From Opitutia bacterium UBA3534 (GTDB lineage: Bacteria > Verrucomicrobiota > Verrucomicrobiia > Opitutales > UBA3534), in NCBI GenBank assembly GCA_002376875.1, contig DFOT01000001.1, positions 40,659 through 104,658 on the forward strand: DNA of 64,000 nucleotides, written 5' to 3'. Positions within the stretch are counted from its first letter, which is position 1. Each line of letters opens with the position of its first letter. Positions 1 to 64,000 of this stretch are shown in pieces. The notes below the pieces were generated by a model. It saw nothing but the letters and a program-made list of their open reading frames with translations, searched no databases and had not been told where the DNA came from. Position numbers and translations under genes: made by a program.

Positions 1-2
1 CA

Positions 3-158
3 GATTTCTCGAGCTTACATCAAATTATTCAGCAGGCAGGTACAAGCCTGATTGGTGGAGGCAAGAGGGAGCCTTTGCCTAATAATGAGCAAGAGCAAGA
101 AGAGGAAGATGATCTTTCTAAGGCTGTTGAAAGTATTTTTGGGATATTTGGTAAGTAA
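3..158 (+). CDS. 3' end of a gene starting upstream of the window (51 codons, ...EQEQEEEDDLSKAVESIFGIFGK*), function unknown
   Basis: Frame 3 is open from the window edge to TAA at 156-158. No motif recognised. Confidence 0.3.
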   Translation, partial: DFSSLHQIIQQAGTSLIGGGKREPLPNNEQEQEEEDDLSKAVESIFGIFGK

Positions 159-189
159 ATCTATTAACACATCTAGGGGAGTATGATTC

Positions 190-696
190 ATGAGAACAGT
201 AAGTTCTAAGGTATTAGTATTTAAAGACTATGACTATCATATAGGGCAAGCGCAGGAAGCCCTTAAGCAAAAGAGTCCGGATTATAATACAGCGTTAAGC
301 CACTATCGTACGGTGCTAGTGAATGCTAAGGGTTGTAATGGGACTAGCCCTAAAGAAATCCAGAAACATTATAATCAAGCCTGTAGGGGGTTGATTGATA
401 TGCAGGGGGCTATTCCTTATTTTGATACTTGGTATAAGTCGGGGCCTTATGAAAGCTCTGCGTATGCAGAGTTTGATGGCGTAAGGGTTACCCAAAAACA
501 GCTTGCTGCCTTTGAGGCTCGAGCGATTTTAGAGAACAGCGGAGTGTCTTATTTAGAGGAAGATTACAAAGGCCCTTGTGAGATTCTCTCTTATTTTTTG
601 GATCGTTTGGGTGAGTTTACCTCAGACTGTGTTACACCGGGCGTTGCGGATATGCTGGGCATTAATTTAGGAGAAGAGCACCCCCACCAGGATTAA
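190..696 (+). CDS. hypothetical protein (168 aa)
   Basis: ATG ORF preceded by an AGGGGAG SD-like sequence. No domain recognised by eye. Confidence 0.5.
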   Translation: MRTVSSKVLVFKDYDYHIGQAQEALKQKSPDYNTALSHYRTVLVNAKGCNGTSPKEIQKHYNQACRGLIDMQGAIPYFDTWYKSGPYESSAYAEFDGVRVTQKQLAAFEARAILENSGVSYLEEDYKGPCEILSYFLDRLGEFTSDCVTPGVADMLGINLGEEHPHQD

Positions 697-699
697 TTT

Positions 700-1164
700 A
701 TGAACTATTGGTTATTTAAGTCCGAGCCGGATACCTTTTCTTTTGATCAGTTAAAGGCCTCTAAGAACCGTACTGAGGCTTGGGATGGCGTACGTAATTA
801 CCAGGCGCGTAACTTCATGCGCGATGAAGTGCATTGTGGGGACCTTGTCTTGTTTTATCATTCTAGCTGTGCACAGCCAGGTGTTGTTGGTTTGGCTGAG
901 GTCGTGCGTGAAGCCTACCCAGATCATACTTCTTGGGATAAACAATCAGACTATTATGACCCTAAATCCTCTCAAGAGAACCCACGTTGGTTTATGGTCG
1001 ATATCAAATGGAAGAAGCAATTTCCTCATTTTGTATCCTTGGCTGAGATTAAGGACACGAAAGCTTTGCAGAATATGAAGCTCGTGCAGCGTGGGCAGCG
1101 GCTCTCGATACAACCAGTAACGAAGAAAGAATTTGAGCTTATCTGCTCTTTGGGCGGCCTTTAA
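700..1164 (+). CDS. EVE (PUA-like) domain protein
   Basis: MNYWLFKSEP...WDGVRNYQARNFMRDEV..GDLVLFYHS...PRWFMVDI pattern and ~150 aa size are typical of EVE/DUF55 proteins. Confidence 0.8.
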   Translation: MNYWLFKSEPDTFSFDQLKASKNRTEAWDGVRNYQARNFMRDEVHCGDLVLFYHSSCAQPGVVGLAEVVREAYPDHTSWDKQSDYYDPKSSQENPRWFMVDIKWKKQFPHFVSLAEIKDTKALQNMKLVQRGQRLSIQPVTKKEFELICSLGGL

Positions 1165-2285
1165 CTGACTGCTTGGTATTCTTGCTTCTGGGGGATCCTT
1201 ACAAACAGGGTAGTACCCTTGTTGGTTTCTGTCTCGAAGTGGATCGTTCCTTTGTGGGCCTCGATCATTGACTTGGCAATAGCAGGGCCTAGGCCAATGT
1301 TATTTTCTTTGCCTTCTCCTGAGAAGGGCTTGAAGAAATCGGCTCGGAACTTCTGGGGGATCCCGTTGGCATTATCCTCAACAGTGATCAAGACCTCGTT
1401 GCCATCGGGCTTGCCTGTGATAGTAATATGTCCGCGAGGCTCGCCTGAGACTCTATCTTTCTTGAGGGCTTGGGTGGCATTGTAAACAAGGCTTTGGATT
1501 GCACGTAGGAGTTTGTGCTTATCCCCTTCGATCAGGGTATCCTCAGTATTGATTGTAATGTCATAATTTTCATCCTCAAGCGGGATAGGATTAAGCTCTT
1601 GGAAGAGACCAAAGAGCTCTGAAAGGAGGAAGCGTTCGATCTTTAGAGCTTTTTGACCTTGGACGTAGTCGCTGATGTCATTAGCCATTTTTACCATGTG
1701 ATCAATTTGTTGCTCGATTGACTGGCAGTAGTGGAGGGCTTTTTCATTTTTAACTTCACAGGCTAGCATCTGAGCAGAGAGGCTAATGACGTTGAAGGGG
1801 GTGTTGAAATCTTCGATAAGGCTTTGGACCATACTGCCTACGACCGAGAGCTTCTCTTGCTCGATCATATCCTTAACATATTGCCCTGTTATCCCATGGA
1901 GGTGGTTGATAATGCTCTGGAAGAAGGTCAGGACAAGCTTCGGGGTGTTTTCGATGAACTGTTGGAGCTGTTCTTTGTTAAGATGGCCAAGTCTGACTTT
2001 TGTCTTGGCTTGGGCAGCTGCAGAGCGTGGTTCCCCTGTGAAAGCGCCAACTTCTCCAAAAAAAGTACCTGGGCCACTTGTATTTAAGCTTTGGCTCTCG
2101 TATTCATTGAGCCGTTTAGTGAAAAGGATTTCTCCTTCTAGGATAAAGTAAATCCCTCCGGATGGGGCTCCTTCTTCAAAAATGACATCTCCGGCTTGAT
2201 ATTCACGGGTGGTGATTTGTTTAATGAGGTTCTGGGCCTCTTCGGGAGAGAATGTTTTGAAAAAGGGGTGTTCCTCGACTTTCAT
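1161..2285 (-). CDS. cyclic-nucleotide-binding domain protein fused to a histidine-kinase-like DHp/HATPase module (H-box His apparently replaced by Glu)
   Basis: N-terminal cNMP-binding signature FFGEVGAFTGEPRSAAA. C-terminal N-box (LVYNATQAL), G1-like (VEDNANGIP), F (FFKPF) and G2 (IGLGPAIAKSMI) boxes. The H-box region reads SLIEDFNTPF. Confidence 0.8.
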   Translation of the reverse strand: MKVEEHPFFKTFSPEEAQNLIKQITTREYQAGDVIFEEGAPSGGIYFILEGEILFTKRLNEYESQSLNTSGPGTFFGEVGAFTGEPRSAAAQAKTKVRLGHLNKEQLQQFIENTPKLVLTFFQSIINHLHGITGQYVKDMIEQEKLSVVGSMVQSLIEDFNTPFNVISLSAQMLACEVKNEKALHYCQSIEQQIDHMVKMANDISDYVQGQKALKIERFLLSELFGLFQELNPIPLEDENYDITINTEDTLIEGDKHKLLRAIQSLVYNATQALKKDRVSGEPRGHITITGKPDGNEVLITVEDNANGIPQKFRADFFKPFSGEGKENNIGLGPAIAKSMIEAHKGTIHFETETNKGTTLFVRIPQKQEYQAVS

Positions 2286-2399
2286 GGGGAGTGAAACTTA
2301 GTTAGTGATAGCCTACCTTATAAGAGTCTCTCATCAGAGTCGAGCCTCTTTTGTTTGTTCAAGGTTGCTTCTATTAGAATAACATCTAAATATTCTATT

Positions 2400-4244
2400 A
2401 TGAGATTTCCTGGTGCCTCGATTGTATTAAGCCTGCTGCTCTGTCATGGAGTATGGGCTGGTGAGGTTATCTTGGTAAACAAAACTCAAGAGGTTGGAGG
2501 ACCAGAGTATCTAGAGCTTGAAAACAGTACTGAAGAGCAAGCAGGGTTTACAGCTTTTGAGGATGAAGGGATTATCTCTCTTTTAGAAAAACAACCTGGG
2601 GTTTATTGCCCTGAGTTTGGGGGGAATGCTTCTTTATTTGTACGGGGCACCTCGAGTGACCATACTGCTTGTTTTCTAGAAGGCCGGCGGCTCAATGGAG
2701 GGCTTGCACGTCAATATCCGATTTCCGATATTCATCCAGGAGGGGTCGGGCAGGTTGATAGTGTTAATGGGGCTACCTCTACCCCTTATGGAGCTGAAGG
2801 GATCGGTGGTGCTGTATTAATCAATACGCGCAAAGTTTCTGTGCGTAATGGGTACACGGGGGAGTTGATTACTAGTAGAGGAGCGTATGGGAAACAGCGT
2901 GAGGCTATTGATTTTGAATTAAATGAAGGGCCTTTAAGTATTTCTGCAAGCTCTCAGACGAAAAGTGTCCACCAAGGCGTCCCTAATAGCAAATGTCGGG
3001 GGGTGTCTGTTTTGCCGCATTTGGCATATCGCTTGAATGAGGCCGTGAGCCTTCAGCTCTTGGGGCTTTACACGCAAAAAGATGAAGGCTTACCAGGAGA
3101 TAATGCAACACAGCGTTTTCCTCGTCTAGAGGACTTTCAAAAGACAAAGTCGTGGATGATTTCTCCTGGGGTCGTTTTTGGAGATAAAGATGAGCTGAGT
3201 GGGAATTGCTTTTGGGCGCACTCAGAGCATCAGCTTGTAGCAAGGACAAATGCTCAAGGAAATGTGTCTTTTAACGATAGTCGTGCGTTGCAGGATGAGC
3301 TTAGTTTACAGCTAGAGTATGGGCGTTTGGCTTCTTGGTCTTTTGCAGGGGGGGTGAATGCGATGAATATGGATTTCTCGAGGCAGAAGCTAGTAGGGGA
3401 TAAGGCTAAGTGGGAGAAATCCTGGCAAGAGCTCGGTGTGTGGGGAGAAACTCAATACACTTTTGATCAAGGTTTAAGCCTGAGTGCTGGCGGGCGTATC
3501 ACTCATTATAGTGCCTTTGATGATCCTGCTACATTTTCTTTAAAAGTTTCACAAGCTTTTGAAGCAATGACTGTGTTTGCACAAGTTGCTAGTGCGTATG
3601 CCCCTCCTACAGCGATGGACCTTGCTTACCAGGGAAACAGGGACGAGCGCTTGCAGGCAGAAAGAAGTTTATCTTGGGAACTCGGGGTGAAGCGCTCCTT
3701 TTATGAAGAGCATATCCAGGTGCAAGCGCTTGTTTTTCAAAATACTATTCATAACTTAATCGATTACCGCTATAATACTGATCAGGGGCGTTTTGATACT
3801 CTTAATATAGGAGAGGCACTGACTGAAGGGCTTGAGTTTTCAGCCCGTTATGCTCTTGTAGATAGCTTTTCAGCTTATGCAAATTATACTTACCTAACCG
3901 CACTGAACAAAACGACAAGCTTAGTGAATCAGGCAGGAGGGCGTTTGGCCCGTCGCCCACGACATCAGGTTAATGTCGGTGTTGTACTGATTCCTGTTCG
4001 AGACCTCAATATAGGAGCGCAGCTCACGAGCTTGTTTGCACGCCAGGATGTGCATGCAGCGACTTTCGAAAGAATCCGAGGCGATGATATTGCTAAGCTA
4101 CGAATTTTTGCTTCTTGGGGGGAGCCTGAAGGTATGCAAGTCTTTGGCCAGCTGGATAATGCGCTTAATCAGCGTAATGCACAAGCACATGGCTATCCGG
4201 CTTTGGGTATTAATGGGGAAATCGGGGTGCGACTCCTATGGTAA
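2400..4244 (+). CDS. TonB-dependent outer-membrane receptor, BtuB-like
   Basis: Signal peptide MRFPGASIVLSLLLCHGVWAG starts at the in-frame ATG at 2400; the track ORF begins at TTG 2355. Plug motif SLFVRGTSSDHTACFLEGRRLNG, long beta-barrel region and terminal aromatic residue (..VRLLW). Confidence 0.85.
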   Translation: MRFPGASIVLSLLLCHGVWAGEVILVNKTQEVGGPEYLELENSTEEQAGFTAFEDEGIISLLEKQPGVYCPEFGGNASLFVRGTSSDHTACFLEGRRLNGGLARQYPISDIHPGGVGQVDSVNGATSTPYGAEGIGGAVLINTRKVSVRNGYTGELITSRGAYGKQREAIDFELNEGPLSISASSQTKSVHQGVPNSKCRGVSVLPHLAYRLNEAVSLQLLGLYTQKDEGLPGDNATQRFPRLEDFQKTKSWMISPGVVFGDKDELSGNCFWAHSEHQLVARTNAQGNVSFNDSRALQDELSLQLEYGRLASWSFAGGVNAMNMDFSRQKLVGDKAKWEKSWQELGVWGETQYTFDQGLSLSAGGRITHYSAFDDPATFSLKVSQAFEAMTVFAQVASAYAPPTAMDLAYQGNRDERLQAERSLSWELGVKRSFYEEHIQVQALVFQNTIHNLIDYRYNTDQGRFDTLNIGEALTEGLEFSARYALVDSFSAYANYTYLTALNKTTSLVNQAGGRLARRPRHQVNVGVVLIPVRDLNIGAQLTSLFARQDVHAATFERIRGDDIAKLRIFASWGEPEGMQVFGQLDNALNQRNAQAHGYPALGINGEIGVRLLW

Positions 4245-5041
4245 AGCGGCTCTTTTGTTTTTTTATATTCTGGGGGTTAGCCTCCTCATTGTGGGCGATT
4301 CCTTTGCGTGTGGTAAGTTTGGCACCGAGTGTTACTCAAACCATTTGTGCCTTAGGGGCTGAAGAACGTTTAGTAGGGGTAACGCGATTTTGTGACGGTC
4401 CCGCCGAGGCTGCGATCGTAGGCGGGTTAGGGGACCCGAACTATGAAATAATTGTGGCCCTAGCACCAGACTTAGTCTGCTTATCAGGGCTTTCTGGGCA
4501 GGCTGTTGAGGAGCACTTAAAAAGCTTAGGCCTCAATACGTTAATGACTAGTCATGAAGGCTTTGAAGGGATACTCACAGACATCGAGCGAGTAGGGGAG
4601 GTTCTAGGGCTGGAGGAAGAAGCCGAGGCCCTCACCCAGGGGATGCATAATACTCAACAGGCTATTGAAGCGCATGCAGCCGAACTTCCCAGAAAGCGTG
4701 TATTGTTTTTATTAGGACAGGACCATACTTACTCTGTTGGCCCTCAGTCTTTTATACACGATATTATAACGAGCGCAGGTGGTGAGAATATTGCTGCTGC
4801 GGTGCCAATGCCTTGGCCGCACTTGTCGCGGGAGTTTATTTTGGGGCAAGACCCTGAGTTTATTTTTATTGCTAACAAAAAAGACTTGGATATTATTAGT
4901 TTACAGAACGATCCATTTTGGAGCCAACTTGCCGCAGTGCGTGCGGGTAAGGTTTACAAGGTGGATCAGAAAACGATCCATGTCCCTGGTCCTCATGTAG
5001 TAGAGGCCCTGGTGGCTATCCACCAATGTCTAGAGTACTAA
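4238..5041 (+). CDS. periplasmic substrate-binding protein of the BtuF/FecB (cobalamin/iron-siderophore) type
   Basis: Signal peptide. RVVSLAPSVTQTICALGAEERLVGVT and DPEFIFI motifs are typical of Peripla_BP_2 proteins. Overlaps the receptor gene by 7 nt. Confidence 0.7.
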   Translation: MVKRLFCFFIFWGLASSLWAIPLRVVSLAPSVTQTICALGAEERLVGVTRFCDGPAEAAIVGGLGDPNYEIIVALAPDLVCLSGLSGQAVEEHLKSLGLNTLMTSHEGFEGILTDIERVGEVLGLEEEAEALTQGMHNTQQAIEAHAAELPRKRVLFLLGQDHTYSVGPQSFIHDIITSAGGENIAAAVPMPWPHLSREFILGQDPEFIFIANKKDLDIISLQNDPFWSQLAAVRAGKVYKVDQKTIHVPGPHVVEALVAIHQCLEY

Positions 5042-5388
5042 CCATCAGCCTACTATTTCTCGGCTTAAGTATAAGCTCCTTGGAGGCTAAGCCCTTGAAC
5101 CTGGGGCGGCGGGTTTATGAGCCTTCTTGGGAGGGCCCTAAGCATGAGTGGCAAAAAAAGCGCTTTACCCAGCGGGCTTTCTCTAAGAAGGAAAGCGCCT
5201 ACTTGCGCTTCAATAAGCCTGAGCCTAGGCGGCAAACCCCGAAAAAAAGCCAAGAAGAGGCTGTTGAACTTCGTTTGGGGCAGATCAATAAGTACCAATT
5301 CCGCTCGGATCGGGCCTCTGACCCTGTAGCCCCACGGCAGCGAGCCGGTGAGAAAGCTTCTGCTTATAGGGGATCTTCAGGCTTGTAA
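5026..5388 (+). CDS. hypothetical secreted basic protein (120 aa)
   Basis: N-terminal signal-like MSRVLTISLLFLGLSISSLEA followed by a K/R/P-rich sequence. No homolog recognised. Confidence 0.4.
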   Translation: MSRVLTISLLFLGLSISSLEAKPLNLGRRVYEPSWEGPKHEWQKKRFTQRAFSKKESAYLRFNKPEPRRQTPKKSQEEAVELRLGQINKYQFRSDRASDPVAPRQRAGEKASAYRGSSGL

Positions 5389-5429
5389 GCTATTGTTGGT
5401 GGGGAGCTTAGTGGGCCTCTTTAATGATA

Positions 5430-5458
5430 TTGACATATCGTATCTATTTTAATAAAAT
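5430..5458 (+). promoter_or_regulatory. sigma70-type promoter candidate for the translocon operon (TTGACA-17 nt-TAAAAT)
   Basis: TTGACA at 5430-5435, a 17-nt spacer, and TAAAAT at 5453-5458, about 90 nt upstream of the ATG at 5549. Confidence 0.45.
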
Positions 5459-5548
5459 AGTAGGAGCGTTTAAGTTCAGAGCTATCTGTGCTTAGGACGT
5501 CGATTACATGTAGTGAGTTGATATCAATATAAAAAGGAGAACTTAAAT

Positions 5549-5878
5549 ATGAGTGATAAAGACAAGCGTGAAAAAGAGCTCGATGCGCTTCAAAAGAAGG
5601 TAGAAGAGCAAATCACTGAGACCGATACACTGATTGCTCAAGCAAAAAAGCAATGTGAAGATCGTGATCAAATCTTTTCGGCAAAAGGAATCAGTCCAGA
5701 TTCGATTGATAAAGTTGTAGAGTCAGATTTTGCATCTGACCAAGATAGAAAATTAATCGAAGCAGAAAGAAAACAGTTCCTTAAGGAACTTGCTGATGAT
5801 GAAAAGCAATTAGAGAAAGATCTTAAGGCTGGAAAGTCAACAGGCTCTAAAAAAACAAAAGGTCGCATTGCGATATAA
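5549..5878 (+). CDS. small charged coiled-coil protein; candidate T3SS chaperone/regulator (position and size analogous to SseA/CesAB/LcrG)
   Basis: Strong SD (AAAAGGAGA). 109 aa, heptad-like K/E/D/Q-rich sequence. It is the first gene of the translocon operon. The function call rests on synteny only. Confidence 0.5.
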   Translation: MSDKDKREKELDALQKKVEEQITETDTLIAQAKKQCEDRDQIFSAKGISPDSIDKVVESDFASDQDRKLIEAERKQFLKELADDEKQLEKDLKAGKSTGSKKTKGRIAI

Positions 5879-5903
5879 TCTTTAAAACTAGGAGGACTCG
5901 ACC

Positions 5904-6413
5904 ATGTCTAATATAAGTAATGTAGGAGGAATCAGTTTTTCATTTTCTGCTGAAGAGCTTGGTAATATGTCTGTAGAAGATGCCGCGGTTGCTATTCTTG
6001 CAAATAAAGCATCATTGATGGATAAAAAAGTACGTGGAGACATTGAAGCAATGCAGGATAAAAATGCTAAACTTAAGAAAGCTAATGATATGCTCGCAAA
6101 AGCGCGTGCTGCTTTTGGATCTGTTGATGACGACGACGATGCTAAACTGCCTTCAGAGGTGAAGGACTTTATGGAGGATAACGGTATTGAAATCCCTAAG
6201 CATTCTAGTGAGCTTGAGAAAGCAGGTCGTGATGCTGTAGTTAACAACCTACAAGGATATACGCAGCAGTTTACTGATGAAAATCAGCTTGAAACAACAA
6301 AGTTTCAGCAAGTGCTTGGGAAGCAGCAACGTGCTAATGAAATGGTTTCTCAGGTCTTACAAAAGATGTCTGAAGGGCTTAATGCACGGGCTAAGGACTT
6401 AGGACGCGCATAA
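5904..6413 (+). CDS. EspA/SseB-like secreted T3SS filament/tip-type protein (169 aa)
   Basis: SD TAGGAGGA. Helical N- and C-terminal segments flank LPSEVKDFMEDNGIEIP, which recalls the V/IPxDVxKYMRDNGI core of SseB/EspA (from memory). It sits directly upstream of the SycD-like chaperone. Confidence 0.5.
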   Translation: MSNISNVGGISFSFSAEELGNMSVEDAAVAILANKASLMDKKVRGDIEAMQDKNAKLKKANDMLAKARAAFGSVDDDDDAKLPSEVKDFMEDNGIEIPKHSSELEKAGRDAVVNNLQGYTQQFTDENQLETTKFQQVLGKQQRANEMVSQVLQKMSEGLNARAKDLGRA

Positions 6414-6448
6414 GTTAGTTTATTAATCATTAATCGGAAGGAAATGTT

Positions 6449-6949
6449 ATGAGTAGCAAACCTCATAAAGTAATTACTGAAAAAGAGTATCAGGCACTCG
6501 TTGAAAAGGTTTTGAACGAATCCTATACGTTTAGGGAGGTTCAAGGCATTAGTGACGAGAGTATGGATGCTATTTATAGCATTGCCTACAGTCTCTACCA
6601 GAACTCCAAGTATGAGGACGCACACAAAGTGTTCCAGTTCTTGTGCTTTTATGACCATTACGAGAAACGGTATTGGTTAGGCCTAGCGGCATGCCGCCAA
6701 ATGCTTAAAGAATATGAAGGCGCTGTGGATGCTTATGGCTTTGCAGCGTTTTTAGATACGGATGATCCTAAGATTCCGTTGTATGCAGCTGACTGTTTAT
6801 TAGCCTCAGGCGATAAAGAGCGCGCTCAGCATGCATTAGAGTCTGTTGTTGAGTTCGCGGGTAATAAGAAAGACCACAAGAGCTTGAAGGAGCGTGCGCA
6901 AAATATTCTGGGCTTGATTCAGGATGACAATAAAAAAGGAGGGAAATAA
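6449..6949 (+). CDS. T3SS class II (translocator) chaperone, TPR, SycD/LcrH/CesD family
   Basis: YSIAYSLYQNSKYEDAHKVFQFLCFYDHYEKRYWLGLAACRQMLKEYEGAVDAYGFAAFLD..PKIPLYAADCLL aligns by eye almost residue for residue with the SycD/LcrH pattern. Size 166 aa. Confidence 0.9.
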   Translation: MSSKPHKVITEKEYQALVEKVLNESYTFREVQGISDESMDAIYSIAYSLYQNSKYEDAHKVFQFLCFYDHYEKRYWLGLAACRQMLKEYEGAVDAYGFAAFLDTDDPKIPLYAADCLLASGDKERAQHALESVVEFAGNKKDHKSLKERAQNILGLIQDDNKKGGK

Positions 6950-6950
6950 G

Positions 6951-8147
6951 ATGAGTAATATAAGCGGACCAGAAAGAAATCGCTCTGCGGGAGACTCGTC
7001 AAAGATAGGACTTGATCCTTCCGTAAAGACGCTAAAGACCGAAGTCAGTGGCATTCTTTTCGATACGGACCTTATTATCGAAGAGGTTGGTAAGAAGGGT
7101 AAAAAAGACTCTTCCGGTGGAGAAGTCGGCAAACCTGTTCTTGAAGCGCCTGCAAAAGATTCCTCTCATTACAGTGCAGAGGCTTCTAAGGCTGCGGCTG
7201 AGCAAATGTCGATAGACCCTGAAGGGTTTAAGTCACGCGCTAAAGAAGCGGGTGTAGATGATGTCTCCTTCGAAACCTTTGAGAAAGTCCTTAAAGAGGA
7301 AACGAAAGGCTCTGAGCTTGAGGGGATTGACCCTATGCTAGCCTTTATGGCGCTTAAGGATAAGCTCTTGGGTGAAGGGGTGCGTTCAGCCTCAGAAGGC
7401 GCGCAAGCGCGTATCAACCAACAGAAAAAAGCGACTGAAGCACGCTCAAAGAAAATCCTAGAAGCGGGTCAGAAAAAGGAAAAGAGCGGCTTCTGGGGTA
7501 AGATTGCAACCGTGGCTAAATGGGTAGCAGCTGTAGCGAGTATTGTGGCTGCAACAGCTGCGGTAGTTGTTTCGGGTGGTGCAGCCGCGCCTTTATTGGC
7601 TGCAGCGATCATCGGGGTTGCTTTGATGATTGATAGTGCTACTGGGGGCCATGCGATGAATGCGCTGGGCTCGGGTGCCTCGAAAGTATTGCAAGGCATG
7701 GGTATGGACAAAGACTCTGCTGATAAGTGGGGTAAGGTCGCTGCTAACGTAGCGGTTGTTGCCGTTCAAATCGGACTCATCATTGCTTCAGCAGGAATGT
7801 CAGCGCCTCAGGCGGGTCAGACCATCGTACAAATGAGTGATAAGGCTATTATGGCAGCTAACGCAGCGAAGACTGCTGGCCAGGTTGCCTCATCAGCTTC
7901 ATCGGTTGCAGGAGGCGTGTCTAGTGGCGTGCAGGCAGGGTATGAATACTCTGCGATACAGACGCAGGCGGATGCTACTCAAATTAAAGCGATGCTCGAG
8001 AAGTTGAAGCAGTACTTCGATGATGACTCAGAATTCATGAAGGCCTTAGTCAAAGCCCAGCAAGATAATGTTGAGTCTGCTACAGATATGGTAGCTTCAG
8101 ACGCATCGAGCAAAGCTCAGGTGACCAAAGGAACTTCAGGTGTATAA
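6951..8147 (+). CDS. sctE: T3SS major hydrophobic translocator-like protein (YopB/SseC/CopB-type topology)
   Basis: Start placed at ATG 6951 (MSNISGP), 7 nt after the AAGGAGGG SD; the track ORF starts 27 nt earlier, inside the chaperone gene. Hydrophobic hairpin FWGKIATVAKWVAAVASIVAATAAVVVSGGAAAPLLAAAIIGVALMI plus a second segment WGKVAANVAVVAVQIGLIIASAGM. Follows the class II chaperone. Confidence 0.7.
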   Translation: MSNISGPERNRSAGDSSKIGLDPSVKTLKTEVSGILFDTDLIIEEVGKKGKKDSSGGEVGKPVLEAPAKDSSHYSAEASKAAAEQMSIDPEGFKSRAKEAGVDDVSFETFEKVLKEETKGSELEGIDPMLAFMALKDKLLGEGVRSASEGAQARINQQKKATEARSKKILEAGQKKEKSGFWGKIATVAKWVAAVASIVAATAAVVVSGGAAAPLLAAAIIGVALMIDSATGGHAMNALGSGASKVLQGMGMDKDSADKWGKVAANVAVVAVQIGLIIASAGMSAPQAGQTIVQMSDKAIMAANAAKTAGQVASSASSVAGGVSSGVQAGYEYSAIQTQADATQIKAMLEKLKQYFDDDSEFMKALVKAQQDNVESATDMVASDASSKAQVTKGTSGV

Positions 8148-8190
8148 ACAACAAGAGCTTACAATAATCGATTAAAAGGAGGAAATAATT

Positions 8191-9105
8191 ATGTCAAACG
8201 TAACAGGACCCGGAGGGCCTAAAGACCCTAGTAAGGATTTTCGGATTGAAGACCCTTCCTTAGAACCCCCTGGCACACCAAAGAAAAAAATACTTAAGCC
8301 AGGCCAACAAGCTAATCTAGAAATTAGCGAGACAGACGGAAAGAGGCTTGATGATCGTAGTGGTGCATCAGGCGACTCCGTAAAGTCTAAGGTAGCTGAT
8401 TCTATAAGCATCAGTGATGATGCAACGACTGTAAAGATTGACTTTAACCAGCTGGCGGAAGTCTTCTTTATGATGGCGCTTCAAGCACGCAGGGGGGCTC
8501 GAGAAGGCCGCCTTGCGCAGCAAGAGTCAACCCAGAAGTCTTTAAAGGCCGAGGAAAAGCATATCCGTGATAAGGCATGGATTACGCTGACTACAGGGTT
8601 AGCTGCTGCTGGTATGGAAGCAGCAGGAGGTGCTTATGGAACCTTTAAGGGTGCACAAAACTTGAGTCAGATTTCTCAGGCTGCAACCGCATCAACAGCT
8701 ACAGCAGATGCTGTAGGAGAGGCGGCTACGGATGTTGCACAACAAGCGAGTGCCTCCACTTCAAAGGCTACAGATGCTGTTACTGAAACCGCAAGTAAGA
8801 TTCAGTCAGAAACTTCGAGTATCTTTAGTAAACTGGATGCGCAAAGTGGCTTGACTCGAGCCAAGACAGAAATTCTTGGTGGGGTAGGTCAAGGGGTTAG
8901 TGCCTCAGGCTCTGCTGCAGCTACCACTGAAGAGGCTGAGCAAGCCGAAGAGCGTGCTGCTGCTGAAAAAGGAAGGTCAGCCGCTGATACTGAAAAGGAG
9001 TTTTATGACTCTATGAATAAAATTGTCAGTGACATGCTTTCGATGATTCAGCAGGTTGCTCAGACCAAGCTAGAAACACAAAAGAAGATTATCGAAAACA
9101 TCTAG
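8191..9105 (+). CDS. sctB: T3SS minor translocator-like protein (YopD/CopD-type layout)
   Basis: SD AAAAGGAGGA. 304 aa with one central hydrophobic segment (AWITLTTGLAAAGMEAAGGAYGTF) and a C-terminal amphipathic helix (MNKIVSDMLSMIQQVAQTKLE). Last gene of the operon. Confidence 0.6.
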   Translation: MSNVTGPGGPKDPSKDFRIEDPSLEPPGTPKKKILKPGQQANLEISETDGKRLDDRSGASGDSVKSKVADSISISDDATTVKIDFNQLAEVFFMMALQARRGAREGRLAQQESTQKSLKAEEKHIRDKAWITLTTGLAAAGMEAAGGAYGTFKGAQNLSQISQAATASTATADAVGEAATDVAQQASASTSKATDAVTETASKIQSETSSIFSKLDAQSGLTRAKTEILGGVGQGVSASGSAAATTEEAEQAEERAAAEKGRSAADTEKEFYDSMNKIVSDMLSMIQQVAQTKLETQKKIIENI

Positions 9106-9206
9106 ATTATTGATTAGAGCCTTCGATTTTTAATCCAAGGCTTGGGAGAAGTTAATGAAATAAAGTAGTTATTTCCTTTTTAGGTAGGGTCTAAAGTTCT
9201 CTGCCA

Positions 9207-17723: not shown

Positions 17724-18425
17724 ATGATAGTTCCCATGTATTTAAGCCCTTGTTCTGGATTGTTTTTAGCTAATGCAGGTGTCTTTACCTATTTTGGCCA
17801 ATCAAATTTTGCAGGAAAAGTCATTGTCTTGGCTTTGCTTGCTTTTAGCTTATTAGCCTGGACGGTCATGATCGGAAAATACCTTGAGCTGTCTCGTGCT
17901 CGTACCCTTAACGGCACTCTCGAACACCACCTCACTCGAGAGTCTTGGGCTTTAGGTGTTGATTTGCGCCACATTGCTCCGGGCCCTCATATGCGTTTGG
18001 TCCTGGCTGCGCAGAATGCTTACCGCAAGAGTGAAGGTCGGGGGATTGGTCCTATCGAAAATGCTTTGGCTCGGGTAGTCGCTCAACAGACAGCCGCCTA
18101 TGAGTCAAAGATGGTGCTCTTGGGCTCTATTGTGACAGGTGCCCCTTTCCTTGGACTTCTCGGAACGGTTTGGGGTGTGATGGATGCCTTTGGGGCTATG
18201 GCCTTACAAAACACTGCGACTTTGCAAAACCTAGCACCTGGTGTTTCAGGGGCTTTGTTGACTACGGTTGCTGGCCTTTTGGTTGCTATTCCCTCCGTCT
18301 TTGGATATAACTTCTTGCTCACACAGACTAAGCAAATGGTGATCGAGCTAGAGAACTTTGCTAGTTCTTTTGCAGATCGCGTCGAACATGAGCTTGTGCA
18401 GGCTCCAGAATCTGTAGCTTCTTAA
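17724..18425 (+). CDS. exbB: MotA/TolQ/ExbB-family proton channel
   Basis: Three TM segments and the signature GAPFLGLLGTVWGVMDAF...APGVSGALLTTVAGL. Confidence 0.85.
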   Translation: MIVPMYLSPCSGLFLANAGVFTYFGQSNFAGKVIVLALLAFSLLAWTVMIGKYLELSRARTLNGTLEHHLTRESWALGVDLRHIAPGPHMRLVLAAQNAYRKSEGRGIGPIENALARVVAQQTAAYESKMVLLGSIVTGAPFLGLLGTVWGVMDAFGAMALQNTATLQNLAPGVSGALLTTVAGLLVAIPSVFGYNFLLTQTKQMVIELENFASSFADRVEHELVQAPESVAS

Positions 18426-18437
18426 GGAATCATTCGG

Positions 18438-18854
18438 ATGGCGCGTAATTTCCATAGAAAGAACAGGCTAAGTGCTCTGTCTGAATTGAATGTAACTCCT
18501 CTGATTGACTTGGCTTTCTCTTTGCTGATCATCTTCATGATATCAGCTCCACTTTTAGAGCAAACCATTCCGCTAGAGCTACCAAGTGAGAGTCAGAACG
18601 CCCCAAAAAGTGCAGAAGAAGAGCAATACCAGGTCGTATCGATTGATCGCTCAGGCCAAGTCTTCTGGGGGGAGGAAGAAATTTCAATAGACCTGCTGGA
18701 TGACTTTTTACAGAGCCTGGCCCTGCATGCAGATCCGCCCATTATTCACCTGCGTGCAGATGCTAGTTTACCTTATCAGCATGTTGTGACTGTTTTAGAT
18801 AAAATAAAACAAAACCAATTAAGTAAAATTAGCTTAGACACACAAGTCGAGTAG
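18438..18854 (+). CDS. exbD: ExbD/TolR-family biopolymer transport protein
   Basis: LNVTPLIDLAFSLLIIFMI N-terminal TM motif, 138 aa, follows exbB. Confidence 0.85.
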   Translation: MARNFHRKNRLSALSELNVTPLIDLAFSLLIIFMISAPLLEQTIPLELPSESQNAPKSAEEEQYQVVSIDRSGQVFWGEEEISIDLLDDFLQSLALHADPPIIHLRADASLPYQHVVTVLDKIKQNQLSKISLDTQVE

Positions 18855-18861
18855 GGACCTT

Positions 18862-19590
18862 ATGCGGGCTGAAACAAAGACGCCTTTTGTTATTTCATGT
18901 ATCCTTCACGGAGCATTATTTTTGGCTGTTTTAGTGTCGTTGTTATTTCAAACCTGTACTAAGCCGAAGCAATCTCACCACGTCTTTACGGTTGTTTCAG
19001 AATCTGTGCCTGATGCATCCATGCGCCCTGCATTAGAGATGCCAGAGATTGCTGTTAAGATGCCTGAACGCAAGCCACCCCCTGTCGCTGAGCCTGTAAA
19101 GCCAAAGCCAGCGCCTGCCCCGGTTAAAAAAATGAGCTATGCGGAGTTTGTGAAAAAAGAAGGCAAGCCGAAGCCGCGTGCACCTCGTAAAAATAAACCT
19201 AAACAAGTTGCCGCCCCGAAGCTCAATGTCGGGCAACTCACTGCACAGCTCGAGCAAGTTTTGGTGCATGATGACTCTGGCAAGACAGTTGAAGCGCGCT
19301 TCCCTGTAGATTATTCAGCGCTGAATGCCTACATTGCAAAAGTTAGAGAGCGTCTGGATGCTTCCTGGAAGAAGCCAGAGAAGCTTGCCGCACTTCATCC
19401 CACTGCTGTTGTAGAGTTTTCTGTCGAGGCTAATGGGCATTTATCTGGAGTACGGATCGTGCAGGCCTCAGGCTATTCGGACTTTGATAATTCTGTTTTA
19501 AGAGCTTTTTCTCAGACAAACAACTTAGGGAGCCCCCCTGAACCTCACCGCTATACGCTGCGTTTGACCTTTAAAATGCTAGACCACTGA
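18862..19590 (+). CDS. TonB-like energy transducer
   Basis: N-terminal TM segment, proline-rich spacer KPPPVAEPVKPKPAPAPV, and C-terminal TonB-type domain (VVEFSVEANGHLSGVRIVQASGYSDFDNSVLRAF). Confidence 0.75.
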   Translation: MRAETKTPFVISCILHGALFLAVLVSLLFQTCTKPKQSHHVFTVVSESVPDASMRPALEMPEIAVKMPERKPPPVAEPVKPKPAPAPVKKMSYAEFVKKEGKPKPRAPRKNKPKQVAAPKLNVGQLTAQLEQVLVHDDSGKTVEARFPVDYSALNAYIAKVRERLDASWKKPEKLAALHPTAVVEFSVEANGHLSGVRIVQASGYSDFDNSVLRAFSQTNNLGSPPEPHRYTLRLTFKMLDH

Positions 19591-19662
19591 AGCCCTTCAA
19601 TGTACTCCGTTTTTTTAGGTTGACCTCATCCTGAAATTCTAAAGGCTATCCCATACCTTTAT

Positions 19663-19735
19663 GGGGACGTAGCTCAGTTGGAAGAGCGCCACAATGGCAT
19701 TGTGGAGGTCGTCGGTTCGATCCCGATCGTCTCCA
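19663..19735 (+). tRNA. tRNA-Ala (anticodon GGC)
   Basis: Cloverleaf readable by eye. Acceptor GGGGACG/CGTCTCC with the G3:U70 Ala identity pair, anticodon stem CCACA/TGTGG with loop AUGGCAU, and T-arm GGTTCGATCCC. CCA is not encoded. Confidence 0.9.
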
Positions 19736-19781
19736 TTTTTGTTACCCAATTTTGTAAAAAAGTTACTTTTACCCTCTATCA

Positions 19782-20195
19782 ATGAAACCCCGTATTAGTA
19801 TGATCACGCTCGCGGTGAGCGACATGGAGAAATCTGTGGATTTTTATCAGAAGGGCCTAGGCTTCCCTAGGATGGACTCACCCCCAGAGGTAGCATTTTT
19901 TACGCTGAATGGAACTTGGTTGGGCTTGTTCGGGAGAGAGGCTTTAGCAAAGGATGCGGGTGTTTCTTCAGAGGGCAGTGGATACAAGGGAGTGACGCTT
20001 GCTTATAACGTAGCTACTGAAGAAGAGGTAGGAACTGTCCTTCAGGAAGCGGTTAAAGCTGGTGCTAAACTTATTAAGCCTGCTCAAAAAGCATTTTGGG
20101 GAGGGTATCACGGTTACTTTTCGGACCCTGATGATCATCTATGGGAGGTTGCTTACAATCCATTTTTTTGGATTGGTCCTACCGATGAAGAGTAA
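19782..20195 (+). CDS. VOC-family (glyoxalase/bleomycin-resistance fold) protein
   Basis: MITLAVSDMEKSVDFYQKGLGF ... FSDPDDHLWEVAYNP is the typical VOC pattern. 137 aa. Confidence 0.75.
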   Translation: MKPRISMITLAVSDMEKSVDFYQKGLGFPRMDSPPEVAFFTLNGTWLGLFGREALAKDAGVSSEGSGYKGVTLAYNVATEEEVGTVLQEAVKAGAKLIKPAQKAFWGGYHGYFSDPDDHLWEVAYNPFFWIGPTDEE

Positions 20196-20204
20196 GCCTT
20201 AAGC

Positions 20205-20738
20205 TTACTTCTTCTCTCTTCTTTCAACCTTACGCAGCTCTTTTTGAACTGCTTTAGCTTGTTCGATGATTTCCTTCTTGGTTTGCCCGACGTCAATGCA
20301 ACCACAGTGATTAGTCAGTAAGCTTTTACCTTTGATGATATTGAGGAGTTCGCCATGTGTTTGAGCGAGGATACGCCGGTTCTCTCGCAAGTGAATGTCT
20401 TGGATAGATTTTTTTCCGGCAAGATGTAAGGCATTAATCGCGGCATTAGGTAAGGGAAGGATCATCCAGGATGCTCCACGCTGGCACAGTAAAGGAGAGG
20501 GGGTATCTTTTTCAGGTTCATGTTTGAGGAGGACCCCTTTCATATAGTAGCGAGCTAGGTTAAGTGCATAACGTGGGTTTGTAGAGGTTTCGATTTTCTC
20601 AAAAAGGAAATTGTGCAAGGCAAGGTCTCGTTGCTGTTGCCCTTGGAGTACTCGTCTTGGGAATAGGCAGGCATAAGGGTTTTCGCTTAATTCAGCTACG
20701 ACCAGACAGCGGATAGTTGCTATAGGGATTTTAGGCAT
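20205..20738 (-). CDS. hypothetical protein (177 aa)
   Basis: Long ORF filling the gap between flanking genes. No motif recognised. Confidence 0.45.
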   Translation of the reverse strand: MPKIPIATIRCLVVAELSENPYACLFPRRVLQGQQQRDLALHNFLFEKIETSTNPRYALNLARYYMKGVLLKHEPEKDTPSPLLCQRGASWMILPLPNAAINALHLAGKKSIQDIHLRENRRILAQTHGELLNIIKGKSLLTNHCGCIDVGQTKKEIIEQAKAVQKELRKVERREKK

Positions 20739-20746
20739 AATCTGTA

Positions 20747-21505
20747 TTATTGTAATGTTACCCCAACAGGTGCGTGGTCAGACCCATGCACTTCGGGGAG
20801 TATAAAAGCATTGGTGACTTTTGCCTGTATATTTGAAGAAACTAACACATAGTCAATCCGCCAACCCACATTGCGTTCACGCGCATTAGCACGGTAAGAC
20901 CACCAAGAATAATGTTCAGGCTCATCAGGGTGGTGCTCACGGAAGATGTCTGCAAAGCCTGCATCGAGCAGTTGTGAGAGCCCGTGGCGTTCTTCGTCAG
21001 TAAAGCCTGCGCTGTTGCGGTTTGTTTTCGGGTTAGCTAGATCAATTTCTTGGTGTGCGACGTTCAGGTCTCCGCAGATGATGACCGGCTTTGTTAGGGC
21101 AAGCTCTTGGACGTGGCTACGGAAGTCAGGGTCCCATTGTTGCTCGCGGTAGGTGAGGCGCTTGAGCTCACTCTGGGAATTAGGGGTGTATACGTTGACT
21201 AGGAAAAAGTCCTGATACTCTGCGGTAATGACGCGGCCTTCGGTTTGATGGCAAGCAGGTGTAATATCGAAGCTGACCTTTAGGGGTTCTTCTTTGCTAA
21301 GGATAGCAGTTCCAGAATAGCCCTTTTTTTCGGCGCAGTTGAAGTAGGCATGGGGGTAGGGTAATTCAAAGCGGGGGATAAGGTCTTCGCTGATTTTGAT
21401 TTCTTGAAGGCATAAGATGTCTGGGTCTTGGATTTCAAGGAAATCGTGGAACCCTTTTTTGAGAATGGCACGCAGGCCATTGACATTCCATGAGATGAGC
21501 TTCAT
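20747..21505 (-). CDS. xthA: exodeoxyribonuclease III
   Basis: [31 protein letters not shown] motifs of the EEP/ExoIII family. Confidence 0.9.
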
Positions 21506-21516
21506 TGTGCGACACC

Positions 21517-22374
21517 ATGAAATTGCGTAAGTATGATGCCCTTGGCAATGATTATCTTATACTCGGGCCAAAAGAATCTTTAACGATCCCTCAGCCTGAG
21601 CAGATTCAAGCCTGGTGCTCGCGCCAGAATGGAGTAGGGGCTGATGGCCTCTTATACGGCCCTATTTTCCAGGGAGATGAACTCGGCTTAAGGATTTTTA
21701 ACCCTGATGGCAGTGAGGCTGAGATTAGCGGCAATGGCTTACGTATTTTTGCACGTTACTTATGGGAGCAAGGCATTGTCACTGAAGGGAAGGCTTTTAC
21801 GGTAAGTACCTTAGGGGGTGATGTAAGTTGCCGGGTTCATGATCGGGGGCAAGTCGTTTCGGTACAAATGGGGCGCGTTCATTTTTGGAGTGCTGATATT
21901 CCTGTGCTTGGTGATTCGCGTGAAGTGCTCGAAGAAGACCTTGAGCTAGAAGGCTACAAGGTACGCTTTTGTGCCGCCACTGTGGGCAACCCGCATTGTG
22001 TAGTGATTAACCAACCTGTCTCTTGGCAGCATGCGTGCAAGCTAGGGCCTTCTTTAGAAACACATTCACTATTTCCTAATCGTACGAACGTTCAGTTTTT
22101 AGAGGTGATAGACAGCAAGACTATCCGTATTGAAATTTGGGAGCGCGGCGCTGGCTATACAAAAGCTTCAGGAAGTAGCAGTTGTGCAGCGGCTGCTGTA
22201 GCCCATAAACTTGGGCATTGTGGGGCAGATATTAAGGTCCTTATGCCGGGTGGGGCTTTGCAGGTTCATTTAAGTTCGGACTATAAAGCAACGTTAACAG
22301 GCCCTGTAGATTTTGTGGAGGAATTGTCAGTACTCCCCGATGGAATGCTAGCTCAGGAACTTGCTAAAGTTTAA
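21517..22374 (+). CDS. diaminopimelate-epimerase-fold protein (DapF homolog) with both catalytic Cys positions occupied by Ser
   Basis: Collinear with E. coli DapF: [57 protein letters not shown]. The Ser codons are AGC 21727-21729 and TCA 22168-22170. Start taken at ATG 21517. Confidence 0.75.
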
Positions 22375-22388
22375 ATATTTTTATTACT

Positions 22389-22742
22389 ATGGGCATTCCT
22401 ATTGATCTACAACACGCGACTCCTTTCTGGGAGCGAAGCACAGAAAGCTTAGTCTCTCATATTGAGGAAGAGTTAGAGACTAATATTAATGCTTTGGAAA
22501 GCTTAAGAGATACGAAGCAGCTCGATCCTGGCCAGAAACTCGTCTACGCTTCTTACAAGCTTGCAGTCTTTCGTAGCAACCCTGCTGCTGAAGAAATATT
22601 TTATAATGCTGAAGGTCTTTTCTTTGAGCTCGCGCAGCAGGGAAATGCTGAAGCAAAACAGGCACTTATGAGTCTTGTAGAAAAGCACAAAGAATTGGTG
22701 GCTTTTGAGATACGTATTTGGCTGCGAAATAACAAGGAGTGA
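22389..22742 (+). CDS. hypothetical protein (117 aa)
   Basis: ORF in an otherwise empty gap. Helical sequence with no motif recognised. Confidence 0.4.
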   Translation: MGIPIDLQHATPFWERSTESLVSHIEEELETNINALESLRDTKQLDPGQKLVYASYKLAVFRSNPAAEEIFYNAEGLFFELAQQGNAEAKQALMSLVEKHKELVAFEIRIWLRNNKE

Positions 22743-22760
22743 ATGATCTTGCCTTAGGTC

Positions 22761-23837
22761 GTGACCCCGACCTACTTTAAAGGTATGCAGATTTTAGATC
22801 AACTTACTGATACTCGCTTAACAGCGACGGAGGTCCTCCCTGGGCCTGCGCAGTTGTGTGAGTCAGTCCCTATAGATCCAGAGGTAGCGGATTTTGTGGC
22901 GCAGGCTCGTCAAGCGATTGAGGCTATTATTTTGGGCCATGACCCTCGATTATTAGTCGTTGTAGGGCCTTGCTCTATTCATGATGTTGAGGCCGGGAAG
23001 GAGTACGGACAGCGCTTGGCAGCCCTTGCTCAGGAATTATCCGATCGGCTCTTTATTGTCATGCGTACGTATTTTGAAAAACCACGTACGACAATCGGCT
23101 GGAAAGGGTTAATTATGGATCCTCACTTGGATCAGACCTATGCTATTCCTGAAGGGTTTAAAATGGCGCGTAGCTTTTTGAGGGAGATCTTGCAACTGGG
23201 CCTGCCTACTGCAACAGAGTTGCTTGATCCGATTACCCCGCAGTACATTGCAGATTTAGTCTGTTGGAGTGCTATTGGGGCTCGTACAGCAGAATCCCAA
23301 ACCCATCGTCAGCTGGCTTCAGGCTTATCTATGCCTTTAGGGTTTAAAAATAGTACAGATGGCTCTATCCAAACGGCGATACACGCTATCCAGGCAGCCA
23401 ACCATAGCCAGACTTTCTTGGGGATTAGCAAAGAGGGGCAGGCTTCAGCTATTAGTACCTGTGGTAATGCGAGTTGTCATTTGGTTTTACGCGGCGGGCG
23501 TCATGGGCCTAATTATGATGAGGCAAGCTTATTAAAGACAACAGCATTGCTTCTCGAAAACCAGCTGTTGCCGACCATGATGGTGGATTGTAACCATGCT
23601 AACAGCAATAAAGACCCGAATAACCAACCCGTTGTGCTTGAGTCTGTCCTAAAGACACGTCAGTCAGGGCAAGCCCATGTTATGGGGGTGATGCTTGAAA
23701 GTAATTTAAAATCAGGCAGCCAGCCATTCCCTCAGGCGAAGGAAGATCTAGAGTATGGGGTCTCGATTACAGACCCTTGTTTAGGGTGGGAAGATACTGA
23801 AAGAGTATTGCGTCAGGCCTATAGTTATTTAAAGTAA
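22761..23837 (+). CDS. 3-deoxy-7-phosphoheptulonate (DAHP) synthase, class I (AroG/F/H type)
   Basis: [28 protein letters not shown], and DCNHANS-type motifs. The start (GTG 22761 or ATG 22785) is uncertain. Confidence 0.85.
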
Positions 23838-23841
23838 CTGG

Positions 23842-24837
23842 ATGACTCAATCTAAGACCCCAATACGTGTTGCTGTTACAGGAGCTGCCGGGCAAATCGG
23901 CTATGCTTTACTATTCCGGATTGCTTCAGGTGGCCTTTTTGGCCCTGATCAGCCTGTTGCGCTTAACTTGATTGAGATTCCTCAAGGGATGGACGCGCTA
24001 AAGGGAGTCGTGATGGAGCTTGATGACTGCGCCTTCCCTCTGCTCAAAGACATTGTGGCCACGGATGACCTGAATGTAGGCTTTAAAGATGTGAATTGGG
24101 CCTTATTAATCGGTAGTATGCCGCGTAAACAGGGGATGGAGCGCAAAGACCTTTTGGGGCTTAATGGAAAGATCTTTACGGGGCAGGGCCAAGCAATTGA
24201 TAAAAATGCGGCTGATGATGTGCGTGTATTGGTGGTGGGTAACCCCTGTAATACCAATTGCTTGATTGCAATGAACAATGCTCCGTCTGTCCCTAAAGAG
24301 CGGTGGTTTGCAATGATGCGCCTAGATGAAAACCGGGCGAAGACTCAGCTTGCTCAAAAAGCAGGCGTAGATATTACTGCAGTAGAACGGATGACGATCT
24401 GGGGGAATCACTCCGCAACACAATACCCTGATATTTATAACGCTACTATTAATGGTAAGTCTGCTGCTGAGGTCATTAACGATGAGGCTTGGTTTAAAGA
24501 GACATTTATCCCTACTGTTCAACAGCGGGGGGCTGCTATTATTAAAGCGCGTGGTCTCTCTTCAGCAGCTTCAGCGGCGAATGCGGCGATTGATACTGTG
24601 CGCTTCATTATTAACCCAACCCCTGAAGGGGACTGGAATAGTGTCGCTGTTTGCTCAGATGGGAGTTACGGCACCGAGGCTGGCCTTATGGTTTCTATGC
24701 CGATCCGCTCGGATGGAAAAAACTGGGAGGTTGTCCAGGACGTTCCTGTGAATGAGTTTAGTCGGCAGAAAATTGATGCAAGTGTAGTAGAACTAGCCGA
24801 AGAGCGCTCTATGGTCTCAGACCTGATTCCTGTTTAG
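23842..24837 (+). CDS. mdh: malate dehydrogenase
   Basis: [25 protein letters not shown]-binding motif, GNPCNTN, IWGNHS. Confidence 0.9.
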
Positions 24838-24839
24838 AT

Positions 24840-25877
24840 TCACTTAAAGCGTATTTTGACGCCTTTAGCTACGTGTGCCTTGATGCGTTCGTATCTTTTC
24901 TTGTAGCTTGGGTCTAGGTCTGTGAGTTTATGGAGTTCACCTTCTTGCATTACCCAGGGGTCTATCCCTCTGAATTTTGTGTAGATATGAACGTCGTAGT
25001 CTTCGTTTTCGGCTAATTCTACGTGCGCATGGATATCGCTGCATTGAGTGATTCCTTTTTGGATAATAGGGTCTTCGCTGGTTTTTAGCCTTTCTAGAAT
25101 ATCTAAATCTTTGCCGAAATGGACTTCGTCTGAAGTAATGAGGCCGATGTCCATGGCTTGCTGGAGCATTTGGGCCGTAATTTGCATAAGCGCAAGGTTG
25201 TAGGGGGCCCCATAGAAATGTTCTGTAAAGTAGAGGGATAGGTCTGCGAGTTTTTTAGCGCTTTTGGGGGAGTTGAAAAACCAGGTATCATTTTCGAAAT
25301 GGAGGTCTTCGAGAAGCTTATTGATCTTCTGGCTATCAATCATCCCAAATACGTAGGCTTTGTGGAGATTATATTCAATACGGTCAGCACATAGGGTGGG
25401 GAGCTCTTGTTCGAGCGCTTTGTATTCTTCGTTGTCAGGTAGGACCTCTTCGATGGTGATATTATGGTTTGCAAGGAGCTCACCAAGGCCCATTTGCTTT
25501 AGATGCCAGGCGTGGATATTGTCCTGGTAGCCCTCTTCGTCAAATAAGACGTCACCTACATGTGAGAATACAGTATGAGAAACATCATGAAGTAGCCCTG
25601 CAATGCATTCTTTTTGAGGGGCATCGTAGCGTTTGAGTAGGGCGTATACTCCTAGGCAATGGTCATAACGACTGAAAGGGGGGTTATAGCCAAAGTAGAA
25701 GTTGATCCCACATTGGTCAATGTGTTGGAGTCTGAGCATCGCCTCAGAGTCTAATAATTGATCAACAACAGGGTCATTCGTTTCTAGTGGCCCTAGAATA
25801 GTTTCTATGGGCTTGGCATAAGTGGTGAGGCCAAGGGAGAGGGCCAGGGCTATTGTACTGAGGTGTTTGTAGGGCAT
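24840..25877 (-). CDS. HD-domain metal-dependent phosphohydrolase with N-terminal signal peptide
   Basis: Signal-like MPYKHLSTIALALSLGLTTYA. HD signature GLLHDVSHTVFSH. 345 aa. Confidence 0.7.
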   Translation of the reverse strand: MPYKHLSTIALALSLGLTTYAKPIETILGPLETNDPVVDQLLDSEAMLRLQHIDQCGINFYFGYNPPFSRYDHCLGVYALLKRYDAPQKECIAGLLHDVSHTVFSHVGDVLFDEEGYQDNIHAWHLKQMGLGELLANHNITIEEVLPDNEEYKALEQELPTLCADRIEYNLHKAYVFGMIDSQKINKLLEDLHFENDTWFFNSPKSAKKLADLSLYFTEHFYGAPYNLALMQITAQMLQQAMDIGLITSDEVHFGKDLDILERLKTSEDPIIQKGITQCSDIHAHVELAENEDYDVHIYTKFRGIDPWVMQEGELHKLTDLDPSYKKRYERIKAHVAKGVKIRFK

Positions 25878-25945
25878 AATCGAGGTCTATTAAGAAGGGG
25901 ATTGATAGAGCCTAGATTAAGCTGGCCTCAGGAAAATCCAAGGAA

Positions 25946-25982
25946 ATAAAAAAGGCTCTCTATTTCTAGAGAGCCTTTTTGA
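25946..25982 (-). terminator. rho-independent terminator downstream of the histone-like gene (bidirectional shape)
   Basis: Perfect 10-bp stem AGGCTCTCTA/TAGAGAGCCT with loop TTTC, flanked by an A-run and a T-run. Confidence 0.7.
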
Positions 25983-26066
25983 AATTTAGCAGAAACAGCC
26001 CCATTCATGCTGCCTGCCACAAGAAGCGACTTGTGAAAGTGGCTTCTATCAAGAAATTGAAGCTAT

Positions 26067-26819
26067 TTACTTCTTTTTCTTGGTAGTCTTGCGCTTTGTA
26101 GCTTTTTTCTTGGTAGTCTTCTTCTTGGCTACCTTTTTCTTAGCCGTCTTCTTCTTGGCGGTCTTTTTCTTAGCTACCTTCTTCTTAGCCGTCTTTTTCT
26201 TGGCTGTTTTCTTTTTGGCGGTCTTTTTCTTAGCTACCTTCTTTTTAGCTGTCTTTTTCTTAGCTGTTTTCTTCTTGGTAGTCTTTTTCTTAGCCGTTTT
26301 TTTCTTGGTAGTCTTCTTCTTAGCTACTTTTTTCTTAGCGGTCTTTTTCTTAGCAACCTTCTTCTTGGCTACTTTTCTTTTCTTGGGGGCAGCTTTCTTT
26401 TTAGCTACCTTACGTTTGGTAGCCTTTTTAGCTGGAGCCTTTTTCTTGGCTGTCTTTTTTTTGGTTTTCTTTTTTGGGGCCATAGAACTGCTTGTTTTAG
26501 TTAGTATTGTACCTTTTTTAGGGGTAACGGTAAGCGCGTCTAAAGCAACGCGGAGTAATTCTCCAATGCTGACTTGTTTTTGACGCGAAAGTTTAAGGAG
26601 AACTCGTTTGAGATCTTCAGGCAAACGAACTGAAAGTTGTTTGTGTGGTTTGCTTGTGTTTGTAAAATTTTCAAAATCGAAACTACTTATTGCAAAACGG
26701 ATGACTTCACTTAGGGAAGAGGCACCACTTTCGGTTTGGAACTGCTTGAGTTGATTAAAAAGATCTTGTTTGAGGTCAAAGGTGAGAGGCGCATTGCCTG
26801 ACGATTTACCAGCGGCCAT
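26067..26819 (-). CDS. tandem ribbon-helix-helix DNA-binding protein fused to a histone-H1/Hc-like lysine-rich repeat tail
   Basis: The N-terminus has two RHH-like units (PLTFDLKQDLFNQLKQFQTESGASSLSEVIRFAISSF and QLSVRLPEDLKRVLLKLSRQKQVSIGELLRVALDAL). The C-terminal ~135 aa are almost only K/A/T/V, with about 20 (T/V)AKKK pentapeptides. Confidence 0.8.
   Translation of the reverse strand: MAAGKSSGNAPLTFDLKQDLFNQLKQFQTESGASSLSEVIRFAISSFDFENFTNTSKPHKQLSVRLPEDLKRVLLKLSRQKQVSIGELLRVALDALTVTPKKGTILTKTSSSMAPKKKTKKKTAKKKAPAKKATKRKVAKKKAAPKKRKVAKKKVAKKKTAKKKVAKKKTTKKKTAKKKTTKKKTAKKKTAKKKVAKKKTAKKKTAKKKTAKKKVAKKKTAKKKTAKKKVAKKKTTKKKATKRKTTKKKK
26068..26385 (-). repeat. about 20 tandem 15-nt coding repeats (pentapeptide x-A/T-K-K-K)
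   Basis: The plus strand shows a ..CTTCTTCTTGGC / ..CTTTTTCTTAGC periodicity of 15 nt. Confidence 0.85.
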
Positions 26820-27057
26820 TCTATGATTTTAAGTTGTTTTGTAAAAAGATGAATTATATTAAAGTTAAAAGTTTCCTAACTTATTGTATAATAGTACACC
26901 ATGGATATTATTTTTCAATAAAAAAATGCAAAAAAAGCTTATCTTCGGACGGTTATAAAAAAGAGATTATACTCTTTATATCGACATTATTCATACACGC
27001 TTAAATTGTTAAGCATTTGCTTTACTTAGTGAGTCCGATTCCCTATTTTGGTGGCTA

Positions 27058-27564
27058 ATGGCCAAAGAGCGTTCTTATATTACCTTTGTTTGTACTGCCA
27101 ATATCTGCCGTAGCCCTGTGGCAGAGGCCCTTCTGCAGCGTGCGTTAGTCGCACAAGGAGAAGCACTAAGCGCAATTCCAGTTATTTCAGCTGGGGTGAC
27201 TGCCTTTAATGGAGACCGACCTTCGATGAACTCAGTTCGCGTTTTAGAAAAATTAGGCATCGATATTTCTGCACACAGAAGTCAGTGCCTAACGCAAGAA
27301 ATTGTAGAGCGTTCTTTTGCCATTTTTGGGATGACGGCAAACCATTGCATTGCCATTGAAACCCAATACCGCAATCCACCTGCGCATGTTTATTTGATGC
27401 GTCACTTTATGAATAATACCTTCGAGAAGGAGGTTCCTGATCCCTTTGGGATGGCCGTAGAAACCTACGAAGCCTGTCATCACGCTATGGAAGAGGCAAT
27501 CCCGTCGATTGTTGAATTTATTAAAAAGGAGTACCCTTTACATGAAAGTAAGCATAGGAGCTGA
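27058..27564 (+). CDS. low-molecular-weight protein tyrosine/arginine phosphatase
   Basis: CX5R(S) P-loop VCTANICRSP and the DP loop (VPDPFG). Confidence 0.85.
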   Translation: MAKERSYITFVCTANICRSPVAEALLQRALVAQGEALSAIPVISAGVTAFNGDRPSMNSVRVLEKLGIDISAHRSQCLTQEIVERSFAIFGMTANHCIAIETQYRNPPAHVYLMRHFMNNTFEKEVPDPFGMAVETYEACHHAMEEAIPSIVEFIKKEYPLHESKHRS

Positions 27565-27973
27565 TCACGGAGGTATTAGTCTTCGAGAGTCTATTATTGA
27601 AGTCCTTGAGGAGGCAGGTCATGAGGTTGTCGATCATGGTACTAAGAGCAAGGAATCAGTAGATTACCCTGATTATGCCCAAGCAGTTGGGAAAGATGTG
27701 GCCTCAGGAGATTGTGATTTTGGAGTATTAGTTTGCACAAGTGGCATTGGGATGAGTATTAGTGCGAATAAGATCCCAGGTGTAAGGGCTGCGCTTATTT
27801 ATAATGAAGATGCAGCAGAATATGCTCGTCGTCACAACAATGCTAACGTTATTTGTGTAGGTGAAAAATATGTGACTCCTTATATAGGGGCCAGATGTAT
27901 GAAAATGTTTTTAGAGACTCCCTTCGAAGGAGGGAGGCACGAAAGACGAGTGGGGAAAATCGAAAATCAATAG
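27542..27973 (+). CDS. rpiB: ribose-5-phosphate isomerase B
   Basis: [11 protein letters not shown]..., [24 protein letters not shown]. Start at ATG 27542 follows the AAGGAG SD and overlaps the upstream gene by 23 nt. Confidence 0.9.
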
Positions 27974-27977
27974 AACT

Positions 27978-29246
27978 ATGACCGAATGTTTGTTATCAAG
28001 TGAGCCGCTCTCTGAGTTGGACCCAGCTATTGCTGCAGCTATTGCTGCTGAGCGGGAACGCCAAGAGGAGCATGTTGAATTGATTGCTTCAGAGAATTTT
28101 ACTTACCCAGCAGCTTTAGAGGCAGCTGGGAGTGTCCTGACTAATAAATACGCAGAGGGTTACCCCAAAAAGCGTTATTATGGTGGGTGCGAGTATGTCG
28201 ATACGGTCGAGCAGCTGGCTATTGACCGCGTGAAAGAGCTTTTTGGTGCCGAGCATGCCAATGTGCAGCCACACTCAGGCAGCCAGGCGAATATTGGCGT
28301 TTATTTGGCGACCTTGCAGCCCGGAGATAAGATTTTGACGATGAGCCTCGAGCACGGAGGCCACTTGACTCATGGACACCCTAAGAACTTGAGTGGGATG
28401 TACTTCCAGGCGGTTAATTATGGTGTGAATGAGGATGATGGGCGTATCGACTATGATGCTTTGGCAGCTATGGCCGAAAAGGAAAAGCCCAAGATGATTA
28501 CCGTAGGGGCCTCAGCATACCCGAGGGAGATTGATTTTGAGCGCATGGGGCAAATTGCTAAGAGTTGTGGGGCTTTATTGATGGCTGATATTGCTCACAT
28601 CGCAGGTCTCGTTGCCGCAGGATTGCATCCCTCCCCAGTCCCTTATGCCGATTTTGTAACCACCACAACCCATAAGACCTTACGTGGGCCACGCGGTGGT
28701 TTGATTATGTGCAAAGAGGAGCATGCTAAGGCGATTGATTCTGCCATATTCCCAGGCACTCAAGGAGGGCCACTGATGCATATTATTGCAGCGAAAGCCA
28801 TCTGTTTTGCGGAAGCACTTAAGCCTAGCTTTAAAGAATACCAGAAGCAGGTAATAGCAAATGCTAAGGCTCTTGCAGCAGCTTTGGTTGAGCAAGGACT
28901 GACTTTATCAAGCGGCGGAACAGACAACCACTTGATGTTGATTGATTTGCGTCCAAGCCACCCGGACCTTACCGGTAAGCAAGCACAGATTGCTCTAGAG
29001 AAAGCGAATATTACAACTAACCGTAATACCGTTCCTTACGAGACCCGAAGCCCCTTCCAGACCAGTGGAGTGCGCTTGGGAACACCAGCGGTCACTTCGC
29101 GGGGTATGCAAGAGGGCGAGATGAAGACCTTGGCCGGTATTATTGTGTCAGTGCTGAATAACCCTGAGGATGAAGCAACGCTTGCTCAGGCGAAGGAGGC
29201 TGCTGTAGCGCTCTCTAAGGCGAATCCGCTTCCTTATAAAATGTAA
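27978..29246 (+). CDS. glyA: serine hydroxymethyltransferase
   Basis: [21 protein letters not shown], and the PLP-lysine motif [14 protein letters not shown]. Confidence 0.95.
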
Positions 29247-29260
29247 TTGGAGGACATCTC

Positions 29261-29938
29261 ATGAGAAGACGGCGCGCTGCGTTTACCCTCGTTGAACTCT
29301 TGGCTGTGATTGCTATTGTCAGTATTCTGGCGGCAATCATTGTCCCGACTACAGGCAAAGCCATTACCAAGGCCCGTCGTGCTAAGGCGGCGAGTCATTT
29401 GCGCCAGATTGCTTTGGCTCATGCGACTTATACCTATGATGATAGTGGGAGCTTCCGCCAAATTAACGTGAATGATTTGGGGCAGTGGGCTGTTGTCTTA
29501 GCTGAGCACACGGGCTTGAATGATCCGCAGCTTTGGGTGGTGAGTGATGACCCTAAAGTATCTGCATCAACGGCAACAAAACCACGGGTGGTGGCTACCC
29601 ATACGGGAGATAGTTGGGCGCTTGCTAGTGACTTTGCTGCATTTCCTAAAAGTTTTGCGGTGGCCTCAGGCGTTCCTGCGAATGCACCAGCCTCGACAAC
29701 ACCCATTGCTTGGACACGCGGGCTTAAGGCAGATGGAACTTGGGATGCTGAAACAGGTGTGTACGGAGCCCAGGGTGGGCACATAGCGTTCCTTGATGGT
29801 CACGTGCAGTGGTTCCAGAATTTGAGCGCACAAGGCGGGCAGTTAGTTAATTACCAGACAGGTACACCTACGGCTAATATACTAGAGGCCTTGCCTGCGA
29901 GTGCAAAAGCCTGGGATGATACCGGGGCTGCGCTCTAA
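29261..29938 (+). CDS. prepilin-type N-terminal cleavage/methylation domain protein (pseudopilin-like, PVC-type with C-terminal DGHV motif)
   Basis: RRAAFTLVELLAVIAIVSILAAIIVP class III signal peptide. C-terminal GGHIAFLDGHVQWF. Confidence 0.8.
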   Translation: MRRRRAAFTLVELLAVIAIVSILAAIIVPTTGKAITKARRAKAASHLRQIALAHATYTYDDSGSFRQINVNDLGQWAVVLAEHTGLNDPQLWVVSDDPKVSASTATKPRVVATHTGDSWALASDFAAFPKSFAVASGVPANAPASTTPIAWTRGLKADGTWDAETGVYGAQGGHIAFLDGHVQWFQNLSAQGGQLVNYQTGTPTANILEALPASAKAWDDTGAAL

Positions 29939-30453
29939 AGAGCAATATCTAGCGCATATATAAAGCGTTCGAATGCGGGGCTTGTATAGTTGGTTCCAAA
30001 ACTCTTGTGTTCTGCGTAGTTGATTCCGATGAAGCTGAGTCCTAGGAATACCCCACAATATAAGCCTGCTTGCATACGGATGCCCTCACGATTATTGGGG
30101 TGGATCCTAAAAGAATGGAGGAGGCCTAGACGGAAAGGGAGTGTGTAAGACCCTGCAGCATATTTTAAGGCTGCCAGGGGCTCTTTCTCGAGTTTTTTTT
30201 GTGCAAGTGCCCAAAGGTGGCTCGAAGCTTTTTCATAATCCTGGAATGCTATTCTGCGCAGAAGTAGAGGGGCTTGATCAGTACAGCCCGACTGCACACT
30301 ACCGCAAAATGCAGCTTCAGTCGCTATCATGCGCTCTTTAGGGGAGAGCGGGTTGCGAGGGTTCAGGAGTGCTCTGGCGTCTGGAGGCCGAGTCGTTGGC
30401 TCGGTAGGAGTAAATCTTTGTCGAGGAGGTATGGTAGCTGCATTTGTAGGCAT
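29935..30453 (-). CDS. hypothetical protein (172 aa; Pro-rich N-terminus, one hydrophobic segment); last gene of the polB operon
   Basis: Its ATG is 3 nt after the stop of the upstream gene. No domain recognised. Confidence 0.5.
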   Translation of the reverse strand: MPTNAATIPPRQRFTPTEPTTRPPDARALLNPRNPLSPKERMIATEAAFCGSVQSGCTDQAPLLLRRIAFQDYEKASSHLWALAQKKLEKEPLAALKYAAGSYTLPFRLGLLHSFRIHPNNREGIRMQAGLYCGVFLGLSFIGINYAEHKSFGTNYTSPAFERFIYALDIAL

Positions 30454-30456
30454 AAA

Positions 30457-31938
30457 TTAGGTAGTGGCTTGGGCTTCTTCAGGTATAGGAGGAGTCATTG
30501 CTTGGATGCGTCCATTAAAGTAAGCACTTATGCCATAGTCTTTGCTTCTTCCTTCAAAGCATTCTTGTATTTTTTTACAGGCTTCTTCAAAGGCCCTTGG
30601 GGTGAAATTACGATGGAGATCTTCATCGATAAGGGCTGTTTTTATGTCAAAGAAAGGAATGAACCCTATTCTTTTGGGTGGTGACCAAGGCAATGCTGTT
30701 CCTGTAAAAGGGGTGTAAGCGTCTTTGAAATGGTTTTTTAGGAATCCCTCGAAGTAGGCTAGTAGGCCCCACTGTATGTGAAGGTCTTCGATACGAAAGA
30801 TAAGGGGAATGCTCTGAGTATCAAGCACCTCAGGGAGGAACTCTAGCATAACTTGGCAGCGCTCAGGAATACTCAAAGCCTCGTAGTCATCCCATGTTTT
30901 AGTAGTGTCCTTTTTTAAGAGGCAAAGGAAGGCTGCTGCATTTGTAAGTATGTCGTATTCCTTGTGGGAAGTTTCACTAGGGCAAGGGGTTCGATAGAGT
31001 TGTTGCGTATCGACAGGGATGCTTACAACAAGGTCTATGAGGCCTTGAAGTGCCTCCGTATTTTTTTGTTTAGCGGCATAGAGGCCCAAGGTCTTTAGGA
31101 TAGTAGTCGGTTCTTCAGCAGTAGACGGATCCTCTATGATGCTGAGCATATTCATGAAATCACTGGCTAGCTTTGCGTAGCTCAAGATCTCTTCTGTCGT
31201 GAGTGCTCTTTCAGCGCTTTGGTTTAGAAAATGAGCTGTAATGCCGTAGAGCTTATTAATAGTACTCAGTTCTTCAGGAAATTTATTGCTTGGAAGAAAC
31301 TTCCTCCAAGCAATATTTAAAGCTTCTGCAGAACTATATCGGTAGGAATAAATATTGCCAAAGAGTTCTCGAGCACGCGTTGCAAAGTGAGTATAAGGAG
31401 AAGAGAAAGCTTCGATTTCTTCGCCTAACCATATTCTATTCAGTGCTTTTAAAAGACTTTTGAAGAACTCAGGCATAAAAACATCTAAAAAGTCATCTTT
31501 AGACTGATTCGTCTCTTTGAGGTATTGGGTGAACTGATCACTCTTTTCTGGATCGAGTAGCTTTTCAATAAGCTTAAGTGCCGATTCTAGATCATAACGT
31601 TCGCAATACATGCGGATTATCGTTTCAATCCTATGACCATTCGATTTTAGAGCATCACAGATATAATGCCCAATCAGCTCATCTCCTTCTATCTGCTTCC
31701 CTTCGCGATCTTTTAGAGTTCCCTTTGCATTATAAGAGCCTTCGGGGAGAAGGTCGCCCTGAATCATTTTGAATGTTTGCTCAGGAGGTAGCGTGTATTT
31801 AATTGTATATTGTGTCCCATTCGCAAAGGTAAGGGTCGTAGTAACTGGTAGCTTTTGAGGTTCTTCATGCGGAGGAAGCACAAAAACATCTTGGTGGGAA
31901 GTTGAAGCCTTAGAGGGAGCAGTAGTAGAAGAGTCCAT
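30457..31938 (-). CDS. hypothetical protein (493 aa), paralog of 31992-32837 over the N-terminal ~230 aa
   Basis: Shared blocks TLTFANGTQYT/VTYTFQDGTTHT, ALKSNGHRIETIIRMYC/ALKANGCSTESIIKLLC, and FTQYLKETNQSKDDFLDVFMPEFFKSLL/LTKYLKATAQSREQLLNTFMPEFWQRLF. Confidence 0.6.
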   Translation of the reverse strand: MDSSTTAPSKASTSHQDVFVLPPHEEPQKLPVTTTLTFANGTQYTIKYTLPPEQTFKMIQGDLLPEGSYNAKGTLKDREGKQIEGDELIGHYICDALKSNGHRIETIIRMYCERYDLESALKLIEKLLDPEKSDQFTQYLKETNQSKDDFLDVFMPEFFKSLLKALNRIWLGEEIEAFSSPYTHFATRARELFGNIYSYRYSSAEALNIAWRKFLPSNKFPEELSTINKLYGITAHFLNQSAERALTTEEILSYAKLASDFMNMLSIIEDPSTAEEPTTILKTLGLYAAKQKNTEALQGLIDLVVSIPVDTQQLYRTPCPSETSHKEYDILTNAAAFLCLLKKDTTKTWDDYEALSIPERCQVMLEFLPEVLDTQSIPLIFRIEDLHIQWGLLAYFEGFLKNHFKDAYTPFTGTALPWSPPKRIGFIPFFDIKTALIDEDLHRNFTPRAFEEACKKIQECFEGRSKDYGISAYFNGRIQAMTPPIPEEAQATT

Positions 31939-31991
31939 GCTGGGATTCTAATCTATTTAAATTCTTTGTAAAGAGCATACGCTCCCTATCA

Positions 31992-32837
31992 TTAAGCTAA
32001 TAGCTTGAGGAAGCTCTCTAACACTGCTTGGTCTTGAGTTCCGGAAAGACAGTCTTTGGCTAATGCAGTGTACCTTTCTATTAGATCTTCGGAAGGTTTT
32101 GTTTCTTCTGCCGTTTCAACATGGAAGCTCTTGGCGATACCTTCAATCCCCTGGTAGTTTCCCTCAATCTTAAGATTTGGGTAGATGAGCTTATAGGTTT
32201 TATTTAAAGCCTGTGCGGATTCTTTTGCGTATTCTTCCCTTTGAAAAAGGTTACGAAGGCGAATTGCAATGTTGTTAAGCTTTGAAGCTAGTTCTCTTTG
32301 GGCCGGGATTTTGCGTGTTTTTTCAGATAGGCGTAGTTGATTTAGCGATCCTTGGGCTCTTGTGGCTTTGTTAATCAGTTCAAAAAGACGCTGCCAGAAT
32401 TCAGGCATAAAAGTGTTTAAAAGTTGCTCGCGGCTTTGCGCTGTTGCTTTTAAATATTTAGTGAGCTGCTCTGCATTACTAGGGTTAAGGAATTCCTCTG
32501 TAAGGGTAAGGGCCTGGCATAAAGCATTTTGAGTACATAGGAGTTTTATGATAGACTCTGTACTGCAGCCATTCGCTTTTAAAGCAAAGGTAAGGTTCAG
32601 GTGGTAGGCTGGTTGATCGGAGGTTGATTCCGCTTCACGAGACTGAAGGCAGTGAATAGTCCCTTGAGGAAAACAATCCGATAATGAGGCAATAGCTCTA
32701 CCAGGGGTAACCGGCCCTTTAGTAGTGTGTGTTGTTCCATCTTGAAAGGTGTAGGTCACAGTGCGTGTGACTTTTGTGTTATGTGGAATATTAAAGAGGT
32801 TTGGTATAGCAGCAGTATTGATAGGTGAGGGTTCCAT
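31992..32837 (-). CDS. hypothetical protein (~281 aa), paralog of 30457-31938
   Basis: Same shared blocks as the 493-aa paralog. ATG 32837 lies 11 nt after the polB stop; the track ORF starts at TTG 32846. Confidence 0.6.
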   Translation of the reverse strand: MEPSPINTAAIPNLFNIPHNTKVTRTVTYTFQDGTTHTTKGPVTPGRAIASLSDCFPQGTIHCLQSREAESTSDQPAYHLNLTFALKANGCSTESIIKLLCTQNALCQALTLTEEFLNPSNAEQLTKYLKATAQSREQLLNTFMPEFWQRLFELINKATRAQGSLNQLRLSEKTRKIPAQRELASKLNNIAIRLRNLFQREEYAKESAQALNKTYKLIYPNLKIEGNYQGIEGIAKSFHVETAEETKPSEDLIERYTALAKDCLSGTQDQAVLESFLKLLA

Positions 32838-32848
32838 AGCCCCCAAGA

Positions 32849-35026
32849 CTACCCAAATAGCTCACCCTGTAAAGGCTCTTCTGACTCTAGAAACTCCCCA
32901 TAGCGCTTGAGCCAGTCATCAATCTTTTTTAGATAATACTCGCTATTATAAGGGAGTGTCTCTGGGTCATACTCTTCGATGGCTCGGGCCTGCTGCCAGT
33001 CGGGTAGGCGCTTTTTGTCCCCGGGTGTAATGAAATAGGTAACACGCTCTCCCATCTGGGGGCGTTTTTTGCAGCGCAGGGCAACCTCTAGGGATGCACG
33101 GCGGGATTTCGTGCCCTCGCTAATTGCTTTTTGATAGACGCCAGGGTTTTGGCTTAAGTATTCACTTTTAGCAAGGCGCTCTACAGGAAAAGTCTTTGCT
33201 TCAATCTCTTTACGGAATTGGTCAATTAGGGTCTTCGGTGATTCAGGTGAAGCACCTAAGAGATAATAGATGAGGCAGGTACTGAGTTCTTTAAGGTAAG
33301 GCTCGATCCCCCGAGAGCGCAGTGCAGAACCCCTTAAGATAACACGCTGGCCATCGTAGAGGGCGTAGTTTTTGGCCTTATAGCAGAACATGGCCGGGTA
33401 CGTGCCGTCATGCTCAAGGTCAACGCCTTCAGGGAGGACAGCAGAGGCTTTTTTTAGGAGCACCTCAGGTTTTTTGTAATATTTGGATGCTTCTACGTAG
33501 ATACCATCAGTGTCTGCTTCGAGCGGGGTACAGCCTTCTTGCTGGAAGGTTTCGATGAGTGTTTGTAAGAGCTCTCGGCCTTTAGCGGTAGTCTCAGCGG
33601 CAAGGTCCCCGTCAGCGAAGCGTGCGCCCGAGAAGCCTAGGTAGCCGTAGAAAGAATTAATCAGTATTTTAAAACTAGATTGGCGCGCGTCGTACTCTTG
33701 CCGGAGGGCTTCTGTATCTGCAGTGCGGGCTTTTTCTTTATACTCAAGACGGTATTGGCGCAGGTCTTGGAGGGTTTTTATGAAGATGCCTAAGCTGTCA
33801 TTTTTTGGGTTCCTCCCTAAGAGCAACAAGAGGCTTGGGTAGAGAGAGGCGACGTCAAAATGAAGAACCTCTTGATAGACACCCGTTTCAAAGCTTTTAG
33901 TGTAGCCACCTTCGAAGCGTGAGACTTGTTCCCCCATGGGGAGGCTGTGTTTGTTGTGGTAGTACTGCTCTAGAAATATGGCATCTACTTTATGGGCAGT
34001 GCCGCGTAAGCTGGCTTCTTGAAGCGTAATCGGGAAGTTCTTTACCTGAGCAAAATAGGTAGGGAGGAGCAGGTTCGCTACCCCTTGAGTTTCACGTAGA
34101 TCATCTTTGAGGTAGCTTAAAAATGCTTCCCGGTTTGTCTCGAAAGCGCCCGCAATTTCATGGCCTTCTAGATAGGTACGCTTGTTAGCCTCAGTCGTGA
34201 CACCGAGTTGTAGGGCTACGTCTTTGAGTCCGTATGAAGAAAGATCCCGTGCCGTGAGGTCGTAGATTTGGATCATGAGGTAGGTGTCAAACACGGTACG
34301 CCCAGGGATATCGCAACGCGGGAAGTCAATCATGCGTTCGGCAATGCGAATTCGACTCTTGTGCGAGCTAGCCTTCTGACCAAAGCGCCCCCACTGGCAG
34401 GCGACGTTTAGTTTTTGACAGCGGATGCGCAGGTATTCGAGGTCGAACTTAAAGATATTATGCCCTTCGATTGTGTCCGGGTCATGCGTAGCGAGGGCTT
34501 CATTGAATTGCTCGAGGAGCTCAGCCTCGGCTTCGTCAGAATCTTCTGAGAGGGTGAGTAGCTCGTAGTGATCCCCGAAGAGTAGCCCTATAGCAAGGAC
34601 ACGGTCCCCATCGCGCCAGGCGCTGCTAAACCCGTTGTCGACTGAGCAGGCTGTTTCGATATCGCACTGGCAGCGCTTAAGGTCAGAGAAATTAAGGTCT
34701 GCAAAGAGTCGCAGTTGGTTTTTGAGGAGGTGTTGGCCCTCTAGGGATTTGATGGCTTCTAGGTTGTAAGCTTTGCGGTTGTCCTTGAGCCAAGTGTCAT
34801 AATCGTTACGCGAGGTAAAGTGGATGAGTTCGTTTAAAGCGCCATCCCCTGCAAGTTTTTCGGTAGAGGCTGAGGGTGGGGGTGTTGCTCCGGATTCAAT
34901 CCATAGAAAGGGGGACAGTTTTTGAGTGCTTTCAGTACGTTTACCTTGAGTATCGACCTCTTGTTGATGGACAATACCTTCAGGGCTTACCCAAAGAGCA
35001 GACAGCGATGTAGAAGAAGCACTCAT
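32849..35026 (-). CDS. polB: family B DNA polymerase (Pol II-like, proofreading-proficient)
   Basis: Exo I CDIET, Exo II HNIFKFDLEYL, Exo III YLKDDLRET. Pol motif A DVASLYPSLLL, motif B KILINSFYGYLG, motif C EADTDGIYV, and KxY YKAKNYA. The C-terminal QGELFG resembles a beta-clamp-binding QxxLF motif. Confidence 0.9.
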   Translation of the reverse strand: MSASSTSLSALWVSPEGIVHQQEVDTQGKRTESTQKLSPFLWIESGATPPPSASTEKLAGDGALNELIHFTSRNDYDTWLKDNRKAYNLEAIKSLEGQHLLKNQLRLFADLNFSDLKRCQCDIETACSVDNGFSSAWRDGDRVLAIGLLFGDHYELLTLSEDSDEAEAELLEQFNEALATHDPDTIEGHNIFKFDLEYLRIRCQKLNVACQWGRFGQKASSHKSRIRIAERMIDFPRCDIPGRTVFDTYLMIQIYDLTARDLSSYGLKDVALQLGVTTEANKRTYLEGHEIAGAFETNREAFLSYLKDDLRETQGVANLLLPTYFAQVKNFPITLQEASLRGTAHKVDAIFLEQYYHNKHSLPMGEQVSRFEGGYTKSFETGVYQEVLHFDVASLYPSLLLLLGRNPKNDSLGIFIKTLQDLRQYRLEYKEKARTADTEALRQEYDARQSSFKILINSFYGYLGFSGARFADGDLAAETTAKGRELLQTLIETFQQEGCTPLEADTDGIYVEASKYYKKPEVLLKKASAVLPEGVDLEHDGTYPAMFCYKAKNYALYDGQRVILRGSALRSRGIEPYLKELSTCLIYYLLGASPESPKTLIDQFRKEIEAKTFPVERLAKSEYLSQNPGVYQKAISEGTKSRRASLEVALRCKKRPQMGERVTYFITPGDKKRLPDWQQARAIEEYDPETLPYNSEYYLKKIDDWLKRYGEFLESEEPLQGELFG

Positions 35027-35112
35027 TGAATTATAGCTTGAATAGATAGGAGTGTAGGTTCAATGAAAGAGTCTTGCTTTGTTTAAAAAAGTCTTTACTG
35101 AGTTGTTTTGTT

Positions 35113-35325
35113 ATGGACGTTCAAGAATCAAACCAAGTTATACAAAGTACCTCGATAGGACAGGTAGAAGAACAAGCTCAAGGCAAAATTGGTAAATATA
35201 TGATTACCATGCGTGATATGTCTAGGACGCAGGTGATTGGTTACTACCATACTCAAACAGGGGTTGCCTATTACCCTGATGGACGTATTTGCCAGGGGAG
35301 TAAGCTTACTCCTGTAAATGCTTAA
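35113..35325 (+). CDS. small hypothetical protein (70 aa from ATG 35113)
   Basis: ORF divergent from polB and ending 10 nt before a strong terminator. No homolog recognised. Confidence 0.3.
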   Translation: MDVQESNQVIQSTSIGQVEEQAQGKIGKYMITMRDMSRTQVIGYYHTQTGVAYYPDGRICQGSKLTPVNA

Positions 35326-35335
35326 GTTTTAGATA

Positions 35336-35371
35336 TAAAAAAAGCCGTCTAGTTATTAGACGGCTTTTTTT
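35336..35371. terminator. bidirectional rho-independent terminator (serves rpmA and the small plus-strand ORF)
   Basis: AAAAAAAGCCGTCTA-GTTAT-TAGACGGCTTTTTTT: a 9-bp perfect stem with an A-run and a T-run. Confidence 0.8.
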
Positions 35372-35388
35372 ATTAAATTGAAAATCTT

Positions 35389-35646
35389 TTAGTTAGCAGC
35401 AGCTACAGGTTCTACAGATACCTTGCGGTGCTTAGCATCCCAGATTACCTTACCGTCTACTAGAGAGAATAGGGTGTAGTCGTTACCGAGGCCTACATTT
35501 GCTCCTGGGCGCATTCTGGTTCCGCGCTGACGCATTAGGATGTTTCCTGCGCGTACGGTTTCTCCTCCGTACTTTTTAACGCCAAGGCGTTGGCTATTAC
35601 TATCGCGTCCGTTCTTGGAGGTTCCTTGTCCTTTTTTATGTGCCAT
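35389..35646 (-). CDS. rpmA: 50S ribosomal protein L27
   Basis: [24 protein letters not shown]... Confidence 0.95.
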
Positions 35647-35659
35647 GACTTAAAAGTGC

Positions 35660-35974
35660 TTACGCTTTGATGGATTTAATTTTGATAACGGAAATTTCTT
35701 GGCGGTGACCACGCTTGCGCTCGTAGCCCTTACGACGCTTCTTCTTGAAGACGATTACCTTCTTGTCGCGCTTGTTCTCGAGGATCTCAATCACTACGGA
35801 AGCACCAGATACCTTAGGGGTACCAAAGCGCACTTGCTCGCCTTCACCTACCATGCGCACGTCATCGATAGTGACGGAATCACCTGCGTTGGTGTCTTTA
35901 AAGCGGTTTACAAAAAGGATGTCTCCTTCTTTTACCGTAAATTGTCTGCCTTGAGTCTGTATTGTCGCCTTCAT
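35660..35974 (-). CDS. rplU: 50S ribosomal protein L21
   Basis: [18 protein letters not shown]..., 104 aa, upstream of rpmA. Confidence 0.95.
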
Positions 35975-36095
35975 AGAAAAGCTGTTAAGTAAATAAATTA
36001 AAGTCGTTTATGAAAGAGGACTAGCATCTCAGTTTTTCGTGGCTATGCAAGCCGAAAAAGAGAGATTATTCGTGATAATTTATTATTCTTAAGGG

Positions 36096-36536
36096 CTAGG
36101 ATCCCATTGGTTTAAGCTGCTGTTGCAGAGCAACTTGGAACTCCTGCAAATCCTCCTCTGAGGGGCGATAGCCCTCTTCTTTGGGGATTAACCCCAGTCT
36201 GCCGAGGGGATCTACCTGCCAGGCAGCGCTTTTTCCATCTGAAAAAACGACCTGTCCGCTGGCTACGGTACCTGGGCGAGTAAGCTTATCGACCTCTACC
36301 TGGACTCCGCCCACAGGCTCTAGGTCTGAGGCTCCTTCTTCGGCTTTAGGTTCTGGGGCAGCAGGCTTTTCTTCTTTGGCGAAATTTAGGCCCAAATCAT
36401 CCACCAGGAAGCGTGCTTCCATATAAGTAAGGGGGATATTCCACTCTTCAGTGATCCTTTTCTGGATTTGGGCGAGAGTTTCCCCGGCGTCTATCCAGTT
36501 GGCAATGTGCGTCTTTTGGTCTTCAGAAAGCTCCAT
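36096..36536 (-). CDS. hypothetical protein (146 aa) immediately downstream of dnaA
   Basis: ORF 18 nt after dnaA on the same strand. No motif recognised. Confidence 0.5.
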   Translation of the reverse strand: MELSEDQKTHIANWIDAGETLAQIQKRITEEWNIPLTYMEARFLVDDLGLNFAKEEKPAAPEPKAEEGASDLEPVGGVQVEVDKLTRPGTVASGQVVFSDGKSAAWQVDPLGRLGLIPKEEGYRPSEEDLQEFQVALQQQLKPMGS

Positions 36537-36554
36537 GATGGGGCTATTTGAGAC

Positions 36555-37985
36555 TTAAAAGCGCTGATTGGCAAGCTGGTTTTGTAAAGACTCAACCGTA
36601 TGCTTAATTGAAGCATCTTGCTCCATCATGTTTTCTACGGTTTTGCAGGCGTGGATTACGGTCCCGTGGTCCCGGCCACCAAAGTCATTCCCGATTTCTT
36701 GAAGGGAGTGACTGGTAAGCATGCGGGAGAGGTACATTGCAATTTGTCTTGGGAAGGCAATATTCGCCGGTCGGCGCTTACTGCTCATGTCCTCAATCGT
36801 CAGCTTATAGTATTTGGCGATCTTTTCTTGGATCTTTTCGATCGAGATCTTGTTTTGAGCTTCCTCTTGCAAAATATCTTGCAGGAGTTTTTCAACGGAC
36901 GCGATGTCAATAGAGCCATTAGTGAGGGCTGCATAACCCGCAACACGGGTTAGGGCTCCTTCCATACGACGTACGTTACGTGAGACACGCTCAGCGAGGA
37001 ATTCCATAATGGGTTCCTCAAGCTCAAGGTTCATGGCTTCTGCCTTTTTAGCGAGAATGGCCATGCGGGTTTCCAGGTCAGGTGCTTGGATGTCTGTTAC
37101 CAAACCCCACTGGAAACGAGAGACAAGGCGGTTTTCGAGTTTTGCAATCTCGTTCACCGGCCGATCCGAGCTCATTACAATCTGTTTTCCTGATTCAAAC
37201 AGCTCGTTAAAAGTGTGGAAGAACTCCTCTTGGATACGTTCTTTGCCAGAGAGGAAGTGAATGTCGTCAATAAGCAAGACGTCTGCTTGACGGTATTTTT
37301 GTCTAAATTTGATAACGCTGTTTTCTTGGATAGCGCGGATGTACTCGTTAGTGAATTTCTCGGAGGAGACGTAAATGATCTTTGCCTCGGGGTTCGTGTT
37401 GAGCACATGATGGGCGATCGCCTGCATGGAGTGAGTTTTTCCGAGTCCGGTATCTCCGTAGAGGAAGAGGGGGTTATAGGCCTTACCAGGGGCATTCGCT
37501 ACAGCAATACAAGCAGCATGAGCGAGTTGGTTTCCTACGCCCACTACGTAGTTTTCGAAAGTGTTCTTAGGGTTGAGCAGGTAATGTCTTTGAGCCTTAG
37601 GCTTCTTAAAGCGATCGTCTGCAGCTGTTGTGTTTAGGTTGGGGATGCGTGTTGTAGGGGTTTCTAGGCCAGAAAGTGCGTCTTGAGCTGAAGGGACCTT
37701 AGTGGGGGTTGTTTCACGGGCAAGATCATTGCCGGTCGCCTTAATTTCAACAGCCATAGAATGGCCAGTGGCCATTTGAAAACGTTTCGCAATAAGGTCT
37801 GAGTAGTTATCTTGAATCCAGATAGCCGCGAAATCGTTCGGGACCCCTAAAGTGATGCTTTCATCGTCTTGCTGTATGCATTCCATGGATTCAAACCAGG
37901 TGCGATAAACATCATGGGGGAAGAGACTTTGAAAGTCACTTTTTACGGTTTCCCAGAGATCTTGGGTACAAGTAGTATGGCTCAT
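36555..37985 (-). CDS. dnaA: chromosomal replication initiator DnaA
   Basis: Walker A GDTGLGKTHSMQAI, LLIDDIHFL, sensor motifs, and C-terminal DNA-binding GGRDHGTVIHACK. Confidence 0.95.
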   Translation of the reverse strand: MSHTTCTQDLWETVKSDFQSLFPHDVYRTWFESMECIQQDDESITLGVPNDFAAIWIQDNYSDLIAKRFQMATGHSMAVEIKATGNDLARETTPTKVPSAQDALSGLETPTTRIPNLNTTAADDRFKKPKAQRHYLLNPKNTFENYVVGVGNQLAHAACIAVANAPGKAYNPLFLYGDTGLGKTHSMQAIAHHVLNTNPEAKIIYVSSEKFTNEYIRAIQENSVIKFRQKYRQADVLLIDDIHFLSGKERIQEEFFHTFNELFESGKQIVMSSDRPVNEIAKLENRLVSRFQWGLVTDIQAPDLETRMAILAKKAEAMNLELEEPIMEFLAERVSRNVRRMEGALTRVAGYAALTNGSIDIASVEKLLQDILQEEAQNKISIEKIQEKIAKYYKLTIEDMSSKRRPANIAFPRQIAMYLSRMLTSHSLQEIGNDFGGRDHGTVIHACKTVENMMEQDASIKHTVESLQNQLANQRF

Positions 37986-38175
37986 GTGGTTATTGTCAGA
38001 AAAAAGAGGGTTAAGAGTGAGGGTTGATAATCAAGTTGTTGCAAGGTGTTGTTTTAATAAGTCAGCTAAGGGGCCTGCTGCTCTTATTAACCCTGCATGA
38101 TAAGCGGCGGTGCATCAACTGCAGCTGGCTTATGCTTTGTATTATGAGTGGTTTTGATTATCTGAGACATATAAT

Positions 38176-38700
38176 TGTGAAAAAACGGGGTATGAATAAG
38201 ATTTTATCGTGAACAAGACGTGTTTTGGTCTATGAATAAGAGTAAATCCCCAAAGCTTATTCGATGGCAAGTGCAACTTTCTAACAAGTTATTCACGGAC
38301 TTTTGCGCACAAATTTTGCAGAAAAAGGTTGCTTTTATTTGGGGTGGTTCTTTAGTTAATAACTTGCTGTTTGTGAACAACTTACGGGACAAAAAACTGT
38401 GTCAAGGAAAAACCTGAACTTTTGATCGTTATGTGAAGGGCATCTTCTGGCGGATGTGAGTTAAGGTGAGAGAGACAATTTGTCTCATGCAATATTTTGT
38501 AAGTGTGTTTCATATATGCCTGTCTGAATAGCAACATCTCTGGATCCCGCATCAGTAAAGCTTCTCGCAGCGATACCTATAAGGAATGCTAAGGAAAATA
38601 TTTGATTTTTCTCTCTTAAAAAAGATTGTATTTGTTTTTTGAATACAAATTAAAGTTTTTATAAGGCGTTGACTCGGCTATAAACCGCATAAAAAAGGGA
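38176..38700. other. candidate oriC: cluster of degenerate DnaA-box-like 9-mers plus an AT-rich stretch
   Basis: The region is a 770-bp non-coding gap upstream of dnaA. It contains TATGAATAA (38191, 38231), CGTGAACAA (38208), TTATTCACG (38289) and TGTGAACAA (38372), each within 1-2 mismatches of TTATNCACA or its complement. An AT-rich tract runs at ~38586-38700. Confidence 0.4.
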
Positions 38701-38755
38701 TTTATTGACTTTAGGCAGTGTGTAGGGTTAAATTTTACTATTTTCTATCTTTCTT

Positions 38756-41236
38756 TTGACTTTTATGGGGGCTCCACCAACTAAACGCACTTATTCAAAT
38801 CTTTCTCTAGAATCTTGGTTTCAGCACCTGATTCCGGAGTGGGAGGGGTATTTTCCTGTGGAAGCTTTGCGCCTGGGTCGGGAATGCTACCGGGATGATA
38901 TTATTAGGGAGGTGGAGCTCTCTAATGAGGATGCCATTGTAAATGCCAAGATTAAAGGGGAGGAGCATTATGCGGTTCTGGAGTGGAAGGAAGGAGCGCT
39001 TTCGAGCCGGGCTTCAGTCCAAAACCCTATTTTGGGGAAGGCATTGGCTGTGGCCGGTATTTATGAGATTGAGGCATTAATTGCTGATGAAATCTCCATG
39101 CTGCCGCTTGAAGATGATGTAGAGCCTGAAGAGCCTCTCTATGAGGACTGGAGGCTGCAATTCCCGCAGGAACCTCAGGCAGTCGCGCGCCCTTTAGTAT
39201 TAGAAGTCTCTGTGGGTAGCTTGGGGCTTATGGTGCGTTCTTTTTGGCAAGACCCTGAGAAAGGTCGCATCCCTGCTTTGACGGACAAGGAAAGTTTAAA
39301 GGGGCAGGCCCTGTCCTTGCCTGAGCGAGAGAAGATTATTCAATTTATCCGGCTTGCGCATCGTGCAGGGTTTCGTCTGCTACCTTATAAGAAAGCTTAC
39401 GTGCTGAAGGATTTTAGTAATGCACAATATTTCTTGAAAAAAGAATTACCGCGATGGCGTTTGTGGTTTCGTGTAGAGCGCGATAAAGAACTTTTATTAC
39501 TTAGGAAAGGGGAGCAATCTTTGGAGGCTATTACTCAATTAGCCGCCGATGATAGGGCGTCTGCCCGTTTGTCATGGAAGCTTTGCTTGGGGGATGAGCT
39601 GCTTTCAGAACTTGAGAGCTCTTCAGTGATGCGTCATGTGGGCCAGGTTACTTTCTTGAAAGGAAAAGGTTTAGTACGTTTGAGCGCGCCTCGCCAGAAA
39701 CTCCTTACAGATTGGCAAGGGTTTGCGGATAAGCAAATACCCTATTATATGCTCTTTGCTTTTAGCCAAGAGGCAGGGAAGGCACTCGAGCTAAGCCCTG
39801 AGCTTGAGTCTTGGAAAGCTTCTTTATTAAAGGGGCCTCAGGAAAAAGAAAAGAAGATCGGCTGTTTAAGGCCTTATCAGGAACGTGGAGTCAAGTTTTT
39901 AAGGCACTTAGCAGAGCATGATTGCCACGGCTTGTTAGCAGATGAGATGGGGTTAGGGAAAACCTTACAGACCCTCAGTCTAATCGCCAGCTACCCTACA
40001 AGGGGAAAACCGAGTTTAATAGTGTGTCCGGCAAGTGTAATTCCTGTATGGATAAAGGAGGCTGCGCAGTTTTTCCCGGAATTAAAATTAGCGGTACTTA
40101 AGAAGGGCAATGACTTTAAGGCCTTAGAGCAGCCGGATGTTTGGTTGAGTAGTTATACTCAATTGCGTAGGCACAAGCCTTTATTAGGAGAGGTTGAGTT
40201 TGGTTATGCTGTGCTTGATGAAGGGCAGTTTATTAAAAACCCTGAGGCAAAAGTAACCCAGGCGTGCTTATCAGTACGTGCGGCCCACCGCTTTGTTCTC
40301 ACGGGAACGCCTTTAGAGAACCGAGTTTTAGATGTGTGGACACTTTTCAGGTTTTTAATGCCAGGGTTATTAGGGACGCGCAAGCAGTTTGAAAATCGCT
40401 TTGCAAACCAAGATGCTGAAAGTCTCGAAGCCTTGCGGACTCAGATAGCGCCTTTTGTATTGCGCCGCAAAAAAACAGATGTGCTTGAAGAGTTACCTGA
40501 AAAGGTAGAAATGGATTTGCATTGCCCACTGACTGATCTTCAGCGCGAAAACTATCAGGAACTTGTTGAAAAGGGGACTGCTGCCATGACGGGGGCCTTA
40601 CCCCAGGTTATGAAGCACCAGTCGATGAGTGTCTTAACTCTGCTGACACGTTTGCGCCAGGTCTGCTGTGACCCTGCGCTGCTGCCTGAACATAAGCCCT
40701 GTGATTTTCAGCAAAGCGGTAAGCTAAAGGTCTTGCTGGAAAGATTGAGTGAATTGCTCGAAGGGGGGCACAAGATCGTGATCTTTAGCCAGTTTGTAAG
40801 TTTATTGGATCGAGTAGAGGGCGCTATTACTCAAGAGTATCCACACTGTCCTTTATATAAATTAACGGGCCAGACTTTGGATCGAGCAGAGCCTGTAGAT
40901 ACTTTTCAGGAGGCAGAAGGCGCTGCTGTGATTTTAGTTTCGTTACGTGCGGGCGGTACAGGGATTACCCTGCATGCAGCTGAATATGTTTTCTTGCTCG
41001 ACCCCTGGTGGAACCCTGCTGTTGAGGCTCAAGCAATTGATCGGGTGCACCGCATTGGACAAAAGCATCCTACTTTTATTTATCGTTTAGTTGCACCTGG
41101 AACGGTTGAGGAGCGGATCCAAAAGCTGAAGACTCAAAAGAAAGATTTATTTGAGGGTGTGGTTGGGGAATTGAAGGATGTTTCCCAGGTATTAAGTTAT
41201 TACGAATCTCTAGGGCAGCTCATTGACCTAGAGTAA
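38756..41236 (+). CDS. SNF2/RapA-family DEAD-like helicase with N-terminal SWIM-like (apparently ligand-less) region
   Basis: LRPYQERGVKFLRHL....GLLADEMGLGKTLQT, DEGQFIKN, helicase-C motifs GGTGITL and QAIDRVHRIGQ. The start (TTG 38756 or ATG 38765) is uncertain. Confidence 0.85.
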   Translation: MTFMGAPPTKRTYSNLSLESWFQHLIPEWEGYFPVEALRLGRECYRDDIIREVELSNEDAIVNAKIKGEEHYAVLEWKEGALSSRASVQNPILGKALAVAGIYEIEALIADEISMLPLEDDVEPEEPLYEDWRLQFPQEPQAVARPLVLEVSVGSLGLMVRSFWQDPEKGRIPALTDKESLKGQALSLPEREKIIQFIRLAHRAGFRLLPYKKAYVLKDFSNAQYFLKKELPRWRLWFRVERDKELLLLRKGEQSLEAITQLAADDRASARLSWKLCLGDELLSELESSSVMRHVGQVTFLKGKGLVRLSAPRQKLLTDWQGFADKQIPYYMLFAFSQEAGKALELSPELESWKASLLKGPQEKEKKIGCLRPYQERGVKFLRHLAEHDCHGLLADEMGLGKTLQTLSLIASYPTRGKPSLIVCPASVIPVWIKEAAQFFPELKLAVLKKGNDFKALEQPDVWLSSYTQLRRHKPLLGEVEFGYAVLDEGQFIKNPEAKVTQACLSVRAAHRFVLTGTPLENRVLDVWTLFRFLMPGLLGTRKQFENRFANQDAESLEALRTQIAPFVLRRKKTDVLEELPEKVEMDLHCPLTDLQRENYQELVEKGTAAMTGALPQVMKHQSMSVLTLLTRLRQVCCDPALLPEHKPCDFQQSGKLKVLLERLSELLEGGHKIVIFSQFVSLLDRVEGAITQEYPHCPLYKLTGQTLDRAEPVDTFQEAEGAAVILVSLRAGGTGITLHAAEYVFLLDPWWNPAVEAQAIDRVHRIGQKHPTFIYRLVAPGTVEERIQKLKTQKKDLFEGVVGELKDVSQVLSYYESLGQLIDLE

Positions 41237-41239
41237 GCC

Positions 41240-42709
41240 CTAGTGATGACGAGTTCGTGCATCAATAGCCCACTGGTAAATATCAGTATACTTTTTGGCG
41301 GACCTATCCCAGGAGAATTCTTTTTGCATCGCATTCTTCTGGAGCTTTTTGATGGCTTTGGGTTTGTCATAGTAGGTGGCGCAGGCCCAGCCTATAGTGT
41401 AGTAAAGCCCATTGGTGCTAGCTTCACCGAATAAGAAACCTGTGCCTGTTTCTTCCTGTTCGTTATAAGACTCAATAGTGTCGACCAACCCTCCTGTAGC
41501 GCGTGCAATAGGGAGTGTTCCGTAATTCATCGCGTACATTTGAGTTAGGCCACAAGGTTCGAAACGGCTAGGCATTACAAAGAAGTCAGCCCCTGAGAAG
41601 ACTAAGTGTGAGAGCTTGGGACAGTAGCCAATATAGGCCCCCACTTGGCCTGGGTAGGCATTCGCATAGTGTGAAAACAAATGCTCTAGGGTTGGATCCC
41701 CGGCCCCGACTACTATGACTTGGATCTTCATCTCGGCTATCAGTCTTGGGATGATAGCGGCCAAAAGGTCTAGGCCTTTTTGATCGTATAAGCGCGCAAC
41801 AGCCCCAAAAATGGGTATGTTAGGGTCTTTTTTGAGATTAAAAGCCTTTTGGAGGGTTTCTTTGCAAAGCGCTTTTCCAGAAAGGTCTTTTGTTGAAAAA
41901 TGAGCAGGGAGGCGTTTATCTGTCTGAGGATCCCAAAAGTCTGTATCGATACCGTTCAAGACTCCAATGAGGTCAGCGCCTCGGAAGCGCAATACATCCT
42001 CAAGCCCACAACCAAATTGAGGGCCCCTGATTTCTTGAGCATAATGGGGGCTTACCGCTGTAATCTTTGTGGCATGGTAGAGGGCGCCCTTTAACATGTT
42101 GATATTACCCACACACTCTAAGCCATCGTTACGTAAGAGCCATGCTGGAAGCCCTGCGAATTGAAGTGTCTCAGGCCCGAACACGCCTTGGTGGCGCAAG
42201 CTATGGATAGTGAAGACAGTGGCTGCTTGGCCTAGCGGCTTGTAGCGTTCTATGGTATTTAGGTAAACCGGTACCAGCCCTGTGGGCCAATCATGGCAAT
42301 GGATTACGTCTGGAATCCAGTCTAGGTGGTAGCATAAATCAAGCCCTGCTCGGCTAAGGAAAGTGAAGCGCTCGTGGTTATCGCTGTGGTCTCCCCAGGG
42401 GCCTGTATAGATTTCATGGCGTTCAAAATACTGATTATACTCCAAGAGGTATACAGGGATGTCCGTATGGGGGACTTTTGCTTCCCACAGGCCTGCCTGA
42501 AGTATGCGCCCTTCGCCTAAGTGGACTTCAAGGGGGTTTTTATCTAACTTCCAGTCTTCTTTTTTTTGAATGCAGCCGTAGCGCGGGAGTACGATGCGCA
42601 CATCGTGCCCTAGCTTGCGCAGTGCTTTAGGTAAAGAGCCTGCAACATCTGCAAGCCCACCAACTTGGGCAAAAGGGGTAGCCTCAGGTGTGATGAATAG
42701 TATTTTCAT
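41240..42709 (-). CDS. glgA: glycogen synthase
   Basis: MKILFITPEATPFAQVGGLADV (K-x-GGL) and a GT5 C-terminal domain. Start set at ATG 42709; the 38-codon upstream extension in the track overlaps the LysR gene. Confidence 0.9.
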   Translation of the reverse strand: MKILFITPEATPFAQVGGLADVAGSLPKALRKLGHDVRIVLPRYGCIQKKEDWKLDKNPLEVHLGEGRILQAGLWEAKVPHTDIPVYLLEYNQYFERHEIYTGPWGDHSDNHERFTFLSRAGLDLCYHLDWIPDVIHCHDWPTGLVPVYLNTIERYKPLGQAATVFTIHSLRHQGVFGPETLQFAGLPAWLLRNDGLECVGNINMLKGALYHATKITAVSPHYAQEIRGPQFGCGLEDVLRFRGADLIGVLNGIDTDFWDPQTDKRLPAHFSTKDLSGKALCKETLQKAFNLKKDPNIPIFGAVARLYDQKGLDLLAAIIPRLIAEMKIQVIVVGAGDPTLEHLFSHYANAYPGQVGAYIGYCPKLSHLVFSGADFFVMPSRFEPCGLTQMYAMNYGTLPIARATGGLVDTIESYNEQEETGTGFLFGEASTNGLYYTIGWACATYYDKPKAIKKLQKNAMQKEFSWDRSAKKYTDIYQWAIDARTRHH

Positions 42710-43584
42710 GTAGTGAGGAACATATCGATGAATTTCTTCATGGCTGGAGTGAGGAGCTTGTTTTGATGGTGAATAATAGAGATAGGTCGCATGAAGTCTT
42801 CCCAGTCGATGGGGATTGTGCACAGGAGGCCTTGTTCAAGCTCGCGTGCTATATTTGTTTTAGGGAGAATGGCTATTCCAGCGTTAATTTCAACAGCACG
42901 TTTGATGTTTTCTGTGTCGTAGAAACTCATAGCTGTTTCTACAGCAATATTATATTTCTTAAAGACATCCTGGATTGCTCCATAAGAAGGGACGTCGCTG
43001 TCAAAGTGAATAAAGGGATGCTGCTCTAGCTCTTTAAAGGGTAGGCGGCTTTTAGTGCTTAAAGGGCTTTCTGGAGAACACACTAAGACCATCTCTTCTT
43101 CGAGGAAAGGGATTGCTGTAATGTGTCGTGTTTTAGAATGGAAGGCCACAAAGCCTAAGTCTGCTATGCCTTCTAAGATATCTTCATAGACATGCTTAGC
43201 CCGTCTGTACTCGATGTTAACCCTGACAGTAGGGTGCTCCTTCAGGAACTGCTTTATATAGCGAGGGAGTTCGTGCAATCCAATACTGGATGTTGTAGAA
43301 ATACGGATGAGCCCAGCAATTTCTTTTTTAGCTGTCTGGATTTTGCAAAGCATAGCCTCATAGGCATGGAGGATCTCTTTGGCGCTTTCGTAAAGAATGT
43401 GACCTTCCGGGGTGAGCTGAAATTGCTTTTGACTGTTATCGATAATAGGGGTGTTGTAGGTCTTTTCCATGACCTTAAGCTTCTGGCTCACTGCAGATTG
43501 AGTAATCCCATTTACTTTGGCTGCCTCCGAAAAGCTTTGCTTTTCGACAAGGTCTTTAAATACCTGGAGACTTTCAATTTGCAT
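42706..43584 (-). CDS. LysR-family transcriptional regulator
   Basis: N-terminal wHTH FSEAAKVNGITQSAVSQKLKVMEK plus a LysR substrate-binding domain. Its stop overlaps the glgA start (ATGA). Confidence 0.85.
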   Translation of the reverse strand: MQIESLQVFKDLVEKQSFSEAAKVNGITQSAVSQKLKVMEKTYNTPIIDNSQKQFQLTPEGHILYESAKEILHAYEAMLCKIQTAKKEIAGLIRISTTSSIGLHELPRYIKQFLKEHPTVRVNIEYRRAKHVYEDILEGIADLGFVAFHSKTRHITAIPFLEEEMVLVCSPESPLSTKSRLPFKELEQHPFIHFDSDVPSYGAIQDVFKKYNIAVETAMSFYDTENIKRAVEINAGIAILPKTNIARELEQGLLCTIPIDWEDFMRPISIIHHQNKLLTPAMKKFIDMFLTT

Positions 43585-43634
43585 ACACGAGTAGTTTACA
43601 ATATTATGCAACTTAAGATCAATTTTTTATTTTT

Positions 43635-44327
43635 ATGATAAATTACGAAGCTTTTTTAGAAAATTATAAACAGCTTCAGGCTTCTATCGCTAAAGTATGT
43701 TCGGAATGTGGCCGTAGCCCCGAAACCGTAAAGGTAACTGCTGTGACTAAAAATAATCCTGCAGATTGTGTGGAATATGCCCATAAAGCAGGCTTATTTG
43801 CTGTTGGGGAAAACCGTATTCAAGAAGCTCAATCAAAAAAAGAGGAACTTCAGGATAATTCTATCCGATGGGAATTAGTGGGGCACTTGCAAAGTAATAA
43901 AGCTAAGAAAGCGATTGAACTTTTTGATCGTATTCAAACAGTGGACAGCTTTGCTTTGGCACAACGTATAGATCGCATTGCTGGAGAGCTTGGGATTCAG
44001 CAGGCAATATTGCTTCAGTTTAATACAGGCGAAGATCCTAAGAAGTTTGGGGCGACTCAACTAGAGGCTCATAAATTAGTTGAATCTGTCCTGACGCTTA
44101 AAAATATAAAATTAGAGGGCTTGATGACGATTGCGCCGATAGGAAAAGAAGAAGCAAGAGTTGCTTTTAAGCGTTTAGCTAATCTTAAGGAAGAGTTAGA
44201 GTCTACCTTGGGTGTTACATTGCCAGAGTTATCCATGGGGATGAGTGGTGACTTTGAGGAGGCTATTGCAGCAGGTAGTACCTTGATACGAGTAGGGACT
44301 TATTTATTTGGTGAGAGGTCTTATTAA
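43635..44327 (+). CDS. YggS-family pyridoxal-phosphate homeostasis protein
   Basis: VTAVTKNNP (PLP lysine), GENRIQEA, HLQSNK, LSMGMSGDF. Confidence 0.85.
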   Translation: MINYEAFLENYKQLQASIAKVCSECGRSPETVKVTAVTKNNPADCVEYAHKAGLFAVGENRIQEAQSKKEELQDNSIRWELVGHLQSNKAKKAIELFDRIQTVDSFALAQRIDRIAGELGIQQAILLQFNTGEDPKKFGATQLEAHKLVESVLTLKNIKLEGLMTIAPIGKEEARVAFKRLANLKEELESTLGVTLPELSMGMSGDFEEAIAAGSTLIRVGTYLFGERSY

Positions 44328-44342
44328 ATGTAAAATGCCCTA

Positions 44343-45176
44343 ATGCTTACCCCTGAAAAGAAAGAGAGTTTTATTAAACTATTGGATGATGATACTCCAG
44401 CAATACGTAAGGCCCTTTTTGAGGAGTTTGAGCGCCTAGGAGAAGAAGCTGTTGATTTTTTACGCGAGTTAGCTTTGGGTGCTGAAGAGCCCACAGCAAG
44501 TAATGCCCGTGTTTTTTTAAAAGAATTTCTTCCGCATGATACCGTGGGCGAGTTTGTTGAATTTATTCGAGGAGTTGATCATGACCTTGAGGCAGGGGTC
44601 TTGCTTCTTGATCAGACGGTTTACCCTAAGCTCGATTTAGGAGAAGTCTCAGGTTTTTTTGATCAGGTTGCGAAACGAGCTAGAGAGCTTATGCTTCTTC
44701 CCTGTTCTTCCCAGGATAAATGTTTGGTTATTAATCGGGTGCTTTTTTTTGAATACGCCTTTCGAGGGAATCTTGAGCACTTTGATGATCCACTAAATAG
44801 CTTTCTACATCAGGTTATTAAGCGGCGTAAGGGAATCCCCATATCCCTTTCTATTCTTTATCTCTTGGTAGCTCAGCGCTGCGGTATTCCACTATCTCCT
44901 ATTGGGTTGCCTGGCTATGTCATGTTAGGCTGTTTTATAGAAAAAGAACCTTTCTATATTGATCCCTTTAAGGGGGGTATTATGTACTCGGTCAGGCAAA
45001 TGCGTGAAGTCCTCAAGATGCGCAAAGTGACTTTCAAGAAAAGCTATTTGGAGCCTATTTCTGTGACAGAGATTATACGCAGAACCTGTAAGAATTTAGT
45101 CCAACACTATACCGCACAGAAGCAGATAGCCTTAGCCCGCCTATTTGCACGTTTTGTGCACGAGTGTGAGCTTTAG
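44343..45176 (+). CDS. transglutaminase-like / SirB1 (YchA)-family protein
   Basis: LNSFLHQVIKRRKGIPISLSILYLLVAQRCGIPLSPIGLPGYVMLG is the typical SirB1 N-terminal core. Confidence 0.65.
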   Translation: MLTPEKKESFIKLLDDDTPAIRKALFEEFERLGEEAVDFLRELALGAEEPTASNARVFLKEFLPHDTVGEFVEFIRGVDHDLEAGVLLLDQTVYPKLDLGEVSGFFDQVAKRARELMLLPCSSQDKCLVINRVLFFEYAFRGNLEHFDDPLNSFLHQVIKRRKGIPISLSILYLLVAQRCGIPLSPIGLPGYVMLGCFIEKEPFYIDPFKGGIMYSVRQMREVLKMRKVTFKKSYLEPISVTEIIRRTCKNLVQHYTAQKQIALARLFARFVHECEL

Positions 45177-45235
45177 ACTGGGCAAATGTTTACTGAACTT
45201 GTTATACTCAGTTGCTTAATTATTCGACAAAGCTT

Positions 45236-46144
45236 ATGTACGACTTGATTTTACCCTATCTTCCTATTTTCATCTTCCTCTTGGGGGCCTGTGTGGGCAG
45301 CTTTCTTAATGTGTGTATTTACCGTATTCCTGAAGAGCGTTCACTCATGGGGCCGCGATCACACTGTCGTTGCGGTAAGCCTATTACTTGGTACGACAAT
45401 ATCCCTTTAATCAGCTGGTTTATTTTGCGAGGAAAAGCGCGTTGCTGTAAGAAGCCGTTTCCTTTCCGCTATTTTGTTGTAGAGGCGTTAACGGGTGTTT
45501 TGTTTTTATTATGCTGGGTGCTTTTAAGCCCTGTGCATGCTTGGGTAGGTATGGTTTTTATGGCTATTTTAATAGCCTCCACTTTTATAGATTTAGATCA
45601 TATGATCATCCCTGACCGTTTCACTATAGGGGGCATGGTTTTAGGCGTTGTTCTTTCAGGGATGTTCCCTGCTATGCATTTAGATACCCTTTCAGGTGTT
45701 TTTCTTTTAGATAGTGTGCATGCTGTGTTGGTTTCTTTGTTGGGTGCTTTTGTGGGTTCAGGGATGATTTTATGGTTGGCGCTCATTACAGAAGCAGTCC
45801 TCAACAAAGATGCAATGGGTTTTGGAGACGTAAAGCTTATGGGTGCTATTGGTGCTTTTTGTGGTTGGCAGGGTTCCTTTTTTGCGCTCTTTGGGGGGGC
45901 ATGCTGCGGGACTTTAATTATTGCAACCGTGATGCTGGGGCAGGCTTTAGGTCTTAGGCTTTCGATGAAAGCTATTAAGGAAACCCCAAGGAAGAAAACA
46001 AAAGATGTTAGTGACAATTTAGAGTGGGGCAGTTCCGTTCCCTTTGGGCCTTGGCTTGCTTTAGGGGCCGCTCTTTATTGGCTTTTCTTTCGCGTAGAGA
46101 CACTTCAGTTTCTTTCCAGCATTGAGGTCGTGTTTACCCAGTAG
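45236..46144 (+). CDS. prepilin peptidase (A24 family, PilD/GspO-like)
   Basis: GSFLNVCIYRIP...C..CG..I.WYDNIPLISW zinc-ribbon-like region and aspartyl motifs FIDLDHMIIPD and GFGDVKLMGAIG. ATG 45236 is preferred over TTG 45212. Confidence 0.85.
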   Translation: MYDLILPYLPIFIFLLGACVGSFLNVCIYRIPEERSLMGPRSHCRCGKPITWYDNIPLISWFILRGKARCCKKPFPFRYFVVEALTGVLFLLCWVLLSPVHAWVGMVFMAILIASTFIDLDHMIIPDRFTIGGMVLGVVLSGMFPAMHLDTLSGVFLLDSVHAVLVSLLGAFVGSGMILWLALITEAVLNKDAMGFGDVKLMGAIGAFCGWQGSFFALFGGACCGTLIIATVMLGQALGLRLSMKAIKETPRKKTKDVSDNLEWGSSVPFGPWLALGAALYWLFFRVETLQFLSSIEVVFTQ

Positions 46145-46913
46145 TTGATGCCTGGTGCCCTGATAAGGCCTTGATAAATTTATTATAGAAATGGTCTTCT
46201 ATGATGCAAATGTCATTGTAAAAGCGCTCCCAAGGGAGACCAGCAAGGAGTCCTATGCGGCTTATTCTTTGTTGCTCGTTAGGGTTTTTAAGCAGAATGT
46301 TTAAGGCGATTCCTTTTTTGATGTTTACCGGCGCAGTGTTTTGTTTGCTTCCGATGTAGAGTGAGACGCAGTGCTCAATTTTTAAAAATGTTTTTTGCCT
46401 TAATTCTTCCGTGCTTCCTTCAATATCTAGTATCCTGAGTAGGCATTTAAGGGCATGGGTTATATGCTTATCTTCTAGGGGAGCTTGTATTAGAAGATAA
46501 TCAGCTCGATTATAAAAATACTTTCCTATGTCTGCTGAAAGTTTAGGCGAGCCTGCATTGTATTGAATGAGGCGGGCAGCTAGGGTGTTTCGTTTTTCCT
46601 CTTTCTCGAGGAGGCCTTGTTCTTGATAACGTTGGCTTTGATCAAAGAGGGCCTGGGCTGTTTGGAGGGCTTCCTTTTCTTTACCAAGGGTCCGTAATAG
46701 CTTCTTTGCGGTCGCTTTTGTTTGGGAAGACTCTTTTTTGAGTGCCTTGAGCTGCTGAAGCCTTTGCCGCTCTTGGAGCTGTCCTGAAACTTGATTCACG
46801 GTCCAGGAGGTTATAGACAGGATCAAGTCGACTGTAAATGTATGAGGTTCCGTTGCTTTAGAAGCAATCGCCCGAGTTATTGTGTCCATTGGGGGTGTGT
46901 ATAGATCCCCCAT
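46134..46913 (-). CDS. hypothetical protein (259 aa), downstream of the response regulator
   Basis: ORF 14 nt after the REC gene on the same strand. Contains a coiled-coil-like Q/E/K-rich segment; no domain recognised. Confidence 0.45.
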   Translation of the reverse strand: MGDLYTPPMDTITRAIASKATEPHTFTVDLILSITSWTVNQVSGQLQERQRLQQLKALKKESSQTKATAKKLLRTLGKEKEALQTAQALFDQSQRYQEQGLLEKEEKRNTLAARLIQYNAGSPKLSADIGKYFYNRADYLLIQAPLEDKHITHALKCLLRILDIEGSTEELRQKTFLKIEHCVSLYIGSKQNTAPVNIKKGIALNILLKNPNEQQRISRIGLLAGLPWERFYNDICIIEDHFYNKFIKALSGHQASTTG

Positions 46914-46927
46914 AGCTCTTTTATAGC

Positions 46928-47359
46928 CTAAAGAGTGCCGCTAGCTTTGAGCATGTTGATTTCACTCGCAATGCTAGGGCTAAAGTATTTGCTGCCTTCT
47001 TTTAGAGTATCAATAGCTTGTTTGATATGTTTCATCCCTTCGGATTTTTCTACAAAACCATCAACGCCACCACTGACAGCAATTTTGATAAACTTGGCAT
47101 TTACTGATCCTGAGAAGATGAGCACTTTTGTGTTGGGGAGGCGCATTTTGAGGACCTGAAGAATTTCTAGACCGTTTACTTCTGGGAGTCTTATATCAAC
47201 AATGGCGAGGTCAGGCGCTTTCTCGATACACTCATTGATTGCCTGTTGTCCGTTGCCACTGCTCCCGACAATTTCCATATCAGGCAGGGTCATTTCAAAG
47301 TATTCGTAAAAAAGGTTGCGCAAGACATCTTCGTCTTCTATCACAAAAACTGTTTTCAT
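46928..47359 (-). CDS. stand-alone response-regulator receiver (REC) protein
   Basis: VFVIEDED, phospho-acceptor context LAIVDIRLPEVNG, T/S (IFSGS) and K (FVEKS). 143 aa with no output domain. Confidence 0.8.
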   Translation of the reverse strand: MKTVFVIEDEDVLRNLFYEYFEMTLPDMEIVGSSGNGQQAINECIEKAPDLAIVDIRLPEVNGLEILQVLKMRLPNTKVLIFSGSVNAKFIKIAVSGGVDGFVEKSEGMKHIKQAIDTLKEGSKYFSPSIASEINMLKASGTL

Positions 47360-47450
47360 AATCAGGGTAATTTCGATTTGGAGTTAAGCCCTAATCCTAA
47401 CTTACTTAAGGCCCGAGTGCGAGCTTTTTTGAGCAAAATTTAGATTATTG

Positions 47451-47906
47451 ATGTTACATGTAGTCCTCTTTCAGCCTCAGATACCTCAGAATACCGGCAA
47501 TATCGGTAGGCTTTGTGCTTTTACAAAGAGTCGTTTGCATCTTATTCACCCTCTGGGGTTTGCGCTGACGGATACTCACCTAAAACGTAGCGGGATGGAC
47601 TACTGGGAGTATCTAGATGTGCACCATCACGCTGACTGGGAGGCTTTCCGGCAAAGTGATTTAGGGCCTAAGCGGTTGTGGCTTTTTACGACCCATGCTC
47701 AGGAGGCTTTTTGGGATGTTGCTTATGAGGATGAGGACGGTTTATTATTTGGAAATGAGGGAGCTGGGTGTCCAGAGTGGCTCCATGAGGCGGTAGGACC
47801 TGATTCGAGGGTCACAATACCGAACCAAGAGCCTAGGTTACGCTCCTTAAATCTTGCTACAAGTGTAGGGATCGGAGTGTATGGTGCGCTCAAGGTGCTT
47901 TCTTGA
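47451..47906 (+). CDS. trmL: tRNA (cytidine/uridine-2'-O)-methyltransferase TrmL (SpoU/TrmH family)
   Basis: MLHVVLFQPQIPQNTGNIGRLCA..., LLFGNEGAG, SLNLATSVGI. Confidence 0.85.
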   Translation: MLHVVLFQPQIPQNTGNIGRLCAFTKSRLHLIHPLGFALTDTHLKRSGMDYWEYLDVHHHADWEAFRQSDLGPKRLWLFTTHAQEAFWDVAYEDEDGLLFGNEGAGCPEWLHEAVGPDSRVTIPNQEPRLRSLNLATSVGIGVYGALKVLS

Positions 47907-47992
47907 TATTTTTGTTTCAATTGTTGGGCTTGGGAATACTTTTTTAATGACTTTTCCCCTAAAAGATGCGATAAAAAAGACCCTCTCGTATC

Positions 47993-50542
47993 ATGATGAA
48001 TTCCCGATTCCGTTTTTTTGTATTTGCTTTACTTTTATTATTTCCCTGGTGCCTTCAGGCTAAGCAATCTGGAATAACTCCCGACCAGTTAAAGGTTTTC
48101 CAGCAGCTTTCCCCAGATCAGCAAAAGCAATTTTTAAAGGCAAAAGAGAGAAATGCTTCTTCAAAAGGTACAGAATTTCACGAACCACCTGCGATTGTAA
48201 AGCCTCGTGACCCTCAAGACGGGCGTTACACAACAACGGGAGAGTTAAATGAAAAGCGTAAGGTAGAGCTTATTCGCCAAGGGCGCCCCACAAGTCTTGA
48301 TGCTGACCCTGACACGAGGCAAGAACAGGTGACTATTTCTGAGTGGGGTTTGGAAACGGTTGCTTACACGAATGATGAAATTAAGCCTTTTGGGTATGAG
48401 CTCTTTGCGGGAACCCCAAGTACATTTGCTCCAGCAAATGATATTCCTACACCGGTTAACTATGTTGTGGGGCCTGGAGATGTGGTTGATGTACAGCTTT
48501 ACGGTAAAGAGAATGAGGAATATTCTTTAGTTGTCTCGCGAGAGGGAGAGTTGCACTTTCCTGAGGTTGGGCCCATTACAGTAGCAGGCCTCAGGTATGA
48601 GGAGATGCTCTCTTTAGTCTCAGAGGAAGTCACTAAGAGGATGATTGGAGTGAAGGTGAAGATCGCCATGGGTCGTTTGCATTCCGTGGGGGTTTTTGTT
48701 CTGGGGGATGCTTATCGACCGGGGTCTTATACCGTGAGTGCTCTTTCAACGATGACTAACGCTCTATTTGTGAGCGGGGGAGTTGAGCACATTGGAAGCT
48801 TGCGTAAAATTCAATTAAAACGCCAGGGAGAGCTTGTCACACAACTGGATTTATATGATTTCCTCTTGGATGGTAATACAAGTGGAGATGCGCGCTTACA
48901 GCCGGGAGATGTTATTTTTGTGCCTCCTGTGGGGCCTCGTGCTACGATTGCTGGTTCTGTGCGTCGTCCAGCAATTTACGAGTTAAATGGAGAAGTAACC
49001 TTGGGTGAAGTTTTAGAGCTAGCGGGCGGAACTTTAGCGACTGCTTATTTGCCTTTATGCCGCATCGAGCGTTTGAATGATAAGGGGGAGCGTACTTTAT
49101 TAGTTGTTGATCTGGAGAAAGACCGAGCCCTGGAGACAGCAATTAGTGATGGGGATATTATTAGTTTGGGTTCTGCTCTAGATGAATTTGGAAGCGCTAT
49201 TACCGTTAGGGGACACGTGAAGCGACCAGGCGCTGTTCAATGGGCGAAAGGGATGCATCTCAGTGATGTGATTAACTCTCCCCATATGTTGCTAGCGAAG
49301 GCAGATCTTTCTTATGTCTTGATCCGGCGTGAGATTTCAATTGATAGGCGTATTGAGTTAAGATCTGTGGATTTAGCAGAGTTTTTCTCTAATCCGCAGT
49401 CTTCCCAAAATATTGAGCTGCAACCTCGGGACGAGATTATCGTATTCCCTTTAGGAGATCAAAAAATACGTGAAGCAGTATTGGTAGACTTAATTGAAGA
49501 GTTACGTTTGCAAGCCACAGAGGGAGAGCCCGTCCGTGTTGTTAGCGTAGTGGGTTCGATTCAATCCCCTGGAGAATACCCTTTGGAAGCAGCTATGCGT
49601 GTTTCGAGTTTGATTCGTGCCTCTGGTAGTTTGCAGGATGCCGCCTACATGCACAGTGCTGAAGTGACACGATACACTCCTAGCCAGGAGAATGGGCTTC
49701 AGATCCAACATATTAGTATCGATCTTTCAAAGGCTTTGGCTGGAGATAAGGTGCATGACATCCTTTTGCAGCCTTATGATCGTTTGCATATCAAGCCGCT
49801 GCCAGAGTTTGCTTCACGAGGAATTGTTGAGTTAGCAGGGGAGGTTCAGTTTCCTGGGACTTATACTATTCGTAGAGGCGAAAGCCTACGTGATCTTCTA
49901 GATCGAGCAGGTGGCCTCACACAGCGGGCTTATCCTGAAGGGGCTGTCTTCTTAAGGGAAGCATTGCGCAAGCGTGAGCAGGAAACGCTCGACAGGCTTG
50001 CCAAACAAGCAGAGTCTGACTTAGCAGCCTATGCACTCCAGGAAGCTGCAGGAGTAGCCAGTAAGGATCTTGGTAATATAGCTGCGGCTCTTGGGCCGCT
50101 CCTTGCAGACCTTAAAAAGGCAGAAGCTGTGGGGCGCCTAGTGATTGATTTACCTGCTATTCTGAAAGATGAGCGTAATGATATTATTTTAGAAGATGGA
50201 GATAGAATTGCGGTTCCTTACAAGCCTGTCTCTGTTGCAGTGATGGGAGAGGTTCAGTTTCCAACCTCACATATGTACAACAAGAAGTGGTCCCGTAGGA
50301 GTTATGTGGATTCTAGCGGAGGCTTGACTTATAAGGCAGATAGACAGCGTATTTATGTGGTACGTGCGAATGGATCTGTGATGCCTAAACGCACCTTTGG
50401 ATGCACGAATGTACTCCCAGGAGATACTATTGTCGTTCCTCTTAAGGTGGATAGGATGTCTCAACTAACGTTATGGACGGCAGCAACCCAAATTATATAT
50501 AACTTGGCTGTTTCTACGGCTGCAGTTAAGAGCATTTTTTAA
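47993..50542 (+). CDS. polysaccharide export protein (Wza-like Poly_export domain plus multiple SLBB repeats)
   Basis: Signal peptide. YVVGPGDVVDVQLYG......LVVSREGELHFPEVGPITVAGL, followed by repeated G.V..PG.Y.......L.DLL..AGG modules. Confidence 0.8.
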   Translation: MMNSRFRFFVFALLLLFPWCLQAKQSGITPDQLKVFQQLSPDQQKQFLKAKERNASSKGTEFHEPPAIVKPRDPQDGRYTTTGELNEKRKVELIRQGRPTSLDADPDTRQEQVTISEWGLETVAYTNDEIKPFGYELFAGTPSTFAPANDIPTPVNYVVGPGDVVDVQLYGKENEEYSLVVSREGELHFPEVGPITVAGLRYEEMLSLVSEEVTKRMIGVKVKIAMGRLHSVGVFVLGDAYRPGSYTVSALSTMTNALFVSGGVEHIGSLRKIQLKRQGELVTQLDLYDFLLDGNTSGDARLQPGDVIFVPPVGPRATIAGSVRRPAIYELNGEVTLGEVLELAGGTLATAYLPLCRIERLNDKGERTLLVVDLEKDRALETAISDGDIISLGSALDEFGSAITVRGHVKRPGAVQWAKGMHLSDVINSPHMLLAKADLSYVLIRREISIDRRIELRSVDLAEFFSNPQSSQNIELQPRDEIIVFPLGDQKIREAVLVDLIEELRLQATEGEPVRVVSVVGSIQSPGEYPLEAAMRVSSLIRASGSLQDAAYMHSAEVTRYTPSQENGLQIQHISIDLSKALAGDKVHDILLQPYDRLHIKPLPEFASRGIVELAGEVQFPGTYTIRRGESLRDLLDRAGGLTQRAYPEGAVFLREALRKREQETLDRLAKQAESDLAAYALQEAAGVASKDLGNIAAALGPLLADLKKAEAVGRLVIDLPAILKDERNDIILEDGDRIAVPYKPVSVAVMGEVQFPTSHMYNKKWSRRSYVDSSGGLTYKADRQRIYVVRANGSVMPKRTFGCTNVLPGDTIVVPLKVDRMSQLTLWTAATQIIYNLAVSTAAVKSIF

Positions 50543-50553
50543 TTAGAAAAATT

Positions 50554-51501
50554 ATGTCAGAAGGGTTTCACAGTACAGGAGTTTTAGAGCGCCCCCAAGA
50601 GCAGGAGCAGAGTAGCTATAGTCATATTCAAGCTTCAGGTAATGAAGGGATTGATTTAGTTGCAGTCACTCGGAAGCTTCTTGATTGCCGTAAGTTTATT
50701 GCGATAGTAGGTCTGCTTGGTTTTTTAGTATCTGTTGCTATTGCTTTGGCTATAACACCTACTTACAAGGCAGAAATAACAGTAGCTCCTGTTAGTGAAA
50801 ATGATGGTTCAGGGAAACTGTCTTCTACTTTAGGTAATATGGGGCTTGGTTTTGCGTCTAACTTATTAGGAACGAATGGAGATAACAAAGCAGAGATTGC
50901 TTTAGCTACTATTAAGTCTCGTGCATTCCTGTTTTCTTTTATGGAGGACTACGATTTACTTCCGGTCTTGTTCCCCAAGCAATGGGATGCTAAGAGGCAG
51001 TCTTGGAAGAAACAGGATCCGAAAAAGCAACCCACTTTGTTTAAAGGGCACCAGCTATTTGTAAAAAAGATCCTAAAAGTAACTCAAGATAAGAAGACTG
51101 GTTTGGTTGCTATGTCTATCGAATGGCGTAACCCACAGCAGGCAGCTCAGTGGGCTAATATCTTAGTGCAGAGACTGAATGATCAGATGCGTGCTCAGGC
51201 TATTGTAGAGTACGAGAAGCAAAATGATTATTTAGCCAGGGAGGTTCAAAAGACAAGTGTGGTTCATGTTCAGGAGGCGATGTTTCATTTGATTGAGACC
51301 CAAACAAAAGAAGCTATGCTGGCTAATGTGACTGAAGAATTTGCCTTTAAGATTATAGATCCTGCTATTGTTCCTGAAGAACGCTCAAAGCCCAAGCGTA
51401 AACTCATTGTTGCTGCGGGTTCCTTTTTGGGGCTGTTCTTGGGGTGCTTCTTGGTCTTTGCAAATGACTTTAGACAACAGGTTTTGCGTACGAGGCAATA
51501 A
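50554..51501 (+). CDS. Wzz/chain-length-determinant (PCP) family protein without kinase domain
   Basis: N-terminal TM (FIAIVGLLGFLVSVAIALAI), periplasmic coiled region, and C-terminal P-rich segment plus TM (PKRKLIVAAGSFLGLFLGCFLVF). Confidence 0.7.
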   Translation: MSEGFHSTGVLERPQEQEQSSYSHIQASGNEGIDLVAVTRKLLDCRKFIAIVGLLGFLVSVAIALAITPTYKAEITVAPVSENDGSGKLSSTLGNMGLGFASNLLGTNGDNKAEIALATIKSRAFLFSFMEDYDLLPVLFPKQWDAKRQSWKKQDPKKQPTLFKGHQLFVKKILKVTQDKKTGLVAMSIEWRNPQQAAQWANILVQRLNDQMRAQAIVEYEKQNDYLAREVQKTSVVHVQEAMFHLIETQTKEAMLANVTEEFAFKIIDPAIVPEERSKPKRKLIVAAGSFLGLFLGCFLVFANDFRQQVLRTRQ

Positions 51502-51506
51502 GTTTC

Positions 51507-52691
51507 TTAGCCTCCTTTGGCTTCAGTAATCATTTTTTCGTAAATTTGGCAGTAATTTGAAATCATTGCTTCTGTGCTGAATCTCTTACTGTTCTCTAGA
51601 CCTGCTTCGATTTGTTTTTCACGCTCTTGCTCAGGTTGGTTTAAGGTCCATGCGACAATTTCTGCAGAGACTTCAGCCCAAGTATCAAGATCTTTCATGG
51701 ATTGGACTGAGGGCATATAGCGTGCCGCAGTACCTCCGACTTCGGTCAGTGGGGCAATCTCTGTGGCAATAACGGGGCATCCGCATGCTTGAGCTTCTAG
51801 GACAGGCCATCCAAAGCCTTCATACAGTGAGGGGAAGATCAGGAGCTCAGCCTTGGAATATAAGGCGCGTAGGTCTTCGTTGTTTACATTACAAATAAAG
51901 TGTACACGGTTTTCAAAATGATTTTCCTTGATCCAGTAGGTGAACATTTCTGCGGGAGGAGGCCCTGCCAAAACGAGATCTACTTTTTTAGTTTGAAGAG
52001 CTTGGAGTTCTTTAAATAAATAGAGTAAGCCTTGCTTATTTTTATACCAAGCATCACTTCCTACATAGAAAATATAAGGGTTTGTGAGTTTTGGGAGTAG
52101 GTCTTGAACTCTTTTTGCTGCAGCTTCTTTTGCTAAAGGCGTATAGGGGTAGTTAAAACCCATATAGGTATAGGATGCGATGTGCTTGTCTACTTGTGCA
52201 ATGTCTATTAGATCCTGTAGGCTTTTTTTTGAGATACAGGTGATACGCTTTGCTTTCTTGAGGCCTTTAAGAATCACCCACTGGAGCATTTTTCCTGTGA
52301 AGCGTGTCTGGTGCTCAGGTGTTTTGCCGAGTGCAGACTTGATCGCAATAAGATCATTACAAGTAACTAGATGTGGTGTTTTTTGAAGGAATAGAGAACA
52401 AAATGCATTAGAGTGGTCACAAATATGAACAAGTAAGGGTTGGCTTGCCGGAACAACACGTAGAACTGCCTTTAAGAAGAAGGGAAATACAAAAAGTTTA
52501 TCGAGATAACCTAGCCATTTACTGAGGGCTGGATAGTTTCTGGCCCATTTGCCAAAGAGGGGTTTAGGCTCGATGCGTGCATACAGTAGACCTCTCTTTT
52601 TTAGCTCCTGTTCAAGAATATCAGCAAAGCGAAGCATACTTTCTTGCTTGTCTGCTGTATAGTTGCTGACCAGTAGAACTTTTAAGCGCAT
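51507..52691 (-). CDS. glycosyltransferase, GT4 (GT-B) family
   Basis: LIFPSLYEGFGWPVLEAQACGCPVIAT (EX7E motif). Confidence 0.8.
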   Translation of the reverse strand: MRLKVLLVSNYTADKQESMLRFADILEQELKKRGLLYARIEPKPLFGKWARNYPALSKWLGYLDKLFVFPFFLKAVLRVVPASQPLLVHICDHSNAFCSLFLQKTPHLVTCNDLIAIKSALGKTPEHQTRFTGKMLQWVILKGLKKAKRITCISKKSLQDLIDIAQVDKHIASYTYMGFNYPYTPLAKEAAAKRVQDLLPKLTNPYIFYVGSDAWYKNKQGLLYLFKELQALQTKKVDLVLAGPPPAEMFTYWIKENHFENRVHFICNVNNEDLRALYSKAELLIFPSLYEGFGWPVLEAQACGCPVIATEIAPLTEVGGTAARYMPSVQSMKDLDTWAEVSAEIVAWTLNQPEQEREKQIEAGLENSKRFSTEAMISNYCQIYEKMITEAKGG

Positions 52692-52716
52692 TCAAAAAAA
52701 GTGTTACAGAGGGGCT

Positions 52717-54183
52717 CTAAGGTGTTTCTTCCTTAGGTCTCATGGGGTTGTGGTTGCCTGGGGCAGGTCTTTTTTGTTTTGGGGTTGGTATAGGGCGCTG
52801 GGGTGCGGGGCGTTTGACCGGGCGATTGCCTCCGGGTCTTGGTCTAATGTCACTCATTGCAAGCACCCGACTGGCTAAACGCCTACGCTTGGTTTTTTGC
52901 ATGGCGCTTTCGGTCGGCGAGTTACAGGCACCGAGTGCTAGCCCTGCACCCATTATTGAAAACCCAAGAATTGTAGGTGGAGCCCATTGTCCATTCAGAA
53001 GGAGTAACGCTACTGCTGAAAAAATAAGTATAGGCAGGCTATTGCCCCGTTTAAGTGCGCTATAAGCGGCTGCAAATACAAAGAATGTCAGGACGACGCG
53101 ATAAAGAATGAAGCCCATCCCTAAAATAGGCCCAAGTTCACTCATTGTTCGTGTCCATTCATACTCTCCAAGTGTAAATCCTACTTTACCTGTTGTTAGC
53201 TTTGCTCCGACATTTGATCCTAGGCCGATGCCATAACCAATTAATGGAATTTGTGGGAGTAGCTCAAAGGGTTCAGTCAGCGTTTTGAAAAAGCGCGCTA
53301 CAATAGCTGTTTGGACACCTCCTTGGGCATCTCCAGTTGATTCTTGCCAGCGAGTTCCAAAGGTCTCCATTCCTTCACTAAAGGCAGGTAAGAAGTTTAA
53401 CCCAACAAGAATGATACAGCTAATGACCATCACACGAGATAGGATTTTAGATAAACCAGGCAAGTGATAGATAGAAAAAGCACCTGCAGCAACAACAGTA
53501 GCCACCGTGAGGGCAAAGAGACGGCTGATTGAAATAGGAACTGCGATGATAATAGCCCCTGCTGTGGCTACAATAAAAGCAAGTTTGACCGGTTTTTTAT
53601 GAATGACAATATTGATGAGAAAAGCAGTTGCCAGAGGGTAGAAAGCCGCAGGGCCACTAATAAAAGAGAATGTCCCTGGGGGGCGGAAACGACCTAGAGC
53701 CCCTGCAACCGAGAAGCCGGAGATCCCCCCTGGTTTTTTATTAATAAAGTGAGTGTAAGGAGCATAGAACTGAAGAATCATCAGCAATGTCATCGGCACT
53801 GTCAGCAGTAAGATAAATTTCCCTATTTTGTAGACATCATCCCGGGTGAGGATGTTCCCCATAATAAATATTAAAGGAATATGAAGGTAGTTAACCCGTA
53901 GTCCGTACAAAGTGACCATGAGGTTGCTTTTGTCGCTGAATAACCCAAAGAAGAAGGAAAAGACAGCTAGGAGTATGAGGTTAAATATCCATGCTCCAGG
54001 CTTTGTCTGAAAATTCTTCATGTACATGAAGTAAATTAAGACAACAACAGGGTCTCTGATAATAAGGAGTGGGTTTGATAGCCCAGGAAGTACCCACTTT
54101 CTTAAGGCTCCTTCAAAAATAAGTAAAATCAGGTAGAGCCATATAAGGCGCTTGATGAACTGTGTAGGGTCAGGGGTGCGCAT
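52717..54183 (-). CDS. polytopic membrane protein, O-antigen polymerase/ligase (Wzy/WaaL)-like, with Arg/Pro-rich C-terminal tail
   Basis: At least 10 hydrophobic segments, located in a polysaccharide cluster, with the tail ...RPRPGGNRPVKRPAPQRPIPTPKQKRPAPGNHNPMRPKEETP. The family call rests on topology and context only. Confidence 0.55.
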   Translation of the reverse strand: MRTPDPTQFIKRLIWLYLILLIFEGALRKWVLPGLSNPLLIIRDPVVVLIYFMYMKNFQTKPGAWIFNLILLAVFSFFFGLFSDKSNLMVTLYGLRVNYLHIPLIFIMGNILTRDDVYKIGKFILLLTVPMTLLMILQFYAPYTHFINKKPGGISGFSVAGALGRFRPPGTFSFISGPAAFYPLATAFLINIVIHKKPVKLAFIVATAGAIIIAVPISISRLFALTVATVVAAGAFSIYHLPGLSKILSRVMVISCIILVGLNFLPAFSEGMETFGTRWQESTGDAQGGVQTAIVARFFKTLTEPFELLPQIPLIGYGIGLGSNVGAKLTTGKVGFTLGEYEWTRTMSELGPILGMGFILYRVVLTFFVFAAAYSALKRGNSLPILIFSAVALLLLNGQWAPPTILGFSIMGAGLALGACNSPTESAMQKTKRRRLASRVLAMSDIRPRPGGNRPVKRPAPQRPIPTPKQKRPAPGNHNPMRPKEETP

Positions 54184-54689
54184 TACTTTGCTTTAACTAT
54201 GCTATCTAGGATGATATTTTCGATTTTAAGCAAAGTAATTACTTTAGACTCTATCTTTGTTATACCCTCAATGTAGCGCTGATTGATTTGAGCCCCTAGC
54301 TCCAGATTGTCTTCTATCTGGGAGCTTATGATGCTTGTTACATCATTGACTTTATCCACGCTGATACCAGTTAGAGAGGCTCCCTTTTGAGGGACAAGGA
54401 TTTCAACAACAATAATATAAGATTCTTGCTTTTTTTCGGCCGGCTCCATCTCTAGTTTTGTACGCATGTCAATGACGGGAACAACCTTCCCTCTTAGGTT
54501 AATCGCTCCTTTCACAAAATTGGGTACATTAGGGATGGGTGTAATTTGCGTTTGCTGAATAACCTCTTGAGAGACTTGGACTGGGATTCCGTAATGTTCA
54601 TCAGCAAGCCTAAAAAGGAGATATTTTTGGACAGAAATCTCTTGTTCTTCTTTGAGTGTAGGTTCTGTAGGGGGTTCGGTTGTAGGCAT
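54183..54689 (-). CDS. cheW: CheW-like coupling protein
   Basis: YLLFRLADEHYGIPVQVSQEVIQ...ITPIPNVPNFVKGAINLRGKVVPVIDMRTKL is a textbook CheW-domain pattern. ATG 54689 is preferred over TTG 54695. Its stop overlaps the start of the Wzy-like gene (TAATG). Confidence 0.85.
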   Translation of the reverse strand: MPTTEPPTEPTLKEEQEISVQKYLLFRLADEHYGIPVQVSQEVIQQTQITPIPNVPNFVKGAINLRGKVVPVIDMRTKLEMEPAEKKQESYIIVVEILVPQKGASLTGISVDKVNDVTSIISSQIEDNLELGAQINQRYIEGITKIESKVITLLKIENIILDSIVKAK

Positions 54690-54777
54690 AAGCAAAGGGG
54701 GCTAGTCTTTAGGTAAAAGGCTCTTTACTAAGAGGATGCTAAAACTTTAAAGAAGTTTTGTAAAGGGCCTTGTCTAA

Positions 54778-54812
54778 ATAGAAAAGCCGGATGAGGGGTA
54801 CATCCGGCTTTT
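54778..54812 (-). terminator. terminator-like hairpin inside the cheW leader (or 3' end of a small RNA)
   Basis: A 9-bp perfect stem AGCCGGATG/CATCCGGCT with a 7-nt loop. U-rich runs follow on both strands (TTTTCTTTAT on plus, TTTTCTATTT on minus). Confidence 0.45.
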
Positions 54813-54881
54813 CTTTATAGGTAACAATCTATTAGGGTAGGCTAGGGATCAATAGAAATTCGATACGTGTGGGACATGAGG

Positions 54882-54910
54882 ATTCTTGCAAGTTATTAGG
54901 TTTTTGTCAA
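54882..54910 (-). promoter_or_regulatory. sigma70-type promoter candidate on the minus strand (TTGACA-17 nt-AAGAAT)
   Basis: The plus strand shows TGTCAA at 54905-54910 and ATTCTT at 54882-54887, separated by 17 nt. It points toward cheW. Confidence 0.35.
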
Positions 54911-55041
54911 TCTTTTATAAGCTTTATATACAAGCAGATGCATGACCCTCTTAAGTCATTCTTTGTTGATTTGGCATCGGTTTCGGATCGACAAGAAAAT
55001 GTTTATAGAATAAATTCATTCAGAAAATAAGACTGCTTAAG

Positions 55042-55680
55042 ATGGATATTAAAATATTAGAGTTAGGCCCCCTTGCTACGAATGCTTATGTATTGCTGAA
55101 TAGAGGCTTTGGTGAAGCTTTTGTTGTGGATGCCCCTATGGGTGCAGTAGAGGCACTCGAGCCTATCCTGGAAGAAGCAGAGTGCATGCTCACTGGGGTG
55201 TTATTAACCCATGGGCATTGGGATCATATAGCAGAGGCTCAGGTGCTTAAAGAAAAAACAGGGGCTCAAGTCTATGCCCATATTGGGGATCGTTTATGGA
55301 TTGAAGACCCTATGATGATGGCCCCTTTTATGCCTGAAGGGCTTATTATAAAGCCTATTGAGGTTGATACCTGGCTGGAAGGGCAGTCTACTTGCGAGCT
55401 CTTGGGTGAGGCTGTTGAAATTAGAGAAGTACCTGGGCATGCACCTGGGAGTGTTCTTTTTTATTTTAGCGATTACGCCTGCGCTTTTGTTGGGGATGCG
55501 ATTTTTGCTGGTAGTGTAGGCCGTTATGATTTGCCCGGAGGGGATGGAGAGCAGCTCATGCAGGCAATTACCAGGCAAGTCTACACGCTACCTGAAGATA
55601 CAGTTCTGTACCCTGGGCATGGCCCTGCAACCACGGTAGAACAGGAGAAGAAGACTAATCCTTTTGTTAGAGGTGCTTGA
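55042..55680 (+). CDS. MBL-fold metallo-hydrolase (glyoxalase II-like)
   Basis: LLTHGHWDH metal motif, [18 protein letters not shown]. Confidence 0.8.

Positions 55681-64000: not shown

Follow-up and report, generated by a model that had tools for sequence, protein, structure and literature searches.

The window analysed here is a stretch of 64,000 nucleotides. On its minus strand lies a gene for a 725-aa family-B DNA polymerase (polB, 32849..35026), followed in the same direction by three open reading frames encoding products of 281, 493 and 172 aa: p281 (31992..32837), p493 (30457..31938) and p172 (29935..30453). The spacers, read directly from the sequence, measure 11 nt between polB and p281, 53 nt between p281 and p493 (31939..31991) and 3 nt between p493 and p172. 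This is the four-gene layout that an earlier note on this DNA had described, and gene calls and spacer lengths are identical in a second strain, L081. p281 begins with ATG, and use of a TTG 9 nt upstream would extend its product to 284 aa; p172 starts 3 nt past the p493 stop codon, a distance that would permit translational coupling. The downstream boundary of the cluster is a convergent plus-strand gene (29261..29938) whose product carries an N-terminal methylation motif of the prepilin type; it and p172 overlap by 4 nt at the p172 stop codon. Beyond this gene lie glyA and then a low-molecular-weight phosphatase gene, in an arrangement syntenic with relatives, and homologs of the methylation-motif gene (37-44% identical) occupy the equivalent relative position in four related loci (L011, L021, L028 and L055).

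The polymerase has every motif that the earlier note had ascribed to it. We located ExoI DIET (residues 122-125), ExoII NIFKFD (190-195) and ExoIII YLKDD (305-309), which make up an intact DEDDy-type exonuclease; polymerase motifs A DVASLYPS (391-398), B KILINSFYG (453-461), C EADTDG (503-508) and KxY KAKNY (550-554); and a C-terminal QGELFG (720-725). Together with Pfam matches to DNA_pol_B_exo1 (3e-13) and DNA_pol_B (5.6e-26), these give the canonical architecture of the G3 family-B polymerases, a bacterial and experimentally uncharacterised group (PMC7544198; PMC12926913). The motif-C glutamate is a synapomorphy of G3 with Pol epsilon N and archaeal B10 (PMC7544198), and a beta-clamp-binding motif has been described for bacterial G3 PolB (PMC12926913). 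By this glutamate and the published criteria, PolB is assigned to the bacterial G3/Pol-epsilon-N-like group, of which it is an ordinary member: EADTDG is present in all 160 orthologous polB loci compared below, and 110 of 159 PolB orthologs carry Qxx-L-[FLMI] at the extreme C-terminus. Its best-named relatives are from Ruficoccus and Rariglobus. PolB is predicted to proofread, and it probably binds the beta-clamp. The premise that it is an E. coli-type Pol II had to be abandoned, as its best match among the NCBIfam Pol II equivalogs (NF004421) scored 108.8 bits against a cut-off of 570, the other models scored worse, and motif C has the G3-type glutamate instead; among PDB sequences, Thermococcus PolB (E 3e-38) matched far more strongly than E. 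coli Pol II (E 4e-15). Nor does it belong to PolB2 (G2), in which the exonuclease is inactivated, with ExoI not conserved and ExoIII missing (PMC7544198); all three Exo motifs are present here.

Upstream of polB, after rpmA, we found a perfect inverted repeat (35335..35373) with 17-nt arms that are 100% complementary, a 5-nt loop and flanking A and T runs. As RNA it folds at -22.3 kcal/mol (z -9.4), and 0 of 200 shuffled sequences were as stable. We predict that it is a bidirectional intrinsic terminator, which would set the upstream limit of the polB transcription unit. In the region between this repeat and polB (35027..35334, minus strand), which is nearly identical in L081 and overlaps an 83-aa ORF on the opposite strand (35074..35325), the best promoter-like site is TAGACA-18-TATATT at 35224..35195, a consensus match only (10 of 12 positions). 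No site resembling TGTTC-N4-GAACA, the Verrucomicrobia LexA box, was found in 35027-35390 at up to two mismatches, and matches across the window were at chance level.

On the coding strand from polB to p172, no terminator-like structure was found; a hairpin in the 53-nt spacer is small and non-significant (z -1.16). The same spacer, in which 1 of 53 positions differs in L081, contains a sigma-70-like pair, TTTACA-16-TAGAAT (31972..31945, 10 of 12 matches), so that a promoter before p493 may serve part of the cluster; with such a site, p493 and p172 could be expressed independently of polB. Transcription of the downstream genes from the polB promoter, as the earlier note proposed, is thus favoured by the upstream terminator, the lack of an internal one and the 11- and 3-nt junctions, and tempered by this promoter-like pair; of the internal promoter and terminator that would separate the genes, the former alone has a candidate. 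Judged from spacing and consensus scans, it is plausible that the polB promoter drives co-transcription of the trio as passengers.

We next consider the three products. p281 corresponds to residues 1-265 of p493 (BLASTP, 30% identity, E 3e-28), so that the two are paralogs; residues 266-493 of p493 are unique and predicted to be helical. The pair would stem from a tandem duplication, with p493 carrying an extra C-terminal half. p281 is predicted to be soluble and mostly helical, with an N-terminal beta-hairpin. The AlphaFold2 models were unusable (pLDDT 44 for p493 from a single sequence and 46 for p281 from a two-sequence alignment), and the term "helical scaffold" as we apply it to these proteins describes low-confidence secondary structure. 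A Foldseek comparison of these models with the PDB, a check that the earlier note had proposed, gave no informative fold match, just generic 14-3-3 and TPR-like helices at a best E of 0.44. A PDB profile search matched designer PPR proteins at E 1e-11, a value that is the sum over ten identical repeats of 4-7 bits each (individual E 36-240). p281 and p493 do resemble PPR and TPR proteins in that their low-confidence models are mostly antiparallel helices and one helix-turn-helix stretch of ~30 residues (IIKLLC..L..AL.L.E..L) aligns with the designed PPR consensus. Unlike tandem-repeat proteins, however, they have a single motif only, and the Pfam PPR and TPR models did not match either protein at E up to 10. 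We rejected membership in the PPR family, as it had the summed designer-repeat score in its favour and no match from any natural PPR or TPR model.

The third product, p172, is basic (pI 9.5) and has the previously described proline-rich N-terminus (10 prolines in the first 40 residues) and single hydrophobic segment (residues 129-147, AGLYCGVFLGLSFIGINYA). The 19-residue Kyte-Doolittle mean of this segment is 1.46, below the usual transmembrane cut-off of 1.6, and p172, whose C-terminal helix is weakly hydrophobic, is therefore only a borderline transmembrane candidate.

None of the three proteins matched a Pfam, NCBIfam, PADLOC or PHROGs family, in agreement with the earlier observation that they lack a recognisable motif, to which the paralogy of p281 with the N-terminal 265 aa of p493 is now added. 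No DNA-binding, nuclease, clamp-like or other replication-related domain was detectable in them. A word-indexed search of 5.8 billion protein clusters returned, for p493 and p172, only the query itself and one strain variant. An exhaustive HMMER search of 1.84 billion representatives with a two-paralog profile of the shared domain recovered the two paralogs and two weak extras, P0010 (Big_13) and P0011 (SpaA), which we discarded as repeat-summed Ig-domain noise involving the N-terminal beta-hairpin only. By these searches, p281, p493 and p172 are orphans restricted to one species-level lineage.

Comparison with L081 bears on whether the three ORFs are genes at all. All three frames are intact in both strains, and the trio's only indels are two single-codon, in-frame indels in p493. 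The dN/dS ratio is 0.30 for p281, 0.30 for p493 and 0.23 for p172 (Fisher p for dN below dS of 2.7e-6, 7e-5 and 7e-3, respectively), against 0.04 for polB. On this comparison, the ORFs are real, fast-evolving genes under moderate purifying selection. The contrary reading, that they are open by chance or are a decayed antisense remnant of the genes for RNase R and DUF5069 found behind polB in relatives, would fit the lack of homologs and recognisable domains and the similar sizes of the slot (2.9 kb here and 3.0 kb in L021). It is effectively refuted, and we regard it as extremely unlikely: the frames remain open in strains that differ by up to 9%, nonsynonymous changes are under-represented (Fisher p 3e-6 to 7e-3), indels comprise whole codons, and the two paralogs retain 30% protein identity. 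Moreover, when RNase R, DUF5069 and CBS-DHH proteins were compared with this region by tblastn, allowing E values as high as 50, only scattered, non-colinear short matches appeared.

No gene in the region varies more between the strains than p281, which has 91.5% nucleotide identity to L081 and a dS of 0.20. Across a 16-kb comparison, divergence reaches 6-9% in p281 and 5-7% at the 3' end of p493, the central part of which is identical between strains, against a background of 0-3% around the cluster; other bins at 4-5% occur only near 40.5-41.4 kb. This variability, with raised dS in the trio, suggests that the genes exchange alleles between strains.

We then examined the corresponding position in relatives. 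The main set comprised 160 orthologous polB loci, 80 from GTDB species genomes and 80 from metagenome contigs, with PolB 54-59% identical to that of the window. Searches by tblastn, phmmer and profile hmmsearch found homologs of the trio in 0 of 160, and in two further loci (L162 and L163), Pfam annotation showed only unrelated genes downstream of polB; the trio is absent from all 162. PolB identity drops from 99% within the species to 60% or less across GTDB species genomes, JGI metagenome contigs and the 5.8e9 protein clusters, and because the nearest sequenced PolB beyond the species is just 60% identical, the relatives that lack the trio are evolutionarily distant. polB itself is conserved and vertically inherited in Opitutales, and its downstream neighbours are unrelated housekeeping genes that vary by clade. 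In L011, L021 and L055, polB precedes convergent genes for DUF5069 and RNase R, after which comes the methylation-motif gene, with a CBS-DHH gene additionally in the slot of L011 and L055 and glyA next in line in L021 and L055; L028 keeps the methylation-motif gene and glyA downstream of polB. The complete genome of Ruficoccus sp. ZRK36 (L162) has polB alone, then convergent DUF5069 and RNase R genes. Elsewhere, the gene behind polB encodes a GT39-like membrane protein, a SerB-like HAD phosphatase, a cupin or a LysR regulator.

These loci weigh most heavily on the suggestion, made in the earlier note, that the polymerase works with dedicated accessory factors. On this reading, the trio would be lineage-specific subunits of a G3 PolB, acting in processivity, targeting or regulation and co-expressed for stoichiometry, much like the predicted partners in the PolB2 mutasome or like ImuA and ImuB, the partner proteins of DnaE2. 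The shared strand, the tight 11/53/3-nt spacing preserved in two strains and the failure to find an internal terminator are all compatible with it, and bacterial operons of a polymerase plus partners are known (PMC12926913). We nevertheless consider it quite unlikely, as trio homologs were found at none of the 160 loci, where the neighbours are heterogeneous, and the nearest complete genome has polB on its own. The earlier note had equated polB orthologs without the trio beside them with random juxtaposition, and such orthologs are what the comparison returned. The dN/dS of the trio is also ~6-7 times that of polB, no replication-related domain is detectable in the three proteins, and PolB has a full set of Exo motifs, whereas the partner-dependent PolB2 is exo-dead. 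A physical association with PolB confined to this lineage is compatible with sequence data; that p281, p493 and p172 are newly evolved partners of this G3 PolB, complexed with it or tethering it, for example to the membrane via p172, is in our estimate very improbable. Should the three proteins prove to bind PolB, they would open a way to learn what the G3 group does, and newly evolved partners would be an example of a replication/repair enzyme recruiting orphan subunits.

The trio could instead be the cargo of a horizontally acquired element (defence, phage-derived or an accessory island) that displaced DUF5069 and RNase R and came to lie behind polB by chance. Different genes fill the slot in syntenic relatives, and the trio contains the most strain-variable stretches of the 16-kb comparison, with dS raised too, as in accessory loci. 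In base composition, p281 and p493 (GC 0.428 and 0.424) lie ~7.5 points below polB (0.500) and the flanks, so that the AT-richness noted by eye is real but mild for these two genes; it does not extend to p172 (0.495). The values for p281 and p493 are, however, only ~1.3-1.4 SD under the average (0.463, SD 0.027) for a set of 34 long ORFs from the window, and computed codon usage in the cluster is unremarkable, leaving both measures within ~1.4 SD of the window's genes. Neither PADLOC nor PHROGs gave a match to the trio with E below 0.1, and IMG/VR held no relatives, on which grounds we rejected assignment to known anti-phage defence or phage families. Around the cluster we found neither direct nor inverted repeats in flanking positions, no integrase and no tRNA close by (the only one lies at a distance of 10 kb), so that the features examined include no insertion scars that would indicate how the trio arrived, and no donor lineage emerged from 15 billion proteins. 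Horizontal cargo is, on balance, a doubtful explanation.

Taken together, these data lead us to favour, as fairly likely, a model in which an ordinary G3 polB is followed by three real, lineage-restricted genes that are co-transcribed passengers with a role unrelated to the conserved function of PolB. In this sparsely sampled marine lineage, placed as an Opitutales-like verrucomicrobium by Tara and ENA matches and by its PolB relatives, the slot behind polB carries three codirectional genes in place of the convergent DUF5069 and RNase R genes of related genomes. The trio would most likely be transcribed by read-through from the polB promoter, itself downstream of the rpmA terminator, with a secondary promoter possible before p493. 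As to function, our best guess is that p281 and p493 form a soluble helical scaffold pair with a small membrane-associated partner, p172, in a strain-variable accessory role.

For polymerase biology the locus has little bearing, as PolB is typical of the described G3 group and its neighbours are unconserved. It does indicate that Opitutales uniformly have a G3 PolB bearing EADTDG and a C-terminal clamp-type motif (110/159), usually encoded by a stand-alone gene. E. coli Pol II, of the G1 group, is SOS-regulated and monocistronic; the PolB described here resembles it in being a proofreading family-B enzyme with a C-terminal clamp-binding-type motif whose gene stands alone in most relatives, but differs in falling far under the equivalog cut-offs and in its EADTDG motif C, and no LexA-like box was found upstream. 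With bacterial G3 PolB it has in common the N-terminal/DEDDy exonuclease/polymerase architecture, the motif-C EADTDG and the C-terminal clamp-binding-like motif; gene-neighbourhood partners for G3 PolB are not reported in either study of the group (PMC7544198; PMC12926913), and our analysis likewise shows no conserved ones. The PolB2 mutasome, consisting of a polymerase and two partner proteins (PMC12926913), is similar in that small genes of otherwise unknown family lie downstream of a family-B polymerase gene. However, PolB2 has a degenerate exonuclease and partners conserved alongside it, whereas the PolB of the window has intact Exo motifs and neighbours found in one species only.

A further parallel is with taxonomically restricted genes that expand by tandem duplication, which likewise lack homologs outside one species-level lineage and are constrained by purifying selection that is relaxed yet still significant. 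Other features that the trio shares with orphan-gene families are a slightly lower GC, tandem paralogs and strain-level hypervariability. It is a clean case of a restricted, tandemly duplicated, fast-evolving family under selection behind a conserved gene, and should be useful for the study of orphan-gene origin. Unlike typical orphan genes, the trio is packed unusually tightly behind a conserved housekeeping-type gene, in a slot that relatives fill otherwise.

All four ORFs of the polB cluster were found on the minus strand where the earlier note had placed them: polB at 35026..32849 (725 aa), p281 at 32837..31992 (281 aa), p493 at 31938..30457 (493 aa) and p172 at 30453..29935 (172 aa). The spacers of 11, 53 and 3 nt that it listed could likewise be read from the sequence. 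A convergent gene with a prepilin-type N-methylation motif (29261..29938) overlaps the p172 stop by 4 nt at its end, while dnaA, a 146-aa ORF, rplU and rpmA lie upstream of polB on the same strand. Beyond rpmA lies a perfect hairpin of 17 bp, flanked by A and T tracts (35335-35373; -22.3 kcal/mol, z -9.4), which closes the ribosomal-protein unit, so that polB opens a new transcription unit. Within the cluster, no terminator-like hairpin was found on the coding strand, and the polB-p281 junction folds no better than shuffled sequence. The 53-nt spacer before p493 contains a sigma-70-like pair, TTTACA-16-TAGAAT (10/12 consensus match), and this promoter-like spacer differs at one position between the window and L081, an ENA contig from a second strain of the same species. 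Co-transcription of the trio from a putative polB promoter is plausible and represents the simplest reading; an extra putative internal promoter before p493 is possible.

Two small upstream ORFs deserve mention. An 83-aa ORF on the opposite strand (35074-35325, plus) spans most of the interval from the rpmA terminator to polB; it has no family match, corresponds to a 70-aa gene call in L081 and, if real, would overlap the presumed polB promoter region. The 146-aa ORF between dnaA and rplU (36096-36536, minus) has no Pfam match but is intact in both strains, with a dN/dS of 0.48 from 8 substitutions (relaxed constraint). At dnaA itself (36555-37985, minus), GC skew does not change sign, remaining positive over all 64 kb. 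Moreover, TTATCCACA-like DnaA boxes show no excess in the window (12 matches versus 12.9 expected) and are absent from the 770-nt AT-rich dnaA-SNF2 intergenic region. Given the unchanged skew and the lack of box excess, dnaA may not mark the replication origin here.

We used L081 to assess whether the trio are genes. It carries polB and the trio in the same arrangement, and codon-aligned comparison with the window gave dN/dS values of 0.30 for p281, 0.30 for p493 and 0.23 for p172 (Fisher p for dN below dS of 2.7e-6, 7e-5 and 7e-3, respectively), a significant deficit of nonsynonymous changes in each; the corresponding values were 0.04 for polB, 0.05 for glyA and 0 for dnaA. Indels between the strains in the trio comprise whole codons only. 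Based on the identical arrangement, the nonsynonymous deficit and the whole-codon indels, p281, p493 and p172 are real genes. Divergence between the strains is patchy, reaching 6-9% in p281 and 5-7% at the p493 3' end and staying low over the middle of p493 (0-1.3%) and the flanks (0-3%). dS is elevated together with dN, seemingly the result of alleles being exchanged with more distant population members rather than of mutation pressure alone. Across the wider alignment (L081 3027-19077 against window ~25950-42000), divergence is a mosaic of 0 to 9% per 300 nt, with sharp blocks at p281, at the 3' end of p493 and at the SNF2-helicase gene; such a pattern suggests that homologous recombination is frequent within the population.

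The proteins had been described as unknown, and indeed no family library searched recognized p281, p493 or p172. p281 is paralogous to residues 1-265 of p493 (30% identity, E 3e-28), and a 40-nt DNA echo in this region, with copies 932 nt apart, fits a tandem duplication. When p493 and p172 were searched by word index against 5.8 billion protein clusters, nothing besides the query itself or its strain variant came up; no relatives were found in IMG/VR, and an exhaustive HMMER search of 1.84 billion representatives with a two-paralog profile of the shared domain recovered the two paralogs alone. Two weak extra matches were rejected, their scores being summed over Ig-like repeats. Structure models were unreliable (pLDDT 46 for p281 and 44 for p493), and a fold search with a model returned nothing informative; taken at this low confidence, they would make both proteins mostly helical with an N-terminal beta-hairpin. 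Neither p281 nor p493 has a transmembrane-grade segment by hydropathy, and p172 is a basic protein with a proline-rich N-terminus and a single hydrophobic stretch slightly below the standard transmembrane score. The AT-richness noted by eye proved mild in p281 and p493 (42-43% GC versus 50% for polB, ~1.3-1.4 SD under the window's long ORFs) and did not extend to p172. Collectively, the trio form a fast-evolving orphan family that is restricted to this species and has expanded in tandem.

Elsewhere in the window, its most AT-rich kilobase (GC 0.37) holds a gene conserved in L081 (26067-26819, minus; dN/dS 0.06) for a 250-aa protein with an RHH_1 ribbon-helix-helix domain (E 4e-6) fused with a ~140-residue KKKTAKKK-type lysine/alanine tail resembling chlamydial histone-like Hc2, under the Pfam cut-off. 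An unusually long secretin-family protein (9769-14799, plus; 1676 aa) has its Secretin_N and Secretin domains within the first 560 residues, followed by ~1100 residues with no assigned domain.

The earlier note had raised the possibility that the polymerase works with dedicated accessory factors. We compared 160 polB loci (80 GTDB species genomes and 80 metagenome contigs), and tblastn, phmmer and profile hmmsearch of six-frame ORFs detected trio homologs in none of them; as the nearest PolB outside the species is only 60% identical, this comparison spans a long branch without sampled sister species. In the syntenic relatives L011, L021 and L055, polB precedes convergent DUF5069 and RNase R genes and then the N-methylation-motif gene, with a CBS-DHH gene also intervening in L011 and L055; glyA comes next in L021 and L055, and rplU-rpmA lies upstream in L011 and L055. 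In a fourth relative, L028, both the N-methylation-motif gene and glyA still lie downstream of polB, and in Ruficoccus sp. ZRK36, whose genome is complete, polB is followed by the convergent DUF5069 and RNase R genes. At other loci, the next gene encodes a GT39-like membrane protein, a SerB-like phosphatase, a cupin or a LysR regulator. With no trio homologs and such heterogeneous neighbors, PolB therefore lacks a conserved downstream partner, and the trio slot is filled differently in other genomes; dedicated accessory factors find no support. The slot contains no RNase R or DUF5069 relics, and no bracketing repeats or nearby tRNA were found at the trio. Most likely, the trio are passengers; that they are lineage-specific PolB partners seems very improbable.

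PolB itself is conserved across Opitutales (thousands of matches at E < 1e-100), and every polymerase and exonuclease motif previously listed was located, as was the C-terminal QGELFG. Its identity to database sequences falls from 99% within the species straight to <=60% (GTDB, JGI metagenomes and a 5.8e9-cluster protein database), pointing to a poorly sampled marine Opitutales-like source lineage. The premise of an E. coli-type Pol II did not hold, as the best NCBIfam Pol II equivalog gave 108.8 bits against a 570-bit cut-off, and among PDB entries the match to Thermococcus PolB (E 3e-38) far outranked the one to E. coli Pol II (E 4e-15). Kazlauskas et al. defined a bacterial group, G3, that is related to Pol epsilon's N-terminal half and for which a motif-C glutamate is the clearest synapomorphy (PMC7544198); according to a 2026 survey, its uncharacterized enzymes retain their two active sites as well as a beta-clamp motif (PMC12926913). 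EADTDG is present in the window PolB and in 160/160 retrieved orthologs, and Qxx-L-[FLMI] is the terminal motif in 110 of 159. Together with the missed Pol II cut-off and the pattern of PDB matches, EADTDG and this beta-clamp-type C-terminus lead us to file the enzyme, by motifs and sequence matches, as a probable G3 PolB. Thus placed, the polymerase is typical of an already known group.
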